A DNA stretch of 64,000 nucleotides, taken from IMG/VR virus record IMGVR_UViG_3300018080_000160; one strand, given 5' to 3'. A program made the position numbers and the translations under genes. The notes under the pieces were generated by a model. That model was not told where the DNA came from, searched no databases, and saw only the letters and a program-made list of their open reading frames with translations. Within the stretch, counting starts at the first letter, position 1; each line of letters begins with the position of its first letter. Origin of the DNA: an uncultured virus (IMG/VR IMGVR_UViG_3300018080_000160) (lineage: Duplodnaviria > Heunggongvirae > Uroviricota > Caudoviricetes). This document shows, one piece after another, positions 1 to 64,000 of the stretch.

Positions 1-127
1 AAGAAAAAGAAAAAAAGAAAAAAAGAAAGCGAGAAGTAATTTGAAGGCATTACGGATAGGCGGTAAGGTACACTTACACCCTTACATTGCTCTCGTTGAC
101 TTTTGCTCTCCCATACTCTCGAATTTT

Positions 128-532
128 TTATTTTTTTGGACTATATTTTACTTCGACGAAATGAGCGCACTGTTCCCAATTGTCTTGTAGAAAATCCAAA
201 AGATATTCTGCAAGCCTTCTCTTGTATGGCCATCCTCCGTTGGGTCTAAGTTTTACCGTATCGTTGAAAATAATCTTTATGTGGTGAGTTCCGGATGTAT
301 TGCTTGGATGAGCTAGATACTGGTCGTGAACTAAATCAAAGAATTTCTTTTTGTCGATGATTAATTTGCGTTTTTTAGGTGTCTTAGGTTTGCGTGTGGA
401 TTGTTTCCTTGGCTTAGATGACCTCTTTTTTGTCGGGGGTTTCTTAGCCTTCTTCGGGGTTTTCTTTTTCGGTTTTTCTTCCTCTTCTGTGAAGCCAAGG
501 AGAGTATTTTGGAGAGCTTCGAGTTCTTCCAT
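128..532 (-). CDS. hypothetical protein with Lys/Arg-rich N-terminal half
   Basis: 134-aa ORF translationally coupled to the upstream ORF (overlap at 532); KPKKKTPKKAKK tract. Confidence 0.7.
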   Translation of the reverse strand: MEELEALQNTLLGFTEEEEKPKKKTPKKAKKPPTKKRSSKPRKQSTRKPKTPKKRKLIIDKKKFFDLVHDQYLAHPSNTSGTHHIKIIFNDTVKLRPNGGWPYKRRLAEYLLDFLQDNWEQCAHFVEVKYSPKK

Positions 533-894
533 TAGTCAACCACCACCAAGAATTCCTTCATCCGCTTAGCGAGGAGTCCCGCCCCAGCTTTCGCGTCCTT
601 CATTATCAAAGGAACCGCTTCCTTCAATATATTCACCACGTTCTTGTTATGCTTCTCTATTTTCTTCCGAATTTCAAGCATTTCTAGCTCGAACTTTGTC
701 GATTTGTTGTTGGCCCTGTCAATAATATCCTGTAACTCTCGGTTCTTCACTCCGCCATTCATTTCTATTTTCATACACTTCTGGAACCAAGCGTTCACAT
801 TCGTATCTAACTTGTTGATGTGTTTGGTGAATTTCTCTTTCTGTTCGATGCTTTTGAATCGGATAGTTCGGGTCAATCCGTTGTATTTTCCCAT
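532..894 (-). CDS. putative ribbon-helix-helix-like DNA-binding protein with coiled-coil C-terminus
   Basis: Likely start MGKYNG at 894 with GGTG SD; TRTIRF beta-strand followed by two helices resembles RHH; flanked by TGTGACACA sites. Confidence 0.5.
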   Translation of the reverse strand: MGKYNGLTRTIRFKSIEQKEKFTKHINKLDTNVNAWFQKCMKIEMNGGVKNRELQDIIDRANNKSTKFELEMLEIRKKIEKHNKNVVNILKEAVPLIMKDAKAGAGLLAKRMKEFLVVVD

Positions 895-912
895 TTTTCG
901 CACCTGATAAAA

Positions 913-954
913 TGTGTCACAAATAAAATAAAAAAGTGTCACATTTGTGACACA
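913..954. promoter_or_regulatory. TGTGTCACA/TGTGACACA motif cluster 1
   Basis: TGTGTCACA at 913 and inverted repeat GTGTCACA-TT-TGTGACAC at 936-953. Confidence 0.7.
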
Positions 955-1118
955 TCTTCCCACAAACTCTTCAAAAACTCTTTAATTAACGATATCTTCT
1001 CAGAATCCTTCTCTTCTGCAAGTCTCTTCTTCCAATAATTCCCAATCTCACACAACCGCTCCGCTATTTCCTCATCAATAAAATCGGAGACTGCTTCCAA
1101 TCGCATTTCGTAAGCCAT
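939..1118 (-). CDS. small acidic hypothetical protein (59 aa, not in ORF track)
   Basis: MAYEMRLEAVSDFIDEEIAERL...WEDVSQM*, preceded by GGTGA. Confidence 0.55.
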   Translation of the reverse strand: MAYEMRLEAVSDFIDEEIAERLCEIGNYWKKRLAEEKDSEKISLIKEFLKSLWEDVSQM

Positions 1119-1123
1119 TTTTT

Positions 1124-1155
1124 TGTGTCACCGTGTAACAACATAGTGTGACACA
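1124..1155. promoter_or_regulatory. TGTGACACA motif cluster 2
   Basis: TGTGTCAC at 1124, GTGTAACA at 1133, TGTGACACA at 1147. Confidence 0.6.
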
Positions 1156-1170
1156 TATTTATGCATTGTG

Positions 1171-1803
1171 TTACGAGATCAATTTCTCTTTACCACGTTT
1201 CTGGAGTTTCTCGTCCATCTTCGAGTACCGATCTCGTTTCCCCTTGGCCTTTTCTATCGCGTTAGCAAATTTCTCTTTGAATCCAGCCTCTCTCTCAATA
1301 TAATGCAATTCAATTTTTTTATCAATTACTTTGAGGATATTGCGTATTTCCGCTTTCAACTCTTTCTGTGCCTTCTTTGGGATTTTCAATTTAATTGAAG
1401 TAGATTTTGGGCAATTATCGCTCTTTAAACCGAGAATCGAACGCAGCTCCTTCATAGCTCCTCGCATCTTAGAATCCACGGAATCAATGCTGAGAACCTT
1501 ATTCACCAACTGGTCAACGTTCATCGAATCTAATAGATTTAGAATGATGTTCAACGCCTGTAAGAAGCGTTCTTTACCGTAAATCTTCTGTAATTTCTTG
1601 ATAGTTCGTGCATCGACAAACCGCAATTTCCCATACGCTATAAGCCCTAAAATCGTAGCAACCCATCCAAGGTTGCTTTTTATTGAATCTGCTTGTGCTA
1701 TCACCCATCTAACTATGGCCCAGAAGTCGAATACGAAGAAAAGTAGGTATAGAACGAGGAATGAGAAGAAAAAAATTAACGGAATTGAGTAGCGACGTTT
1801 CAC
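1171..1803 (-). CDS. membrane protein (2 N-terminal TM segments), possible lysis module
   Basis: Hydrophobic segments PLIFFFSFLVLYLLFFVF and LGWVATILGLIAY; end of tail operon. Confidence 0.65.
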   Translation of the reverse strand: MKRRYSIPLIFFFSFLVLYLLFFVFDFWAIVRWVIAQADSIKSNLGWVATILGLIAYGKLRFVDARTIKKLQKIYGKERFLQALNIILNLLDSMNVDQLVNKVLSIDSVDSKMRGAMKELRSILGLKSDNCPKSTSIKLKIPKKAQKELKAEIRNILKVIDKKIELHYIEREAGFKEKFANAIEKAKGKRDRYSKMDEKLQKRGKEKLIS

Positions 1804-1806
1804 GAG

Positions 1807-2262
1807 TTATAATACACCCAAGCCCCATAAAAGGATTACCATGAGGGCCATTCCGATGAAGAACCCAGCGATAGCCCAGTAAGAGGCAGCCTTAGCTTTC
1901 TCTTTGATGAGCTGGCTGTAAGTCATGGTGACGGTCTGGTTTAAGTCGATTCCTTTCATTCGAGTCACAAACTCTTCGGCTTTCGTTAACGCGCCAGCTA
2001 CATCATCATCGAGGGATTTGAGTTTATTGACGATCTCTTTTGGGATTTGTAGTTTCTCGGAGATGTAGCTCATACTCTTGTCCCAGATGTCTTTTGAGAC
2101 TGTCTCTTTTAACTCCTTTATTTTATCGCCGATTTTGCCTTCCACTTTGCCTTCTACGATATCTAATGTAGATTTAACGACAAACGGGCCGAGAATATCG
2201 ACGATCTTCTTCTCATCTAACCCTTCCAATACACTCTTGATTTCTTCCGTTGATGGCATCAT
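1807..2262 (-). CDS. C-terminally anchored membrane protein, possible lysis module
   Basis: Helical body plus terminal TM YWAIAGFFIGMALMVILLWGLGVL. Confidence 0.65.
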   Translation of the reverse strand: MMPSTEEIKSVLEGLDEKKIVDILGPFVVKSTLDIVEGKVEGKIGDKIKELKETVSKDIWDKSMSYISEKLQIPKEIVNKLKSLDDDVAGALTKAEEFVTRMKGIDLNQTVTMTYSQLIKEKAKAASYWAIAGFFIGMALMVILLWGLGVL

Positions 2263-2834
2263 TCATCTGCTCCTTTTTTAGCTGCGTTCATGCTTTCTCT
2301 CGAATCTGCTCTTGCTTTGGCCAGTATCTCCTTTTGTTCTTGTTGCATCTGCTCCTTCGTCACACCAGTTAATGTTGCGATGTTCTTCTGGTAATTCGTG
2401 ACGATGATCGAGAGAGTCGTGATAACCGCATTAATAACCATACCAACAAGATAGGCAAGATCCCCACCGAACGCACCGTATTTTGCTATGAGATAATCGT
2501 GTACCGCGAAGCTGAGAATTGTCCCGGTTGTAGATCCGAGAGTAATCCAAATAACCATTATCTTGATGTAGGTACTCGCGTGAATTCGTTTTGATGCTTT
2601 CCTAACACGCTTTCGGTTTTCTTTCTCAATCTTGTTGATGGTAGAGTCAATCCGATTTACTTTCTCGTTCCACGCCGCGTAAGCCGCGTCGTCATCTATT
2701 GGTATATCCTCGTAAAGCACAATCTTTTTTTCCTGCTGCTTGATGATGGCTTTGTTGAAGGCGTCTTGAACTTTTTTCTCGACTTCGCGTTGTTGGTCTT
2801 CAACGGAAGTCACTGGCTCTTCAGATTCAGACAT
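2259..2834 (-). CDS. 2-TM membrane protein, holin-like position
   Basis: Two hydrophobic segments flanked by coiled coils; downstream of tail fibre genes. Confidence 0.6.
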   Translation of the reverse strand: MSESEEPVTSVEDQQREVEKKVQDAFNKAIIKQQEKKIVLYEDIPIDDDAAYAAWNEKVNRIDSTINKIEKENRKRVRKASKRIHASTYIKIMVIWITLGSTTGTILSFAVHDYLIAKYGAFGGDLAYLVGMVINAVITTLSIIVTNYQKNIATLTGVTKEQMQQEQKEILAKARADSRESMNAAKKGADE

Positions 2835-2835
2835 C

Positions 2836-3075
2836 TTAACTACCCTCCAGAGCAGTCACTCTATCTTTCAAATCTTGCACTTCATCTTCTAAATCTGCTA
2901 TCCGACTTAGCAAAGTTACTGGCCACTCTCTATCAACTTCATCCGCATCCCACTCTTCAGAACAGTGAGTGCATGTATATTTCGTGATTTTACTTGCTTC
3001 TGGTTGCGTGGCATTCCAAGTTTCTGATAGCAGATGCCCACATTGTTTGCAATATAATCCCATTTTTTCATTCAC
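2836..3075 (-). CDS. small Zn-ribbon plus coiled-coil protein
   Basis: CKQC...CTHC and C-terminal heptads LEDEVQDLKDRVTALEG. Confidence 0.65.
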   Translation of the reverse strand: MNEKMGLYCKQCGHLLSETWNATQPEASKITKYTCTHCSEEWDADEVDREWPVTLLSRIADLEDEVQDLKDRVTALEGS

Positions 3076-3078
3076 TCC

Positions 3079-3567
3079 TTAAAATTCTAACCATCCATCC
3101 CAATCATTATAGACGATAGCCCAGCAATCACTATAACCTTGACGTATCGTTAGCGTGTTGGATTGACCGATTCCCATCCACGCTAATACAACAGCATCAT
3201 AAACGTAAGAGAATCGACCCGCATCTTCTGACATACTCATTGCGTTTGTTGCAAGCGCACCGTTCAGAAATAACGTGCTACATCCGCTGTTGGGGTTAAT
3301 GAGCGCGTCATCTTTAGAAGCTCTGTCAACAAGAACTGCTTTAACTCCTCCTGTTACTCCTCTCCAGTCCCAGACGTGATAGCCGAGGTTAATACAGTCG
3401 GTAATAAAGCTTTCAAGCGTTGACGAGTTCCCAACATTTTGTACGATTAGTAATGCGTAGTCCTCGCCTTTCCACTCCTCCGCACTGAGCTCACCACCAG
3501 TAGAGAGCTCCATTGAAGTGTGGCCATCTGGGTTTACCCACTCGAATCCTACTGCCATTCCTATCAC
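3079..3567 (-). CDS. hypothetical protein, tail-fibre associated
   Basis: 162-aa ORF overlapping the fibre stop codon. Confidence 0.65.
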   Translation of the reverse strand: MIGMAVGFEWVNPDGHTSMELSTGGELSAEEWKGEDYALLIVQNVGNSSTLESFITDCINLGYHVWDWRGVTGGVKAVLVDRASKDDALINPNSGCSTLFLNGALATNAMSMSEDAGRFSYVYDAVVLAWMGIGQSNTLTIRQGYSDCWAIVYNDWDGWLEF

Positions 3568-6500
3568 GAATTTATCTTGAATGTCATTCTATTGCGGCTC
3601 GTTTCCACTTTCCCTCGCGTTGCATCTACTTGTATAGCAATTGAAGCAAGATCACTTGCCAATTGCGCCACGACCAATCCATCGTTTCTGTAGCCAATAT
3701 ACCCGGCTGATGTAGCGTAGTAGACCGTTGCACTGTCCGTTTTAATCACGCCATAATAATCGTTCGGGTAACCGGGAAGCGCACCTTTATTTTTGAACAA
3801 TCCAATGTATGTTCCTTGGTTGCTGTGGCTTTGAGCTTGGATGTATCCTCCTCGATTCGATGTCGAGTCACCTGCATAACCGATAAATGCGATTGGTTGT
3901 GTAGTCTTCGCTCCATAATAGATTGGAAGCGTTGTCGCGTTAATTCCAATTGAAGCTAGGTACAACAACGCTTTATTAGCTGCGTTTTGATCTCCTGTCC
4001 AGTGTGCGCTTGCATTATTCATGTGTGCGAAAGCCCACGCAGATTGTGGAGCAGTGTCCGTCACATTTGTTGGAGGGTTCTCCAGCGAAGATTCCTTCAA
4101 GTACCCGGTGTGCGGATCTGCAGCACCAGCGTGAGATGAAATTAACGCATCTATGGCTGCATCTATTGATTCACCATCAGCAAGCTCTGCTGTGATTATT
4201 GCTTCGGTTGCACTCGTGAAATCTGTAATCGCAGCAGTCGTGTGCGTGTGTACCAATTGAGCATAAATTAAATCTGCTGCCACTTCTGTTAAACGGGTTG
4301 CCTCTAAATCTGTCAACCGAGATTCGATTGCCGAGTGTAAGTTCACCATTTCCGTGTGTTCGGGAGAGAACCCACTAATTATTTCGTCAAGCATGTCCTT
4401 GTCAGGAGCTGGGAAGTAATAACCACGGTAGTACCGAACGTCACTCAACTTCCCGCGAACGCCCCAGCTCAAGTCGCTTTGCACGTACCCAATCGTAGAA
4501 CTATTAACTCCAAGGTTGATTGCACCGCCAATATTCACGGTATCGACCAAAACTCCGTTCACATAACAATCCACGTCGTACGTGGTGTTATCGCAGCGAA
4601 TGTAGATGTGATACCACTCCCCAACCTCGAACGTGTACGGCACGTCCGAACCACTACCATTCGTGTGAATAACTCGTAACGATGTAGATCCAGCACCACC
4701 AACAATACCAATACCAAAACTCTCTCGCGCCCCCGAACCGACTCCCCCCATGACAAGTAACGCTTGGTGAGCGTCAGTAAAATCCTGCGGTGACCACCAA
4801 CACATCACACCTAATGACGTCAACCCGGAAGTCGAGTCAGCAGATAATCCAGTGCAGCTAAACCGATCTCCTTCATCGGCAGATGCACACGAAGAGTACC
4901 GTTTGTGACCCACTTTAGAGAACGAGTAATTACCAATAGGCGATCCCGGTAACGAACCATCCATGCTATAAGAGAAAGCTGGAGCAGGTCTCAGATAAGT
5001 GATGTTCTCCATGAGAACATTCGATACAGGCCCCGGAATTAAGTAGAATACGATATTTTTAACATTACTTGGATCTGCAGTGTTTGATCGTTTAATCTGA
5101 ATCTCAATCGTGCTACCAGCTTCAACGGGCCACGCATCCACCCTATCTAACCACCCCGTTCCTGCTGGCGTACTAATATTATAACTACGGGGAGTATCCT
5201 CGCCATCTATGACCATCTTCGTGGAACCACCGTGGTACGAGGGGCACGAGTGTTGCCAATTTGCGACAATTACACCTTGGCAAGGGGCAGCTTCAGCAGT
5301 AAATGCAGTAACCCACGCGATACTTCCAGAACCAACTTCTATTACCTCTTCCGGAACACTTCTATCGTGTTCTCCGTACTTGGAAGAACTAAAATCGACA
5401 TAATCTTTATTCGTAGCATCTCCGGGGTCAGTCGGAGCAGCGAGATTAGTAATCTTGTTACCGCCAGCGTTTAAATTCGCTCCTAAGTTGTCGATTTCTG
5501 CAGTCGTCGCAACAATTGTTTCGATAAATGCTTTCTTCCATGCATACCCATAGTTCGTTGGATCTGTACCAAGATGGGCATTAGCGTTATTCGGATTCAA
5601 AATCTTTGTCCGATATAATCCTTCGATAGTCTGCAGCATTTGTTGGTAGCGTATTTCCATCTGTGTGCGTAGTGAAACAGATATGAGGTCGTACTCGACA
5701 TCCACACTTAGATTTGCGTCAGGAGTTGCTTCGTGGTCTCCCAAAGCAAATCTAAATGTTTGAGAGCCATACTCCAAAGTCGGTAACGCTATTGTGCTAT
5801 AAAATTCAGCACGGAAAGCAATTGAAGTAACAGAAGCGGTTCCTCCGCCAATTCCTTGTAATCTAACTGTGAACAAGTCGTGGCAGACCATTTGATCTAC
5901 GAGATCGAATTCGAGCTCTACACCAGTAACCGGACTGTCGGTAATGGAATCTCTCCCGTTCGAGACGGTCACTTCCAAATCGGTTAGATTTGAGCCTTCG
6001 ACTGTCACATATAATCGAAGAATTTTTCCGGGCAAGAAGATAGGCCAATCTGCATAATCTGTTCCAAAAGCGATTGGGCCGCCATCTGGAGGAGCAGAAA
6101 CAGTGTAGTTGGCACAATCGTATAGGAACTTGTTCTCGTTAGCCAGATCGTCCTTGTATTGGAATTCCGAGATGTCCGGGCGGAGGATGTACCACGCATA
6201 AGAGTCCGCGTGTGCGCCATCACCGTAGAACCCGTGCGTAAGAGGTCTCGGAATAAGGTCTCTGACCTCCTTCGTGACTGTATTATAGATTTTGGAATCG
6301 TTACATCGTCTTGCAGAAGTTGGCGTGTCATCTATATGATTGAATCCGATCTTGAACTCCTTGAAGATTGGGTTCCACTTAGTCGTTATACCTGATTGAA
6401 GAGAAGGCTCTCCTCTAACATCCGTTTCCGGATTGAACCCAACACTTGCATCTATCACGAGATCCGTTACATCAGTAACCTCTACTTCAGAATCGCTTTG

Positions 6501-6866
6501 AACCTCCTCGAAAGTGAAGCCAACCCAATACACGTCAGCAGCAGTTGGTTCAGAACCACCGGGACTCCAATCTACATTTAGATTATCGCCATCTACCGAA
6601 ATAAGGTAGTCTGTAGTCTCGGTATAAGGTGCAGATCCATCGTGGTTATCCGAAACCCATGCTACGCTGAAGGAATCTTTCTTCCCGTTTGGGGTTAGGA
6701 GGTCTGTCCCTCCAGATACGGGGCCACGAATCATCCTTCTGACGAAGAAATTATCAGAAAGAATCTTATCTATATTCTCCCGAACCTGTTGAGTTTTATG
6801 GGTCTCTGGAAGGTTCGAAGTAATGTTATTTTTTCTAAGCACGAAATAATCTTCTGTCTCTACCAT
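3564..6866 (-). CDS. tail fibre / receptor-binding protein with LamG/ConA-like domain
   Basis: 1100 aa; trimeric neck-like motif NKITNLAAPTDPGDATNKDYVD; LamG-like GEWYHIYI..D..YVNG..GKLSDVRYY; position after baseplate genes. Confidence 0.8.
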   Translation of the reverse strand: MVETEDYFVLRKNNITSNLPETHKTQQVRENIDKILSDNFFVRRMIRGPVSGGTDLLTPNGKKDSFSVAWVSDNHDGSAPYTETTDYLISVDGDNLNVDWSPGGSEPTAADVYWVGFTFEEVQSDSEVEVTDVTDLVIDASVGFNPETDVRGEPSLQSGITTKWNPIFKEFKIGFNHIDDTPTSARRCNDSKIYNTVTKEVRDLIPRPLTHGFYGDGAHADSYAWYILRPDISEFQYKDDLANENKFLYDCANYTVSAPPDGGPIAFGTDYADWPIFLPGKILRLYVTVEGSNLTDLEVTVSNGRDSITDSPVTGVELEFDLVDQMVCHDLFTVRLQGIGGGTASVTSIAFRAEFYSTIALPTLEYGSQTFRFALGDHEATPDANLSVDVEYDLISVSLRTQMEIRYQQMLQTIEGLYRTKILNPNNANAHLGTDPTNYGYAWKKAFIETIVATTAEIDNLGANLNAGGNKITNLAAPTDPGDATNKDYVDFSSSKYGEHDRSVPEEVIEVGSGSIAWVTAFTAEAAPCQGVIVANWQHSCPSYHGGSTKMVIDGEDTPRSYNISTPAGTGWLDRVDAWPVEAGSTIEIQIKRSNTADPSNVKNIVFYLIPGPVSNVLMENITYLRPAPAFSYSMDGSLPGSPIGNYSFSKVGHKRYSSCASADEGDRFSCTGLSADSTSGLTSLGVMCWWSPQDFTDAHQALLVMGGVGSGARESFGIGIVGGAGSTSLRVIHTNGSGSDVPYTFEVGEWYHIYIRCDNTTYDVDCYVNGVLVDTVNIGGAINLGVNSSTIGYVQSDLSWGVRGKLSDVRYYRGYYFPAPDKDMLDEIISGFSPEHTEMVNLHSAIESRLTDLEATRLTEVAADLIYAQLVHTHTTAAITDFTSATEAIITAELADGESIDAAIDALISSHAGAADPHTGYLKESSLENPPTNVTDTAPQSAWAFAHMNNASAHWTGDQNAANKALLYLASIGINATTLPIYYGAKTTQPIAFIGYAGDSTSNRGGYIQAQSHSNQGTYIGLFKNKGALPGYPNDYYGVIKTDSATVYYATSAGYIGYRNDGLVVAQLASDLASIAIQVDATRGKVETSRNRMTFKINS

Positions 6867-7468
6867 TAGAATATCGCCTCGTAGACGACCACTTCAGTCT
6901 GACCAGCAGTCTTCACAACGGACGGAACGAACAACGCTCGATGCAACATAGAATACGGGTACTGCAGAGGGTCGTTTTGTGGATTAAACTCTGGGGGATC
7001 TTCTTGAAGAAATAATCCAGCTTCTCCAAGAGTTCCGCTATCACCAGATGCAATCGTAGCTTCCCACTTACAATGAGAAGCTACGTCTCTCTCAGCAACG
7101 GTTATGGCATACGCACCTCCAACCCACGGAGATTCAAGTTTCCAGTCATCTATCGTTGGCGGGGTAGTACCATCTCCGATATGGATATACGTCGGATAAA
7201 GGTTGCCACTATAATGACTAACATCATTCACCATCAAACTGGCGTGGAGCTCTCGACCAGTTTCAACCATCAAATTAAATGCTGGCGGCGTTTTCCCGAG
7301 TATTAGATGCCTTCCGGTCTTCAAGAAAACGATCTTGTCAATCTTATCAATAGAAATTCCTTTCTGGTGGTAATACTTACCAATCTTCTCGTAAAGTTCT
7401 GTATCTACGTGGATAAGCGTGAACCAACCACGGAATTTGTCGAATTCTGCTTTACATGATTCAATCAT
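6866..7468 (-). CDS. baseplate/tail-fibre attachment (tail-collar-like) protein
   Basis: IGDGTTPP..D..LE and TLGEAGLF motifs typical of myovirus fibre N-terminal attachment domains. Confidence 0.6.
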   Translation of the reverse strand: MIESCKAEFDKFRGWFTLIHVDTELYEKIGKYYHQKGISIDKIDKIVFLKTGRHLILGKTPPAFNLMVETGRELHASLMVNDVSHYSGNLYPTYIHIGDGTTPPTIDDWKLESPWVGGAYAITVAERDVASHCKWEATIASGDSGTLGEAGLFLQEDPPEFNPQNDPLQYPYSMLHRALFVPSVVKTAGQTEVVVYEAIF

Positions 7469-7490
7469 ACGTAATTCATTCTCCTTTCTC

Positions 7491-8471
7491 TTATAATAAC
7501 TTCATCCTAATTTCGTTTGGATCTGCAGTAGCTGGGGTGTATGACCATACTACATCAAGTGGAGTTTCCCATGCACCGCCACCATCCCACATCGGTGTAT
7601 ATCCTTCCCTATCCCCGTCAATGTGACTATCCCATTGACTATGCCAATCGTATCTGCCCAGAAGATACCTCAAAGCATCGAAAATATACACCCAGCTCTC
7701 TGGAGACCAAGTTTCATCCTCTATAATAGAGAAAAACCACTCTACTCCAATCACATTCGTTGCAATAGGCTTTATGCGGTTCATTAACCACTCGTAGTTC
7801 GGGAAGTCTTCAAATGCCCAAATAGCATCTAACGCAAGCGGTTTCGGTAAACGTACGCTCCATTCCATCGGGTCATCGTCACGAATATAGATTGTATCTG
7901 GATCTGTAGAACCAGTGAACAACTTAATGACATTCAGAATGTTTTCCTGAGTTGGCTGTATCTTAAAGTTTAACGCCTTTACAAGTGCGCGTTTACCTTC
8001 CTCGTTTAGATTTAGCCCCTCAAATCGGTTTGCGACTTGGTACAGTTGGCGATTGACGAGTATAGACACATCTTTGAAGAGATCGATTGATGCGCGGATT
8101 AATTCTCTGTTCACTTTGATCTTGTCTTGTTCGACTGCGACAGCACCCATCAACTTGGCAATACTACCCTCAAGACCGAGTATTTCAATTACATATCCAT
8201 CTTCTGCGCCAGTAACGACACTATCTCCTAAAGATTTAATCCAAGGTCTATTACCGTTAGCCTCATCTATCGAACATCCTTTTGGAGTCCACGGAGGAAT
8301 TTCAAATCTAAGAGTGACTGGGTTATCGTCTTTATCAATTACATCTTGAAGTAGAACAACCTCATTCTCTTCGTTGTCCTTGAGCGTATCTATAATAATT
8401 GGTTGGGGAGTTTCTGCGATAGAATCTGTCTCTTTATTCGTTACACTGAGACTTCCTCCACTTTCTATCAC
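7491..8471 (-). CDS. baseplate wedge protein (P2 gpI-like position)
   Basis: Follows baseplate J; T.ENI..VIK.FTG and LMNRIKP.A-like motifs. Confidence 0.55.
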   Translation of the reverse strand: MIESGGSLSVTNKETDSIAETPQPIIIDTLKDNEENEVVLLQDVIDKDDNPVTLRFEIPPWTPKGCSIDEANGNRPWIKSLGDSVVTGAEDGYVIEILGLEGSIAKLMGAVAVEQDKIKVNRELIRASIDLFKDVSILVNRQLYQVANRFEGLNLNEEGKRALVKALNFKIQPTQENILNVIKLFTGSTDPDTIYIRDDDPMEWSVRLPKPLALDAIWAFEDFPNYEWLMNRIKPIATNVIGVEWFFSIIEDETWSPESWVYIFDALRYLLGRYDWHSQWDSHIDGDREGYTPMWDGGGAWETPLDVVWSYTPATADPNEIRMKLL

Positions 8472-8539
8472 CAGTTCTCTTACCTCTCTTATTGTGCTAT
8501 CGGAGTAGGCAAAAACATTTAATCTTTTAATTATATTTC

Positions 8540-10324
8540 TTACAGTGATGACAAACTCACCCCAGTCAGTTTTGCGATTTCCTTATCTTGCATTAAGATG
8601 TCAGCATCGACCTCCAGTTTCAGAAAATAGAAATCTGTCTCATCTGGTTTGTTACCACTCACAGACCAGTCTATTTGCCACGGAACTCCGGTACTGATTG
8701 TGTAGTCACTATACTCAGTTCCTCCACCATCTTCGTCAGAGTTTACATATACAGTTGTAATTAACTCCCCGTGTTCTAATGGTAGATCATCTACATTCAC
8801 TCCCTCACCGCGTTGGACGCGCAGAATGACAGAGAACTTGAAATTCTGTAATCTTAAGACGTCATCTTGTGATGTAATGATTGCAGAAGCTCGCTCACGA
8901 TATACATCCTCGGTAATACCGAGGGCATTGAAGTAAGCAGCTTCATCGTCGAGAACACTATCTTCAACCTCGCTAAGCGTAGCACCAGTCTGAAGCGTTA
9001 CATCACCTATAACTTCGATTAATACTTCGTAGGCGAGAGTAAGAGCGTGAACCAATTGCACGTAATATTTATCGTCTTCTGAAGGTTCGGACGTACCACC
9101 ACCAGCCGGAGACCAGTTAATAGTATCAGTTTCGGTCTGGTAGGGCAGATAATCAACTCCCGGTTCGTATGGGTCAAATCCATCTTCTCTATCAGAGATA
9201 AACCCAACCCCGTACACGTTGTTGTATGGAGTATCAAGCGGAAATATGTCTTCCCCGTTCACAGTACCTTTAATTATCTCTAAGATGTGGCACGGTGCAG
9301 CACCAACCATCTTAAAATTCAATAGATCGGTAAGAATTCGGTTATATGTCTCTTGTTCTACTGGTGTACGCTCAAATGCAACGACAGGTTCGAACCAACC
9401 AAGATGCTCGATAACCTTTGCACCACGGACTTCCGGTTTATTACGAAGGAAGGATTCCACAGCAAGTTTATTGACCGAAGGGAATGGTGCTTTTAATATT
9501 CTACCAATACACTGTAAATCTGTCTCTCTATCTGACCCATTTGTAATTGCGATGTCGTTTGTCACGGAAGAGATACCAGAAATAGGAGTACCGAGGTGGT
9601 AAATCTCATTCGTGTTGACATTACCATTACTTCCGGGTGTAGTGCAAGTTACAGGAATACGGGCAGAATACCCGGTAAATTTAACGTAGTAAACATCTCC
9701 TTCCGACGGTTCAGTTCCTCCGATACCCCACTCGATTGCGTCGTCTCCAGAGACATAAGTAACGAAATCTACCCCTTCAGTGTAAGGATTGTTCCCGTTT
9801 GCTTGTTCGGCTACCCAATCTATCCCAATAGCATCAAAGAACTTGTCTGCATCTTGCTGATAGGATAACAAGTCAGTAGAACCACCACCACGAGTAAATT
9901 GAATAACTTCACTCATTATTACCGCTTCATCAGTGGTATATTCAATATAGTACGCTCCACCTTTGTTATTATCAATACTCGTACTTGATGGGATAGTTAC
10001 AGAATCCGAAACATTTTTGACGAATACGAGAGTCCCACTTGCTGCAAGTTGCTCGGTTCTCCATAGTCCGCGCAAGTTCATGTGTAAATCTACAAGAAGT
10101 CCTTTCGAGAACTGGGGAAATTGTGAATTGAATACTTCATTCTGGAGAGTCCACTCTTGGTAAATCTCCTCGGAAATGGCCTCGGTGAATTTCACAATTG
10201 GATTCATTCCAGTTAGATCCACGTCCGTACCGAAGTAATCCTTGAGTCGTTCGATGACATCGTTTCGGATAGTGGCCAAAGGCTTTATCGTGAACAGTCC
10301 ATTACTCCCAATACCGTAACTCAT
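8540..10324 (-). CDS. baseplate J-like wedge protein with inserted repeated domains
   Basis: AASGTLVF, VTCTTPGSNGNV, GISSVTN..GSDRETD motifs. Confidence 0.85.
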   Translation of the reverse strand: MSYGIGSNGLFTIKPLATIRNDVIERLKDYFGTDVDLTGMNPIVKFTEAISEEIYQEWTLQNEVFNSQFPQFSKGLLVDLHMNLRGLWRTEQLAASGTLVFVKNVSDSVTIPSSTSIDNNKGGAYYIEYTTDEAVIMSEVIQFTRGGGSTDLLSYQQDADKFFDAIGIDWVAEQANGNNPYTEGVDFVTYVSGDDAIEWGIGGTEPSEGDVYYVKFTGYSARIPVTCTTPGSNGNVNTNEIYHLGTPISGISSVTNDIAITNGSDRETDLQCIGRILKAPFPSVNKLAVESFLRNKPEVRGAKVIEHLGWFEPVVAFERTPVEQETYNRILTDLLNFKMVGAAPCHILEIIKGTVNGEDIFPLDTPYNNVYGVGFISDREDGFDPYEPGVDYLPYQTETDTINWSPAGGGTSEPSEDDKYYVQLVHALTLAYEVLIEVIGDVTLQTGATLSEVEDSVLDDEAAYFNALGITEDVYRERASAIITSQDDVLRLQNFKFSVILRVQRGEGVNVDDLPLEHGELITTVYVNSDEDGGGTEYSDYTISTGVPWQIDWSVSGNKPDETDFYFLKLEVDADILMQDKEIAKLTGVSLSSL

Positions 10325-10755
10325 ATCAAAAACACATCCGTTTTATATTCTATTAATTGTGTGCGGTCTTGAACCGTGCTGAAACGCACTGTAACTTTCC
10401 AGTGTCGCCCGTAATCATCCTCTCCAACCTCACCAACGAGACCAACTTCAATTCCGTCAACCTCAAGAACTTCAGGGTCTTGCATAATAGTCATATAAGC
10501 AGATTGGCGTAATATTTCTTCGCGGGTAATCCCAGCGTGTTCGTTGCTCAATCTACTATCTATTATGGTTTGTAAGTCGAATCCCTCGAACGGTCTCCAC
10601 CTGTCCGTTAATAATATCGTCTTGAATCTGATGTCGAGACGCTGAAATAGTTCTTCCTCGCTATAACCGTCAGGCTCACCTAACATTTCCAGTTGCCCGT
10701 CCGGGTCGAAGGATAAACCACCATTTTCAAGTAGGAATGTCCACACCATTTTCAA
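10321..10755 (-). CDS. baseplate wedge / sheath initiator (gp25/Mu gp46-like)
   Basis: ELFQRLDIRFKT...EG...IMQDPEVLEV; synteny. Confidence 0.65.
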   Translation of the reverse strand: MKMVWTFLLENGGLSFDPDGQLEMLGEPDGYSEEELFQRLDIRFKTILLTDRWRPFEGFDLQTIIDSRLSNEHAGITREEILRQSAYMTIMQDPEVLEVDGIEVGLVGEVGEDDYGRHWKVTVRFSTVQDRTQLIEYKTDVFLI

Positions 10756-11147
10756 GCACTCTTGAGTTTAGTTTGACCACTATCTACATATACTTTATTC
10801 TCTGGGCCTTGAATTCCGGTCGCTTCATCTCCTTCTCTCAAAATCTTCTGACCAGCATCCTTTAGACTGTTAGAAGTACCCATAAGCGTTACTATTTCAT
10901 TAATTGGCGATAGCGGGGAAGGTGTAGAGCATGTTCCAGATGGAGGCCCCGGAACCGTGCCGCCCACGTATTGAAACGTGCCTACAGCCATTAGTTCGGT
11001 TTTTTTGTCATCCACCGTTATCTTATTACCGTTTGTGATGACGAGACTAATCTTTTGCCACGAACCAGTTCCGCAGATATCACTTGGATGGGTGTTCGGG
11101 TCTGCTTCATAAACTGTCATACCCTCAACAGCGATAAACTCACTCAT
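10752..11147 (-). CDS. putative spike-tip (PAAR-like) protein
   Basis: 131 aa directly after the spike; KDAGQKILREGD..GQTKLKS resembles PAAR-like tips. Confidence 0.55.
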   Translation of the reverse strand: MSEFIAVEGMTVYEADPNTHPSDICGTGSWQKISLVITNGNKITVDDKKTELMAVGTFQYVGGTVPGPPSGTCSTPSPLSPINEIVTLMGTSNSLKDAGQKILREGDEATGIQGPENKVYVDSGQTKLKSA

Positions 11148-12670
11148 GAGACATTCATCACACTCCCACTAAGTTCTGCAGTGACACTACCGTTCGTAAT
11201 CGTTATTGTGCTTCCATCTAAAGAGATTTCCGTGTTTCCGGCTTTCAAACTTATATTCCCATCTTGGTAAACAATCTCGGTTTCGTCCCCAACCTCGATT
11301 TCCAGTCCAGCCCCTGCTTTTTCAGGACGTGAGAGGGTAAGGTAATCGTCACCGATACGTATCACCAAACTCTTTGCGTGAAGAATCTCGTTACCATCTT
11401 TGTCGATGATATGGATACGGGCTTTCCCAGAGTCCGAACCTCCTGCTGGGATGAATTCAGCGTCATCGTTCTCTTCTAACGGCGGTAGATTTAAATCTTT
11501 AGTGTAGATTTTACCCAATACTACCATATCATTATTGTTAATGCGAGCTACGAGAAGCCTCTCACCCGGATATACTGGTTTGACCCTACCGTATTGATCT
11601 AATGCTGTTCCGCACAATATTGGGATTTTTGTCGCTTTTGCTCCATCAGGGTTAGATTCAGTTATTAGATTTAAGGTCGGATCGGGCGTGGACGAGGAAT
11701 CAGGACCGCCTCGCGTGTAACCAAAAACTGCGTCAACTTTGTTGGAAGTGTAATCATACACCTCAGCATTCGCAACAATCATTCCACGACCCATCTCTAC
11801 CCGTTTCGTTATTAGGTTACTCATCTGAGTGAGAAAATCGTTAAACAAACCAGTATTCAAGTTATTAACTTGATTCGGTTCTAAATCAATCTGTGTAGCC
11901 AAAATCTCAGTATAGACATCATCTGCTATCGCTTTATGCACTATAGTATGCGCCAGCAATGTTGGCAGGTTAATCTCATCAGAGAGAATAGTAAACATCT
12001 CACCGGGTTGTATATCTGGCGTTAAATCTACCCGAATCCAATACCCACTAATTAACTCCCCGTTAACTCTATCTTTTATAAATCTAATACCTCTAATATC
12101 AGAACCAAGCACACTACCAAACGATTTCCCACTCGGAATACCGTATTGTCCCCAATCATTCACGAAAACGACTTCTCCTTTGTTCAAGAAGAATACATAA
12201 TCGTACTTATCTACAATATATAGAAGACAATCCAAAGCACTTACTCGGTCAAATTGCAAGCTCGAAATCAAATCTGTACCAATAACAGTCCTCGCAGATA
12301 CATCAGCCTCTCCGATTATCGCATTCACAATCTCTGCTATTGTCTGGTCTTGCCAGAAGGATGTTATGTATGTCTCGCGCAATCTTCTATACGATTGAGG
12401 CTCAAACGCTAATTTAAGTAGCGTACTTGGTTTAGGCTTACTGAAAACCATACTTTTCAAGTATGCGTCCATCACTCGTAAAGTCCCTATCTCGATAACA
12501 TACTCAGCATCAACAAAATCACCCACAACCGCCCCAACTATATCACGCACTTCGAAATGTGAGATTGGAGGAATCTTACCCATAGAAAAAACAATCTCAA
12601 AATTTGCTCCTACTCCTTTTGTTACATCTTCCGTGCCGCCTTTCTTGATGGAGTAGTAAATTGTAGACAT
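11144..12670 (-). CDS. baseplate hub fused to central spike (VgrG-like architecture)
   Basis: Hub-like WQDQTIAEIV..QFDRVSALD..YVFF; OB-fold-like PVYPGERLLVA; C-terminal beta-helix-like repeats. Confidence 0.7.
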   Translation of the reverse strand: MSTIYYSIKKGGTEDVTKGVGANFEIVFSMGKIPPISHFEVRDIVGAVVGDFVDAEYVIEIGTLRVMDAYLKSMVFSKPKPSTLLKLAFEPQSYRRLRETYITSFWQDQTIAEIVNAIIGEADVSARTVIGTDLISSLQFDRVSALDCLLYIVDKYDYVFFLNKGEVVFVNDWGQYGIPSGKSFGSVLGSDIRGIRFIKDRVNGELISGYWIRVDLTPDIQPGEMFTILSDEINLPTLLAHTIVHKAIADDVYTEILATQIDLEPNQVNNLNTGLFNDFLTQMSNLITKRVEMGRGMIVANAEVYDYTSNKVDAVFGYTRGGPDSSSTPDPTLNLITESNPDGAKATKIPILCGTALDQYGRVKPVYPGERLLVARINNNDMVVLGKIYTKDLNLPPLEENDDAEFIPAGGSDSGKARIHIIDKDGNEILHAKSLVIRIGDDYLTLSRPEKAGAGLEIEVGDETEIVYQDGNISLKAGNTEISLDGSTITITNGSVTAELSGSVMNVS

Positions 12671-12674
12671 ATCT

Positions 12675-13904
12675 TTATCCCGCTATAGTTTGTGATGCAA
12701 TTTCCTCTTCTGTTTTTTGACGAACAATCATTTCTACCCGTAAAGAGGCTAATCGTTGTTCACCAAGTTTGTGCTGCGTGTAGCCTACATCAAGCTTGGA
12801 AAATATACATACAATCTCGTCAGTCGAGAATTGCATACCCTCGTAAACCTCTGAACTGTAAACATAATCAAATGCAAACTCAGTTCCAGTCAATGCGACA
12901 ACTTCAGCACCCTCCGTTGCTGGATCTCTCCGGAAAAGAGAACAACGAACACAGAAATTCTCTGGTTCCCCCGTAATAGGATTTGAGTTTACTGCTTCAG
13001 CGTTCTGGTTCCCAACAGCTTTTAATGAAATTTTATAGATGTATGACGGGTTGTTGCCTAATGGGTTCCGAAATCTGAAGTAGAAAGATTGAGTTGGCGT
13101 GTCTTGTTTGATTGGAAGGTGATACCAAACATTAGATTCGATGTTGGAGGCTGGAACAACTACAAAATTATCAATTAACTCCTCTGAAGTTCCCTCCTCA
13201 ATCTGAATACCTCCATCGAATTGTTCAAGAATTTCAGCGAGTTGCTCAGTAGTTACTTGGTTCCAATTTACATCTACGACAAAGATGCTACCGTCATTCG
13301 GTATTTGGGCTTCTACAGGGTCAACAAGCATCCTTTGACTGTGCATAAAAGACCCCATACCTTCTGCAGCAATTAGACTAAGAGTAGCTACAGTGGTTGC
13401 GGTGGCAAATATCGTCGTTGCCTTTAGATTGTAATCTTTCGGTCTTACCTTCTCAAGATTTAAGATAAAAGCGTATGTATCTCTCTGCTCTGCTGAGTGC
13501 GTGAAAGCAAGAGATTTAATAGCCATATTGAATTCGGTAGCCATCGGAGAGATGAACGGGAAATTAATAGTCCCAAAAAACAATTGTTCTAACAGCCCCG
13601 GAGTGAATGAACCTTTAATTGCTTTCTTTCGCTGATCTGAAATCCACAATTGAAGATTTCGTATCTGAACGAGAATTTCCTTGAAGAACCGCTTTCCAGT
13701 TCCTTTCAAGTACCCCACAAGTGTAACATTAGTTTCACCTTTAGCAACCCCATAAACGGAACGTTCACTCGTTTGTTTGTCTTTTGTGATTAGATTACCG
13801 AAGGTTTGCAGCACTTTGGTTGGAATGTAGAACGGAACAGGGCCATACCACACAAGAGTTAAGTATGTGCTATCTACATCACCAAATAAACCATCTACAG
13901 ACAT
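12675..13904 (-). CDS. tail tube initiator / baseplate protein
   Basis: Position between tape measure and hub; NMAIKSLAFTH..YAFILNLEKVR. Confidence 0.5.
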   Translation of the reverse strand: MSVDGLFGDVDSTYLTLVWYGPVPFYIPTKVLQTFGNLITKDKQTSERSVYGVAKGETNVTLVGYLKGTGKRFFKEILVQIRNLQLWISDQRKKAIKGSFTPGLLEQLFFGTINFPFISPMATEFNMAIKSLAFTHSAEQRDTYAFILNLEKVRPKDYNLKATTIFATATTVATLSLIAAEGMGSFMHSQRMLVDPVEAQIPNDGSIFVVDVNWNQVTTEQLAEILEQFDGGIQIEEGTSEELIDNFVVVPASNIESNVWYHLPIKQDTPTQSFYFRFRNPLGNNPSYIYKISLKAVGNQNAEAVNSNPITGEPENFCVRCSLFRRDPATEGAEVVALTGTEFAFDYVYSSEVYEGMQFSTDEIVCIFSKLDVGYTQHKLGEQRLASLRVEMIVRQKTEEEIASQTIAG

Positions 13905-15646
13905 TATAATGTACCTCCCGTACCTAAGAACGCTGACATAATCGTAGTCACGCGCTCTCTTACTTGTTGCACTATATGATCTACAATCTCGTCACTTGTA
14001 ATCGTGTCAGCATTCACCTGAATGTCAATATTAAATGTAACTCCACTACTGGGAGTACCGCTTTGTGATGGAGGACTTGGCGGTGTTGGTGTTCCGGTAG
14101 GTGTGATAGGAGCAGTAGGAGGAGTGTATGTCATTGTTGGTGGAATTGCTCCAGCTTCTAATCCTAAAGCTGCACCGATTATCTCCTTCACATTGAGAAT
14201 AGTTTCTACGGTCATTTCTGGTCTTCCAAAGCCAGTACCAGTCATCCAAGATAGATTCGAACGAAATCCAGCAACTTGTAACCAAGTAGGAATTTTAGTA
14301 GCACCAGTATAGTCAAACAAATGACCTGTAAACCTCAAAACTTCAAGATCAGCTTTGAAACTTTCTGGAACCTCCGGCATCTTCAAATCTACTTCAACTT
14401 CAACCGTGTGCGGGAAATCTTCAATTATAGAGACAGCACGGAAAGTACCATCAACTATATTCAACTCCGCAGGCGGTAAATTACTTAGATCAAGCCCGGA
14501 GATTGGAAGTCTAAATTGAAAGCGGCTGGCTTCTTGCTGAGCCATAATAATAGCGTTATTAATTGAAACATCAGACAATGTAACCGGAAGAACTACTGGA
14601 GCAACTCTGTTCTTTACATCTTGTGGAATCCAGATGTCAGAGATTATCATAGTAAGATTAGCGTTATCGAGCAATTCTTGAAGGTAGTCCTTTGGTTGTT
14701 CGTTTGGGAAATATAGATGATGAATAGGCATACCTATATCCCAACTATGCAAGTCATTCATTACTTCCCTAAGTACGCTGCGTCTACTCAAAGGAAAATA
14801 CAGATGGTGAATAGGCAGATTTACTTGACCGATAGCACCACTCAAAACATTCATTACATCATTTATATTAACTGTTGCGACGACTTCCGCAGGTATAATG
14901 AGTGGAAGACCACCAATATTCGTGTAATCAATATTTTTAACATTAAAATCTACATTGACTTGTCTCTTCCCAAATCCTTTCTGTTGAGTCGCATTAAGTT
15001 TTACTTTAATTTCAGGAGGTGTAGTCTTAAAATTGGATAAATCTATTGGAGGAGTTGCAACCAAAGTGATTGGAATTTGATCTGGAACATCAAGTTTTAT
15101 TGGAACGGGTGTATTAGAGATATCGTTTTTGATAGCATCCATATCCAGTTCCGGGGTAATAGGGAAAAAGAAACCGCCGAGGCGGATTAGGTTCTCTCTG
15201 AAAGCGAGCATCTCTTCGAGAATATCACCAACATCAAGAGAAGGAATGATCTTGATTTCTCTACCCTCATAATCTTTAAGCGATTTGTCTAAATCGCTTA
15301 GTTCGTCAACTAAATCGCTGACCGACTTCGTTCCTTCTTTTATAGTAGCAGTTAAATTTTGGTCAATAATCTTAGATAGCTCTATGCTTTGTTCTGCAAG
15401 CGTAGTGAAAGCATCAAGCGTAGCTATCAAACTCTGATTCATAGATTCAGCCGCAACAGCTTGTAGACCAAGCTGGTCAGTCATTTTCTCAGCAGCAGCC
15501 TCTATATCGTTTATAGCAGTACCAAGATCGTTAAATTTGTCAATGGTAGTTTTTATAGAGTTTCTTATACCTGATAATGACTGAGCTATAGATTTCGGCG
15601 TTTGTTTTAACCCTATTTCTATGAACAGATTACCTACCGATGGCAT
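13904..15646 (-). CDS. tape measure protein (atypical)
   Basis: Position after chaperone; N-terminus VGNLFIEIGL and helical first ~160 aa; C-terminal VTFNIDIQVNA..IVQQVRE. Confidence 0.6.
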   Translation of the reverse strand: MPSVGNLFIEIGLKQTPKSIAQSLSGIRNSIKTTIDKFNDLGTAINDIEAAAEKMTDQLGLQAVAAESMNQSLIATLDAFTTLAEQSIELSKIIDQNLTATIKEGTKSVSDLVDELSDLDKSLKDYEGREIKIIPSLDVGDILEEMLAFRENLIRLGGFFFPITPELDMDAIKNDISNTPVPIKLDVPDQIPITLVATPPIDLSNFKTTPPEIKVKLNATQQKGFGKRQVNVDFNVKNIDYTNIGGLPLIIPAEVVATVNINDVMNVLSGAIGQVNLPIHHLYFPLSRRSVLREVMNDLHSWDIGMPIHHLYFPNEQPKDYLQELLDNANLTMIISDIWIPQDVKNRVAPVVLPVTLSDVSINNAIIMAQQEASRFQFRLPISGLDLSNLPPAELNIVDGTFRAVSIIEDFPHTVEVEVDLKMPEVPESFKADLEVLRFTGHLFDYTGATKIPTWLQVAGFRSNLSWMTGTGFGRPEMTVETILNVKEIIGAALGLEAGAIPPTMTYTPPTAPITPTGTPTPPSPPSQSGTPSSGVTFNIDIQVNADTITSDEIVDHIVQQVRERVTTIMSAFLGTGGTL

Positions 15647-15785
15647 TTATCCCTACCGCGTTTGTTTTTCTATATTTATTGACCAAAAACTCAAAAAATG
15701 TTTGCGATGATGTCTGTCCTTTTTGTGTGGTTAGCCCACCGTTTATTACTTTCTTTTCTTGCGGGTAACTGAATTTACTCTTCAC
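15630..15785 (-). CDS. putative frameshift extension of tail assembly chaperone (+1 frame)
   Basis: 52-codon open frame covering the whole chaperone-tape measure gap, reachable at TTT-CGT. Confidence 0.45.
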   Translation of the reverse strand: MKSKFSYPQEKKVINGGLTTQKGQTSSQTFFEFLVNKYRKTNAVGINAIGR

Positions 15786-16359
15786 GAAACCCCTTAATCG
15801 CGGCTTGTCCTTCTTCTGAAGCAGAAGTACGCTTCAGAATTTCTCCGCAAATTTCAGTAGCCATAGGGTGTCGTTTGATTACATCTACCGCTACTTCTGG
15901 TGGCAAGCTACGTAGTTTTTCGTTATAATCCCGCATTGAGTAATAAGCGAGCCAGAACTTTATTTGTTGTCGTGCTTGTACGAGTGTTAGTTCATCTGTA
16001 GGACTGAGATCCCCGATCTCCTTGTCAACTTCACCTTTCCGCAATCGTAGCCAGATTCGTTTGAATATATCAGTCTCTGAGAATTCCTTCCACCCACGTA
16101 CAAAAGCATCAGTGTGTTCGTGGTCGAGGACATCTCTGATTCGTAGATTCGTCCCATCACTCAAAGTAATCTCCTCGCCTTCTAAACTGAAATCTTCAAG
16201 TCTCTTCTGGACTGCGATAATTTCGAGTGGGTCAATGCTCAGATATTGATCTCTGTTCTGTTTGATTATTCCAGCAAACTTATCGAGTGTTTTGCTCATT
16301 TCTGGTGGTACAATCTTTTGATTTTCCGTTGTCATCCGTCTCTCACCTCCATCTGTCAT
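15775..16359 (-). CDS. tail assembly chaperone
   Basis: Synteny between tube and tape measure. Confidence 0.6.
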   Translation of the reverse strand: MTDGGERRMTTENQKIVPPEMSKTLDKFAGIIKQNRDQYLSIDPLEIIAVQKRLEDFSLEGEEITLSDGTNLRIRDVLDHEHTDAFVRGWKEFSETDIFKRIWLRLRKGEVDKEIGDLSPTDELTLVQARQQIKFWLAYYSMRDYNEKLRSLPPEVAVDVIKRHPMATEICGEILKRTSASEEGQAAIKGFREE

Positions 16360-16360
16360 T

Positions 16361-16377
16361 CAAAAAGAAAAAAAGAA
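16361..16377 (-). terminator. U-tract terminator after tail tube gene
   Basis: U-rich tract on the minus strand immediately after the stop codon. Confidence 0.55.
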
Positions 16378-16836
16378 TTAATAGTGGTGTCCATACTCGC
16401 GGGTCGTGCCATCCTCCTCGGTGTGTTTCAGCGTTAGAGCCTTAGCAGTAACACTAATCGTTGGGATGTCGTCTGGAGACATTCCAGTACCCCGGATGCT
16501 GGTAAGAATTGCATCGTCCCATTGCATATTGCCAAGCTTCCAAGCACCATTCGAGTCATCGTGTTCAACGAGAAGGATGGTGAATTGCTCACTTTTGTTG
16601 AGACGTTGTACCATCCGTTGCGGGGTAACATCACCGAGCTGGTAGATAACCAAAGTAAACGAATAGCGTGGATTCTTGTGGTGATAACCCACATTACCTT
16701 TCGTTAGCGTGTCGATTTCGATTTTCTCTCCATTTAGAAAGAATTCGAAAGATCGGCACGGAACGAGGTCACTACCAAAGGAGACAGCGAGTTGCGAGCG
16801 TTGGTCAATCGAGGGGATTGAATCTATTGCTGACAT
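16378..16836 (-). CDS. tail tube protein
   Basis: 152 aa, beta-rich, immediately after sheath. Confidence 0.75.
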   Translation of the reverse strand: MSAIDSIPSIDQRSQLAVSFGSDLVPCRSFEFFLNGEKIEIDTLTKGNVGYHHKNPRYSFTLVIYQLGDVTPQRMVQRLNKSEQFTILLVEHDDSNGAWKLGNMQWDDAILTSIRGTGMSPDDIPTISVTAKALTLKHTEEDGTTREYGHHY

Positions 16837-16850
16837 TCTCTAACATCCTC

Positions 16851-18269
16851 CTAAAGTGGTGTCACGTACACATCTATCGTGTGCAGCGACATATTCTGTC
16901 GATACGCGAAATATACCGTGGTATGCCTTGCATCTTCAGCATCTTGGATAGTTTGCTTCTGAAGCTCGGTCGCGTTGTTCTGCTGCGCAGCAAGCAGTGC
17001 ATCGTACAGAGGAAACACTACCGGGTCAACTCCATATCTTCCACGTAGATTGTCCGGGTTGTAGATTGCACCAGCAGCGAAGAGAGCCGATTGAACGGTT
17101 AGAAGTTTCCCGCGAACAACCGCTATATCGGTAGGGCTGCCCAACTTGACATGGCCGACGATTGCTGGATTTGTGAGCTGGCTCTTGATAAGATTGTCGA
17201 TGTAATCATAAGTTCTAATCTCGTCAATCCACGGAAATTCCCGCGTGGAGTCAATCGTCCATCCTTGGTTACAGACAACTCCCTCACCCAACAACCAATC
17301 TGGGTCAAATGCAACATTGATATAGGCGTCCAGAAGAGATTGCATATCGGTACTGTTGTATTGTCCGTGCCAGTTGATGCCCGTCACTCCTTTGAAGTGC
17401 ATAGATTCCCACGGGTAATTCGAGCAAGCTACACCACCCATTGCAACCGCGAAATCTTTAAATTCAAGCCAGTTCGCGCTGGGGTCAGTCGCAGTTGCGT
17501 CATAATAACCGCATCTATTTGCGAACAATGCCACGCGAGTGCTATCCAGAGTGGTCGCAGTCGTCAAAATATCCGTCGCATCTAACCACTGCCCGTTTAT
17601 GAATGTAATCCGGGGTTTTCCGCCGGATGCCGCAGTAACACAGTGGGTTTTCAGCTTCCCGACGAGCGTGGAGTTGAATTGGTACGCGGCAGCAACAACA
17701 TTAACCGTAACAGTCTCAATCTGGGATAAGGCTGCCTCCATATTTGCACTGGTCACTTCCTGCCACGTAACTTTCACATTGCTCGTCCCAGTAGCAGCAG
17801 CAACCTTGAGACACACTTTCCCATTCGAGTAATCTACCACGTAATCAACATTTTCCTCTAACTGCACGAGAGCAGTTCCGTCCTTTGCGGTGTTATCCAC
17901 CTCGACCTTGACGCTGCCTGCTTCCATTTGGAGTGTGATGTCACCGGAGACATCGACTTCTTTGTTATCTGCTCCATCATAGGAAGCATTAACCTCATCT
18001 TCCAGATCGTACTCAACGATGTAAAGCTCGCGGCCACCGTTTGCGAAATAGTCATACGCAGCACGATAGAGACCCCAACCACCACGGAGGGAATCTGCTT
18101 GTGGGAAATCTGTTAAGATTTCGGCCAGAGCGGAGTAAGGGCCACGAACTTGATTCGAGTAAGTCCCCGGCCCCGGCCCCACGAGTCCAAACATCGTAAA
18201 TTGGACGGGTTGAGCCGCGACTTGACCAGTCCCGGCTTTATAGACTTTTACTGGGTTTAGATCAACCAT
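16851..18269 (-). CDS. contractile tail sheath protein
   Basis: LYRAAYDYFANGGRELYIV; LLDAYINVA; WIDEIRTYDYI; SLHTIDV. Confidence 0.85.
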   Translation of the reverse strand: MVDLNPVKVYKAGTGQVAAQPVQFTMFGLVGPGPGTYSNQVRGPYSALAEILTDFPQADSLRGGWGLYRAAYDYFANGGRELYIVEYDLEDEVNASYDGADNKEVDVSGDITLQMEAGSVKVEVDNTAKDGTALVQLEENVDYVVDYSNGKVCLKVAAATGTSNVKVTWQEVTSANMEAALSQIETVTVNVVAAAYQFNSTLVGKLKTHCVTAASGGKPRITFINGQWLDATDILTTATTLDSTRVALFANRCGYYDATATDPSANWLEFKDFAVAMGGVACSNYPWESMHFKGVTGINWHGQYNSTDMQSLLDAYINVAFDPDWLLGEGVVCNQGWTIDSTREFPWIDEIRTYDYIDNLIKSQLTNPAIVGHVKLGSPTDIAVVRGKLLTVQSALFAAGAIYNPDNLRGRYGVDPVVFPLYDALLAAQQNNATELQKQTIQDAEDARHTTVYFAYRQNMSLHTIDVYVTPL

Positions 18270-18270
18270 T

Positions 18271-19269
18271 TTAAAGCCTCACTATATCTTTTACCTCAAT
18301 TTCTTTCAATACTTCGTACTCAACCACAGTCAGTTCCTCGTAACGAAGCCGAATGTGGGTTTGAGCATCAACCATATACTCGTTCTCCATGTAATCCATA
18401 GAGAAAGGCGTTTGCTCGACTGTAACAAATGTGATACCTTTCTGCAGTGTTGCCCATGTAGATGTCACATGCTTCCTTATAGCATCTGCTATTTGGTCTG
18501 CTATTTCTTTCCGGGAAATAAAAACCTGTGGGTCTGGTTCGTGACCTTTATTCTTATCACGCGCCACAACATCAATCTGCATCAATGCTTCACGGACATA
18601 GCCTCTATACGATGCTAACTTGTAGTAATAGCTTCTAACCAGTAAATCCCCACCTACATTCGTACCGATTTGTATCCCTACTGGATTGTCCCCGACTTTC
18701 TTGAACTCCTCAAATCTTATCTTGTAGGTTCCGGTGAGGTCGCTAACCCAAGTATGAATAACAAACTCTAACCAATCATCGCTCTCTATTAGTTCGTTGT
18801 AGTATATCTTCTGAGCCATCACATTATCATTAGGGTCATAGACGATAACTTTAAGCCAAGAGGAAGAGTTAGTGGGGACATTAGTAAAGAACTTCATAGA
18901 ATAGAATCCCGGCTCAGATACAGTAAACTCTTCCTCGTGTGCAGTATTACCCTCAACAAGAACATAGCCAGACTGTGTTTCGTCAGATTGTTGAAAGTCA
19001 ATAGTTGTTGCGATTCCTTCACGCAATGTACGATTCATAAACAACATAGTAGATTCCATATCCTCAATCGGATAAGAAATAACACAAGTAGGCATACTTA
19101 GAATGTTTTTCCTGACTTCATCTTCTTGTAGCTGGTTCTCTCTTACCCAGAAAATGTCCATCTCGATGGTTTTCTCGTGTTCTTGTTGTCTGATTTTGAA
19201 TGGTAATCGAGGTATAGTGTGGAGAAGGTCGTTCTCTAATACTCGTTTGTATTCAACCGGAACCGGCAT
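18271..19269 (-). CDS. tail terminator / neck protein with inserted domain
   Basis: MPTCVISY..MQIDVVA motifs; position upstream of sheath. Confidence 0.5.
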   Translation of the reverse strand: MPVPVEYKRVLENDLLHTIPRLPFKIRQQEHEKTIEMDIFWVRENQLQEDEVRKNILSMPTCVISYPIEDMESTMLFMNRTLREGIATTIDFQQSDETQSGYVLVEGNTAHEEEFTVSEPGFYSMKFFTNVPTNSSSWLKVIVYDPNDNVMAQKIYYNELIESDDWLEFVIHTWVSDLTGTYKIRFEEFKKVGDNPVGIQIGTNVGGDLLVRSYYYKLASYRGYVREALMQIDVVARDKNKGHEPDPQVFISRKEIADQIADAIRKHVTSTWATLQKGITFVTVEQTPFSMDYMENEYMVDAQTHIRLRYEELTVVEYEVLKEIEVKDIVRL

Positions 19270-19692
19270 TTAATCCTCCTCCTCGCAGTGTACCGTTATC
19301 ATATTAAATTCTCGGCAAGATTTCTTCACATCTTTCACGAAATAACGAGTTCCATCCTCATCTATCAAAACATCAGCGATGGATACATTTACAAGGTTTG
19401 GATTAAGCGTACAAGATGTTCGCATCACATACCATGCCCGAGTTTTGACACCAGTGTTTAGCATGTGATGTTGCTCCTCTTGCATCCGCCAAAAGAATAC
19501 TTCATAAGTCCCCATGTCAGTTTCTTCACTTCGGACAAACTCCAAGTCCTCCAAATCCCCTCTCGTCTGCTGGTTTTCCTTAGTTCGGCGTAACCACTGA
19601 ATCTTTCGAAGAGGAAGGAGAAATTGAATATCTCCCCCAAGATCGGTCTCAACTGGGAACTCGTTACTCATCATAGTACCTCCGACGTACAT
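19270..19692 (-). CDS. head closure (stopper)-like protein
   Basis: ~135 aa, D.LIDEDGTRYFVKDV; neck synteny. Confidence 0.55.
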   Translation of the reverse strand: MYVGGTMMSNEFPVETDLGGDIQFLLPLRKIQWLRRTKENQQTRGDLEDLEFVRSEETDMGTYEVFFWRMQEEQHHMLNTGVKTRAWYVMRTSCTLNPNLVNVSIADVLIDEDGTRYFVKDVKKSCREFNMITVHCEEED

Positions 19693-20668
19693 CCCTCGAT
19701 GTTGCGTGTGCGTTCATATCAAGCATCTCATTATCTCTTGCAAACCCTCGCATCGATCTCTGGGCAGATCCAGCTTCTCCAGCACGGAAAATGTCGATTA
19801 GTGTATCGAGTTCTTGTTTCGCCATCTCACAGAAATCCATCGGAGAACCTTCTGCTCCTTTATAGATTCCAGTTACAGAAGCAAAAGACTTAGATATCCC
19901 ATCTCCGCTGATAGATTGAATAGGCCCAGCAACTCCAGAGCCAATACCGAACTGCCCGGTGATGCAGAGAGTTCTATAAGATGCAGCTTTCTCTAATTGC
20001 GTTTTTGTGTATTCATCTGATAGAAATTCCGTCCAATCTATCCCTACTCTTCGTAACTGGGAGACTACCCAGTTTTCGGAATATTTAATGTTTGTGTCGT
20101 TGATTTGCTGGGCTTTAACGGTTCCAAGAGATAAATCAGAGATAATCTGCTTAGATGTCATTAAAGGTGTATATTGCGTAGATATTTGCTCCGCCGAGTG
20201 AATAAACCACGAAATTTCAACATCATCTACTTCTGGAGTGTCTGCTCCATCAGAGATGAGTGTAATTCGTATTCTAACTACATCTCTACCGTTTTCGTTA
20301 GGGTAGTAGTTATCGAAGACTGCTGTGGTGTAGTAAACCCAGCCTCCGTCATTATACTCGGGTTTTTCAATCCCCCAGTAGGAACCTTCATCGTTACTGA
20401 ACTGAACTTCTATCAGCACTCCGGTTCCAGTGGGCGTATCAAATAACGAAGACAAGCGAAGCCACTTTTTCACTTTGTCTGGTTGCAGCGGAGGTGTAAC
20501 TACAAGATTCATACCGGAATTGTATGTACCGCCCCCTAAATCTTTCAATTTAAGTTTTCCGGTATCAAATTCAACATATTGACTATCGAAGGTGTAACCG
20601 GATGGGTCAGAGAAATCGAATAACCCGACTCCTTCATTGACTTGTTCGGTGATTACGGGTTCGCTCAT
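19664..20668 (-). CDS. head-tail adaptor-like protein with extra N-terminal domain
   Basis: C-terminal QLEKAASY..IQSISGDGISKSF resembles adaptor family. Confidence 0.5.
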   Translation of the reverse strand: MSEPVITEQVNEGVGLFDFSDPSGYTFDSQYVEFDTGKLKLKDLGGGTYNSGMNLVVTPPLQPDKVKKWLRLSSLFDTPTGTGVLIEVQFSNDEGSYWGIEKPEYNDGGWVYYTTAVFDNYYPNENGRDVVRIRITLISDGADTPEVDDVEISWFIHSAEQISTQYTPLMTSKQIISDLSLGTVKAQQINDTNIKYSENWVVSQLRRVGIDWTEFLSDEYTKTQLEKAASYRTLCITGQFGIGSGVAGPIQSISGDGISKSFASVTGIYKGAEGSPMDFCEMAKQELDTLIDIFRAGEAGSAQRSMRGFARDNEMLDMNAHATSRDVRRRYYDE

Positions 20669-21030
20669 GGGGTAACAGCCTCCAGTAATGTGAATTTACT
20701 GTCAACAACGGTCTTTTCCTGACCGCCAATAATTACTTTCACGTCGTAAACATAATCTCCAGCATCTAAATCTCGCGTATTGGCAGGAATAATTTTAACA
20801 TAGCACTGGCCGGGGCTTGTCACTTGGTCTAATATCTCAATCTCGTTAATAGAGCCGCCAGCATCCGGGCTACGCCTCTGAACTGAAACCGCTGGAGTTG
20901 TCTTAGTTTTTTTCACTGTAAAAATAACCCCGGCTCCTGTTAAATCAATCGTGTCATCATTTTCATCATATACAGTAAGAAGCCATGTACCATGATTGCC
21001 TTTGTGTATTTGTATAGCATTAACCGTCAT
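20665..21030 (-). CDS. BppU-like Ig-fold virion protein
   Basis: IDLTGAGVIFTVKK..G..V.I..T..L.AGDYVYDVKV. Confidence 0.6.
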   Translation of the reverse strand: MTVNAIQIHKGNHGTWLLTVYDENDDTIDLTGAGVIFTVKKTKTTPAVSVQRRSPDAGGSINEIEILDQVTSPGQCYVKIIPANTRDLDAGDYVYDVKVIIGGQEKTVVDSKFTLLEAVTP

Positions 21031-21190
21031 CTCTCAACACTCCTGTTAGTTCTTCAACGCGAATCATAGTACCATTGATCTCTCCAACACCCACCATCTC
21101 ACCAGAGAGTTCACCGTCTAATATTAACAACGGGTTCTGTTCTATCTTTCTTGGTTCTATCCAACCAAGTGAGGCGAATCCTACGGTCAA
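21020..21190 (-). CDS. small hypothetical protein (56 aa, not in ORF track)
   Basis: TTG start overlapping upstream TGA; fills the gap; MTVGFASLGWIEPRK... Confidence 0.5.
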   Translation of the reverse strand: MTVGFASLGWIEPRKIEQNPLLILDGELSGEMVGVGEINGTMIRVEELTGVLRDDG

Positions 21191-22845
21191 AGTTCACGCA
21201 CCATCCTATGCAAGTTTACTCTATTGAATCCATCAATTCCGACACTTAAAGTATATTTGTATAGAAGACCAGTTATCTTGTCGTGGAGCTCTGCGTTGGT
21301 TTTTGAATCGTATATGTAAGCTACGCAGTCAGTATGGTTGTCTGCTACGTCGTATTCGTAGTCATCGACCACTATATTATCGTGAACCAATCCAAGAACT
21401 CTGGATAACATCTCGGTGATATTGTCCAAGACGGTACTGAAGTTTGCGGGAATTAGATCGGTTTTAGCACGAATCTGAACGACATTACCATCAATAGTGC
21501 TTAGAAGAGATTCGTTATCATTTATCTCTCCGATAATCTCGTCTTTGTTTGCTGTAGCTTGTGTCTCTGAAGTGGGGTCGGCTGGAAGATTGTCCGTCTT
21601 TGCCTTAATCGCTTGTGCTGTCGATTCGAGAGCAAGATCAGCCACATCCGCTGATTCTCCTTCCCAAGACGAAGATCCGTGCGTAGATGATAGTTCTGAA
21701 TCTATATCAGCAGCAGACGGAATTGCGTTCAGAATCTGAGTGCGGTTGAGTGTTGCATTAGATTCTGCTGCGGGATCTACCGGAAGATTGTCTGTCTTAA
21801 CCTTCACATCTTGTACGGACGCTTCCAACGCAAGACCGCTGACATCTGCCTTATACTGGTTAGGATTATCAAGATCGGACTGTGCAGCATCCATCTGGTC
21901 ACTCAACGCCTTCAAATCATCACTGTCAGACCCCCGAATGGCCGACTCAGAAACGGAGATTGCAGAGGTTATGGCAGATTGGGAAGCAGGATCGGCAGGC
22001 AGATTGTCTGTTTTTGATTTAACTGCTTGCACTGACGCTTCAAGTGCAAGAGCAGAGATATCTGCCTTGTATTGATTAGGATTATCAAGATCCGCTTGAA
22101 TCGCAGCTAACGCAGCAGAGTATTCTCCAACTGCAGGTAGCGCATCAATCTTGATCTCGTTAGCATCGATCTCCGCAATTATGTTCGTTTCTTTCGTGTC
22201 CATGTAGGATTTGAGATCGGCTTCCATCGTGTCCGTATCAGCGAGAATGTCCGTTACATTTCCTTGCATCGCATCGATCTTAGTTTCATTCGCGTCGATC
22301 TCTGCAATTATATTGGCAGTGTTAGTGGTCGCGTTCGCTTCCGTTGCGAGAGCCGAGACATCTGCTTTATATTGATTAGGATTGTCGAGGTCTGCCTGAA
22401 TTGCTGCAAGTGCAGCGGTATATTCATCTGTAGCTGGGAGTGCATCTATCTGGTCGGATATGGACTTGAGTGTGTCCGAATCCACACCACGGATGTTAGA
22501 TTCAGCGGTAGAGATTGCAGCCTCAACTTGGCTCTGATCTGCTGGATCAGATGGTAAGTTTGTAGTCTTTTCGTGAATGGCACGGACATCTGCGACGGAG
22601 GATTCGGAGTAGAGGTATCGCGCATCAACTGTATCAGTGCCAGCGTTGTAGATGACTACATACTGTTCCGTGTCGTCGTAAGAACTCCAAGAATACTTGT
22701 ACCACCCATCACCAATCTCGCTCATAGACTGAGCATTCACGACAACAGAATTATCCGAGACCTTCCTAACAGTAACAGTAGGGGTCAACCCTGTCTCGGG
22801 CGCACCAGCCAATGTGAAAAATGCTGTTAGGACTCTCGTAGCCAT
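21187..22845 (-). CDS. repeat-rich fibrous virion protein
   Basis: Repeats KTDNLP.DP and ADLDNPNQYKAD.S.LA.E; acidic coiled coil. Confidence 0.7.
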   Translation of the reverse strand: MATRVLTAFFTLAGAPETGLTPTVTVRKVSDNSVVVNAQSMSEIGDGWYKYSWSSYDDTEQYVVIYNAGTDTVDARYLYSESSVADVRAIHEKTTNLPSDPADQSQVEAAISTAESNIRGVDSDTLKSISDQIDALPATDEYTAALAAIQADLDNPNQYKADVSALATEANATTNTANIIAEIDANETKIDAMQGNVTDILADTDTMEADLKSYMDTKETNIIAEIDANEIKIDALPAVGEYSAALAAIQADLDNPNQYKADISALALEASVQAVKSKTDNLPADPASQSAITSAISVSESAIRGSDSDDLKALSDQMDAAQSDLDNPNQYKADVSGLALEASVQDVKVKTDNLPVDPAAESNATLNRTQILNAIPSAADIDSELSSTHGSSSWEGESADVADLALESTAQAIKAKTDNLPADPTSETQATANKDEIIGEINDNESLLSTIDGNVVQIRAKTDLIPANFSTVLDNITEMLSRVLGLVHDNIVVDDYEYDVADNHTDCVAYIYDSKTNAELHDKITGLLYKYTLSVGIDGFNRVNLHRMVREL

Positions 22846-23195
22846 TAGATTTCAACAACCGTTCCGTTAATGTAGCCTTGATTAACCAAGTATTCCGCGA
22901 TCTCTTTCTCCAAATCAGCGTGAACCGAAAGCGTACCAGTAGGGGAGTCTGCAAACGCATCGTACTCCCCGTTGACAAACTCGAATTGTTTACCGGGTAT
23001 AGGGGGCTTGTATTTTACACCTTCGTCAAAATAGACCAACCCAAGCCATATCCTCACGATTGCAGGCATTCCAGTTCCCCGAAACTCCATCTCGAACTTG
23101 CATACTTGCCAATGCGTGAGCGGAGGCAACTGGCTCCCGTACAACTCAGACGGGTATGTTATCGGTTGACTCAACTGTATGAATCTTTGTGTCAT
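22845..23195 (-). CDS. hypothetical protein
   Basis: 116-aa ORF coupled to its neighbours. Confidence 0.6.
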   Translation of the reverse strand: MTQRFIQLSQPITYPSELYGSQLPPLTHWQVCKFEMEFRGTGMPAIVRIWLGLVYFDEGVKYKPPIPGKQFEFVNGEYDAFADSPTGTLSVHADLEKEIAEYLVNQGYINGTVVEI

Positions 23196-24495
23196 TCAAA
23201 TCCCTCATAATCTTTTTGTAGAACTCGTAATGTGTGAATGCGTTATCTCTCCAACCGTTCTTGCTGGTAAACTCCCACGCAAGATCAACTTTTGCCTCGT
23301 CGTAATTGAAGTTTCGTATTGCATCTATAAGCGCATCAGCAGACGGTTCAATTATATCACAACATTGGCCCGGAAGGTATTCGATGATTGGACATTCGGT
23401 CGAAATTATTGTAGGGACGCGAAGTGCCATCCATTCACCTACAACAATCTCGTAGGAACCATATCGTGATGGAACCAAACCGATATCTGCAATCTTCATC
23501 AAATCCCACTTCAAATCTTGCCCGCAATGACTTTCCCATTCAAAGTTGGGACATTCTTCGAGTGTACGCTTAGCCATCTGAGCAAGTTCGGTGGCTCCTT
23601 TATCGTGGGTAAATGAATACACGGAAATTAAGATGAACTTGTATTGGGGAAATTCCCGCACCGCTTCCAAGAAGAAATCAATCCCCTTCTGGGGTACAAG
23701 CCGACCAACAAGAACTATAATCTTCTCGTACTTGCCAAGTCGTTTCTTTCGTTCATCCAAGTTAAATCTAATTGTCTGCAAGTAGTCGTGATTTATAGCG
23801 TTAGGAATGACGGTAATCTTATCTTCAATTAGCGGCATCCACTCAACCACTTTATTCTTGTAATAATTTGATAGTGTATGGATAGCGGCAGCATCTGTAT
23901 AAGCAAGTGCCTCTCTCGTTACCGATAAACGCCAGTGCGCGGATTTATACATCTTTTGAGGCCCGAGATACACGGACAAGTGTATGCTTACGACTTTCGG
24001 GCAATTATAATAATACGAAAGGGTTTCTGCGACAAACCACATATCCGTATCGTGTGCGTGAATGAGGTCGAATTCTAAATCTCTTAGATTAAGCGCGAAG
24101 TTGTTCATAAAGTTGTGGTACGCCTTCATCTCCTCGAATATAACCTTCCCGTGACCGTGAACCCCAACTTTCTTTCCATTTACTTCCACAATTGTTTTAT
24201 CGTTGATTACAGGATAATCGTTTAGAAAGAATGAATTGTATATTCTGTAAAATCCTTTTCTGTAGTACCAATTCGCTGGATCTATCTTCTCTGTAACTTC
24301 TTTTGATGCTACGAAAAATCCGGGTTCGCAACCTGCTGGAGTAGGCGAAAAGATGACGATATCTACATATTCACACAAGTAGTCACACATCTGGCGCATG
24401 TAAACACCACGACCACCGATGGGATTAAGGACATCTTCCCCGCAGAGCATTAAAATTTTAAGCAGTGTAGATCCCCTCCACGCGATAAAATCCAA
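23146..24495 (-). CDS. GT-B fold glycosyltransferase (GT4-like)
   Basis: KILML..GGRGVY; FDLIHAHD; VIPNAI; VGRLVPQKGID; ADIGLVPSRY..EWMA.RVP; true start probably ~24450-24465. Confidence 0.9.
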   Translation of the reverse strand: MDFIAWRGSTLLKILMLCGEDVLNPIGGRGVYMRQMCDYLCEYVDIVIFSPTPAGCEPGFFVASKEVTEKIDPANWYYRKGFYRIYNSFFLNDYPVINDKTIVEVNGKKVGVHGHGKVIFEEMKAYHNFMNNFALNLRDLEFDLIHAHDTDMWFVAETLSYYYNCPKVVSIHLSVYLGPQKMYKSAHWRLSVTREALAYTDAAAIHTLSNYYKNKVVEWMPLIEDKITVIPNAINHDYLQTIRFNLDERKKRLGKYEKIIVLVGRLVPQKGIDFFLEAVREFPQYKFILISVYSFTHDKGATELAQMAKRTLEECPNFEWESHCGQDLKWDLMKIADIGLVPSRYGSYEIVVGEWMALRVPTIISTECPIIEYLPGQCCDIIEPSADALIDAIRNFNYDEAKVDLAWEFTSKNGWRDNAFTHYEFYKKIMRDLNDTKIHTVESTDNIPV

Positions 24496-24967
24496 TGAGA
24501 TTGATAATAGAATTCACCGACGGGTGCGTGTTCAGAATGGTTAATTTAAGTTCATCTCCATCAATCTGCGCGTGTTTGATGCGCGAAGCACCACCACTTG
24601 AATTGTAGTGAGCAGAAGAGAGATAATTCTCAGTGGAATACTTCCGATAGCGTTGCCAGTATTCCCAAACCGTGTACGGGAATCCGGCAGGATAAGATGC
24701 AATTGTCGTGACGGAATACTCGTCAAGTTCAGCCCATGCATCGTCTACATCTCGCGTGACCTCGATGTACCCACCCATTCCACGCTTGCGCGTGTATGAA
24801 ATGCTGTGCGGGACAATTACATCTATGTGACCATACGCGAAGTTATCCCTACTGAGAGTTGCGATGACGAATGTTGTATCGCCCGGTGGAATCGTTTCAC
24901 CACTCAAAGAGAAGTTTCCTTTCTCAACTAAGTCCAATGTTCTGTTAGGAGCGTGAGGAGGAAACAA
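24458..24967 (-). CDS. hypothetical virion-module protein
   Basis: 169-aa ORF in operon. Confidence 0.6.
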   Translation of the reverse strand: MFPPHAPNRTLDLVEKGNFSLSGETIPPGDTTFVIATLSRDNFAYGHIDVIVPHSISYTRKRGMGGYIEVTRDVDDAWAELDEYSVTTIASYPAGFPYTVWEYWQRYRKYSTENYLSSAHYNSSGGASRIKHAQIDGDELKLTILNTHPSVNSIINLIGFYRVEGIYTA

Positions 24968-24978
24968 GATATCCCCTC

Positions 24979-25410
24979 CTAAGCGACTGAACCGATTACA
25001 ACAATATCAAATGTATCTGCGCCTGCTACGTCGTCACATTGCAAGTGTAGCTTTGATGTTTCGTCTAAGTCGTAGTAAGGCTGTTTTGGGTCGAATATCT
25101 TGGTGAGCTTCGCGTTATTACCAGCCTCAGTTACAATCTCGTACTCGTGAGCATCATCCAAGAAGATTCGAATGTCAAAGTTAGCAGAATCGCTCTTTAC
25201 AAGCAGATAATGTAGCATAAAGCCATTCGAGGGTAAATCTAAGTCAATCTTACCTTCTGCTTGCTCCGTAACTGTAATCGGTGTACCGAGTTCATCTGAC
25301 ATCACAAGTTTATATCGGCCATCCGACTTACCGGAAGGGAGACCACCAACTGTCGGGTATGCTTTCTTACCATCGGTTCCAATTATACAAACGCCTAATG
25401 TGTCTGACAT
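24979..25410 (-). CDS. hypothetical virion-module protein
   Basis: 143-aa ORF, GAGG SD. Confidence 0.65.
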   Translation of the reverse strand: MSDTLGVCIIGTDGKKAYPTVGGLPSGKSDGRYKLVMSDELGTPITVTEQAEGKIDLDLPSNGFMLHYLLVKSDSANFDIRIFLDDAHEYEIVTEAGNNAKLTKIFDPKQPYYDLDETSKLHLQCDDVAGADTFDIVVIGSVA

Positions 25411-25433
25411 TATATTTTCCCTCAGTTTTTGGT

Positions 25434-25508
25434 TGGTGACACGGGGGGGAATCGAACCACCCGACCTGCCCTTATCAGGGACACGCTCTACCGCTGAGCT
25501 ACCGCGTC
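25434..25508 (-). tRNA. tRNA-Ile (GAT), CCA encoded
   Basis: GACGCGG-TA-GCTC-AGCGGTA-GAGC-G-TGTCC-CTGATAA-GGGCA-GGTCG-GGTGG-TTCGATT-CCCCC-CCGTGTC-A-CCA; one U.C mismatch in the T stem. Confidence 0.92.
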
Positions 25509-25529
25509 ATATTAAATAAAAAAGGGGAA

Positions 25530-25853
25530 TTAAGTTTTGGAGATTACGAAGGCATACATCTTGCCGACTGCATCTCTCGGGGTAATTTCCTGTGCGAGAA
25601 ACTTTGCATCATCCAGAGTTTCGATATAAGTCTCCAGATCAGCCATCTGGTCTGGTAATCTATAGTACGCGCAGATACATGGATTTACTCCAGCAGCAGT
25701 CTTCGAAGTCAAGATAGCGTAAATCTTACCGCTTGCATCTTGTTCCGTGAATCGCAGCGAGAGGAAATCTGCATCTTTGATTACCTCGATAGCGTCATGA
25801 AGATCCGTTACCTGCTCTGGTAAGCGGAAGGTTTGGGCTACTTGGTTCGCCAT
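25530..25853 (-). CDS. internally duplicated small head-module protein
   Basis: Two ~50-aa copies of RLP.Q..DL...IE...DA.FL......DA.GK.YA...SKT. Confidence 0.75.
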   Translation of the reverse strand: MANQVAQTFRLPEQVTDLHDAIEVIKDADFLSLRFTEQDASGKIYAILTSKTAAGVNPCICAYYRLPDQMADLETYIETLDDAKFLAQEITPRDAVGKMYAFVISKT

Positions 25854-25867
25854 TTACCTTACCTCCC

Positions 25868-26833
25868 TTACAAGCTCACCGCATTTTTGTACCCGAAGAT
25901 AAATTGCGGTCGGAAGATGTCACATGCCATTATCCCGCCAACTTGAATCTCAGTAGCATCACGCATCAGTTTGTGCTTGCTCCGAGTGAATAACCCTTTC
26001 AGAACATGCATCGCACCGAGTTGTTTACCACGCTTGAAGATATAAGCGTCGTCACCAACGATAGGCGTGAGTGCTGACTTTTCATCTTCGTTGTCGGTGA
26101 GAATATCGGCATTGGCCTCGAAAATTTCCAGTCCGGCAAGTCTTCCATGCGAACCCGGAACGTTCGTCTCAATCATATTGTCGTCCTTGATGAGACGCTG
26201 CGTTAAGGGGCCGTACCTGTCCCATTGCTTCATCCCAGTATTATTTTTAATTGCCTCGACCACATCGGGACTGCACAACATCGTATCAGGAACGACTTTC
26301 GCGTACTTCTTGACATTCGTTTTCGCGTGGATTAAATCTTTCACGATATCTACCGGGCCAGAACCTCCTTCCCAGTTCTTCCCGCCATTGTCCAAATCAA
26401 CCCAGAAGTAGTTCTCCGCATCACTCGCCACCGCAGGGATGTTCATATAACACGCATCAATGATGGCGTGAATTCGAAGCCACTCTTGGCGTAGGGCAAA
26501 CCGCTCAGTCAAGTTCTCAACGGAATCTTTCACAATGTTCCGTCCCTCGACCATATCAGTGAAATCTGACACGAGATCGCGTTCTTTGAAAGGTTCAACG
26601 CGACCAACCCGTTGCTCGTACCGGGTGTGGATGAGCGGGCCTTTGTCGTTCTCAGCCACTTTGGGGGTCATACCACCAACGACACCGTAGTATCGCCAAC
26701 GGTAGGTTAGATTCTTAACTTGGCGGTCAGGCAAGAAATACTTCCCAACGAATTCGCCCTGCAATCGCTTGAGGGCGATGGGTAGCATGTAATCCGGGTG
26801 TAGGATGCTTAAGCCTTCAAATGTCTGTGACAT
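25868..26833 (-). CDS. major capsid protein (HK97 fold)
   Basis: 321 aa; TPKVAEN..P; RQEW; DIVKDLIHAK..PDTMLCSPDVVEAI..N; GRLAGLEI; downstream of protease. Confidence 0.85.
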   Translation of the reverse strand: MSQTFEGLSILHPDYMLPIALKRLQGEFVGKYFLPDRQVKNLTYRWRYYGVVGGMTPKVAENDKGPLIHTRYEQRVGRVEPFKERDLVSDFTDMVEGRNIVKDSVENLTERFALRQEWLRIHAIIDACYMNIPAVASDAENYFWVDLDNGGKNWEGGSGPVDIVKDLIHAKTNVKKYAKVVPDTMLCSPDVVEAIKNNTGMKQWDRYGPLTQRLIKDDNMIETNVPGSHGRLAGLEIFEANADILTDNEDEKSALTPIVGDDAYIFKRGKQLGAMHVLKGLFTRSKHKLMRDATEIQVGGIMACDIFRPQFIFGYKNAVSL

Positions 26834-27673
26834 TTACACCAACTCCAATCGGGTGCGTTCATACGTGTCGGCATCGGTGCGAGCATTAGCATCTTTCAAC
26901 GCACGTCCAACAGTGAACTGGTAAACTCGGTCATCGTAAGCCTGAATCTTGAGGAGCAAAACATCCCCATCGGCCAGAGCAGTACCGATTTTCACGATGT
27001 TATCTCCCGTGGTTGGCTGTAACGAAATCTCTCCAGCACCGGGATCTGCAGTGTCGTCAGCAATCACAGTCAGAGCCACGTTTCCGGGAGTGGAGACATC
27101 CAGAATGGAGCCAGACACGATAGATTTAATCTTCCAACACCCATCCGGGAGGAAATCACTCAAATCAAGATCGGCATCAGCAGCAACCCCAGCAGCAGGC
27201 GTGAAATACGTGAGTTGTTGTTCCGTGAATTGCTGGACAACATCTCCAAGCTCCCCGTAAGTGTTTTCGGGGTCACACATTACCATGTGAGGCGCACTAA
27301 TTCCATTCGCGTCGATTCCCGCAGCAATGTTGATATGGCCCATCCGAGTACGCTTCACAGCTTCCCCAGAATAAGTAGGCTTCATCAGAATGCCGCTATA
27401 GTTTTTGTATTGCGCGGCAACCATCGCCTTGTGTTCTCCTTCAGCGTGACCACCTGCCCCAGCTTCTTGACTGAGATACAGTGGGATTCCGGCATAGTTG
27501 ATTTCCCTTAGCGGGAAACGCTTCTTCGTACCAAGACCCATATCCTCTCCGGCAATACCGCCCCAAATCGCTTCTGAGGTGGGGGGCCGCTTCATCCAAG
27601 GGATCTCGGAAGATTCATCTTCAACAATATTCGCTTTGCGTGGGTCGTATGACATCTTAGAACCCTCCGTCAA
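26834..27673 (-). CDS. head decoration/cement-like protein
   Basis: Between protease and capsid genes; C-terminal VGRAL.DA. Confidence 0.5.
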   Translation of the reverse strand: MTEGSKMSYDPRKANIVEDESSEIPWMKRPPTSEAIWGGIAGEDMGLGTKKRFPLREINYAGIPLYLSQEAGAGGHAEGEHKAMVAAQYKNYSGILMKPTYSGEAVKRTRMGHINIAAGIDANGISAPHMVMCDPENTYGELGDVVQQFTEQQLTYFTPAAGVAADADLDLSDFLPDGCWKIKSIVSGSILDVSTPGNVALTVIADDTADPGAGEISLQPTTGDNIVKIGTALADGDVLLLKIQAYDDRVYQFTVGRALKDANARTDADTYERTRLELV

Positions 27674-28757
27674 TTGGCCCCATTAAATCGCCGGGCTGTC
27701 GCTGACCAGCAACACCTTGACCGTCAATAAGCTTGTCGGTCACTTCTTGCCTTTGTTGGGGGGTTAGATTGTCGTACTGACCAATCTCCGTGACCGGAGA
27801 ATCTGGTTGTAAACCCCCTAACTGGTGGCTGACATCAAGACCCTTAGCTGCAAGTTTACGTTGCCGCTCAAAACTCTCCAACATAATAGTCAGAGCATCC
27901 GAGTTCAGCTCTTGCAGACGTTCGAGCCTTTTCTTTCCTTCTTCCTTCTTGGTGTCGAACTTCTCGTAAGTCAAGATTTGCTTGATGATTGGCTCCTTCT
28001 TCGCATCTTCCACTGCCTTTTCAGTTTCAGCAATGGTCTGCTCAAAGGTTTCAATAGCACCGTCCTTCTCACTTACCACCGTGTTGAGTCGCTCGATTTC
28101 GTTCTCTTGAAGCACAATCGTCTTCTCGTAACGTTCGATCTTGCCTCGAAGTTCATCAAGCAAATCGGTCTGACTGTCGATGGTTGTTTGTAGGTCGGTC
28201 TTGACCTTCTCAAAAAGCTCGATAACCTTATCGGTTCCGTCGGGCATTTTGACACCTTTTTCAAAAGTTAGTATTTCTTGTATAGTGCATTCTTCACAAA
28301 CTGGATCTCTCGCAAGTGATACCTCACGTATGTGGAATTTAACTATCTCTTTCGTGTTTTTGTCTCTCTGAGCAAATATACCAGCAGAAATCCCTTTAAA
28401 TCTTCGTTGATTGAGAGGCAGTGACATATCTTCCGTTAATATATCACGTACCTTCCGTGCTGTAGTTGTATCATCGTAGACTTCAACTTTAACCATTGGT
28501 TCGTCAATTTCATCGTCCCACCAGACCTTATCGACGACACCAACGAAAGAACGTACATCCTTCTCAGGGGAAATATGGAAAACACGTACTTCCTTATTCA
28601 CCCCCGTTTTAGAATAACGCTTAAGGATTGGTCGTGGAATAAGTTTGCTGGTATGCAGTTGTGCGGTTATATAAAACTTGTTTTCAGCGTTCTCTACATC
28701 TAAATCTGTCTGAGAGAAGATTTCGAGAGATTCGCTGTAAGTTTGCACGGAGCTCAT
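27657..28757 (-). CDS. prohead protease fused to coiled-coil scaffold
   Basis: VRVFH..VG; FKGISAG; IREVSLARDP; long C-terminal coiled coil. Start at 28757 (ATG) or 28856 (GTG); the extension to 28961 overlaps the motif array. Confidence 0.8.
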   Translation of the reverse strand: MSSVQTYSESLEIFSQTDLDVENAENKFYITAQLHTSKLIPRPILKRYSKTGVNKEVRVFHISPEKDVRSFVGVVDKVWWDDEIDEPMVKVEVYDDTTTARKVRDILTEDMSLPLNQRRFKGISAGIFAQRDKNTKEIVKFHIREVSLARDPVCEECTIQEILTFEKGVKMPDGTDKVIELFEKVKTDLQTTIDSQTDLLDELRGKIERYEKTIVLQENEIERLNTVVSEKDGAIETFEQTIAETEKAVEDAKKEPIIKQILTYEKFDTKKEEGKKRLERLQELNSDALTIMLESFERQRKLAAKGLDVSHQLGGLQPDSPVTEIGQYDNLTPQQRQEVTDKLIDGQGVAGQRQPGDLMGPIDGGF

Positions 28758-28885
28758 CAGATTCAATCTTTTGTTAGTTGCTCGTTGTAAACCAATCTTC
28801 CCGCCCCGATATTTATATCTTGCGTCCGGCTCGATGATCTGGTTATTTTCCTTCACCCTATATGTATGTTGAAATAGTCTATAGA

Positions 28886-28928
28886 TGTGACACATTTGTG
28901 ACACATTTGTGACATAAGTAGAGTCACA
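28886..28928. promoter_or_regulatory. TGTGACACA motif cluster 3 (11-bp tandem)
   Basis: TGTGACACATT-TGTGACACATT-TGTGACATA plus GAGTCACA, in a divergent promoter region. Confidence 0.75.
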
Positions 28929-29021
28929 AAGCCAAAAACACCTCCCGGTGCGAGGAACCAAAGAACTTTTATTGACGGTTCGTGATATTGTCCATAGAAC
29001 TGACTACCAGATGGTATAGAT

Positions 29022-29471
29022 TTGAACGAGAGAGAATTCTTCGAATACGTGTCCAAGAGAAACAAAATCGCTGTTATTGGCTACCCTTCAGTAGGAAAAT
29101 CCACAATCACCTACAGAATGGAAGCTAGTCCTCTATTTAAAAATCACAGCGTTTTCCACATGGATAAGATTCATTACAAAACATTCGGAGATTTAGTAAC
29201 GAAAGGAATAGCAGATTTAATCCGTATGCTGCACGGAAAAAGGAAATGGATTATTGAAGGCGTTCAGTGTTTCTGGTTTTTGAGAAAAGTCGCCATGAAT
29301 TATGAAAACGATCTATTCCCTGATTTAATTTTAAATGTTAGCAAGCGGAAATACAACCCGGAACCACGCCATGAACGATTTATTAAAACGATAAACACCA
29401 TCTGGAAGCAGTTTGACGAGATATGCGAGAGAGATAGTCTTAAATTTGAGTTTCTAAACTACCGAAGGTGA
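29022..29471 (+). CDS. P-loop nucleotide kinase-like protein
   Basis: IAVIGYPSVGKST; FHMD; WIIEG. Confidence 0.7.
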   Translation: MNEREFFEYVSKRNKIAVIGYPSVGKSTITYRMEASPLFKNHSVFHMDKIHYKTFGDLVTKGIADLIRMLHGKRKWIIEGVQCFWFLRKVAMNYENDLFPDLILNVSKRKYNPEPRHERFIKTINTIWKQFDEICERDSLKFEFLNYRR

Positions 29472-29477
29472 ACCGAA

Positions 29478-29711
29478 TTGACGTATCATAATGAAAAGTA
29501 TTTTTGTAACCACTGCGGGGAAGTCATAGAATCTGACGAACTCGTTACCAAAGAGTTAATGTATCGTTATTGCGAGTGGATTATAACGAGATTCCGGCAG
29601 AAGATGAAACGGAAATGCTCCACTACATTCGTCACCGCCCACTTTCATAATGAATGTTGGGAAAAGGCGTCCTCTCGACCAAAAAAGCCAAATGGTGGAA
29701 TGCATGGATAA
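29478..29711 (+). CDS. small Zn-finger protein
   Basis: CNHC...HFHNEC. Confidence 0.55.
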   Translation: MTYHNEKYFCNHCGEVIESDELVTKELMYRYCEWIITRFRQKMKRKCSTTFVTAHFHNECWEKASSRPKKPNGGMHG

Positions 29712-29775
29712 AGGAAGTATTGTAAATGGCTGATAATAGGGTCTACAAACGCAAAAAAAAGGATGGGATTAAGCA

Positions 29776-29979
29776 ATGACTAAAAAGAAAAAAAAACGGA
29801 CGAAAATCGGGTTCGTGGTTGAGGTCGTGCCCAGAGAACCGCGCTTCTTCATGCCCTCGCAGGAGTCACTCGAACAAGATGCCCGGGATATGGTAGCCCA
29901 GATCAAGCGGCATGTTGACTGGGTGAACCATGTGAATGTATTCTGGGAATTCGCCGAAGAGGAGGCGGCGCGGGAATGA
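29776..29979 (+). CDS. micro-ORF chain member 1
   Basis: Ends EEEAARE* in the conserved junction. Confidence 0.6.
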   Translation: MTKKKKKRTKIGFVVEVVPREPRFFMPSQESLEQDARDMVAQIKRHVDWVNHVNVFWEFAEEEAARE

Positions 29980-30149
29980 TTCACTCTGAAGCGGTGGATT
30001 GTCCAATCTGTCAATTTCCCAGTTACCCAGCGGAAACTTGGGTTAGCACTTCGGCAGCATGTCAGTTTTGGCCCTATATCTGTACTAATCCGGTAGAATG
30101 TCACACGATCCTGTATCAATTAAGTGAGGTGACGACGCGGGATGTGTAA
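29976..30149 (+). CDS. micro-ORF chain member 2, Zn ribbon (57 aa)
   Basis: ATGA overlap; CPIC...CTNPVEC. Confidence 0.6.
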   Translation: MIHSEAVDCPICQFPSYPAETWVSTSAACQFWPYICTNPVECHTILYQLSEVTTRDV

Positions 30150-30264
30150 CCCGTACTATCCAGCGCATCTGCTCGTCGAGTGGCGCGAGCAAGAGAAAGC
30201 GCGGGAGCAGATCGGTTACGAATTGCGCCAGATCCTCCGGCGCAAGCGGGAGGCGGTCAAGTGA
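30142..30264 (+). CDS. micro-ORF chain member 3 (40 aa)
   Basis: GAGGTGA SD; MCNPYYPAHLL...REAVK*. Confidence 0.5.
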   Translation: MCNPYYPAHLLVEWREQEKAREQIGYELRQILRRKREAVK

Positions 30265-30428
30265 GCGAGAAGAAGTGTGGACACTGCGGGGCAACCCCCG
30301 TCACCCATTACTACGATTATCGCTGCCACTGGTCGCTACCAAAGGTTCGGGTCTGGTTGTGTGAAAAATGCGCGAAAAAACACAACGAGGCTCTAATTCA
30401 TCGCAAAGAGGAGGCGGCACGGGAATGA
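30261..30428 (+). CDS. micro-ORF chain member 4, Zn finger (55 aa)
   Basis: GTGA overlap; CGHC...CEKC; ends EEAARE*. Confidence 0.6.
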   Translation: MSEKKCGHCGATPVTHYYDYRCHWSLPKVRVWLCEKCAKKHNEALIHRKEEAARE

Positions 30429-30685
30429 ACGAGGAGGATGTCATGAATTTCGAGGCGGGGTATAAACGCGCGATAGCGCACCTCCGCGCGGGTGAGTTTG
30501 AGTCGCCCTTGGGCCAGATCCTTGGAAAAGTGGTGCTGGAGATCCTCGCGGACGAGCGGGAAAAGTTTGCCGCGAAACTCGTGGAGCAATACTGGTCGTA
30601 CAAGAAGGAGAATTCGTGTTATGACGCTAACACTCTCCTATCTCATTTACTCGGGATTATTAAAAAGGAGGCGGCCCGGGAATGA
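30425..30685 (+). CDS. micro-ORF chain member 5 (86 aa)
   Basis: ATGA overlap; ends KEAARE*. Confidence 0.6.
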   Translation: MNEEDVMNFEAGYKRAIAHLRAGEFESPLGQILGKVVLEILADEREKFAAKLVEQYWSYKKENSCYDANTLLSHLLGIIKKEAARE

Positions 30686-30819
30686 GGTTTGACCTGTATT
30701 ATGATCGAGGTCACTGGGTACTCGTCTGTGAGGACTGGGGCCTGAGATCCAGTTCCAAACGCCTGAGTCTACTCCTCAAAATCATCAAGCGATGTATCAC
30801 GGAGGCGGCGCAGAAATGA
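30682..30819 (+). CDS. micro-ORF chain member 6 (45 aa), weak HicB-N-like pattern
   Basis: MRFDLYYDRGHWVLVCEDWGL...EAAQK*. Confidence 0.5.
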   Translation: MRFDLYYDRGHWVLVCEDWGLRSSSKRLSLLLKIIKRCITEAAQK

Positions 30820-30856
30820 CGGGAAATAGAGAGATTGAACGAGGCGACAAAATAAA

Positions 30857-31081
30857 ATGAGTGTAGAGTTAATCAAAAAAGCAGGTAGACCGTACAAAAT
30901 CCAACGAACATCTAAAAACTCGATTCGAATCTACATCCCCCTCGACATCACCATTGATTCTCAATTCAACCTCAGCGATGAATACATAGCATCGTTGGTA
31001 AAAATTAGAGAAATAGATGGGTCGGAACGAGTTGGAGTGTTTCTCGAACCTCCCAAAAAGGCTGATGAAGCCTTATATTAA
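30857..31081 (+). CDS. AbrB/MazE-like DNA-binding protein
   Basis: KIQRTSKNSIRIYIP swapped-hairpin pattern. Confidence 0.55.
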   Translation: MSVELIKKAGRPYKIQRTSKNSIRIYIPLDITIDSQFNLSDEYIASLVKIREIDGSERVGVFLEPPKKADEALY

Positions 31082-32025
31082 CTTTTTTTTCCTTTAGCGG
31101 CCATTTGGCTCATTTTTTTCTTTCCAAACTTGGCACGACCAAGTGCAGCCGCTAATGCTCCGGAATCTTTAACACCTTTTTGTTTCCCGAGTTTATCCTT
31201 TAACTCTTGAAATCTTTCGCCAGAACCTGCTTTTGGAGCTTTCTTTTGACCGGGCTTTTTCGTAGGTTGGTTCTTCCCGCCTTTCAACGAACCGGGCTTC
31301 ACCTTCTTTTTCTTCTTCTTCTTCTCGTCGTTCTCCATTCCACTTCCATCAGCCTTACCCTTGCCCGGCCCCATACCGCGCCCGTGGGGGCCAGTCCCGT
31401 CAGGTGTGTGCCCGCCGGGGCCTCTTTTCTCGAAAATTTCGATAGCAGTCCCTTTCTGTATTCGTAAGCGGATTTTCAACAAAGCCGCTTCAGCTTCGTC
31501 CTTACTCAAATTAGTACGTCGCTTGAAATCTCCCTCGGCTCGGTATAACTCACTTTCAAGCGGCCAAATCTTCTCTCGTATCTCATCAACATCGCTATAA
31601 CTCTCAATCTTCTGGCTACGAAGATTGTGGAGTTGCGTATAGATATTCTCGTAATCTTGGAGAATATCATCAGCCGTTCTCATTGTTTGACCAAGCTCGT
31701 AAGCAAGAACTACTTCTTCTGGGGTAAACCCCTTGTCAGACTTCACGATCTCACCTTCTTTTTTATTTTTTGTCTTTCTCTTTATACTTGCAGTGCAGAT
31801 AGCGTAAGCAGAACTTTCAGATTTTCCTTTATCCATAAGCTGCTTTACACAACTATCAAGTTTTGCATCTAATTCTGGAGATCCTAAACTAAATTGCTGG
31901 ATCTCCTCGGAAAACAAATGTGAGAACGCTAAAATTTCTGCGTTGCTCATATTCGTTCCTTTCTTCTTCACATAATTTGCTACTGACCGATAACACTTCG
32001 GAATAACCATATTATCACATCGCAT
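31078..32025 (-). CDS. head-module protein with basic Gly/Lys-rich C-terminus
   Basis: SCVKQLMDKGKSESSAYAIC helix pair; long basic tail; likely start MVIPK or MSNAE. Confidence 0.7.
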   Translation of the reverse strand: MRCDNMVIPKCYRSVANYVKKKGTNMSNAEILAFSHLFSEEIQQFSLGSPELDAKLDSCVKQLMDKGKSESSAYAICTASIKRKTKNKKEGEIVKSDKGFTPEEVVLAYELGQTMRTADDILQDYENIYTQLHNLRSQKIESYSDVDEIREKIWPLESELYRAEGDFKRRTNLSKDEAEAALLKIRLRIQKGTAIEIFEKRGPGGHTPDGTGPHGRGMGPGKGKADGSGMENDEKKKKKKKVKPGSLKGGKNQPTKKPGQKKAPKAGSGERFQELKDKLGKQKGVKDSGALAAALGRAKFGKKKMSQMAAKGKKS

Positions 32026-32764
32026 TTAAGATTACCATTAGATGCCTCATAGCTCGTCTCCAACCAACTACCCAATCAAGCCGAAAGATTGTAAGAAGTT
32101 CTCTAAGGAAGGAGCGTTTTGGGATGAATATCTCTGCTTTTTTGAATGTTTTCTTGATTAAGATTCTATTATAGATTCTAATTGCTAATCTACGAACGGT
32201 ATTTATGAACTTGTCAATATTCATTTTGCCTTCAATGTCAGCTTTCCCGATCTTCAAGTTTTCCATTGGTTTGCGCAGAGAAATAGTCTGTTTGTATCGC
32301 ATGCGTTTAAAATGTGCTTTTGCGAGGGATCTCTTCCAGCCCATCCGTATCAACATCTTGGAGCCAAATTCGTGTTGCCAACCCCAACGCAACCGCCCTT
32401 TCCCTGCAACCATACCACGGAAGAGGCCTACTTGATAACGAACGGGGAGGTCTCCTTGTGGCGTGTGTTGAATGTGCGTGTACCGCATGTGGATTGAATC
32501 TCGTAGAAGCCCCTCGTCAACGAGAATTTGCTCAGGTGTCGTAAATGCTGTTGGTCTTCCCGCTGCTCTTTTTGCTCTTTTAGATTCCACGGTGACATCT
32601 GCCAACGGTGGCCACCATGGAGGAGCGTTTCTGAACTGTTCGAGAACTTTTGAGTAATAATCTTGAGTAAGACCAGTAAGCGTCGCGGAGAGGTACTGAC
32701 CAAGATTATCGGCTAAAAACTGGAGCTTTCTCGTGTCTGTAGCAGATATATTAAATGAAAACAT
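32015..32764 (-). CDS. virion morphogenesis protein (Mu gpG-like)
   Basis: WPPLA..T...K; ILVDEGLLRDSI; QHEFG; IPKRSFL. Confidence 0.75.
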   Translation of the reverse strand: MFSFNISATDTRKLQFLADNLGQYLSATLTGLTQDYYSKVLEQFRNAPPWWPPLADVTVESKRAKRAAGRPTAFTTPEQILVDEGLLRDSIHMRYTHIQHTPQGDLPVRYQVGLFRGMVAGKGRLRWGWQHEFGSKMLIRMGWKRSLAKAHFKRMRYKQTISLRKPMENLKIGKADIEGKMNIDKFINTVRRLAIRIYNRILIKKTFKKAEIFIPKRSFLRELLTIFRLDWVVGWRRAMRHLMVILNAM

Positions 32765-32776
32765 TACTTAACCATC

Positions 32777-35700
32777 CTAATCCTTGGCGGTTTTCTTTGC
32801 ATCTTTCTTCTTAGATGCCTTCTTTTTCGCAGCCTTCTTCTTAGCTGCCTTCTTCTTAGCTGGTTTTGGTTTTGGAGGTTCCTTTTTTGGTTTTGGAGGT
32901 TCCTCTTTTTTGCCTCCAGTTAATTTTTCATATGTTCGTTGTAGAGCGGAGATCATACTCTGTGCGTCCTTCTTTTCTTTCGCGGTTGCTTCCGGGTCAT
33001 TTAATGTTTCGTTCCAATATTCTAAGTCATCCTCGATGTCTTCCGCTGTTTGTTCCTCGTCCTCATTAATGTCACCTTCTTTGAGATTGCCTGCACGACG
33101 TTCTAATTCCGCACCAATATCAGTAATAGCTTTGTTCTCCTCGTCGCTACGCTCAAGTAACTTCTTCCGTTTAAGTTCTTGGTTCATTTCCTCTAAATCT
33201 GAATCGCTAAAGTCTTTTATCGGCTTAGATTTTAATGCATCTGGAATGTTTTCGAGCATTCGTTGGTGAGCTTCAAGCTTCTCGTCCGCTTCTTCCTCTT
33301 CCATGGCATCTTTGAGCTTTCTTTCCAATGCGTTTCTTGACTTGGCAGTAGTCTTTATATCGTACTCTTCTTTCAAGATTTCTCGAATCTCATCATCAGA
33401 ATACTCTTTCATCTTCTTCTCGTGAGTTTCCCTCGCTTTTACCCTCTCTGCAGCAGAAGGCTCTTCCGGTTCTTCTGGTTTAGGAACTTCCTTCGGAGCT
33501 CTCTTCGGAGCTTTCTTAGGAGCTTTCTTGGGAGCTTTCTTGGGAGCTTTCTTGGGAGCTCTCTTCGGAGCTTTCTTAGGAGCTTTCTTAGGAGCTTTCT
33601 TGGGAGCTTTCTTGGGAGCTTTCTTGGGAGCTTTCTTGGCTGGGAGCTTGGTTTGCCCTTTCGGTGGTTTCTCTTCCTTCTTGGGGGCTTTAGTACCAAG
33701 TTTCTTTCCCAACATTCCTTCTACTTCCTTTAGTTTCTTCTGTAATGTCTCAGATTTCATCCGCTCGAAGTTACCACGCGGCTTCTTGACTCCTTTTGGA
33801 AGTTGACTAATCTTCTCCCGCAATGAAGCAGCAAGTTGCTGTTGTTGTTCTTTCTTCGAAATAGGCTTTCCTTCCAGCGTCTGCTGTGCTGGCGGTTTCT
33901 CTTCCTTCTCTCCAGAAACGAGATTGACCAAATCTGCTTTTCGTGTGACGTCTTTTGGAATGTCGATCTTGTTCTCATTTAGCCATTCCTTGATGGTAGA
34001 GACTGTCCAATCACGGGTATTCTCCGGTTTCTCGCCGGGGTATTTCGCTTCTTCCTCGGCAGCAGCTTCTTCAGTTGGCTCTGCACCTTTTTCTTCTGCC
34101 CATAGATCGGTTGGGAGACCTAACGATTCTCGCTCCTCTTTCCATTTTTCCATATCAAACCCGAGATTTTCTTCCGGATTGCTCAACAGCTTATCCATTT
34201 TACCGACATCTATTTTCTTGCCCTTGAAATCTTCGTAAGCTTTAGTTATGTCGAGGATATTCTGCTTCGGAAATTTCTTGCCACCTTTTTGTTCCGCTTG
34301 CAACTGGCGTTGCACGTATTTTGCAACCATCTCCTCGAACTTCATCCGAGATTGTTCGACATTCTTCGGGCCTTCAACTTTCTTGCGTCCTCTTTGTTTC
34401 GGTTTTCCTTCTCCGCGCATCTCTTCAGCTTCTTCCTCGGTAATCTCTTTCATTTCCATCGGAGTCTGGAATACCTTATCGAGCTTTAGATTTCCTTCTT
34501 CGTCGAAAACAGGATTGCCCTCGTCATCTCGTCTGACTGCTTTGCCAACCGGAACTTCGTACTCCTCTCCTCCTATCATTACTTTGTAAGGTTCAGGCTC
34601 CTCAGTCGTGTATAATTTGCCACCGCTTTCAACTTCTGCTTGAATGAGTTTTCCTTGCTCTGCTGCCTTCTGTAGGAGTTTCTGGATACTGGGCATCGTG
34701 TATTTCCCTTTTTCTCCTCGGACTTCCTTCCCACCTTCCATCTTCATACCCATCTGCTGTTCAACGACACCCTCAGCCAAATCACGAATCGAGTCACTAT
34801 GCGATGCAAACTCGTTTGCAACATTCGTAATCTCTTTCTCCATCATATCGTAAGCTTCTTGCACGTTCTCGAATTTTTCCTTCGTGCTTTCGACGAGACT
34901 ATTAATCTTCCCAGCAAGCTCATCGTCATACTCGATAACTACACCGGGACGAACAGTAGAGCTAAGCTCCGTGAACATTGCATCCATATCTTGACGGGCT
35001 TTGTCGATTATCTTACTGAAACCTGAAAGTCGATTATTGAGTCTGTCCATATTAAGTTCCATTTTATCCTGTGTCTTAACCGTCTCAACAAGCTGCTGGC
35101 CCACGCCAGTCATGTATTGGTCAAATTTTGATTGTATATTCTCTATCTGTGATTGATACTGCGAAGAAGCCCGTTCCGCGAGTGCTTTATGAGCTAACTC
35201 GCTTGTCCGTAACCGAGACACTTCTTCTTTTGCTCTCGATAACGCTTCAGCATATCTGAGTGCTGGGTGATTTTTAATATAGTCATTCCGAAGATCCTGC
35301 AAACCTGTAGGCGAAAATCTTCTATTTCTATTTAGATTTTTCTGCCACTTCTCGGTAAGCAAATCTATCATGTATTCCTGACGTTCGCTGAGTTTGTCCG
35401 GGTCTCCCTCGTATATCACATCAAACCCAACGAGTTTATTATTCTCGATGGTTGGAGTGAGAACTACCTTAGCCCCATCTACATTTATGACATACCATTC
35501 ATCACCAGAGCCAAGACGTTTGTAGATAGCAAACATACGAGCTTCTTTGGATAGGAGCGGCTTAGGAACAACTTTACCGTCTTTATTTAACCATTTAGTT
35601 CCTTTTCCATAAGTCCCCGGCTTTCTGGTAAGCCACTCACCGTTTTTCCCAATCGCAGTAACAGGTAAAGGTTTTAGATTAGCCTTAAATTTATCCCCAG

Positions 35701-36874
35701 AATATCTTAACTTACTTTTAGTTAATTTCCTATACGTGTGCTTTCGCAAAGCATCAATGTAATTTTTCCTCTTCTCGTGAGGTACATTCAACGCAACTTC
35801 CATCGCTGTATCGAGCGCGTTCTTCTGAGTTGCATCAAAACCGGGAGCGGACAAGATATCCAAAGATTTTACAAAATCTGTCTCTATCTTAGACATAGGC
35901 TTGTTCTTGTCAATATTTAACTCCTCAGCGGTGAGTTCACGAACTCTTGCAAGACGTTTGTGAGCTTGGGATAATCTTCTAACTACATCTTTAATTTTAG
36001 GCCGAAATGGCCTCTCATCAATGTTATTTTCACGCGCTAACTGTAGCTGTTCATCTATGACCTTCTTCACTTGGTCTTCATCCGGGAGTCTGTTCGCCGG
36101 GATACCTGAAGCAATTTCGTCATACTTCGCGTACCTATCGCGTTTGACTTTATCACTTTCCTCCATAAGCTCGGATAACGTGATATTAGCTATCGCACCT
36201 TCTAATCGTCTAATCTGCTCAAAACTACGAAGTGAGCGTTCGAACGCATTTTCTGCTTCTCTTTTTTGCTGTTCTCTCCTCTCCCTCTCGTACCTTTCAC
36301 GCTCTTTTATCATCCAGTCCGGTAACTCGGACATCTTGTGTGTGATAAGTCCAAGTCTATTGCGCAGTTTCTGCTCCTCTTTAGCTGCCTTATTGAAGGT
36401 ACTCTGGTCTATATTACCACGACTAAGCATTTTCTCTAAATGCGTTCGAGTTGCGAACGCTTTATCGATCTGCTCTTTTAGTTTTAGAGCTTTTTTCTTG
36501 AGTTTTGCGTTCCGTTCATTAATCTCCCGCATTTCCTTTATCTTACGCTTTTCGACAGCTTCTTGTATCTTTTGAACGGATTCTTCCGAATATATGGATG
36601 TAGGTTCTTCCTCTGGCTTCTTAGGTTTGCGGCCTTTCTTCTCCCACTTCCACAACCCCTTACCAACTTTAACCTTTACCCTATCCCCAACAACAATTCT
36701 CTTTCCTACTGGAGCTTCAGGCCGACCAACTTTCCCTTCTCCTTGCCCCGGAGGTGCGGGCATTGCTTGCCCACCTTTCGGGACGCGAAGGGCTGGCTCT
36801 CGTGGTTTTGCTGGGCCGGGAGGCTTCGTGGGCATATACTTGAGGATAATCTCCTCTAAATCTTTGGCCGCCAT
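32777..36874 (-). CDS. large charged coiled-coil protein with HeH/LEM-like motifs and histone-H1-like PKKA repeats
   Basis: 1365 aa; WTVSTIKEWLNENKIDIPKDVTRKADLVNLV; (APKK)n; AAKKK tail. Confidence 0.8.
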   Translation of the reverse strand: MAAKDLEEIILKYMPTKPPGPAKPREPALRVPKGGQAMPAPPGQGEGKVGRPEAPVGKRIVVGDRVKVKVGKGLWKWEKKGRKPKKPEEEPTSIYSEESVQKIQEAVEKRKIKEMREINERNAKLKKKALKLKEQIDKAFATRTHLEKMLSRGNIDQSTFNKAAKEEQKLRNRLGLITHKMSELPDWMIKERERYERERREQQKREAENAFERSLRSFEQIRRLEGAIANITLSELMEESDKVKRDRYAKYDEIASGIPANRLPDEDQVKKVIDEQLQLARENNIDERPFRPKIKDVVRRLSQAHKRLARVRELTAEELNIDKNKPMSKIETDFVKSLDILSAPGFDATQKNALDTAMEVALNVPHEKRKNYIDALRKHTYRKLTKSKLRYSGDKFKANLKPLPVTAIGKNGEWLTRKPGTYGKGTKWLNKDGKVVPKPLLSKEARMFAIYKRLGSGDEWYVINVDGAKVVLTPTIENNKLVGFDVIYEGDPDKLSERQEYMIDLLTEKWQKNLNRNRRFSPTGLQDLRNDYIKNHPALRYAEALSRAKEEVSRLRTSELAHKALAERASSQYQSQIENIQSKFDQYMTGVGQQLVETVKTQDKMELNMDRLNNRLSGFSKIIDKARQDMDAMFTELSSTVRPGVVIEYDDELAGKINSLVESTKEKFENVQEAYDMMEKEITNVANEFASHSDSIRDLAEGVVEQQMGMKMEGGKEVRGEKGKYTMPSIQKLLQKAAEQGKLIQAEVESGGKLYTTEEPEPYKVMIGGEEYEVPVGKAVRRDDEGNPVFDEEGNLKLDKVFQTPMEMKEITEEEAEEMRGEGKPKQRGRKKVEGPKNVEQSRMKFEEMVAKYVQRQLQAEQKGGKKFPKQNILDITKAYEDFKGKKIDVGKMDKLLSNPEENLGFDMEKWKEERESLGLPTDLWAEEKGAEPTEEAAAEEEAKYPGEKPENTRDWTVSTIKEWLNENKIDIPKDVTRKADLVNLVSGEKEEKPPAQQTLEGKPISKKEQQQQLAASLREKISQLPKGVKKPRGNFERMKSETLQKKLKEVEGMLGKKLGTKAPKKEEKPPKGQTKLPAKKAPKKAPKKAPKKAPKKAPKKAPKRAPKKAPKKAPKKAPKKAPKRAPKEVPKPEEPEEPSAAERVKARETHEKKMKEYSDDEIREILKEEYDIKTTAKSRNALERKLKDAMEEEEADEKLEAHQRMLENIPDALKSKPIKDFSDSDLEEMNQELKRKKLLERSDEENKAITDIGAELERRAGNLKEGDINEDEEQTAEDIEDDLEYWNETLNDPEATAKEKKDAQSMISALQRTYEKLTGGKKEEPPKPKKEPPKPKPAKKKAAKKKAAKKKASKKKDAKKTAKD
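33492..33640. repeat. 12-bp tandem repeat (about 12 copies) encoding APKK/APKR
   Basis: Unit CTTTCTTGGGAG with variants; 60-bp higher-order period. Confidence 0.95.
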
Positions 36875-36883
36875 ATTCGATCT

Positions 36884-37237
36884 CTACCCCTCAAATAATC
36901 TTTTAAGAGAGTGTGCTGCCGCTTTCTGCGCAATCTGTTTTTTAGTAGGATCTGTCTCTTCAAGCGTCTTACTAAGCTCTCCTCTAACTTTCTTCTTCTT
37001 GCTCTTTTCAGATTTCTTTTTCTTTTTCTTACCTTTCGTACCGCCTCTCAAGAGCCTTCGCTTAGCCAGCTTGCGTTCAAGAGATTGCTTCTCTCTAACT
37101 TCCGGTCTAATACCAGTCTCCGGATGGTACTTCATCGCACCACTCTTCTCTTTCCGGAAGAATCCACGATGACCAGCACGAGAACCAGCAGCATACTTCT
37201 CGATTATTTCTTCAACTTGTCTATTGTTTTTGGACAA
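36884..37237 (-). CDS. small highly basic head-module protein
   Basis: 117 aa, KGKKKKKKSEKSKKKK. Confidence 0.7.
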   Translation of the reverse strand: MSKNNRQVEEIIEKYAAGSRAGHRGFFRKEKSGAMKYHPETGIRPEVREKQSLERKLAKRRLLRGGTKGKKKKKKSEKSKKKKVRGELSKTLEETDPTKKQIAQKAAAHSLKRLFEG

Positions 37238-38072
37238 CTGGAACCACCACTACCTTTCCTTTACTTTTCTTTTGCACATAACTAACTGGAACAGGAACCA
37301 AAGAACACTTACAGTAAGGATGTGGATCTGGAGGTTTAATCACATCCCTCTTCGTGAAAGGACTCTTTCCGAACGAATGTCCTATCTTTACCGCTTTTCC
37401 GTGCAGCCCCTGACAGAAATCACAAGTATTGGTCTCAAAACTCGCTTGCCACATCCAATGCGTGATTCCAGATGCAATATAAACTCTGGCACGGCCATTA
37501 TTGATTGCACGGCGGACTTCGTTATGTGCGATGTTCCGTGCCCGCCGTATATTTGTCTTCGTAATCTTTCGTATATCTTGAGCGAGTTGCTCCACGGTTT
37601 TCTTCGCATCTAATGTTTCTGCAACTAAAACACGAATCTTAGATAACTGATTTTGGCTCAAGTTTTTGATTAACGAGACATTCACATTAGTTAGATTTGT
37701 TATAGTCTGAGAAACAGGAACGATTTTCGGAGCAGTAACTCCGACTTGTTTGAGTTTACTTGCTCCTTGTTTAACTCCACGAACAACTGCAGTTTTTACG
37801 AATTTTTGTAGTTGACTCTTCAAGAAAGGTAACTGAATTCGGTCAAGTGAGCGTTCTATTCTATTCAAATCTTTCTGGCTCACTACATCTTTTATTTTCT
37901 TCTTCGCGTACTGCTTAATCACGAATTCCTCACCTTTCAACGCATCTAATGTAATTTTTTCCTCTGCTTTCAGAATCCTGACCGCGTATTTGTAATAAGG
38001 GATATACAAATTACTGGATTCCGTCTGATCTTTCTTTATCTTGAAGAAAGACTCCGGCAAAGCTTTCGTCAC
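37221..38072 (-). CDS. minor head protein (MuF / SPP1 gp7-like)
   Basis: RARNIAHNE..A; W......TCDFC..LHG; PP.PHPYCKC. Confidence 0.9.
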   Translation of the reverse strand: MTKALPESFFKIKKDQTESSNLYIPYYKYAVRILKAEEKITLDALKGEEFVIKQYAKKKIKDVVSQKDLNRIERSLDRIQLPFLKSQLQKFVKTAVVRGVKQGASKLKQVGVTAPKIVPVSQTITNLTNVNVSLIKNLSQNQLSKIRVLVAETLDAKKTVEQLAQDIRKITKTNIRRARNIAHNEVRRAINNGRARVYIASGITHWMWQASFETNTCDFCQGLHGKAVKIGHSFGKSPFTKRDVIKPPDPHPYCKCSLVPVPVSYVQKKSKGKVVVVPVVQKQ

Positions 38073-39967
38073 TACTCTTCCTCTTCTACTGCTTTTCTCG
38101 TTCTTAGCTTGCCTCCACGAACTTCCTCACGTTTGGCAACACTTTCCTCCCCAATCTCTTCCTCTGGGAGTTCCTCCTCCCCAGAAGGGACGCCAAGAGA
38201 AGCCATAAGATTTTGTCTGAATTCCTCGTCAACGAACATTTGCTCAAGTTCTTGGAGTTTGTCCATCGGAACGCTCTCATCTTCCACTTCTTCTCCTGCA
38301 AACTCTTCATCCGACTCTTCCATCTCAGAAGCTCCTTCCATTCCCGGCATTTCTCCTTCCATGCCTTCCGCTCCTTCCATACCTTCTTCCATACCTTCCA
38401 TGCCTTCCATCCCTTGTTGGGCTTGCATTCTTTCACTCATTTCGTCGAGTAATTCATCTTCAGATTTGAATTCGAGTGGAAGACCGACACGACGAAGATT
38501 CTGGCGTGTTTCCTCCATGGAAACGATATTACGGTCAAATGCTTGGAATAACATCCCAGAGAATCCTGCGACATCCCTTTCTCTGCTCTCACCGAATTGG
38601 ACGTCAATTCGGTTTATATCGAGTTCGTCATCAAAATGGAGAAAGATTAGATCGTTTAGAATGTTTTGAATAATATCTCGAATCTGAGATCGAACTGCTT
38701 TAACTGGAATAGAAACAGATTCCATAACATTAGCTCCACCAGTAAGCGAATGCTTCTGGCCTTCTAATCCGGTAGTTGTGAGCAGTGCCATCGACATACG
38801 AAGTCCGTAGGCTTTCTGCTCATCTATTAATCTAAAAGCGTTAGTGAAATCCATCGTAGGAGTTTTCACATCTAATACTTGAACTTCCCAGCCTTCCGAG
38901 ATAACCTGACCATCGCCATCGTACTCTTTGCCTTCAATAGCGATAGATTCACCGTTTCGAAATTCAGCACCCATCGAAGATGCTGATTGTAGCTTATCCA
39001 AGAACTTAGCATCGTTCTGGTCACGTTCTGAGTGTCTGGCAACGCGGATAAGAATAATAGGGAAAGCAGTTTTTTCGAATGCTTTATTCCGATAAAATCT
39101 TAATTCGATTGTGGAAATCATCTCGGAAACGATGGTTGATAACGGTGCTTTTCCGAGCCATAACATACAATCATAATAAGTATTGTACGGGAGTTCGATA
39201 GGTTTCGTCCAATCTACCATCCCAGATGACGAATAAGGTGCGTAAGGGCCACGCATAGACGGAACCCACTTGTCAAAGCCAGTGCGTGAATCCGGCATCT
39301 GACTTTGTTTGATTGGGTACATCACAATCTTGCGCCACAATCTCGTATCGTGACCGACGGGAGCGTAAAGCCGAGGGTCGAGGTGAACGAGAGCCATATC
39401 TCCGGGTTCCACCATCATATCATCTTCGCGTCCGAAGTATTTGGCAAAGACAGAATACCCCGTGGTCATATTATCTATGACCCACCACGGGATAACATAC
39501 GAGTCGAGAGACCTGTTCTTCCCACCAGCCTTTCTCGACCATTCCCGTGCGAAGTTGGTGTAGAGTTCATCTTCCCCTTTGAGGTCTTCGTCATATATAG
39601 TAATTGTAGTGCCATCACCACGCACCATACCGATGAATTGGTCGATAAGGTTCTGTACGACACCATCACCGTTATATAGAGCAATGTTAGTGCTTTTAGT
39701 GGGGAATACAATCCAATTCCTCAGCTCAGCAAGCCGGGGAATGACAAGAAACGGAGAATAAGGGTCGTGACGGACATCAAATGTAGATTGCGGGTAGTTT
39801 TTCCCTTTATCCGCATCGTACGTGAGTGCATCTTCGAGGGTAAGAACCCTACCTTCGTCTTGCGAGTATCTCACAATCGCTGACTTTATGCCACGACGCT
39901 CCATCGTCTCCTTTACCTGTGAAACGATGTTCGTTTTCTCTTTTTCAGTAATCGTCTCTGTGGCCAT
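38072..39967 (-). CDS. portal protein with acidic low-complexity tail
   Basis: Position between TerL and MuF; size; (MEG)n/E-rich C-terminus; ATG at 39967 with GAGG SD. Confidence 0.8.
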   Translation of the reverse strand: MATETITEKEKTNIVSQVKETMERRGIKSAIVRYSQDEGRVLTLEDALTYDADKGKNYPQSTFDVRHDPYSPFLVIPRLAELRNWIVFPTKSTNIALYNGDGVVQNLIDQFIGMVRGDGTTITIYDEDLKGEDELYTNFAREWSRKAGGKNRSLDSYVIPWWVIDNMTTGYSVFAKYFGREDDMMVEPGDMALVHLDPRLYAPVGHDTRLWRKIVMYPIKQSQMPDSRTGFDKWVPSMRGPYAPYSSSGMVDWTKPIELPYNTYYDCMLWLGKAPLSTIVSEMISTIELRFYRNKAFEKTAFPIILIRVARHSERDQNDAKFLDKLQSASSMGAEFRNGESIAIEGKEYDGDGQVISEGWEVQVLDVKTPTMDFTNAFRLIDEQKAYGLRMSMALLTTTGLEGQKHSLTGGANVMESVSIPVKAVRSQIRDIIQNILNDLIFLHFDDELDINRIDVQFGESRERDVAGFSGMLFQAFDRNIVSMEETRQNLRRVGLPLEFKSEDELLDEMSERMQAQQGMEGMEGMEEGMEGAEGMEGEMPGMEGASEMEESDEEFAGEEVEDESVPMDKLQELEQMFVDEEFRQNLMASLGVPSGEEELPEEEIGEESVAKREEVRGGKLRTRKAVEEEE

Positions 39968-40084
39968 TTTCCTCAAAGAAACCTATTGTTCCAGTGCTAT
40001 AAAAACTGTTTGTAGGCACACAATTAAAGTTAAATACTCGCATTACTTTGAGATACATAACAAATAAATATCACCCGCTTAGTA

Positions 40085-40618
40085 TTGAAGGTGTTAATAA
40101 ATACGGTGAAAAACGCACTCCCACTTAATAAAAAAGAATTTCAGCAATTCATAAAAGACAACGCAGACAAGTTCTTGACGAAAACTGAAGCATATAACAC
40201 CGTCCGCGAAGCGTTGCGTGATGATATTAGAATATTTGGTGATGATGAGATGAGTGAAAATTTCTTAGATGAATTATTGGCCGAGGATGACGATTTCGGG
40301 GGCAAAAAACAGGTAACCCTCGATGAAGCGTTAGGGAAATTTATGACAGTCCCTCACGAAGCGAAGAAGAATTACGGGTTAATACTCACCGCAAGCGGGA
40401 AAGCATTCGGGTCGTTCAACACGAAAGTTTACACGCCGGAAGTAATAGCGTTGAAGTATAGCTCGGTTCTCGGGCCTTCAAAAATAATCGAGGTAGTTGT
40501 TCGTGGGAGGCAAACCATCGCAGTAACGAGTCAATACTGCAAACTCAAAGATATGGACGAACTCGAACTTCCAACCAACCCGACCAACTTCAACCGTCAA
40601 GGTAGTTGCTCCGCTTAA
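40085..40618 (+). CDS. hypothetical protein inserted antisense between TerL and portal
   Basis: 177-aa ORF filling the gap; true start may be internal. Confidence 0.55.
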   Translation: MKVLINTVKNALPLNKKEFQQFIKDNADKFLTKTEAYNTVREALRDDIRIFGDDEMSENFLDELLAEDDDFGGKKQVTLDEALGKFMTVPHEAKKNYGLILTASGKAFGSFNTKVYTPEVIALKYSSVLGPSKIIEVVVRGRQTIAVTSQYCKLKDMDELELPTNPTNFNRQGSCSA

Positions 40619-42233
40619 CCATAACTACAAAACTACCAACTTTTTCTTTTCTTTTTTGTTGCTTCTCTAACATTTCTCTGCTGACATTATACTCTTTTGG
40701 TTTTCGGTCATCTACGACAATATGAGTCGTCTTCTTGCGTCTTGCGCGAAATCTACGAGTTACTTTGTATAGCCCGTGCATCAGCGCGTCAACGAAGTCA
40801 TCCTTTCCTTTCTTGAGAGTACCAGTAGTGAAGTCATCTGTCTTACCTGCTAACTTCTTCCACCGTAAGGAGATTAACTCACCAATCAAAAGCGTGAAAT
40901 CTTTCGGTATCTTGATGAGCCTCTCCTCAAAGAAATAACACATATTCTCGACGAAACGATTTTTCATCAATTTTTTCTTAGTTCCTTTAGCACCGAAGGA
41001 ATCTGAAGCAGAGCCAAATCTTGAACGAGAGAAGGAACAGCCTATTACTGCACACTCCCTTTCGAGATTATCGCAGAGAGCCTTAGAGATAGGTGCATCT
41101 TCCACTATTACATAAACAGGCCCGAAATCTTCAGCACCTAAGTAATTTAGACAACGCTCTGCTTCTCTAAGAATCTTAGTGCGCATAGATTTCTCCGTAA
41201 TGTTCTGATAGCCTTGAGCATTATAGATATATACCCTTCCAGCCTTTATACCAAGAGTAACAAAAGTAGAATAGTGGTTAGAGCGAGCAGGGTCGCTGCC
41301 AATCACAAAATACTCCATGGATGCAGGATCTGGTAGATTTGGAATGAAGTAATCGTTAGTAGCGGCATCTATATCCTCCTGCCGGATAATAGAGCCACCA
41401 TAAGAACTCCATTCACCAAGAACATTTCTCCTTATCGCATGGATAGATTTATACTTCTTTTTCATCTGTTCGACGGTTTTCGGGAATAACCATCCCCCTT
41501 TTTCCACCAAACAATCATAGGCTGACCAGTGGTGGGTCTTAAAATCGTGTTTTGGGTCATGTTCCCACTCGTATGAAACATGGCCGGGGTCGTCCGGCGT
41601 TCCCGCTATGACGCATTTCCACGCCGGGGCTGTAATCATCTCCCCCCAATATTCTTCAATAACATCCTCGGGTGTGCTGCAAATTTCGTCAATAATTTGC
41701 ACCTTTGCCCGTGGGCCTTTAACATCTGTCTGTGAAGCAGCCAATATCATCAACTGAGACTCAGTTCGACGAAATATTGCTGTGCGTTTCTGCGGAACAG
41801 CCAACTGATTAAGAACTGGGCTGTTTTTTATCATCTTCTTTGCATACTTGCGGTACGCTTCACCTGCCTGACGCTCTGAACCTGCCAAGATTGGAATGTC
41901 CCATCTATGGTTGTTACAGTCGTGTCTGTAAATATCTAACACCGCACAATAACAGATAAGGAAAGATTTCGCGCCACCACGATTACAGCGCAGGAACAAG
42001 TTCGGAATGTCCGCGTCAAGAAAATCGTGCATGAATTCAATTTGAAAAGAAGTAAATCCACGGAACTCATTCATCTCGCTCATATCTTTCATGAGATCAA
42101 TGCCAAGAATTTCATCTGCAAACCGCTCAGGGTACTTGGTAAAATAATCAAATTCACCCATCTGAGCGCGTTCATGGGTGCGGAATTGGAGGATTAACTC
42201 CTCATACTCCGCAACCGTCATTTGTGTGGCCAT
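40590..42233 (-). CDS. terL: terminase large subunit
   Basis: Walker A RCNRGGAKS; KG..QIIDE; AGTP; nuclease GSDPA..DDFVDAL. Confidence 0.9.
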   Translation of the reverse strand: MATQMTVAEYEELILQFRTHERAQMGEFDYFTKYPERFADEILGIDLMKDMSEMNEFRGFTSFQIEFMHDFLDADIPNLFLRCNRGGAKSFLICYCAVLDIYRHDCNNHRWDIPILAGSERQAGEAYRKYAKKMIKNSPVLNQLAVPQKRTAIFRRTESQLMILAASQTDVKGPRAKVQIIDEICSTPEDVIEEYWGEMITAPAWKCVIAGTPDDPGHVSYEWEHDPKHDFKTHHWSAYDCLVEKGGWLFPKTVEQMKKKYKSIHAIRRNVLGEWSSYGGSIIRQEDIDAATNDYFIPNLPDPASMEYFVIGSDPARSNHYSTFVTLGIKAGRVYIYNAQGYQNITEKSMRTKILREAERCLNYLGAEDFGPVYVIVEDAPISKALCDNLERECAVIGCSFSRSRFGSASDSFGAKGTKKKLMKNRFVENMCYFFEERLIKIPKDFTLLIGELISLRWKKLAGKTDDFTTGTLKKGKDDFVDALMHGLYKVTRRFRARRKKTTHIVVDDRKPKEYNVSREMLEKQQKRKEKVGSFVVMVKRSNYLDG

Positions 42234-42251
42234 TAGGAAAAAGTAGGGGAG

Positions 42252-42473
42252 TTAGAATATTAAAACTTTTGACATAATCGTGTAAAGTGTCTCCCTAACT
42301 TGGTAAATCGTCGTACCGTCGTCCAGTTGCCTCAGTTCACCCCATTCAGGATGCAGTTCTACGAGTAAAACGAACAAATCAAGTTCAGCGGTCGATTCAA
42401 TCGTGTACGTCTTTGTAAAATTATCCCACCGCAAATTTACCATCCTCCCGCCGACCTCCAAAAATCGAGACAC
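42252..42473 (-). CDS. hypothetical protein
   Basis: Likely start MVNLRW with GGAGG SD; followed by U-tract. Confidence 0.5.
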   Translation of the reverse strand: MSRFLEVGGRMVNLRWDNFTKTYTIESTAELDLFVLLVELHPEWGELRQLDDGTTIYQVRETLYTIMSKVLIF

Positions 42474-43425
42474 TCAATGCTGGCATTTTAGTCTGCCATT
42501 GTTTTGCGAACTCTGCCAGTGCCTCAATAACTATTCGCTCACGTACATAAATTGGCGTTCCAATCGGAAAGAGCTCTTTGACTTCTTCGTAGTCTTCGTC
42601 CGTGAAAGTCAAGTTCATATCACGTCGGCCCTTCGCTTTGTTATACAAAATTTCGACAATTCTATGTCTGATTTTACCTTCCGTGTTGTCCGCATACACT
42701 GAATTCGTGGATAACACATCAGGATTTAACATTGGATATGACTTTCTCCAATCAGATACAATATTCGAAGTAGCTTTTCTATACAATTCCATCTCTTTCG
42801 ATACTTGTGTCTTTCCGACCCCTCTCGGAGCAAACATCATACCACTTGAGTAAGGTTTTATCATATTAGCTGCAATCTTCATGAGTCCGGATGTATTATA
42901 ATCCGAATCACGGATATGATTCTGCAAGATTGCCCAATCAACCTCAAAACTATACTGACACGCTTCATACACTTCCTCCGTGTATTTCCGGCAATTTGCA
43001 CACACCGTAAATCGTTCATGTGCCCAACACGACTTTCGGCGAATTCTAACCTTCCCTTTTCCTTTCTTGGTAAGTTTACAATTAGATTTAACCGTGGTAT
43101 TGCCATCTGCGTCGTCTTTGATATCTAACCAACCCCACTTGGCTGCCATTTTACAAACCGTGTGAAATACTTCTCTTGGCAAATTTGGAAATATCCTATC
43201 CATGTTATCCCGAAAAACCCACCACCACGCTCCTTTTTCGGGGTAGCCATGCAAAATTCGAACCGCTTCGCCAACCCACCTATAAAAAAAGATCGTGAGG
43301 TGTTCGGCTCTTTTAGGATGAAAAATAAAAGAGGAACGTGCTTTAACTCTCATCATATCATTATTCACTGAAATCACAATCCTCGTTCTCGCAGATTCGA
43401 GTAAATTGGATGTCCCCCTTAACAA
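42421..43425 (-). CDS. hypothetical protein with possible winged helix and Cys cluster
   Basis: REVFHTVCKMAAKWGWLDI; CWAH..CANC..C. Confidence 0.6.
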   Translation of the reverse strand: MLRGTSNLLESARTRIVISVNNDMMRVKARSSFIFHPKRAEHLTIFFYRWVGEAVRILHGYPEKGAWWWVFRDNMDRIFPNLPREVFHTVCKMAAKWGWLDIKDDADGNTTVKSNCKLTKKGKGKVRIRRKSCWAHERFTVCANCRKYTEEVYEACQYSFEVDWAILQNHIRDSDYNTSGLMKIAANMIKPYSSGMMFAPRGVGKTQVSKEMELYRKATSNIVSDWRKSYPMLNPDVLSTNSVYADNTEGKIRHRIVEILYNKAKGRRDMNLTFTDEDYEEVKELFPIGTPIYVRERIVIEALAEFAKQWQTKMPALSVSIFGGRREDGKFAVG

Positions 43426-44020
43426 ACTTCTCCCTAACGCTCAGCGTATTCCGACCACAACGAGGACATCGCAGACCACTCGGTTTGCGCACAATATTCA
43501 CGACGGATCTGTATTGGAACACACCACGCGATTTCTTGGAGATTTCTCGGTGAGAATCTACCAATTCCCTTAGATACCGTCCAACTCTATCGGTAGTATC
43601 TTTCACCTCAAACTTGTTCTCGTACAACGCACGAGCATGAGCAAGTGCAAGAATGCCATCTTTCTTGAGAATTCCGACAAGCCACTGCTTCACGCGACGG
43701 GCTGGGGCATTCTTTTTGGTGGGTCTGCGTTGGAGGTGGGGCACGGAAATGGTGTGTTCTTTTTCCGGCGCGGAGCCTTTTTCCTCTTTCTCTGGAATTT
43801 CTTTGGGCTGAGTTTCTACCGGAATCACCTCTGCAACGATTGACTGGAAAGTTACAGCAGATTCCAAGCGAGTAGCGAAACGCAAATACACTTTTATACG
43901 TTCAAAGATTTCGTCGTCGCTAATAGGCTTTCCCTTCGATAAGACCTTCACAATCTCAGCCACAACCTTCATCGTCTTCGGGTTGACGAAGAACACCATA
44001 GGGATTTTATCGCTTGACAT
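43361..44020 (-). CDS. putative DNA-binding protein (winged helix plus C-terminal Zn ribbon)
   Basis: RVGRYLRELV...I.KKSRGVFQY; CPRC...CENEDC. Confidence 0.6.
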   Translation of the reverse strand: MSSDKIPMVFFVNPKTMKVVAEIVKVLSKGKPISDDEIFERIKVYLRFATRLESAVTFQSIVAEVIPVETQPKEIPEKEEKGSAPEKEHTISVPHLQRRPTKKNAPARRVKQWLVGILKKDGILALAHARALYENKFEVKDTTDRVGRYLRELVDSHREISKKSRGVFQYRSVVNIVRKPSGLRCPRCGRNTLSVREKFVKGDIQFTRICENEDCDFSE

Positions 44021-44876
44021 TTTTGTTTCTCCTTTTCATTTTCCTGATCTCTTTGCTCGACATAGAGCGAAACTTAGCGCGGTCACTCCTTCTACCTCGC
44101 GTTCTCGTTCGCGCACCAAATTCGACGCCTGCTTCACGACGCTGCTGGCGATTTGGGTAATACAGCCGCTTACCATTTACGATAGCCTCACGGACGCGAA
44201 CAGTAGTTGGATTATCAGAGATATTCAAGTATTCAGCAATTGCTTGCTTCACATCCTCCGAAATACCTTTTATTATCGGGTACATGTCAGATTTCTTGAA
44301 GTGGAACCATTTCTTTGACCCACGAATGTGTTCGCAAACTTGTCTGAAAGCCAGCCACATGGAGATGAGAATATCATAGACGTGCCATTTCGTAGGCTTA
44401 AACGAATCAAAAACAAGTCTACAATACCCGATAACATAATCCTGCAACTCAAAAATCGGAGGATTCTCCATCGAAAGCGAGGACAACAGACCCAAGAACA
44501 TCGCCCGTCTGGACACTACTTTATCTTCGTTGAAGTAGTGATTGCCCTTGAAAAGACGGTATATGCTCTCAAAATGCATGGGAACGCTTTTTACTTGAAA
44601 AAACTCGAAGAACTTGCTCTGAAACGACTCGAACTCAGCCGCAGAAACATAGTCGGCGATGGGGTTCAAATCTTTCACTAATCTATCGTCCGAAATTTCC
44701 TCTCTCGAAATAAGAGGAGATTCAAAAAGATAAACCCCCATCAACTCCGTGATAATTACCTCGTCCCACGGGTCGATTTGGTCTGCCTTTACTTGAAACA
44801 TCCGCCGTATGTCGTCCTCGTTTTCACTAAAAGATTTGATGGCCTCTTTGATTTTCTCGTCGATTTTATCTCGCAT
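44007..44876 (-). CDS. hypothetical protein with Arg-rich tail
   Basis: 289-aa ORF, GGAGG SD. Confidence 0.7.
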   Translation of the reverse strand: MRDKIDEKIKEAIKSFSENEDDIRRMFQVKADQIDPWDEVIITELMGVYLFESPLISREEISDDRLVKDLNPIADYVSAAEFESFQSKFFEFFQVKSVPMHFESIYRLFKGNHYFNEDKVVSRRAMFLGLLSSLSMENPPIFELQDYVIGYCRLVFDSFKPTKWHVYDILISMWLAFRQVCEHIRGSKKWFHFKKSDMYPIIKGISEDVKQAIAEYLNISDNPTTVRVREAIVNGKRLYYPNRQQRREAGVEFGARTRTRGRRSDRAKFRSMSSKEIRKMKRRNKNVKR

Positions 44877-44888
44877 TTCCGTGCCTCC

Positions 44889-45431
44889 TCAGATATACAT
44901 GCCACCGTGCGGTTCCGATTCTCGGTTCTCGTCCTTGTCCGTTTTTTTGTGCCCCGGAAGGGAATTCTGGCGTTTTAGAATTGGGATTATTTTTAATGTC
45001 CGCATTCCGGGAGGCAACTGGGCTTGGAGTTGCTCGATAAGAGGTTGCACTGGAAAGTGTTCTTCAATCATGGCTTGTACCTGTTTTTCGCCTGCTATGA
45101 TGGATTCTTCAATCCGCTCGTCTAATTGACGGTTTAACATCTCCCGGATAATGAACTCACCGAGTAGGTGGTAATACCGCTGCCCAACGCTATCGTAGCG
45201 CAACGAGCAAACGATAAACTCGGTGTAGATGTCTCGGGAAAGGGCAAAGAGAATATCTGGGGCCATTTCGTTCGTGCGTTTTGGGTCAAACATGGACGCG
45301 AGATCGTACCAAGCGCATCCTCCACATTCGGGGCAGACGAGATAGCAGGATTCGTCGTTTATTTCGGCAGTGTCAGTGAACCCGCACCGCCAACAGCAAA
45401 CAGTGATTTTGGACATTTTTTCGGTCACCAT
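44889..45431 (-). CDS. Zn-ribbon protein, first gene of an operon
   Basis: CWRC...CPEC; TATA box about 25 nt upstream (probably leaderless). Confidence 0.7.
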   Translation of the reverse strand: MVTEKMSKITVCCWRCGFTDTAEINDESCYLVCPECGGCAWYDLASMFDPKRTNEMAPDILFALSRDIYTEFIVCSLRYDSVGQRYYHLLGEFIIREMLNRQLDERIEESIIAGEKQVQAMIEEHFPVQPLIEQLQAQLPPGMRTLKIIPILKRQNSLPGHKKTDKDENRESEPHGGMYI

Positions 45432-45451
45432 TTACTATAGTGAGGTTAATG

Positions 45452-45523
45452 TTATATAAATATGTTGTGTAATTGTTGTGGTGTCACATTTGTGACTCTC
45501 TTGTGTCACATTTGTGTCACATT
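45452..45523 (-). promoter_or_regulatory. TATA promoter with upstream TGTGACACA cluster 4
   Basis: Minus-strand TTTATATAA at ~45452-45460; motif copies at 45481, 45491, 45502, 45513. Confidence 0.7.
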
Positions 45524-45553
45524 GGATTGATGGATTTTGTCGGCGGCTAAATG

Positions 45554-45866
45554 AAAAAAAAAGAGAAAGCGTGTCTACCAAGTACCCCCGTGCGAGTAGA
45601 TTTCGGCTGTAGTGGCCCCTTTCGGTACTCGTACAGCGTAATTTCGACCCGCACCCCTCTCGGGCTTGTATCTTGGTAGTGTTTGGTCACTGCTCACCGT
45701 AGGTCTCTCGAAAAACTTATCGAGGCTGCCCCACCCCTTCCTATCCGTCACCCCGTGCCATTGGGGCCACTGCGTCACCCCGTCTCCCCCCTCGGGTGGC
45801 TATCTGCGTGATCTCGGTCTGGCTTCGTCGGGTATCGGGGTGCATCGGTTCAAGCGAGACGAGTGA
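45554..45866 (-). ncRNA. candidate structured non-coding RNA (~300 nt)
   Basis: GC-rich island, TATA-like CTTATA at 45883-45888, U-tract end, nested helices and GNRA tetraloops. Confidence 0.6.
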
Positions 45867-46203
45867 ATGTATGCCATCGTGGTATAAGAAGGTTACGATA
45901 GTTTAGCCGGAGGTAGAGTGAAAAAACGCCCCGCGTATTTAGGAACCTGATGTCTCCGCCCCCCAAACCGCCGCCGATCTTTGGAGATCGACGGAAACTT
46001 CAGCCATCTCCGAATTTTTGGCCATTAAACTTAGATTCGGATGAATCTATGCATCTGAATCATACCAGCTTGATGGAAACTATAGGATCTCCATCCCAAA
46101 TGGTCCTGCGTGACCCCTATGGCGTCCTTTGGGACGTGGAGTCACGTCAATTCTATGGCCCAAATCTAAGTTAGAATCGACGTAGGGCTGATCTGCATTA
46201 GCA

Positions 46204-46917
46204 TTAAGGTGAGGGTTTTTCCATCATAATCTTGCGCGGAATTCCATCAACCTTTTCCCCATTATCCCCAACAATCTCGATCTCACCACTTTCAAGAGAT
46301 TTTTGGACGTTAGCGACCTTTTCCGCGATCTCTTGCAAGCTCGGGATAGGTGACGTTCCAGCATGAATTTCGTTGTTGTGGCTTGTTGTGTTAACTGTAT
46401 TGATGGAAATGCGACGTGCATCCACATTTGGGCTGGAACCCTTAGATCGCGCCATGCGTCCGCAATGCTCGGAAAGAAGCTTGAGTAGCTTGTCCATCCG
46501 ACGCATGAGGAATTTCCTATACTCCACGTCGATAGCTCCTTCAAGCTCGTATTTGGTTAGATGGATTTGGGCTTTAATCTCTTGCCCAACGTCGATAGGC
46601 TCTTTGCTAAGCATGAATCGACGTATGGCGTCCAAATCATGCATGTGACGTTTGGCATGATTGGCGATAGATGTAGGATGGATTACTTCTCCCATCTCAG
46701 CCAAACGTATAGCTATTTCCTTTGGTTTCTTTTTTTGGACAATCATATTGTTGATTGTGGCTGCAAATTGGCTCACACAACATTTACATTGAGGATTGAA
46801 GACTTTGAGTATGCTATCAGGCACTACATCTACCGAATCAGATGCATCTTCCTCAGAATCTATCAAAGATTGTAATGGGCCTTCAGAATCGTTAGTTTTA
46901 TCTTTCACGTAGTTCAC
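46204..46917 (-). CDS. Zn-binding HTH protein, candidate terminase small subunit
   Basis: CKCC..I......KEIAIRL......SIANHAKRH followed by helical region; TerS role is inference. Confidence 0.5.
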   Translation of the reverse strand: MNYVKDKTNDSEGPLQSLIDSEEDASDSVDVVPDSILKVFNPQCKCCVSQFAATINNMIVQKKKPKEIAIRLAEMGEVIHPTSIANHAKRHMHDLDAIRRFMLSKEPIDVGQEIKAQIHLTKYELEGAIDVEYRKFLMRRMDKLLKLLSEHCGRMARSKGSSPNVDARRISINTVNTTSHNNEIHAGTSPIPSLQEIAEKVANVQKSLESGEIEIVGDNGEKVDGIPRKIMMEKPSP

Positions 46918-46940
46918 CAGATAAGGCTATGCGGCTTGCT

Positions 46941-46994
46941 AATATAAGTATTTTGTGACACATGAAAAATAGGTTGTGTTACAAATGTGTCACA
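46941..46994 (-). promoter_or_regulatory. TATA promoter with TGTGACACA cluster 5
   Basis: Minus-strand CTTATATT adjacent to motif at 46954; further copies at 46975 and 46986. Confidence 0.7.
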
Positions 46995-47181
46995 ACCTTC
47001 TTCCCATTTCACACCCTAAACAAATTCGTGAGAGATCCTACCAATTTGGCGATCTACCAACCCAATTTGCCGCCTAAACCAACGAAAAGTTTTAATTTGT
47101 CAAATTACTTGTCAATCCCAAGCCACTTTGTGACAATATGCGCCCAAAAACTGCCAAAGTCAATCAAACTTCCATCTACTC

Positions 47182-47325
47182 CCGTCTTAACCTATGTATG
47201 GTCAATCTAATGGTCAAGGCATACCTATATAGTATATAATAATAATAATAATAATAAATCTCTCTCTCTACACCCTATATAGCTAAGGCTTGACTACCAC
47301 ATTGACCACAATCAAGTTTAGACGG
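47182..47325. repeat. large imperfect inverted repeat around an AT-rich core (origin-like)
   Basis: TGGTCAATCTAATGGTCAAG vs CTTGACTACCACATTGACCA (16/20), outer CCGTCT/AGACGG, inner CTATATAG pair, (AAT)n(CT)n core. Confidence 0.7.
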
Positions 47326-47507
47326 TAAAATATGGCCACATCTAAGATTTGGGATGAAATACAGCCCAAATTTGCTTGTATCTCATCTCGAAATAACACA
47401 AAAATTCACGAAATAGCACAAATCAAGACGCATAACCACAAATTGACTTAGTATAACCCCGAATAGCCACAAAAATCTACCTATTAACCCCAAATGGAGA
47501 TTCAGAA

Positions 47508-47984
47508 ATGCTGGATGAAAACGAGTTAAAAACCCTAAAGGTCTTGAAAACTCGCACCAAAAACAACCCGCTTAGTGACCCATTGTTTAGGGCCACTGAT
47601 AAGTATATTCGGTCAACCCTATTAGAGGAACTTGAAAAACCGGAGAAAGAGGTAAAGGAGCTCGTAATACGTGCCTACCATAGGTATGTTTCAGATCCTA
47701 CTTGCATCCCACCAATAGTTAACACCCTTATTGATAATCCTCTACTCCAAGTTCAAGATACCTACGAAATCTTGGCCCAAATCCAAGATTCGGAGTCAAA
47801 TCTCGGTAAACACACGTCTATGGGCTTGCTCCACCTAACCAAAAAACTGATGAATTTCTTTAAACCTAAAATCCTCAAGGTTGACGTGTTTCTGATAGAC
47901 CTAATGCGCCAAGTTTACGGGAATAGGGCCGTCCTTAACGCAATATCGAATTTGAAGGCAAATCTAACTCAGAACAAAGATTAG
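47508..47984 (+). CDS. hypothetical helical protein
   Basis: 158 aa with GGAG SD, followed by U-tract. Confidence 0.7.
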   Translation: MLDENELKTLKVLKTRTKNNPLSDPLFRATDKYIRSTLLEELEKPEKEVKELVIRAYHRYVSDPTCIPPIVNTLIDNPLLQVQDTYEILAQIQDSESNLGKHTSMGLLHLTKKLMNFFKPKILKVDVFLIDLMRQVYGNRAVLNAISNLKANLTQNKD

Positions 47985-48152
47985 AGCCTTAGAACCGAGT
48001 ATCTCTAATCTCTCAATTCCTCTCTTTTTTTGTCCGAATCTCCCATTGGTCCTGCATAACTCCTTCTATCTCTCCAAATCTAAGTGTTGTAGCAGATTCG
48101 GAATAGATTTAGCCCAGAAAGGTGCTATACGAAAACCATTTCATTTTTAGAT

Positions 48153-48194
48153 AAAAAAAAGGGAGATCCCAAGGCCTAAGCCTTAGAATCTCCC
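48153..48194 (-). terminator. 15-bp hairpin plus U8 terminator ending the accessory array
   Basis: GGGAGATTCTAAGGC-TTAG-GCCTTGGGATCTCCC-TTTTTTTT (G.U pairs on the minus strand). Confidence 0.75.
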
Positions 48195-48199
48195 ATAGA

Positions 48200-48328
48200 T
48201 TAGGAGTTAAGTGGGATTATGATGAAGTCTTCATCCCAAATCTGGGTTTGGATGAATTCCTGCATTTCATCATAATCCTCGAAGACGTGGTAATCCCCGG
48301 ATGAATAGAGCTCAAGAGCATAAGGCAT
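48200..48328 (-). CDS. acidic micro-protein (42 aa)
   Basis: MPYALELYSSGDYHVFEDYDEMQEF... Confidence 0.55.
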   Translation of the reverse strand: MPYALELYSSGDYHVFEDYDEMQEFIQTQIWDEDFIIIPLNS

Positions 48329-48329
48329 G

Positions 48330-48626
48330 TTAATCCACTATCCGCCATTTCTTCCCGTTTAGGTCTTCCCCTTCATAGACTGCAAGAGGTTTCCTATTCC
48401 GTTCATCAGGTAAATCGGAAGGCTCATCAAAGCAATTAAACTCAGATTCAATTTCCTCAAGTTCACGATCTGATATTTCCTCAATTTCAGGAAATATTTC
48501 CTCAAGTTCTTCACCCAAATCTTGAAATGCGTCAAGCATTGAATCGCAAGAGCCACAATCGAAGGATTTTGCAATAGACTCGATTAATGCTTCCACCTTA
48601 TTCAAAGGGATTTTTCCTTTCACCAT
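48330..48626 (-). CDS. acidic hypothetical protein
   Basis: 98 aa, GGTGA SD. Confidence 0.7.
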   Translation of the reverse strand: MVKGKIPLNKVEALIESIAKSFDCGSCDSMLDAFQDLGEELEEIFPEIEEISDRELEEIESEFNCFDEPSDLPDERNRKPLAVYEGEDLNGKKWRIVD

Positions 48627-48844
48627 TATATTTCACCTTTCTCTTGCTGAAGGATCTCGCGTAATTGGGCGATCTCCTCCGCGATCTCTTCCATAGAAGC
48701 AAGGATTTGGTCACAATCCTCAGCTCGAACCCGGCAAAATTGTGTTTCTTTCCGGAAAAACGACATTTCCCAGAAAAAATTAGAGATTTTGTCCAAAATG
48801 GTGCTTTGGACGATCTCGAAAGATTTACTTGCCATCTCGGTCAA
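48626..48844 (-). CDS. hypothetical protein
   Basis: Coupled to neighbours. Confidence 0.6.
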   Translation of the reverse strand: MTEMASKSFEIVQSTILDKISNFFWEMSFFRKETQFCRVRAEDCDQILASMEEIAEEIAQLREILQQEKGEI

Positions 48845-49181
48845 TCTCCTCGCTTTGTTCGTCGAACCAATCGGGGATTTCGGATGTAATCCGTTCCTTG
48901 CCTATGATCTCGGTATAATCCCCAGATTGAAGTTTGGCTTCTACTTTCTGCCAAATCTCTTCGTGGGAGCAGGCAGTTACTCGAATCTGCCTATATACCT
49001 TGGCTACTACAAAGACGTCAAGCTCCTTGCTTTCGCCGTTTTTTTGACCGGGGGTTTCGTTGTTTGGCCCAACCCGATTATTCTCCTCTTCCGGGGTAGG
49101 CTCTTCTTCAGCCAATTGGCTGAAATACTTCCTAATGGCTTCCATAACAGCCATAATGGAAGGTTTCTTTTCCTTTGCCAT
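48825..49181 (-). CDS. acidic hypothetical protein
   Basis: Start MAKEKK with AGGAG SD. Confidence 0.7.
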   Translation of the reverse strand: MAKEKKPSIMAVMEAIRKYFSQLAEEEPTPEEENNRVGPNNETPGQKNGESKELDVFVVAKVYRQIRVTACSHEEIWQKVEAKLQSGDYTEIIGKERITSEIPDWFDEQSEEIDRDGK

Positions 49182-49215
49182 TTTTGTTTCTCCTTTTAGA
49201 TTTGTGCCCAATGAA

Positions 49216-49260
49216 GGGCTTTGGTTATCGTACTAAGCCCTTTCTCTATTGAAAGAGAAA
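49216..49260 (-). promoter_or_regulatory. structured intergenic element A
   Basis: TCTCT-TTCAAT-AGAGA then GGGCTT-AGTACGATAACCA-AAGCCC. Confidence 0.7.
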
Positions 49261-49300
49261 AAAAGGAGAGAAAAGAGATTGTTGGTTATTTTCCCCTAAT

Positions 49301-49474
49301 CTACTTCCATGAAAGGGGATTGATGAGATCGTAAAGCTCATCAATGATTGAGTAGCCTTCTTCTTCCAGATCGCCGATCTCAAAGTTTAGAGATCGGACG
49401 TCCAAGAGAAACATTTTGGCTTCAACGTGGCTCAATTTAATTTTTACTGATTTCTTCTTCATTTTTACCTTCAT
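49301..49474 (-). CDS. small hypothetical protein
   Basis: Start MKVKMK with GGTGA SD. Confidence 0.6.
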   Translation of the reverse strand: MKVKMKKKSVKIKLSHVEAKMFLLDVRSLNFEIGDLEEEGYSIIDELYDLINPLSWK

Positions 49475-49497
49475 TCTATTCACCTTTTCACCCAACT

Positions 49498-49543
49498 TTC
49501 GGGTTTGGTTTATGTATTAACCCGAATTCCGATTTGCACGGAA
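49498..49543 (-). promoter_or_regulatory. structured intergenic element B
   Basis: TTCCG-TGCAAAT-CGGAA then TTCGGGTT-AATACATAAACCA-AACCCGAA. Confidence 0.7.
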
Positions 49544-49601
49544 AATAAAAGAGAAAAAGGGGTGTTTGCTTCAGAACCAACAAATATTCCAAATCTCTCG
49601 G

Positions 49602-49754
49602 TTATGCGTCTAAACCGATAGATTCTTCCAGAATCTCATAAAAATCCAAGAGATTCTCCAAATATCTGTTGTGGACTTCCCAGCTCGCGTTTAAATCCAC
49701 AACATTAAGGATCTCTTGGAAGAGATCGTAACAATCTTTTTTATGCTTGTCCAT
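49602..49754 (-). CDS. micro-protein (50 aa)
   Basis: MDKHKKDCYDLFQEIL...GLDA*, AGGTGAG SD. Confidence 0.6.
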   Translation of the reverse strand: MDKHKKDCYDLFQEILNVVDLNASWEVHNRYLENLLDFYEILEESIGLDA

Positions 49755-49775
49755 CTAATTCTCACCTTAGATTTG

Positions 49776-49810
49776 CGCCCAAGGAAGGATTTGAGCCTTC
49801 TACTCGGACA
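49776..49810 (-). ncRNA. tRNA minihelix-like element (acceptor stem plus T arm)
   Basis: GTCCGAG-TA-GAAGG-CTCAAAT-CCTTC-CTTGGGC-G. Confidence 0.55.
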
Positions 49811-49842
49811 TAGTTAGATTTTGGTTAAAAAAAAGGGAGAGA

Positions 49843-50004
49843 TTAAAGTTTAGGGACATCTATTTCGGGGAAATTTTCGAGGAAAAGATCCCGAATTTCC
49901 TTCACTTTCCACCCAATCTTTTCATCCTCTTGGGTGTATTTGACCAATAGGGCTATGGCATTGCCCATAATGGTCGTAGCTCGTTGTATTCCTTCTATAT
50001 TCAT
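49843..50004 (-). CDS. micro-protein (53 aa)
   Basis: ATGA overlap; MNIEGIQRATTIMG...VPKL*. Confidence 0.55.
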   Translation of the reverse strand: MNIEGIQRATTIMGNAIALLVKYTQEDEKIGWKVKEIRDLFLENFPEIDVPKL

Positions 50005-50156
50005 TTTTCTTCATCTCTTTTTGTTTCTTTAGGTTTATTCTCGCTAAAAACCGTCGAAAAGGCTATCCATTGCCGGAATGAAGAGATTTGCTCGTTATCG
50101 CAAATCTCCTCAACCAGAAATGCGGGGAGATGGAAATTTTTGGTCGTTATTGGCAT
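50001..50156 (-). CDS. micro-protein (51 aa)
   Basis: AAGGAG SD; MPITTKNFHLPAF...DEEK*. Confidence 0.55.
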   Translation of the reverse strand: MPITTKNFHLPAFLVEEICDNEQISSFRQWIAFSTVFSENKPKETKRDEEK

Positions 50157-50311
50157 TTTGGTTTCTCCTTTGATAGATTTAGTTTTACTTCTTCTCGGAA
50201 GGGCCTAAGCCTTGCACGGAAAGGCGATATGCCAAATTCCTTAGTGCGCTTAGATTTGAAACCAAACTTGCTGAATCTAATACATACAACGAGAAAAAAG
50301 AAAAAAAAGAG

Positions 50312-50617
50312 TTAAAATGTAGTTTTACACTTGAAATAGTGTTTAAACGAATCCATGGGCATCAAAAATCTACCTTTGTGGCCCATTATCAATCCCCGTC
50401 TAACTATTGCGCGGGGAGGATTCGTATTAGGCTCTTTCAAGTGGAAAACGAGTATGGCTTTGTGGATATTACCGGAAAGCTGATCTGGTGTTTTCCCGAG
50501 ATTTGTAACTTGTCCGGTAAAAATATAGCAAGGTAGATCGGGTTTTCGCCCAATCCTCTTGCGGTATTCCCTCAGATCGTCGTGTAGTTTGAAGATCCCG
50601 TACATTGTGAAGCTCAT
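50312..50617 (-). CDS. hypothetical protein
   Basis: 101 aa, ATGA overlap with the vWA gene. Confidence 0.65.
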   Translation of the reverse strand: MSFTMYGIFKLHDDLREYRKRIGRKPDLPCYIFTGQVTNLGKTPDQLSGNIHKAILVFHLKEPNTNPPRAIVRRGLIMGHKGRFLMPMDSFKHYFKCKTTF

Positions 50618-52863
50618 TTCAAAGCTTCCGCCTTGTACCTATCAATAGCTCGCGCGATAAGCTTTTTCAGCTCATTAGTGACCCGATCTATCGACGTACT
50701 AACCTTCTCGTCTTTCCGGAAGAAGTTTCCGGTAAATCCGTTAAGGTCAAAGCCTTCAACCCCAACCAAATAGGGTTTTATAGGCTCACGTCGGAGATCA
50801 TTCATTATCGCACCAGATACTGTTGGATCTTGGTCTGCTGATTCCCCATCGGTTATTACGAAGAGCAGCCGGAGTTTCTCGGGACGTTTGCGCAGCTCGT
50901 TAACAACATGAGCCATAGCAGGCCACATAACGGTTCCACCAGATGTTAATCTGATAAAGGTATGGCGGAATGTATGGAAGGGTTCCTCAAAGCCTTTAAC
51001 CCGATAGAACAGATTCTCAAAGTTCCACATCCCAAATGGGATATTGGCTTTAGCAAGGGCACCTGCGATAACTCCGGCAAATTTCTCGCATGAATCTGTA
51101 TCCATGCTTCCGGAAACATCCGTTAACAACCCAACAGATAGATTTAATCTGCCGGATTTCGCCAATTGTTTCCCACTAAAGAGCTTGGTGGTGCTTGGGT
51201 TACTCTTGGCTTTCAACAGGCGTCGCATGTTGAGCTTTCCCGAGTTTTTTCTCCGGAGTCTTTCAGTCCCTTCACCAAGTTTTCTGTTGAAGAAATTCCC
51301 CAGATCCTCACTTTCTTTATCTATGTGAAGATCCCGTAGTCTTTGGCGCAATTCGGGGGAGTCTTCCCGTAATTGGGGAGTTCTACGCATGCTTCCCGAA
51401 CCAGAACCCGCACCCGCTCCCATAACTTGCCCTTTATTGCAGAGCTTCTTCAAATCTTGCTTAAGCTCTTGCAATTGGCCCTTGGTGAGTTTTTGGAGCA
51501 TCTCATTGTCACCAGCTTGTTCTTTCTGCTGGTTTATGAGCTTTCTTCTATTAATCCGCTTTACCTTGGGGGTTTTAGGCTTTCCATCCTTAGATTTGCC
51601 CCCTTTAGGCTTCCCGTCTTTGGGCTTTTTGGGATCTTTAGGATCTCCATTCCCTTTCCCGTTTTTGGGCTTTCCGGGGCCTTTGGGATCTTTACAATCT
51701 CCTTTAGGCTTCCCGTCTTTGGGCTTTCCGGGATGATCTTGCGGGTTACCGGGTTGATCTCCTTGATCTTGTGGGTTACCGGGTTGATCTCCTTGGGGGT
51801 TCCTTGGTGGTCCTGCTGGATCTCCCCCCTTAGGTGGGTCGGAAGGTGGATTCGACGGTCCTGATGGCCCCCTTGGGGGTTCCGGCTCAAGAGATTCCCC
51901 GGATTCGAGGAATTCTCTCAAGTAGGTCAAGCAATGTTCCGCATGCTCTACGATATCTGACATATTCGCGCCTTTCTTCATTAGATTTTTGCGCAAATAA
52001 TTTCCGGCATGGAGAATCTCCCGAATCGCTCGCTGGGAGAGCTGCTCTTCCAAAGGTTTGTCAAACATGATTCCTCCGGAGAGAGTCTGTTGTAACCAGC
52101 TCTCCCAGACCTTTTCCTCAAGATCGTCGATCTGGTCGATTTTTGGACGCTCAAGTAAATAACCTTTGTCCACGTCCTCGAACCGAGTAATGTAACCCGG
52201 CGAATCTTGATCTCCGAGGAAATTGGTTAATACATCGGATGCCAAATTCAATCCTAATGCAGCTTTCTCGGGGATCGTCGGGAATTTCCGCTGAATCTTA
52301 GCCATTTCTTCCAGATCAGCGGTTCCGTAAAGCACATGGTCTATCTCATGCTTGAAGATCCGTTCTATCCGATCTATGAGCAAACCGGGATTACTCCCGT
52401 AGATTCGTGCTTTTGTATCTACCGAGATCACGATTTGGTCGTTGTTGGTCGCCGAAAGCCCATTCCCGTTCTGGAATTTAACGGGAATCTTTGGGGCGTT
52501 ATACTTCTTCTTCCAAAATTCGAATAACTCAAGCACATCGAATTCTGGAAGTTTACGTTCCGCTAAACCGCCGTGTTTGGCGATTACGTCACGTACAATG
52601 TCCCAAGGGACGTTTCGGTATAATGCCTTCTTTGGCTTCTTCACCCATGTTGAATAGGGTTGAAGCAAAATCTCCTTCCGGCTCACGTTTCGTATTTCCA
52701 GCTCTTCCCATGGCCCTCTAAAATTCTGCGGCCTGCAAGCCGCATAGTCACCCACTTTGACCCGGAACATGAACCCGTCGTTACATTCGACGGATTTTAG
52801 TGGATCTCCGTAGGAATTCCTTGGAAGGCCCATAACAAGAGCTGAAAGCTCTTTTTTATTCAT
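50614..52863 (-). CDS. vWA-domain protein with HExxH metallopeptidase-like region and P/G/K-rich linker
   Basis: HEIDH; MIDAS DVSGS...GGT...ITDG; QGDQPGNPQD and KPKDGKPKG repeats. Confidence 0.9.
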   Translation of the reverse strand: MNKKELSALVMGLPRNSYGDPLKSVECNDGFMFRVKVGDYAACRPQNFRGPWEELEIRNVSRKEILLQPYSTWVKKPKKALYRNVPWDIVRDVIAKHGGLAERKLPEFDVLELFEFWKKKYNAPKIPVKFQNGNGLSATNNDQIVISVDTKARIYGSNPGLLIDRIERIFKHEIDHVLYGTADLEEMAKIQRKFPTIPEKAALGLNLASDVLTNFLGDQDSPGYITRFEDVDKGYLLERPKIDQIDDLEEKVWESWLQQTLSGGIMFDKPLEEQLSQRAIREILHAGNYLRKNLMKKGANMSDIVEHAEHCLTYLREFLESGESLEPEPPRGPSGPSNPPSDPPKGGDPAGPPRNPQGDQPGNPQDQGDQPGNPQDHPGKPKDGKPKGDCKDPKGPGKPKNGKGNGDPKDPKKPKDGKPKGGKSKDGKPKTPKVKRINRRKLINQQKEQAGDNEMLQKLTKGQLQELKQDLKKLCNKGQVMGAGAGSGSGSMRRTPQLREDSPELRQRLRDLHIDKESEDLGNFFNRKLGEGTERLRRKNSGKLNMRRLLKAKSNPSTTKLFSGKQLAKSGRLNLSVGLLTDVSGSMDTDSCEKFAGVIAGALAKANIPFGMWNFENLFYRVKGFEEPFHTFRHTFIRLTSGGTVMWPAMAHVVNELRKRPEKLRLLFVITDGESADQDPTVSGAIMNDLRREPIKPYLVGVEGFDLNGFTGNFFRKDEKVSTSIDRVTNELKKLIARAIDRYKAEALK

Positions 52864-52889
52864 AGCTTTCTTCTCCTTATTGGTTTTTT

Positions 52890-52955
52890 GCGTCTCATGG
52901 AGATTTAAACCCCATTAGCCACTTATCAGGCTTCTCCTTTGCGGAGTAGAGACGT
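52890..52955 (-). ncRNA. degenerate tRNA-like cloverleaf in the 5' leader of the vWA gene
   Basis: CGTCTC-TA-CTCC-GCAAA-GGAG-A-AGCC-TGATAAGT-GGCT-A-ATGGGG-TTTAAAT-CTCCAT-GAGACG-C. Confidence 0.65.
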
Positions 52956-53010
52956 TGGTTAAAAATAAGAGAGAAAAAGAGTTTTTGAATCCAAGAGCTA
53001 ATCTCGGATT

Positions 53011-53160
53011 CTAATGGCTAAAAGCCATATCTACATCATTCCTTTCTGCCAAAATGTTGTAGACTTCCTTGGCTTTCGCCCAATCGCTTTCATCTTGCGA
53101 AAGCTCAAAGGCCATAGCCATACCGATTAGATCGGCTGAATCTCTATCTTCATAGTTCAT
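53011..53160 (-). CDS. acidic micro-protein (49 aa)
   Basis: AAGGAG SD; MNYEDRDSADLIG...AFSH*. Confidence 0.6.
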   Translation of the reverse strand: MNYEDRDSADLIGMAMAFELSQDESDWAKAKEVYNILAERNDVDMAFSH

Positions 53161-53191
53161 TTTGCTTTTCTCCTTTGTTATTCACCCAAAT

Positions 53192-53236
53192 TTCGGGTTT
53201 GGTTTAGATTTGAACCCGAATCTCTATTGAAAGAGA
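53192..53236 (-). promoter_or_regulatory. structured intergenic element C
   Basis: TCTCT-TTCAAT-AGAGA then TTCGGGTT-CAAATCTAAACCA-AACCCGAA. Confidence 0.7.
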
Positions 53237-53263
53237 AAAAAGGAGAGAAAAAGACTTTGGTGC

Positions 53264-53482
53264 TTAGAAAACGATAGGATCTCGAAATTTTAGAGCATCT
53301 TGAACGTTACGTTCACATGCCCATGTAAAATCAGTATATTCATCCCACTTGATGAAAGTGGTCACGTACTGATTCGAGATGGTAAATCCATCCCGATTTA
53401 CAGTTACTTTCATCCCATCTCTAAGTTCAACGTACACTTCCCCAAATTCAATCTCTAGCTTGAAGTATTTTTTATTTTCCAT
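53264..53482 (-). CDS. small hypothetical protein
   Basis: Start MENKKY with GGGTGA SD. Confidence 0.6.
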   Translation of the reverse strand: MENKKYFKLEIEFGEVYVELRDGMKVTVNRDGFTISNQYVTTFIKWDEYTDFTWACERNVQDALKFRDPIVF

Positions 53483-53501
53483 AGTATTTTCACCCATATT
53501 A

Positions 53502-53545
53502 GGGCTTTGGTTTATGTGCTAAGCCCATTTCGGATTTGAACCGAA
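53502..53545 (-). promoter_or_regulatory. structured intergenic element D
   Basis: TTCGG-TTCAAAT-CCGAA then GGGCTT-AGCACATAAACCA-AAGCCC. Confidence 0.7.
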
Positions 53546-53581
53546 AAAATAAAAAGAAAAAAGGGTGTGTGAGCTTTAGGC

Positions 53582-55402
53582 TCACTTTTCGCTGATCTCG
53601 ATAAGGGGGGAGTTAATTACATCCCCATCCTCTTTTCGCTCGGAAATAACGAGCTGGTTAATTTCCTGCTCGTAACAATCAGGCGAGAAGAATCTCTCGA
53701 AAAATTCCTTTACATGTTTCGAGATTAGGGACATCTCCTCACTATCATGCTCGGATGTTCGATTCTGGGCAAACGTGGTGACGTTTTTGTCCACAAGGTC
53801 ACCCAATTTGAACTTCCATCTCTTACCGAGAATATCCCATGCGAGCTCGCCTAATTGACGCATGCACGGGATTGAAGCTTTGGTTGTGCTTTCCGGAAGC
53901 TTAGCCCATACTTCTCGGAAGGCTGAAGCCAAAGCCCACGCACCACGTTCACTGAATCCCAGCTCTCGGTTATTTCTGAGAGAGATTTTGAACTTGGCAC
54001 GTAGGTAGTCTGCGATCTGGTCCTGAGTCGGGATTGGGAAACGAATCCATCTCCAGCGAGTAGCGACCGAATCAGATGGATCTACACCAAGAGGTAGACC
54101 ATCCGGGTTAAGTGAAGAGAGAATTATCGCGGATTCGACGGGAGAAACCACTTTTCGGTTCCAAACTTCCGGTTTATACGTGCCTTCCATTAGTTCTTTA
54201 ACCGTTGGTTTCTCTTTCAACCAAAGGGTGAGCTCTTGGAAGATCGTATTAAGAGCCTTCAAACTATCGTCGATCTCCTTAATTTCCTCAATCTGCAAGA
54301 GAGTTAACCCTTGAGTCGCGGCTAAATGGACAAATTGGGCTATATCTCCCGCTAATTTGATGGTCGCATTGTTTCGGAAGCCGTCGCTCACCTGAAAGTC
54401 CATTGCTTCATCAGACCTTGAGGGAGCAATGGTAAAGGCGTCTTTCCCCGGAGTTAATCCCAGAATCTTCATTAACACTTCCCCAAGGAAAGATTTACCG
54501 GTTCCCGGCTCCCCGGCAAGCATTATGCATGCTGGGATGCCACGATTCATTCGTTCTGCAATGGCTTTGATTGTTTCTTTGCCCTTGCCCATGTAGTCTT
54601 TGAATCCGTACGACCAGAGGTCGGAAGTGAATTGAGCATCCAGAATTTCCGCTGAATCATATACAGCGGTAAACTCCTTCTCCGATTCGGCCACCATAAA
54701 GCATGCGTCGACGTATCTGTATGCTTCAAGGTAATTCCCGAGAGATAGCGATCTAAGGGTCGCCTGCAAGATCGGATTGTTAGTTTCATCCAATTGGGCG
54801 ATCTCTTCAATCTCCTCGATGGTTCCGGGGATGTCGCTTAATGCCTGCATAAGGGAATAATTTCCGTCTTTCATCTCTTCCCTTTTTTTGGCCTTTTTCT
54901 CCCGTTCCTCAGCTTCTTTCTCAAGGCGCAAAGCTTCCTCAGATTGGAAGTTTGCCCATTTCTGATTGATCTCCTCGAACTTCCTTTGTTTCTGGGCGAT
55001 TTGCTCCTTGGAAAGCTTCCCACCAAACTTCTCTTGGAGAGAAAGCATAGCCTTGGTGTATTCCTCAAGGCTTGTTATAGATAGCTCGTTAGTTTTCTCG
55101 GAATTAGGGCTTTCGGGTTCCTTGGTGGTCGTTTTCTCGGGATTGAGGAAATATACGGAAGATCCATGCTTTCCCTCTTTCAAGACCAATTCTTTGGCTC
55201 TAAGTCCGTTTAGGGCATTGGAGATGTTGTAATTCTCCACGTCAGCCCTATCGAACCCAGTTTTTCCCCAATGCTTGTCAAAATCGCGGATTTCGTCTTG
55301 AATATCCGCCCATGGTGATCTCGGATGAGATCGTAAAAAATCCATGGCGATTTTGGTAGCTACGTCTTTCAGGGATGGTTGTTTGTTGTTTGTATCTGCC
55401 AT
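53582..55402 (-). CDS. MoxR/dynein-like AAA+ ATPase with extended N-terminus
   Basis: MLAGEPGTGKS; Walker B LLQIEEI; SSLNP; TRW arginine finger; near the vWA gene. Confidence 0.85.
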   Translation of the reverse strand: MADTNNKQPSLKDVATKIAMDFLRSHPRSPWADIQDEIRDFDKHWGKTGFDRADVENYNISNALNGLRAKELVLKEGKHGSSVYFLNPEKTTTKEPESPNSEKTNELSITSLEEYTKAMLSLQEKFGGKLSKEQIAQKQRKFEEINQKWANFQSEEALRLEKEAEEREKKAKKREEMKDGNYSLMQALSDIPGTIEEIEEIAQLDETNNPILQATLRSLSLGNYLEAYRYVDACFMVAESEKEFTAVYDSAEILDAQFTSDLWSYGFKDYMGKGKETIKAIAERMNRGIPACIMLAGEPGTGKSFLGEVLMKILGLTPGKDAFTIAPSRSDEAMDFQVSDGFRNNATIKLAGDIAQFVHLAATQGLTLLQIEEIKEIDDSLKALNTIFQELTLWLKEKPTVKELMEGTYKPEVWNRKVVSPVESAIILSSLNPDGLPLGVDPSDSVATRWRWIRFPIPTQDQIADYLRAKFKISLRNNRELGFSERGAWALASAFREVWAKLPESTTKASIPCMRQLGELAWDILGKRWKFKLGDLVDKNVTTFAQNRTSEHDSEEMSLISKHVKEFFERFFSPDCYEQEINQLVISERKEDGDVINSPLIEISEK

Positions 55403-55510
55403 TTTTGTTCACCCGCTAACGGGGTTGATGGTTAGAGCATTATTTCTTTGCTCTTCTCTTCCCTTTCTCATTTGAGAAAGAAGAGAGAAGAAAAAAGAAA
55501 AAAGAAAATA

Positions 55511-55849
55511 TTACTGGTAGAGCCTTTTTAGAGCGATCTCCCACGCCTGCCCTTCTTCCCCGGCTCGCGGAGGAACATGCTTGGGCATATCAATCAGTTC
55601 CGAGCTTGGTTCATAATCCTCAACAATCTCAGTGAGATTGTCAATCATTTCAACAAGCTCCGGCTCGATATTGTGTAACCCATGCCCAGATTCTGCTTCA
55701 ACCAAAATCCGAGCGATCTCCAGCTCGTGGGAAGCCTCTAAGAGGGCTTCCAAGACGACCCGTCTTAGACGCAAGACGGGAGCATTCTCAATGGTACAAT
55801 TCTTCACTAACAGCTCATTAATGCTGTTTTCGTTGTTGTTTTCTGCCAT
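55511..55849 (-). CDS. acidic hypothetical protein, first gene of the accessory array
   Basis: 112 aa; shares GAACAAAAATGGCAGA start context with the AAA gene. Confidence 0.7.
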   Translation of the reverse strand: MAENNNENSINELLVKNCTIENAPVLRLRRVVLEALLEASHELEIARILVEAESGHGLHNIEPELVEMIDNLTEIVEDYEPSSELIDMPKHVPPRAGEEGQAWEIALKRLYQ

Positions 55850-55955
55850 TTTTGTTCAATCCTTGACAAATTCGATGGTAGGAGTTATCGGGAAGAATTT
55901 CCGAATTACAAAAACAGTATCTCCCCGTAAATCCTTAATTAACCAATTTTTTGAC

Positions 55956-55972
55956 ATATATATAAAGTTATC
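55956..55972 (-). promoter_or_regulatory. archaeal-type TATA promoter for the accessory array
   Basis: Minus-strand GATAACTTTATATATAT. Confidence 0.6.
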
Positions 55973-56889
55973 TATGGCCTTTTTGCTTGCCCATAGCGAA
56001 AGATTGGATGAATACTATAGTCAACAAAGAGGGATCTCAGCCCTATTCTCCCGAATTTCGTGAATCTTTCCCCAATTTAAACTGCATAGACGTGGAATTG
56101 AGGAAATAACACTTTTCGTCTATACAGCTTTCCATTAGATACAGCCTATTTCCATCCCAATATTCCCTTTCCGTGCATAACTGGAAGAGCAGCATAGATT
56201 TCTACGGAAAGTGACTAAAAATCTAATGGGAAAGCCTTCTAAAGTCCACCAAATCGAGATAAAAAATTCAAGGCGATAATTTCAGATCACAATGTGAAGA
56301 GAATCGAGTAAAATCTGTTTTTGTTATCAGTTTTCCCCAAATCTAATGTATCTCTCAGGACCAATACGCAGTATAAATACTGGTAGATTTGGGTTTTTGG
56401 GAGAGTTCTATGGTCAATTTCCTGTACCAAGATTTGTTAGTTTAGCCGGGGAAAGATTCTGGTTAAATTGACTAAAGCATTGCCGGGGATCTCGAATGAG
56501 CATTATGAATTCTATAGAATCAAGCATAGAATCTATAGATTCCCGGCTAAACTGAAATTTAGGTGATCTATAGTGAGATCATACCTTTTTGTCTTAGCAC
56601 AACCCGTTTAGACTTAGATTTGGGGGGTTTTGGGCGAGTTTGGTCAAATTGGTAGTAGATTTCCGGTATTTGGGCGAGAATCTAAGCGCAAAGTGGCTAA
56701 AAAGTGCCTAAAAATAAGATGTCGCTCCACAGGACCGGAAAAGTCCTTTTTGTGAGCCTAAACATTAGATTTGGAGATTTGGGAAAGTGGTATAATCGAC
56801 CATTAGATTCGGCAGAGCAGAACGGCGGCAGAAAAACCCGGTTTTTAGGCGAAGCTAATTTTCCCGCGCTGGGGACTTTCCAAAAAGTA

Positions 56890-57369
56890 AAACATCTTCG
56901 GAGCTCATTATTCTGCAGAATAGATTCATCAGTTATGCCTCCCGGCAAGCGTAGTTAATTTAATCTTTGTGTGCCGCACGGAAAAAATGAAACATCTTCG
57001 GAGCTCTCGTCTCGGTTTTTGGCAGACAGTTGCCCCAATAGGAGGTAAAAATCGATCTCTGTTATATGCCGTTTTTCGGCGAGATAGCAGACGACAAAAT
57101 CGAAACATCTTCGGAGCTATTTTTCTGAACATTGTTTTAATCTTTGAGCGTATCTATGTTCAGTTTGCACCAGTAAAGAATGGGCCAAATGAACATTGTT
57201 TAGGATGAAAGAAAAAAGAGATAGGAGCCAAAGAGTTAGCGAGGTTTGGGGGTGACCGAAACGGGCACGGGAGGGTATATACAAAGGAGAAACTTTGCAA
57301 AATGTGAAGGGGGGAGGTAGAAATAATCCCGCTTACACCCTGTCCAATCGACAAACATCTTCGGAGCTC
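56890..57369 (+). repeat. four direct repeats AAACATCTTCGGAGCT
   Basis: Copies at 56890, 56990, 57103, 57353; a 15-bp copy also at 61303. Confidence 0.9.
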
Positions 57370-57774
57370 CTAATATAGTTCCTCTATTGTTTCTAATTCC
57401 TCTTCATCGAGATAGAGGAAACTTAGGATTGGGTACTCCACACCGTCTATTTCCTCCGCTTGTTTCGTGCTAACAGCACGGAAAATTGATATATCATAAT
57501 CGCCCATATTAGACGCGGTAGCGACTTTTGAAACGATATTATTATCCAGATCGAATACTACAAGAGAAATCTTCTTCCCTCGTCGAGCTTCAAATATTCT
57601 ATCGTTCACGCGATTGAATTCCTCTATTTTCCAGATGTTTAAGTTTCGGATCTGCTCCGCAAAGTAATCGTCGTCTTGTTCTCTCAGGAAGTCAATGATC
57701 ATACGTTTGATGTCTTTAGAGCGGTAGAACCCAACGCCGGATGGATAACGCGCCCAGAATTGCACATTCGTCAT
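57370..57774 (-). CDS. hypothetical protein
   Basis: 134 aa, AAGGAG SD. Confidence 0.7.
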   Translation of the reverse strand: MTNVQFWARYPSGVGFYRSKDIKRMIIDFLREQDDDYFAEQIRNLNIWKIEEFNRVNDRIFEARRGKKISLVVFDLDNNIVSKVATASNMGDYDISIFRAVSTKQAEEIDGVEYPILSFLYLDEEELETIEELY

Positions 57775-57932
57775 TTCTGTATCTCCTTTACGATAATGTC
57801 AATAATAACATCAGCGATAGCGTCCCACTTGGCGTTCATTTTCATTCCGAGTTTCAGATAGTATTCGAGTTTCTCGGCGATGATTTTCTTACATTTTCTG
57901 ATTTTTTCTATAAACGCCTTAATCTTCCTCAT
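57771..57932 (-). CDS. small hypothetical protein (53 aa)
   Basis: Likely start MRKIK at 57932; longer version overlaps the ERCC4 gene. Confidence 0.5.
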   Translation of the reverse strand: MRKIKAFIEKIRKCKKIIAEKLEYYLKLGMKMNAKWDAIADVIIDIIVKEIQK

Positions 57933-58719
57933 CCTCCTGCTCGTCGGGGTGCGTCTGCCACTCTTCAGCCTCGTAATCCGAATCTTTTCCTCGGATATAC
58001 TCGTAAATCTTTTTCGCAATCTTGTACGGTTTTTTCTTGAATCGTTCAAGATTCACAGCATTCACGTCTAACCCGGAAATGATGAGAGATAATGCAGGAA
58101 TGGTTAACGAACAAATTTCATAGACTGTAAGCCCGCTATCAGCAATCTTATTGGCGATAACAGGCCCGACATCTGGGATTGAGCGTACCATCGTAGCTGT
58201 AGGGTTTCCCTTCACTGGCTTTACCGTTTTCGTGAGATCGACTTTAATAGACTCGATAGAGGATGCTCCATACATTATCGTGCGAATAACCCACCAGAAG
58301 AAATCGTGGAGATTTGGAAATCCACACACGACTGGAATCCCAGCCGCGAAATACTTGCTCATAACAGTGAGAATAGCAAGCCTCTTCTGGTCATCAACAG
58401 ATGTCATATCCCCGTGAACTGCGACAACAGGAATCTTTTTGTTGTCACGAGCTTTTACTAATTTTACTAACTGGCTCCGGTAACGCGGGACATTCGTACT
58501 ATCTCGATCTACGATAGATGCAAAGAAATCGTCCCATGTTTTTCGCTCGATAACCACGCCATTACCCTCGAAGTCTCCTGCTTCCAATTTCAGTTTTCTG
58601 ATGTCCAGATTAATCGGATCTCTCTTCTGAACCCCATTATTCATGTGCCGGATAACATCCTCCAGCGCACTGATTACGTGCTTGGGTTCGCGGGTATCAA
58701 CAATTATACTCAAATCCAC
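57919..58719 (-). CDS. ERCC4/XPF/Mus81-family nuclease with HhH motif
   Basis: IIVDTRE; GDF; IERKTWDDFFASI; SIPDVGPVIA. Confidence 0.93.
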   Translation of the reverse strand: MDLSIIVDTREPKHVISALEDVIRHMNNGVQKRDPINLDIRKLKLEAGDFEGNGVVIERKTWDDFFASIVDRDSTNVPRYRSQLVKLVKARDNKKIPVVAVHGDMTSVDDQKRLAILTVMSKYFAAGIPVVCGFPNLHDFFWWVIRTIMYGASSIESIKVDLTKTVKPVKGNPTATMVRSIPDVGPVIANKIADSGLTVYEICSLTIPALSLIISGLDVNAVNLERFKKKPYKIAKKIYEYIRGKDSDYEAEEWQTHPDEQEDEED

Positions 58720-58731
58720 TTGGGATTCTCC

Positions 58732-59106
58732 TCACTTCATTTTATCTGGCGATTTGAATATGTTCATGCGGTTTGGGCACGATTGACACAGCCTCTCGAA
58801 TTGCTGCATCGAGAATTTGCAGTTCTCAATATCCCGTTTGCCTTTACACGGGAGATGTTCGTTTGCATCTACCTTCTTCTGCTTTGGGATGTTAGATACG
58901 CTGAAAGTGCTTACATCGGAGAAATTGACAAAGATTTCCCCTCCCCCGGACTTCCCCTGATCTATATACAGGAAGTATTGCTTGTCAATAATTGGAGCTT
59001 TCACTAATTTCCCCGAAATTACATCCCCTGCCTTTGTCTTGACTGAGATTTTCGCGCCAAGCAAAGCAGCAAGCCTTTTTATCTGTAACAATTCGTCTTT
59101 TGCCAT
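58732..59106 (-). CDS. Sm/Lsm-like fold protein with C-terminal Cys4 cluster
   Basis: GAKISVKTKAGDVISGKL (Sm1-like), GEIFVNFSDVSTF (Sm2-like); C-x7-C-x9-CxxC. Confidence 0.5.
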   Translation of the reverse strand: MAKDELLQIKRLAALLGAKISVKTKAGDVISGKLVKAPIIDKQYFLYIDQGKSGGGEIFVNFSDVSTFSVSNIPKQKKVDANEHLPCKGKRDIENCKFSMQQFERLCQSCPNRMNIFKSPDKMK

Positions 59107-59182
59107 TTTTTTGACCTCATATAGAATAAAAAAAGTGGTCTATAGCTCCTATGTGAGCGAGCTATATTTAAGTTTAGCCTAC

Positions 59183-60145
59183 TTACCTCGCGCTGCTCTT
59201 CTTCTTGGCGGTTCGAGTTCGTTTATTCAACTGCGATGCAATCCACATCACTGCAATCTTTGGATGCGCTCCAACCGCGATTCGGTAATCTGCCTCTGCG
59301 ATAAGAGCGATTAGATTACGCTTAGCAGATTCGCTAATCTTACTTTCGATTGTGTAGTCGAGCAACTCGGTCAAGAACTGTCTCTCGCTGACGGAGAGTT
59401 TTTCGACCACATCTACAACGAACGAACCAGTTTGGGTGATACTGCTATTGATAGCAATCTTTACGAATTTAGAACACGCTTTTCGAACGCCGCTGCCAAA
59501 CACAGAGATGTCACCTCCCTTTTCGTACACGCCAAGCATCTTAATCGCGTGGCGCATCTGACCGTTGGAAGATTTGACGATCTCGTTCAAATCATTGTCA
59601 TCGTACTCGACTTTTTCTCGTTTGGCCACCTCCTTCAAGCGTTCAATTATCGCGTCGTCCTCGATGGGTCGAAATCTGGCAATGAAGCAACGGTCAAGTA
59701 TAGCTGGGTGAATCTTTGATTCGTCATTTGCAGTGAATAGACAAAGGACATTCCGCGATCTGGTTTCTAAATCTCGACGAAATCCTTGCTGTGCTGCCGT
59801 ACTCATATTATCGATCTCCTCACCCACGAAAATCTTACGCCTACCACTCGTAAAGCAAGCAGTAGACATAAATTTCGTAAACGGGCCACGGAGATTGTCT
59901 ATTCTACCGTCTTTGGAAGCATTCACTTCCATAAAATCGCGCTCGCCAACGGAAAACGATTTGCGTATCACGTTAATACAGCTCGTCTTGCCCGTACCCG
60001 GCGGCCCTACAAATAGAACATGAGGCATCTTCTCTCTCGGGTCGTTTTTCTCCTTTTCGACTAATACCCTCAATCTTTTCAAGACTTTCTCGTTCCCTTT
60101 CAAGTCTTTCCACGAACGGGGCCTGTATCTAACTTCAAGACTCAT
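59183..60145 (-). CDS. rfcS: clamp loader (RFC) small subunit
   Basis: RYRP; PHVLFVGPPGTGKT; EVNAS; EEIDNMS..AQ; DRC (SRC motif variant). Confidence 0.93.
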   Translation of the reverse strand: MSLEVRYRPRSWKDLKGNEKVLKRLRVLVEKEKNDPREKMPHVLFVGPPGTGKTSCINVIRKSFSVGERDFMEVNASKDGRIDNLRGPFTKFMSTACFTSGRRKIFVGEEIDNMSTAAQQGFRRDLETRSRNVLCLFTANDESKIHPAILDRCFIARFRPIEDDAIIERLKEVAKREKVEYDDNDLNEIVKSSNGQMRHAIKMLGVYEKGGDISVFGSGVRKACSKFVKIAINSSITQTGSFVVDVVEKLSVSERQFLTELLDYTIESKISESAKRNLIALIAEADYRIAVGAHPKIAVMWIASQLNKRTRTAKKKSSAR

Positions 60146-60678
60146 TTTTGTTTCTCCTTTTTTTCTGATATTTCTGCTAAGTAACGCATCTTTTCGTCGA
60201 TAAGCACTTCCAAATCTTTAAATTGGGAGAGCTTCTCGTCAACTTCTATTTTTACATCAATTAATACATTCAAAAGTCTATCAATGTCTATTAACTCTAT
60301 CTTTTTAGTAATAACAGCAACATTTGCATCACAAGGCAGCCCAGATTCGATAGTTTTTACCATACTTTCGATTTTGTTAACTCCAGTCTGCGAACGAAAC
60401 CACTCGTGCGGAATCTGCAAGATTAGGAGCTGCTTCTTTATTTGACTTCTCGCAAGAAAAATCTGGTCAAGAGTAAAATGATTTTTACAGTTATGACAAA
60501 GGTATTGGGGAGATAGAGGAACAGTAGGTTGTGCAACACTCTTCTGTGCTATCTTAATTGTGCTTGAACTCCCACATAAGGGACATTCAGGCGATTTTGG
60601 TGGTTGGAACTTGTGATTACAGTTCGGACACACGAATATCTGAGATACTGGGTCGAAATGGGCTAAGCCGCTACACAT
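60142..60678 (-). CDS. multi-Zn-ribbon protein
   Basis: CPNC, CPLC, CHNC. Confidence 0.7.
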   Translation of the reverse strand: MCSGLAHFDPVSQIFVCPNCNHKFQPPKSPECPLCGSSSTIKIAQKSVAQPTVPLSPQYLCHNCKNHFTLDQIFLARSQIKKQLLILQIPHEWFRSQTGVNKIESMVKTIESGLPCDANVAVITKKIELIDIDRLLNVLIDVKIEVDEKLSQFKDLEVLIDEKMRYLAEISEKKEKQK

Positions 60679-60689
60679 TGGACATAAAT

Positions 60690-61820
60690 CTACTTTGTTC
60701 GAAATATGTCAAACCCCCCGCGTTTTTTGCTGCGTTTTTTCGATGTTCGTTTTTTAGGTTTTCTGCGCTTGGCGGTTTTCTTTTTCACGGTTGCTTTCTT
60801 GTCTTTTAGATTCCATTTCCGTCGCGTTGTAGTATCTGGGGTGACAATGTGAATCTTTTGAGGGATTATACTGAATGCAACTGTGGCCATTATCATTTTC
60901 TTTTTTGCAACATAAACGAACATCGAGATTTTATCGACCACTTCGCGGTTATGTGCGTTAAGATTCTGTTCGGCGAGGTATATAACCAAAGTGGTTAGAT
61001 TGATTTTCTGCTCTTTCAGAATTGCGTACACTCTCTGTCTGTCTGTGTTTATCAATACTTGCCCTACAATGTCTTTCACGCGCATCTGCTTGACTTCGTT
61101 CCTACTCGTGGCTCCATACTTCAAGATTTGGATTCCTTTGTAAAGTGGGTACATCTTAGCCGCTTTTTTGATAATCTTAACTGAAAGATTCGGGAAAAGA
61201 TGTGTTAGAACAGCGGTACGAGTCGTCTCATTAGCCTCCTTAAACTCTATCACCTCTGCATTCAAGGAGATTTCTTTTTTACGGAGTTTGTAGGTTCTTT
61301 TCAACATCTTCGGAGCTATCCGCGTGATAATAATACATGGAACGCGACAAGCATCCATCAACTCATTCAACTGCAGCATTGTTTGTTTATTGAACTTATC
61401 GAGCGAATCTACCACGACAATCTTTGGTTTGCCAATGAGGGTTGAATACCCAACTTCCTGAAAGAGTTCTTTAATTTTCTTTCGTGCCAAATCAACAAAC
61501 ACAAGTTCATGCGTGTTTTTGAATTTCTCGTTCACAAAATAAGATTTCCCAGTTCCTTGCGGCCCGGAAAGGATAACTAAACGGTTTTGGTACACCGCAC
61601 GAATAATTCTCGCTCTCTGCTCGGAGTTACCTAAATAAAATATGCTTTCGTCCGCGTAAATCTGATCTTCTATTGAATCTCGCAAGAACGGGTAATACTT
61701 GTAGAGTATTGGGATTATATCTACGCTTTCTCCCGTTTTTTCGAGAGTTTCGAACAAGTCGAATTGGTTTGCTTTCAAGTGTTTGAAAAACATTTTTAAT
61801 TTCATTACCAGTCCTCCCAT
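60690..61820 (-). CDS. divergent clamp loader large subunit-like AAA+ protein
   Basis: VILSGPQGTGKS; KIVVVDSLD; PCIII; basic tail ending GFDIF (possible PIP-like); near rfcS. Confidence 0.65.
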   Translation of the reverse strand: MGGLVMKLKMFFKHLKANQFDLFETLEKTGESVDIIPILYKYYPFLRDSIEDQIYADESIFYLGNSEQRARIIRAVYQNRLVILSGPQGTGKSYFVNEKFKNTHELVFVDLARKKIKELFQEVGYSTLIGKPKIVVVDSLDKFNKQTMLQLNELMDACRVPCIIITRIAPKMLKRTYKLRKKEISLNAEVIEFKEANETTRTAVLTHLFPNLSVKIIKKAAKMYPLYKGIQILKYGATSRNEVKQMRVKDIVGQVLINTDRQRVYAILKEQKINLTTLVIYLAEQNLNAHNREVVDKISMFVYVAKKKMIMATVAFSIIPQKIHIVTPDTTTRRKWNLKDKKATVKKKTAKRRKPKKRTSKKRSKKRGGFDIFRTK

Positions 61821-62287
61821 AGTCGTTCTAACAATTTCTCTTTTGATTTTTGCTTTCTGGTGAATTCTGCTATCTGTTGTTGAACCACCGAGTCTAAATA
61901 TGTCCTTACTGGGTCTGATATTGTATCGAATGCAAGCGTCCCCTCCACTTCATCTGTCGTGTAAAGCCCGACCCTACTCACAATCATCATATCATCAATT
62001 ATAGTAGATTTACCGTCCTTTTCGAGGCGTAATGTTAATGGGTCGCGGTTCATTATGTTTCTACACAACAGAACTTCTTGTAAATCGTCTACTTCTACTA
62101 TAATTCTATATCGAGGTGATCCTTCTGTTTTGAAATACTGTTTGCGTTCACCATTAGGTTCCATAATAACAACAGGAACATGCTGCGTCTCAGTCACCAC
62201 TGTCATACTGCGTACAGAAACGGATATTTCCTCTCCTCTATCTTTAAAATCTACAAACAAATTACTTTCTGTGCCAGTGTTTGTCAA
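61805..62287 (-). CDS. hypothetical protein
   Basis: 160-aa ORF in operon. Confidence 0.6.
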   Translation of the reverse strand: MTNTGTESNLFVDFKDRGEEISVSVRSMTVVTETQHVPVVIMEPNGERKQYFKTEGSPRYRIIVEVDDLQEVLLCRNIMNRDPLTLRLEKDGKSTIIDDMMIVSRVGLYTTDEVEGTLAFDTISDPVRTYLDSVVQQQIAEFTRKQKSKEKLLERLWEDW

Positions 62288-62705
62288 AGGAATCCTCCCA
62301 AATTAGATTTAAATCAAAATTGTCATCACGACAAAGACTATGGAAGAGCTGTTCGCTTTTACAAAAGATTTTGGTTGTATAGCAGCTATACGCTTTTTCT
62401 TGCAGTATGGTAGCAAAATTTAACACCACCACGTCGCTCGCGTACATTGCAGAGATAACCCACATATCCTCCTTCTTCCACGCATTTGCTATGCAGATTT
62501 TCGATTTATTGTGCTTGTTTTCATTGAACAAGTTTGCTGTGAATGCGTTGCGAATCCGAACTACAGCAAAGAAAGTGTAGAACGGTTTCCGTCCGTCCCA
62601 ATCTTCGTATTCCTTTATACGTGCATTGAAAATCTTTAGATCGGAAATTGGGACGTGGGTAGTTTGCATCACGAAGGTGAGCCGGAATTGCTGCATGTTT
62701 ATCAT
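62262..62705 (-). CDS. hypothetical protein
   Basis: 147-aa ORF beginning beside the motif cluster. Confidence 0.6.
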   Translation of the reverse strand: MINMQQFRLTFVMQTTHVPISDLKIFNARIKEYEDWDGRKPFYTFFAVVRIRNAFTANLFNENKHNKSKICIANAWKKEDMWVISAMYASDVVVLNFATILQEKAYSCYTTKIFCKSEQLFHSLCRDDNFDLNLIWEDSFDKHWHRK

Positions 62706-62707
62706 AA

Positions 62708-62752
62708 TGTGTCACAACCGTGTGTCACATTTGTGACACAAAAGGTTTTAAT
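62708..62752. promoter_or_regulatory. TGTGACACA cluster 6 with BRE/TATA-like element
   Basis: TGTGTCACA at 62708; inverted repeat TGTGTCACA-TT-TGTGACACA at 62721-62740; then AAAGG-TTTTAAT. Confidence 0.75.
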
Positions 62753-62791
62753 GCTCAACAACTATCTACTGTATTAGCACACAACAATTTA

Positions 62792-63037
62792 ATGTTTGAG
62801 GTGTTGAAACTGCCAAAAAAGAATTTTGAGATCAATCTCGAAAACTTCCCGAATCACTTGCTGCGGATGCGTGGACACGCGAGGCGGAAGATGCCTTCGG
62901 TTCCAGTTCCGTATATGTCGCTAACGGAGCATCTGGACGGGAAAACGACGGATCTTCCAGAGATTCCGATCTACATAAAGAAGCACGAAGGTCAGACTCT
63001 TATGATTGCAGTGCTTCCAAGCGAAGAAGAGGTATGA
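62792..63037 (+). CDS. small hypothetical protein
   Basis: Likely start near 62792; the extension to 62720 lies in the motif cluster. Confidence 0.55.
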   Translation: MFEVLKLPKKNFEINLENFPNHLLRMRGHARRKMPSVPVPYMSLTEHLDGKTTDLPEIPIYIKKHEGQTLMIAVLPSEEEV

Positions 63038-63040
63038 TAA

Positions 63041-64000
63041 ATGCCGCCGAAAAAGAAAACAAGCAAAAAGCCCGCCAAGAAAAAGGCGAAGAAGACTGCT
63101 AAGCGTAAAGCAACGAAGAAACCTTCTAAATCTAAATCAAACGGGAGTGATATGGTTATTGACATATCCTTCCTTGAGGAGGGTGACTGGGCAAAGGTTA
63201 ATATGAGCCAGTCCGAGCTTGTTGCTGAACTGGAGCAGGTATGGGAGGCTGAGAGTATTTTGCGTCCGCAAGTTAAGAAAAACAACCCGAAGCTCTTTGA
63301 GCGAAAGGTTCTGTCCACTTTTGAGGGCAGAATGCGGCGGAAGCTCGCATCTACAGCACAAGCAGGTAACGAATCTTGTTACATCTTCGGGATGTCGATG
63401 CCATTCGACCCATACGCTGCGATGGCTGGCAAGTGTATGAACGAGTACCAGAAAGATCCGACTGGTGCGATGAATAAGTTCGTGAAAACTCGCAAAAACA
63501 AACGCGGAAAACGAGAGGTTTACCCAATCTTCTACCCGACCTACGCAAAAGACACACGAGACCGAATCGGTAAGGAAATCAAAGGTACATCGTGGATGAC
63601 TTCAATCGTCGGTGTTTGGGGGCCACAAGATGCGAAAAAGACTAAACCGTTCGTTACAATCGCTGGAGGCAGCTTCGGAGACGAGCATGTAAGTCTAAAG
63701 TGCCCCAACTGCGGAAACGAGTCAGTTTTCAAGATTTGCCCCGATTGTGGAACAAAAAAAGCGTTTGTCCTCCCGGAGATTATGAAAAGGATGTTCCATC
63801 CCTGTTCGTTTGACATGCGCGTAAAGGTAGATGACCAAGGCAACGAAACAATCGCATGGACGAAGCAAACCGTCCCGAAACTTAAAGATAACCCCACGGA
63901 AAAACAGATGGACATCTGGGGGTTGCTTGAAGGGAACAAGGTTCTGCGCGGACACAGAATAACTACCAAGTCAGTGCTTAGCACCTACAAGAAATACAAG
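63041..64000 (+). CDS. partial protein with Lys-rich N-terminus and Zn ribbon (runs off the window)
   Basis: MPPKKKTSKKPAKKKAKK...; CPNC..CPDC; frame read as open to the window end; GAGG SD. Confidence 0.75.
   Translation, partial: MPPKKKTSKKPAKKKAKKTAKRKATKKPSKSKSNGSDMVIDISFLEEGDWAKVNMSQSELVAELEQVWEAESILRPQVKKNNPKLFERKVLSTFEGRMRRKLASTAQAGNESCYIFGMSMPFDPYAAMAGKCMNEYQKDPTGAMNKFVKTRKNKRGKREVYPIFYPTYAKDTRDRIGKEIKGTSWMTSIVGVWGPQDAKKTKPFVTIAGGSFGDEHVSLKCPNCGNESVFKICPDCGTKKAFVLPEIMKRMFHPCSFDMRVKVDDQGNETIAWTKQTVPKLKDNPTEKQMDIWGLLEGNKVLRGHRITTKSVLSTYKKYK

Follow-up and report, generated by a model that had tools for sequence, protein, structure and literature searches.

This locus raises the question of what a tRNA-like fold is doing in front of a phage protein gene. 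Upstream of the gene for a 749-aa protein with HExxH and vWA/MIDAS features (hereafter the vWA gene), the window, by which we mean the whole 64,000-nt stretch of DNA analysed, carries a sequence that an earlier note described as a shrunken tRNA-like cloverleaf. The note did not regard it as a decoding tRNA and offered three possible roles: a processing signal, a decoy for anticodon nucleases or IleRS, or a regulatory leader. We asked whether the element is a tRNA, what remains of one, a signal acting within the message, or a fold that arose by chance.

The predicted cloverleaf and its leader

The minus strand carries all long ORFs of the window and is the sense strand of the site. Folding of the 66-mer on this strand with ViennaRNA yielded a closed four-way junction of 64 nt, which is both the MFE and the centroid structure and makes up 70% of the predicted ensemble (Table 1); none of 200 dinucleotide shuffles folded as well. 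Every arm that the earlier note had listed, namely the acceptor, the TA linker and the D-like, anticodon-like and T-like arms, was recovered in the minus-strand MFE fold. All 20 of the 20 stem pairs are intact, one of them being a G-U pair, and the variable region consists of 1 nt. The T-like stem abuts the 3′ strand of the acceptor-like stem without a spacer; the two stems amount to 6+6 bp in the predicted fold, in agreement with the 12 bp given for them earlier. Folding of the whole 147-nt leader keeps the cloverleaf, its pair probabilities being about 0.9 or above. On the plus strand the fold is less stable (−20.4 kcal/mol, z −3.15), because the G-U pairs turn into A-C there.

The site is intergenic and in sense orientation. 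The cloverleaf lies 27 nt upstream of the ATG of the vWA gene, no ORF of at least 40 aa overlaps it, and the leader corresponds to the gap between a 49-aa ORF (53160-53011) and the 749-aa ORF (52863-50614). Upstream of the vWA gene lies a gene for an AAA+ ATPase, and the contig has phage-like content (baseplate wedge, major head protein, large terminase, clamp loader). Compared with the Pfam VWA family, the 749-aa protein gave a weak match with an E-value of 0.0015, below the cut-off; its alignment with 12 distant homologues showed an invariant HExxH motif (H172, E173, H176) and the MIDAS residues D582, S584 and S586.

Table 1. Positions of the cloverleaf, its arms and the related features of the window.
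Feature	Position	Strand	Basis or remark
66-mer, reading ACGUCUC UA CUCC-GCAAA-GGAG A AGCC-UGAUAAGU-GGCU A AUGGGG-UUUAAAU-CUCCAU GAGACG C	52955-52890	minus	
Cloverleaf, all arms	52891..52954	minus	MFE and centroid, −25.8 kcal/mol, z −4.03
Acceptor-like stem, 6 bp: CGUCUC/GAGACG	52954-52949/52896-52891	minus	predicted fold
UA linker	52948-52947	minus	predicted fold
D-like arm CUCC-GCAAA-GGAG, 4 bp and 5-nt loop without GG	52946-52934	minus	predicted fold
Anticodon-like arm AGCC-UGAUAAGU-GGCU, 4 bp and 8-nt loop	52932-52917	minus	predicted fold
T-like arm AUGGGG-UUUAAAU-CUCCAU, 6 bp, 7-nt loop closed by G-C	52915-52897	minus	one G-U pair
Upstream 9-bp hairpin AAUCCGAGA-UUAGC-UCUUGGAUU	52988..53010	minus	leader fold; directly 3′ of the stop codon of the 49-aa ORF
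Pyrimidine (CU) tract, anti-SD strand	52964..52978	minus	predicted 14-bp helix
Purine-rich strand AAUAAGGAGAAGAA, including SD AAGGAG (52878-52873)	52868..52881	minus	predicted pairing with CU tract
Gene of 749-aa protein, HExxH and vWA/MIDAS	50614..52863	minus	ATG 52863-52861
T-arm-like hairpin UUUCGG-UUCAAAU-CCGAAA	53546-53528	minus	hairpin scan
T-arm-like hairpin GAAGG-CUCAAAU-CCUUC	49800-49784	minus	hairpin scan
T-arm-like hairpin UUCCG-UGCAAAU-CGGAA	49543-49527	minus	hairpin scan
Possible paralogue minihelix, 7-bp outer stem, UA bulge and 5-bp T-like arm (12 bp stacked)	49777..49809	minus	leader folding
Genuine tRNA-Ile(GAU), CCA encoded	25434..25508	minus	ARAGORN; Rfam 57.9 bits

Within the leader, the CU tract begins 32 nt past the upstream stop codon. 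A predicted 14-bp helix (52978-52964 : 52881-52868; pair probabilities of about 0.8-0.99) joins this tract to the purine-rich strand, SD included, with the cloverleaf nested inside it between two 9-nt single strands. The predicted ensemble has the SD engaged by a complementary tract farther upstream, in the manner of an anti-SD/SD clamp. Such flanking pairing was predicted in five of the six intergenic regions folded (the vWA leader, the spacer of tRNA-Ile, and the regions at 49.8k, 53.2k and 49.25k, not that at 50.2k), and the enclosed inserts differ: a two-hairpin domain at 53.2k and 49.25k, a minihelix at 49.8k, the tRNA in its own spacer and the cloverleaf in the vWA leader. The pairing that flanks tRNA-Ile is weaker (CCCCU/GAGGG). 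Pure pyrimidine runs of at least 12 nt are rare on the sense strand, which has 20 of them, and 12 of these fall in a crude intergenic set that includes the vWA leader and the tRNA spacer. Since complementarity between CU tract and SD follows nearly automatically from composition, little weight attaches to the pairing as such; that the order CU tract, closed domain, SD recurs is the stronger point. No sigma-70-like promoter was predicted on the minus strand within 52500-53600, which fits read-through transcription from upstream.

Comparison with decoding tRNAs and with the phage tRNA-Ile

Standard tRNA searches passed over the element. ARAGORN in default mode found only tRNA-Ile in the window, the cloverleaf stayed uncalled among the 32 calls obtained at -ps80, and the Rfam tRNA model RF00005 gave no match to it at the gathering score, at E≤10 on 501 nt, or on 86 nt. 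The Rfam families of cis-regulatory RNAs, riboswitches and ribozymes matched at chance level only (best E-value 0.26, all far below gathering scores). In metazoan-mitochondrial mode, the organellar check that had been suggested earlier, ARAGORN does call c[52890,52954] as mtRNA-Ile(gat), in a drawing that has a D-replacement loop and, owing to two A-G mismatches, a poor anticodon stem; but the 64 kb yield 16 calls in this mode, rising to 617 at -ps90, and we rejected the call as evidence for a tRNA.

The arm geometry also departs from that of a decoder. The acceptor has 6 bp versus 7, the anticodon stem 4 bp versus 5, the anticodon loop 8 nt versus 7, the variable region 1 nt versus at least 4, and the T stem 6 bp versus 5. 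The elbow nucleotides G18 G19 and U54 U55 C56 are not present: the D-like loop reads GCAAA, and the T-like loop, UUUAAAU, has UUU in place of UUC. No CCA adjoins the element, the closest one lying 7 nt downstream. The missing D-loop GG, canonical TTC and adjacent CCA had been remarked in the earlier note. With a D-like loop that lacks GG, a normal elbow is doubtful; one might speculate that an A of this loop and the U in place of C56 could form an A-U elbow pair replacing G19-C56. What is retained of a canonical tRNA is the four-way junction with its 12-bp acceptor/T stack. The wrong arm lengths, together with the silence of standard ARAGORN and of the Rfam tRNA model, support the conclusion, already drawn in the earlier note, that the cloverleaf is not a decoding tRNA.

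The genuine tRNA-Ile(GAU) of the phage offers the closest comparison within the window. It is itself intergenic, with 21 nt separating it from the preceding gene and 23 nt from the following one, and has a CU tract upstream and ACCAAAAAC followed by an SD downstream, a layout of CU tract, A-rich spacer and SD that recurs in the vWA leader. Both RNAs have a cloverleaf shape, UA after the acceptor stem and a 12-bp acceptor/T stack, and they share a 9-mer in the middle loop (CCUGAUAAG), most of which lies in the anticodon-like arm 52932-52917. The shared sequence pointed out earlier proved to extend over exactly this 9-mer, CCTGATAAG, which occurs twice in the window when both strands are searched, in the middle loop of the cloverleaf and in the anticodon loop of tRNA-Ile. 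Outside it, the stems of the two have nothing in common. A 9-mer of the cloverleaf, whichever it may be, recurs in about 2% of random 75-nt windows, counting windows that overlap the cloverleaf itself and tRNA-Ile, and the match is suggestive only. In other respects the two differ: the tRNA-Ile has 75 nt and the cloverleaf 64 nt, with an acceptor of 6 not 7 bp and an anticodon stem of 4 not 5 bp. The loop on that stem has 8 nt, the variable region of the cloverleaf is 1 nt long and its T stem has 6 bp; GG is missing from its D-loop, UUU stands for UUC, a CCA is lacking, and it goes undetected by standard ARAGORN or Rfam.

These resemblances bear on two further explanations. The element may be a decayed tRNA gene, a relic of tRNA-Ile type that has no present function; the shared 9-mer, UA at the 8-9 position, the similar layout of the flanks and the Ile(gat) reading of ARAGORN in mitochondrial mode all speak for this. 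Set against this, the 20 stem pairs are intact, with one G-U, although the stem sequences share nothing with those of tRNA-Ile. Decay that erased the stem sequences should have broken the pairing and the loop match as well, which disfavours a neutral relic, and we rate this origin as distinctly improbable. Alternatively, a species of about 65 nt might act in trans, as a CCA-tailed or aminoacylated tRNA mimic or as a decoy to which an anticodon nuclease, IleRS or a tRNA-modifying enzyme would be drawn. The loop does hold CUGAUAA, the anticodon-loop sequence of tRNA-Ile(GAU), and the 12-bp acceptor/T stack is in place. But in the MFE fold a 4-bp stem carries a loop of 8 nt, and GAU reaches the anticodon position only if the stem accepts two A-G mismatches; the anticodon limb falls short by about 2 bp, the GG/UUC elbow and the CCA are missing, and one copy in an mRNA leader would be a poor source of an abundant decoy. 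Beyond the 9-mer nothing favours a nuclease or IleRS decoy; a decoy or a chargeable mimic is unsupported, and a role in trans appears to us highly unlikely.

Look-alikes, relatives and chance

We scanned the window for hairpins consisting of a G, a 7-nt loop within one mismatch of UUCAAAU (TTCAAAT) and a C, on a stem of at least 5 bp. Four were found, all on the minus strand and all intergenic, the T-like arm of the cloverleaf being one of them (Table 1); in 200 shuffled controls the mean was 0.43 and the largest count 3. Besides tRNA-Ile, the T-arm motif GGTTCRANYCC is matched exactly at one place in the window, the hairpin at 53546-53528. The cloverleaf arm, which reads GGTTTAAATCT, has two mismatches to this motif and is absent among the 17 matches with at most one. 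The four hairpins agree in their loops and differ in their stems, with four of five pairs changed on both sides; this covariation is circular because the hairpins were selected for pairing. A covariance model built from the four (R1) scored the cloverleaf arm, which was in its training set, at 23 bits (E 0.0045), and its search of the window brought up no more strong members, the next best hit (E 0.08) lying on the plus strand at 47770-47788.

The sequence GGNNYAAATC is over-represented in the window as a whole (20 versus 5.2), coding sequence and both strands included, and the T-like loop may accordingly carry a sequence motif unrelated to tRNA mimicry. That motifs containing CAAATC are enriched on both strands could also point to a signal in the DNA, such as a promoter element or a cruciform, in place of one in the RNA; in related D1 repeats, TTCAAA and CATAAA at a distance of 18 bp allow a promoter reading. 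A start site after TTTAAA-N18 in the vWA leader would, however, land in or past the SD, the sense strand with its G-U pairs folds better, and the minus strand has no sigma-70-like site. We hold a DNA-level role to be very improbable.

In the 49.8k leader, the hairpin forms the tip of a possible paralogue of the acceptor/T stack (49809-49777), which is likewise nested between a CU tract and an SD. The 5′ flank of this minihelix is 84% identical to that of the vWA leader over 25 nt (the CU tract plus UAACCAA; family D17). Bulged minihelices of 11-13 bp occur at 11 distinct places in the window versus 4.8 in shuffles, and with such generic structures common we dropped the 7+5-bp minihelix as independent statistical support. 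MAFFT aligned the T-like arm of the cloverleaf to the second CAAAUCU motif of the 49.8k leader and not to its T-like hairpin. This different pairing weakens a clean paralogy of the two arms and leaves it uncertain.

Relatives of the locus were sought at several levels. A blastn search of 52000-54000 against phage records gave no match; the vWA protein, TerL and clamp loader had no confirmed relative in viral contigs; an exact 30-mer and 25-mer of the cloverleaf gave 0 matches in viral and metagenome contigs, as did a degenerate pattern from the D1 repeat in viral contigs. In word-indexed searches the vWA and AAA proteins matched themselves only, and the best relative of the clamp loader was 61% identical, on a 1,749-bp contig; an alignment of the clamp loader found no relatives in metagenome and genome contigs. 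With HMMER, the best relative of the vWA protein had an E-value of 6e-28 at 25% identity. Six distant vWA loci share 22-25% identity over the longer matches, one of them (L001) 57% over a 35-residue segment, and in the 220 nt upstream of these loci, which are too distant to weigh either way, none of the six has a comparable leader or cloverleaf. Contigs of one DNA sequencing run, labelled a sediment metagenome and possibly the source sample, when placed on 49000-54000, gave short fragments only, none covering the cloverleaf. No usable relatives emerged, and the element is known from a single genome.

How often would such a fold arise by chance? Our descriptor required 6 bp or more in the acceptor, 4 bp or more in both the D-like and the anticodon-like stem and, abutting the acceptor, a T-like stem of 5 bp or more with a 7-nt loop; like that of the hairpin family, it was composed post hoc, with the element already seen. 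Its single match in the window is the cloverleaf at 52954-52891. In 170 dinucleotide shuffles it matched 53 times, 42 of the 170 having at least one match, so the geometry alone is expected in about one window in four. The sense-strand intergenic space to which the cloverleaf belongs comprises only about 6.1 kb of the 128 kb searched, which lowers the descriptor expectation to about 0.015. The shape alone is not rare, and it is the context that carries the case.

A chance fold with no selected role would be in line with this frequency in shuffles, with the 16 mitochondrial-mode calls in 64 kb, with the roughly 2% of random windows that share a 9-mer, and with the fact that the supporting patterns were all noticed post hoc. 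It accounts poorly for the stability of the cloverleaf (z −4.03) and of the whole leader (z −5.15), neither of which was equalled in 200 shuffles, for the energy rank of the 66-nt window (205 of 42,624 sliding windows), for the sense-strand intergenic site, or for a T-like arm that belongs to a four-member hairpin family of a size reached by none of 200 shuffles. We consider a chance origin unlikely.

Possible roles and known systems

If real, the cloverleaf is a tRNA-like cis element. Our tentative proposal is that, being tRNA-like, it marks a processing site for RNase P/Z, and that the cut may make the ribosome site accessible. It may, we suggest with similar reserve, represent a shrunken cis-acting tRNA-like element of a polycistronic transcript that no longer decodes and possibly stems from a tRNA-Ile-type cassette. 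RNase P gauges a fixed distance from the elbow along the stack of T-stem-loop and acceptor, as described in PMC4919913. The features that tRNA end-processing enzymes measure would be those retained here, namely the closed acceptor-like stem stacked on a T-like arm and the 7-nt T-like loop closed by G-C. Host RNase P would cut 5′ of C52954 and a 3′ tRNA-processing activity near C52890, by which the vWA message would be released from upstream RNA and the pyrimidine tract 52978-52964 parted from the SD region 52881-52868. The outcome would be a short, A-rich, unstructured and translatable vWA leader. In favour of a processing signal we count the stability of cloverleaf and leader, the sense-strand intergenic site, the 12-bp stack, the hairpin family, the 9-mer common with tRNA-Ile, and the slot, which is of the same kind as that of the genuine tRNA-Ile, itself in need of excision from its message; t-elements and the phage and operon RNAs cut by bacterial RNase P offer precedents. 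Against it stand the commonness of the geometry in shuffles, the post hoc descriptors, the silence of the tRNA models, the two mismatches to GGTTCRANYCC, the missing GG and adjacent CCA, the frequency of generic minihelices, the uncertain paralogy of the T-like arms, the wide occurrence of GGNNYAAATC and the compositional origin of the CU:SD pairing. The fold, its stability, its position, its look-alikes and the predicted clamp come directly from the computations; transcription through the site, cleavage and an effect on translation are steps that we infer, and for this reason our confidence in the proposal is low.

About equally likely is a structured leader that is never cut. The cloverleaf would then be a compact spacer joining the CU tract and the SD in a clamp or attenuator, or its T-like hairpin a site for an RNA-binding protein of phage or host, with the tRNA shape incidental; this, too, we entertain as a possibility only. 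Several unlike inserts are enclosed by a CU:SD helix of high predicted probability, as if any closed domain would serve; a constant loop on varying stems, with four of five pairs changed on both sides, is typical of protein-binding hairpins, and the excess of GGNNYAAATC would fit such a site. Yet no candidate binding protein was found, and the covariation comes from hairpins that were selected for pairing. An uncut leader also leaves unexplained the 9-mer common with tRNA-Ile and the three extra arms in a tRNA-like junction, and its CU tract, 32 nt past the upstream stop, is too far away for unwinding by a terminating ribosome. The 'processing signal' and 'regulatory leader' of the earlier note would both be consistent with the nested CU:SD layout and the hairpin family. 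Two further readings were dropped, a lambda-nut-like boxA/boxB arrangement, for which the copies are too many, and an RNase III site, for which the clamp helix is only 14 bp long.

If the cloverleaf is cut by tRNA-processing enzymes, as we propose, the phage would divide and activate polycistronic messages through miniature tRNA look-alikes, a logic already known from organelles and from some eukaryotic or viral transcripts. The element would then also be a natural minimal substrate (64 nt, 6+6-bp stack, altered elbow) on which the requirements of RNase P and RNase Z could be studied. A broader and quite unlikely version holds that the phage punctuates its long messages with graded tRNA mimics, from the true tRNA-Ile through the shrunken cloverleaf and the acceptor/T minihelix to bare T-arm hairpins, each between an anti-SD CU tract and the next SD, and that host tRNA-processing cuts split the cistrons and switch on downstream translation. 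If true, this would be a bacterial-virus counterpart of mitochondrial tRNA punctuation, with RNase P as a translational activator. If the cloverleaf does no more than act as a stable spacer for the anti-SD/SD clamp, this would amount to ordinary translational tuning. The finding is limited to a single genome and its supporting patterns are post hoc; the lack of relatives limits its weight. In open-access papers and bioRxiv we found no description of tRNA look-alikes that divide or activate messages in phage mRNA leaders.

Several known RNAs invite comparison. The mascRNA of MALAT1 and the tRNA-like units of the murine gammaherpesvirus 68 TMERs are folds that serve only as RNase P/Z processing signals in longer transcripts; these are eukaryotic or animal-virus systems and have no sequence relation to the cloverleaf. 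The thrS operator of E. coli, part of an mRNA leader, mimics an anticodon arm and is bound by ThrRS. There a tRNA-like piece beside the SD controls translation in cis, as the cloverleaf might in the vWA leader; in thrS, however, the downstream gene is the cognate synthetase and the logic is one of feedback, whereas here the gene is a vWA/HExxH gene with no known tie to tRNA-Ile. YrlA RNAs, the Y-RNA-like RNAs of bacteria and phages, contain a tRNA-like module (PMC4201824) and are also tRNA mimics and not tRNAs, but the cloverleaf has no Rfam match to any such family.

Also comparable are the non-tRNA substrates of bacterial RNase P, among them the precursor of the phage P1/P7 C4 antisense RNA, the M3 RNA of phage phi80, T4 gene 32 mRNA and polycistronic operon mRNAs (PMC11143913). 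These are phage or operon RNAs that the host 5′ enzyme cuts through a part resembling the acceptor/T domain. The part of that paper drawn on here describes neither a complete miniature cloverleaf in the leader of a phage mRNA nor the unmasking of an SD, and cleavage of the cloverleaf is hypothetical.

A close parallel is provided by the t-elements of plant mitochondria. These are tRNA-like but non-canonical, guide RNase P and RNase Z to cut at the ends of mRNAs, and are found with the pseudo-uridine-arm motif GGTTCRANYCC (PMC1920247). The cloverleaf differs from the t-elements as presented there in belonging to a phage of a bacterial host, in departing from GGTTCRANYCC at two positions, in being nested in a predicted anti-SD/SD helix and in being known from sequence alone. 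It resembles them in having an acceptor-like stem that is contiguous, in the predicted fold, with a T-like arm bearing a 7-nt loop. Both are non-canonical cloverleaves with a T-arm-like hairpin, situated beside a protein-coding gene in what, for the cloverleaf, may be a longer transcript; in both cases true tRNAs of the same genome occupy equivalent positions, and the job proposed is that of marking mRNA ends (PMC1920247).

A structured 73-nt intergenic repeat

An intergenic repeat of 73 nt recurs in the window, and a looser fourth copy accompanies the three principal ones. Its elements are, in order, a CU tract (a pyrimidine run predicted to pair with the Shine-Dalgarno region in several intergenic leaders), a small hairpin, a hairpin of 6-8 bp and, finally, UUGGGUGAA. 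The small hairpin is either T-arm-like, with a loop within one mismatch of UUCAAAU, or UCUCU-UUCAAU-AGAGA. The 6-8-bp hairpin carries a 13-nt loop with AUAAACCA at its end, and its stem covaries (GGGCUU/AAGCCC versus CGGGUU/AACCCG). The 3' strand of this second hairpin could instead pair with the GGG(U/C) that comes after it, an alternative suggestive of a switch. The repeat may serve as a promoter or as a regulatory RNA.

Repeated features of the window
Feature	Position	Strand	Remarks
73-nt repeat	49487-49559, 53181-53253, 53489-53561		74-78% identity
73-nt repeat, looser fourth copy	near 49212-49290
TGTGTCACAAATGTGACACA-type palindromes, repeated	45479-45521, 46974-46994, 28890-28915, about 62710-62740
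AAACATCTTCGGAGCT (family D7)	56890-57374		four copies, spacing 100-250 nt
Tandem 45/54-nt repeats in vWA gene	51602-51734		families D4, D5, D16
CAAATCTAA, example sites	49196-49204, 49767-49775, 50250-50258, 53204-53212, 56614-56622	minus
CAAATCTAA, example sites	46161-46169, 47959-47967, 48075-48083	plus

An over-represented 9-mer

The 9-mer CAAATCTAA, whose reverse complement contains TAGATTTG, occurs 16 times in the window (1.0 expected; maximum of 4 in 100 shuffles). Copies lie on both strands, in coding as well as intergenic sequence, with little conservation of the surrounding context; the tRNA-shaped cloverleaf predicted in the vWA leader contains none. It may act as a DNA- or RNA-binding motif, or else belong to a promoter. 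Within a tail-fibre-like gene of 1100 aa (3564-6866), at 5708-5755, TTAGATTTG and CAAATCTAA form a perfect inverted pair separated by 30 bp.

The vWA protein and stable hairpins

The tandem repeats of the vWA gene (50614-52863) probably encode a repetitive linker. Residues from about 20 to 110 of its product, the N-terminal ~90, have matches in a great number of free-standing proteins, each about 100 aa long (E about 1e-10 to 1e-5); this stretch is a small domain fused to the HExxH and vWA modules.

Of all 66-nt folds in the window, the most stable are long near-perfect hairpins at 43714-43785 (+; -34.6 kcal/mol) and 33496-33609 (+; about -30 kcal/mol). At 55403-55510, upstream of the AAA+ ATPase gene, a pure pyrimidine run of 35 nt precedes a long, nearly perfect hairpin; the folding energy of the 118 nt at 55398-55515 is -35 kcal/mol.

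Intergenic palindromes

The repeated palindromes of the TGTGTCACAAATGTGACACA type are located in large intergenic regions. Perhaps they mark the true promoter and regulatory regions; they look like operators.
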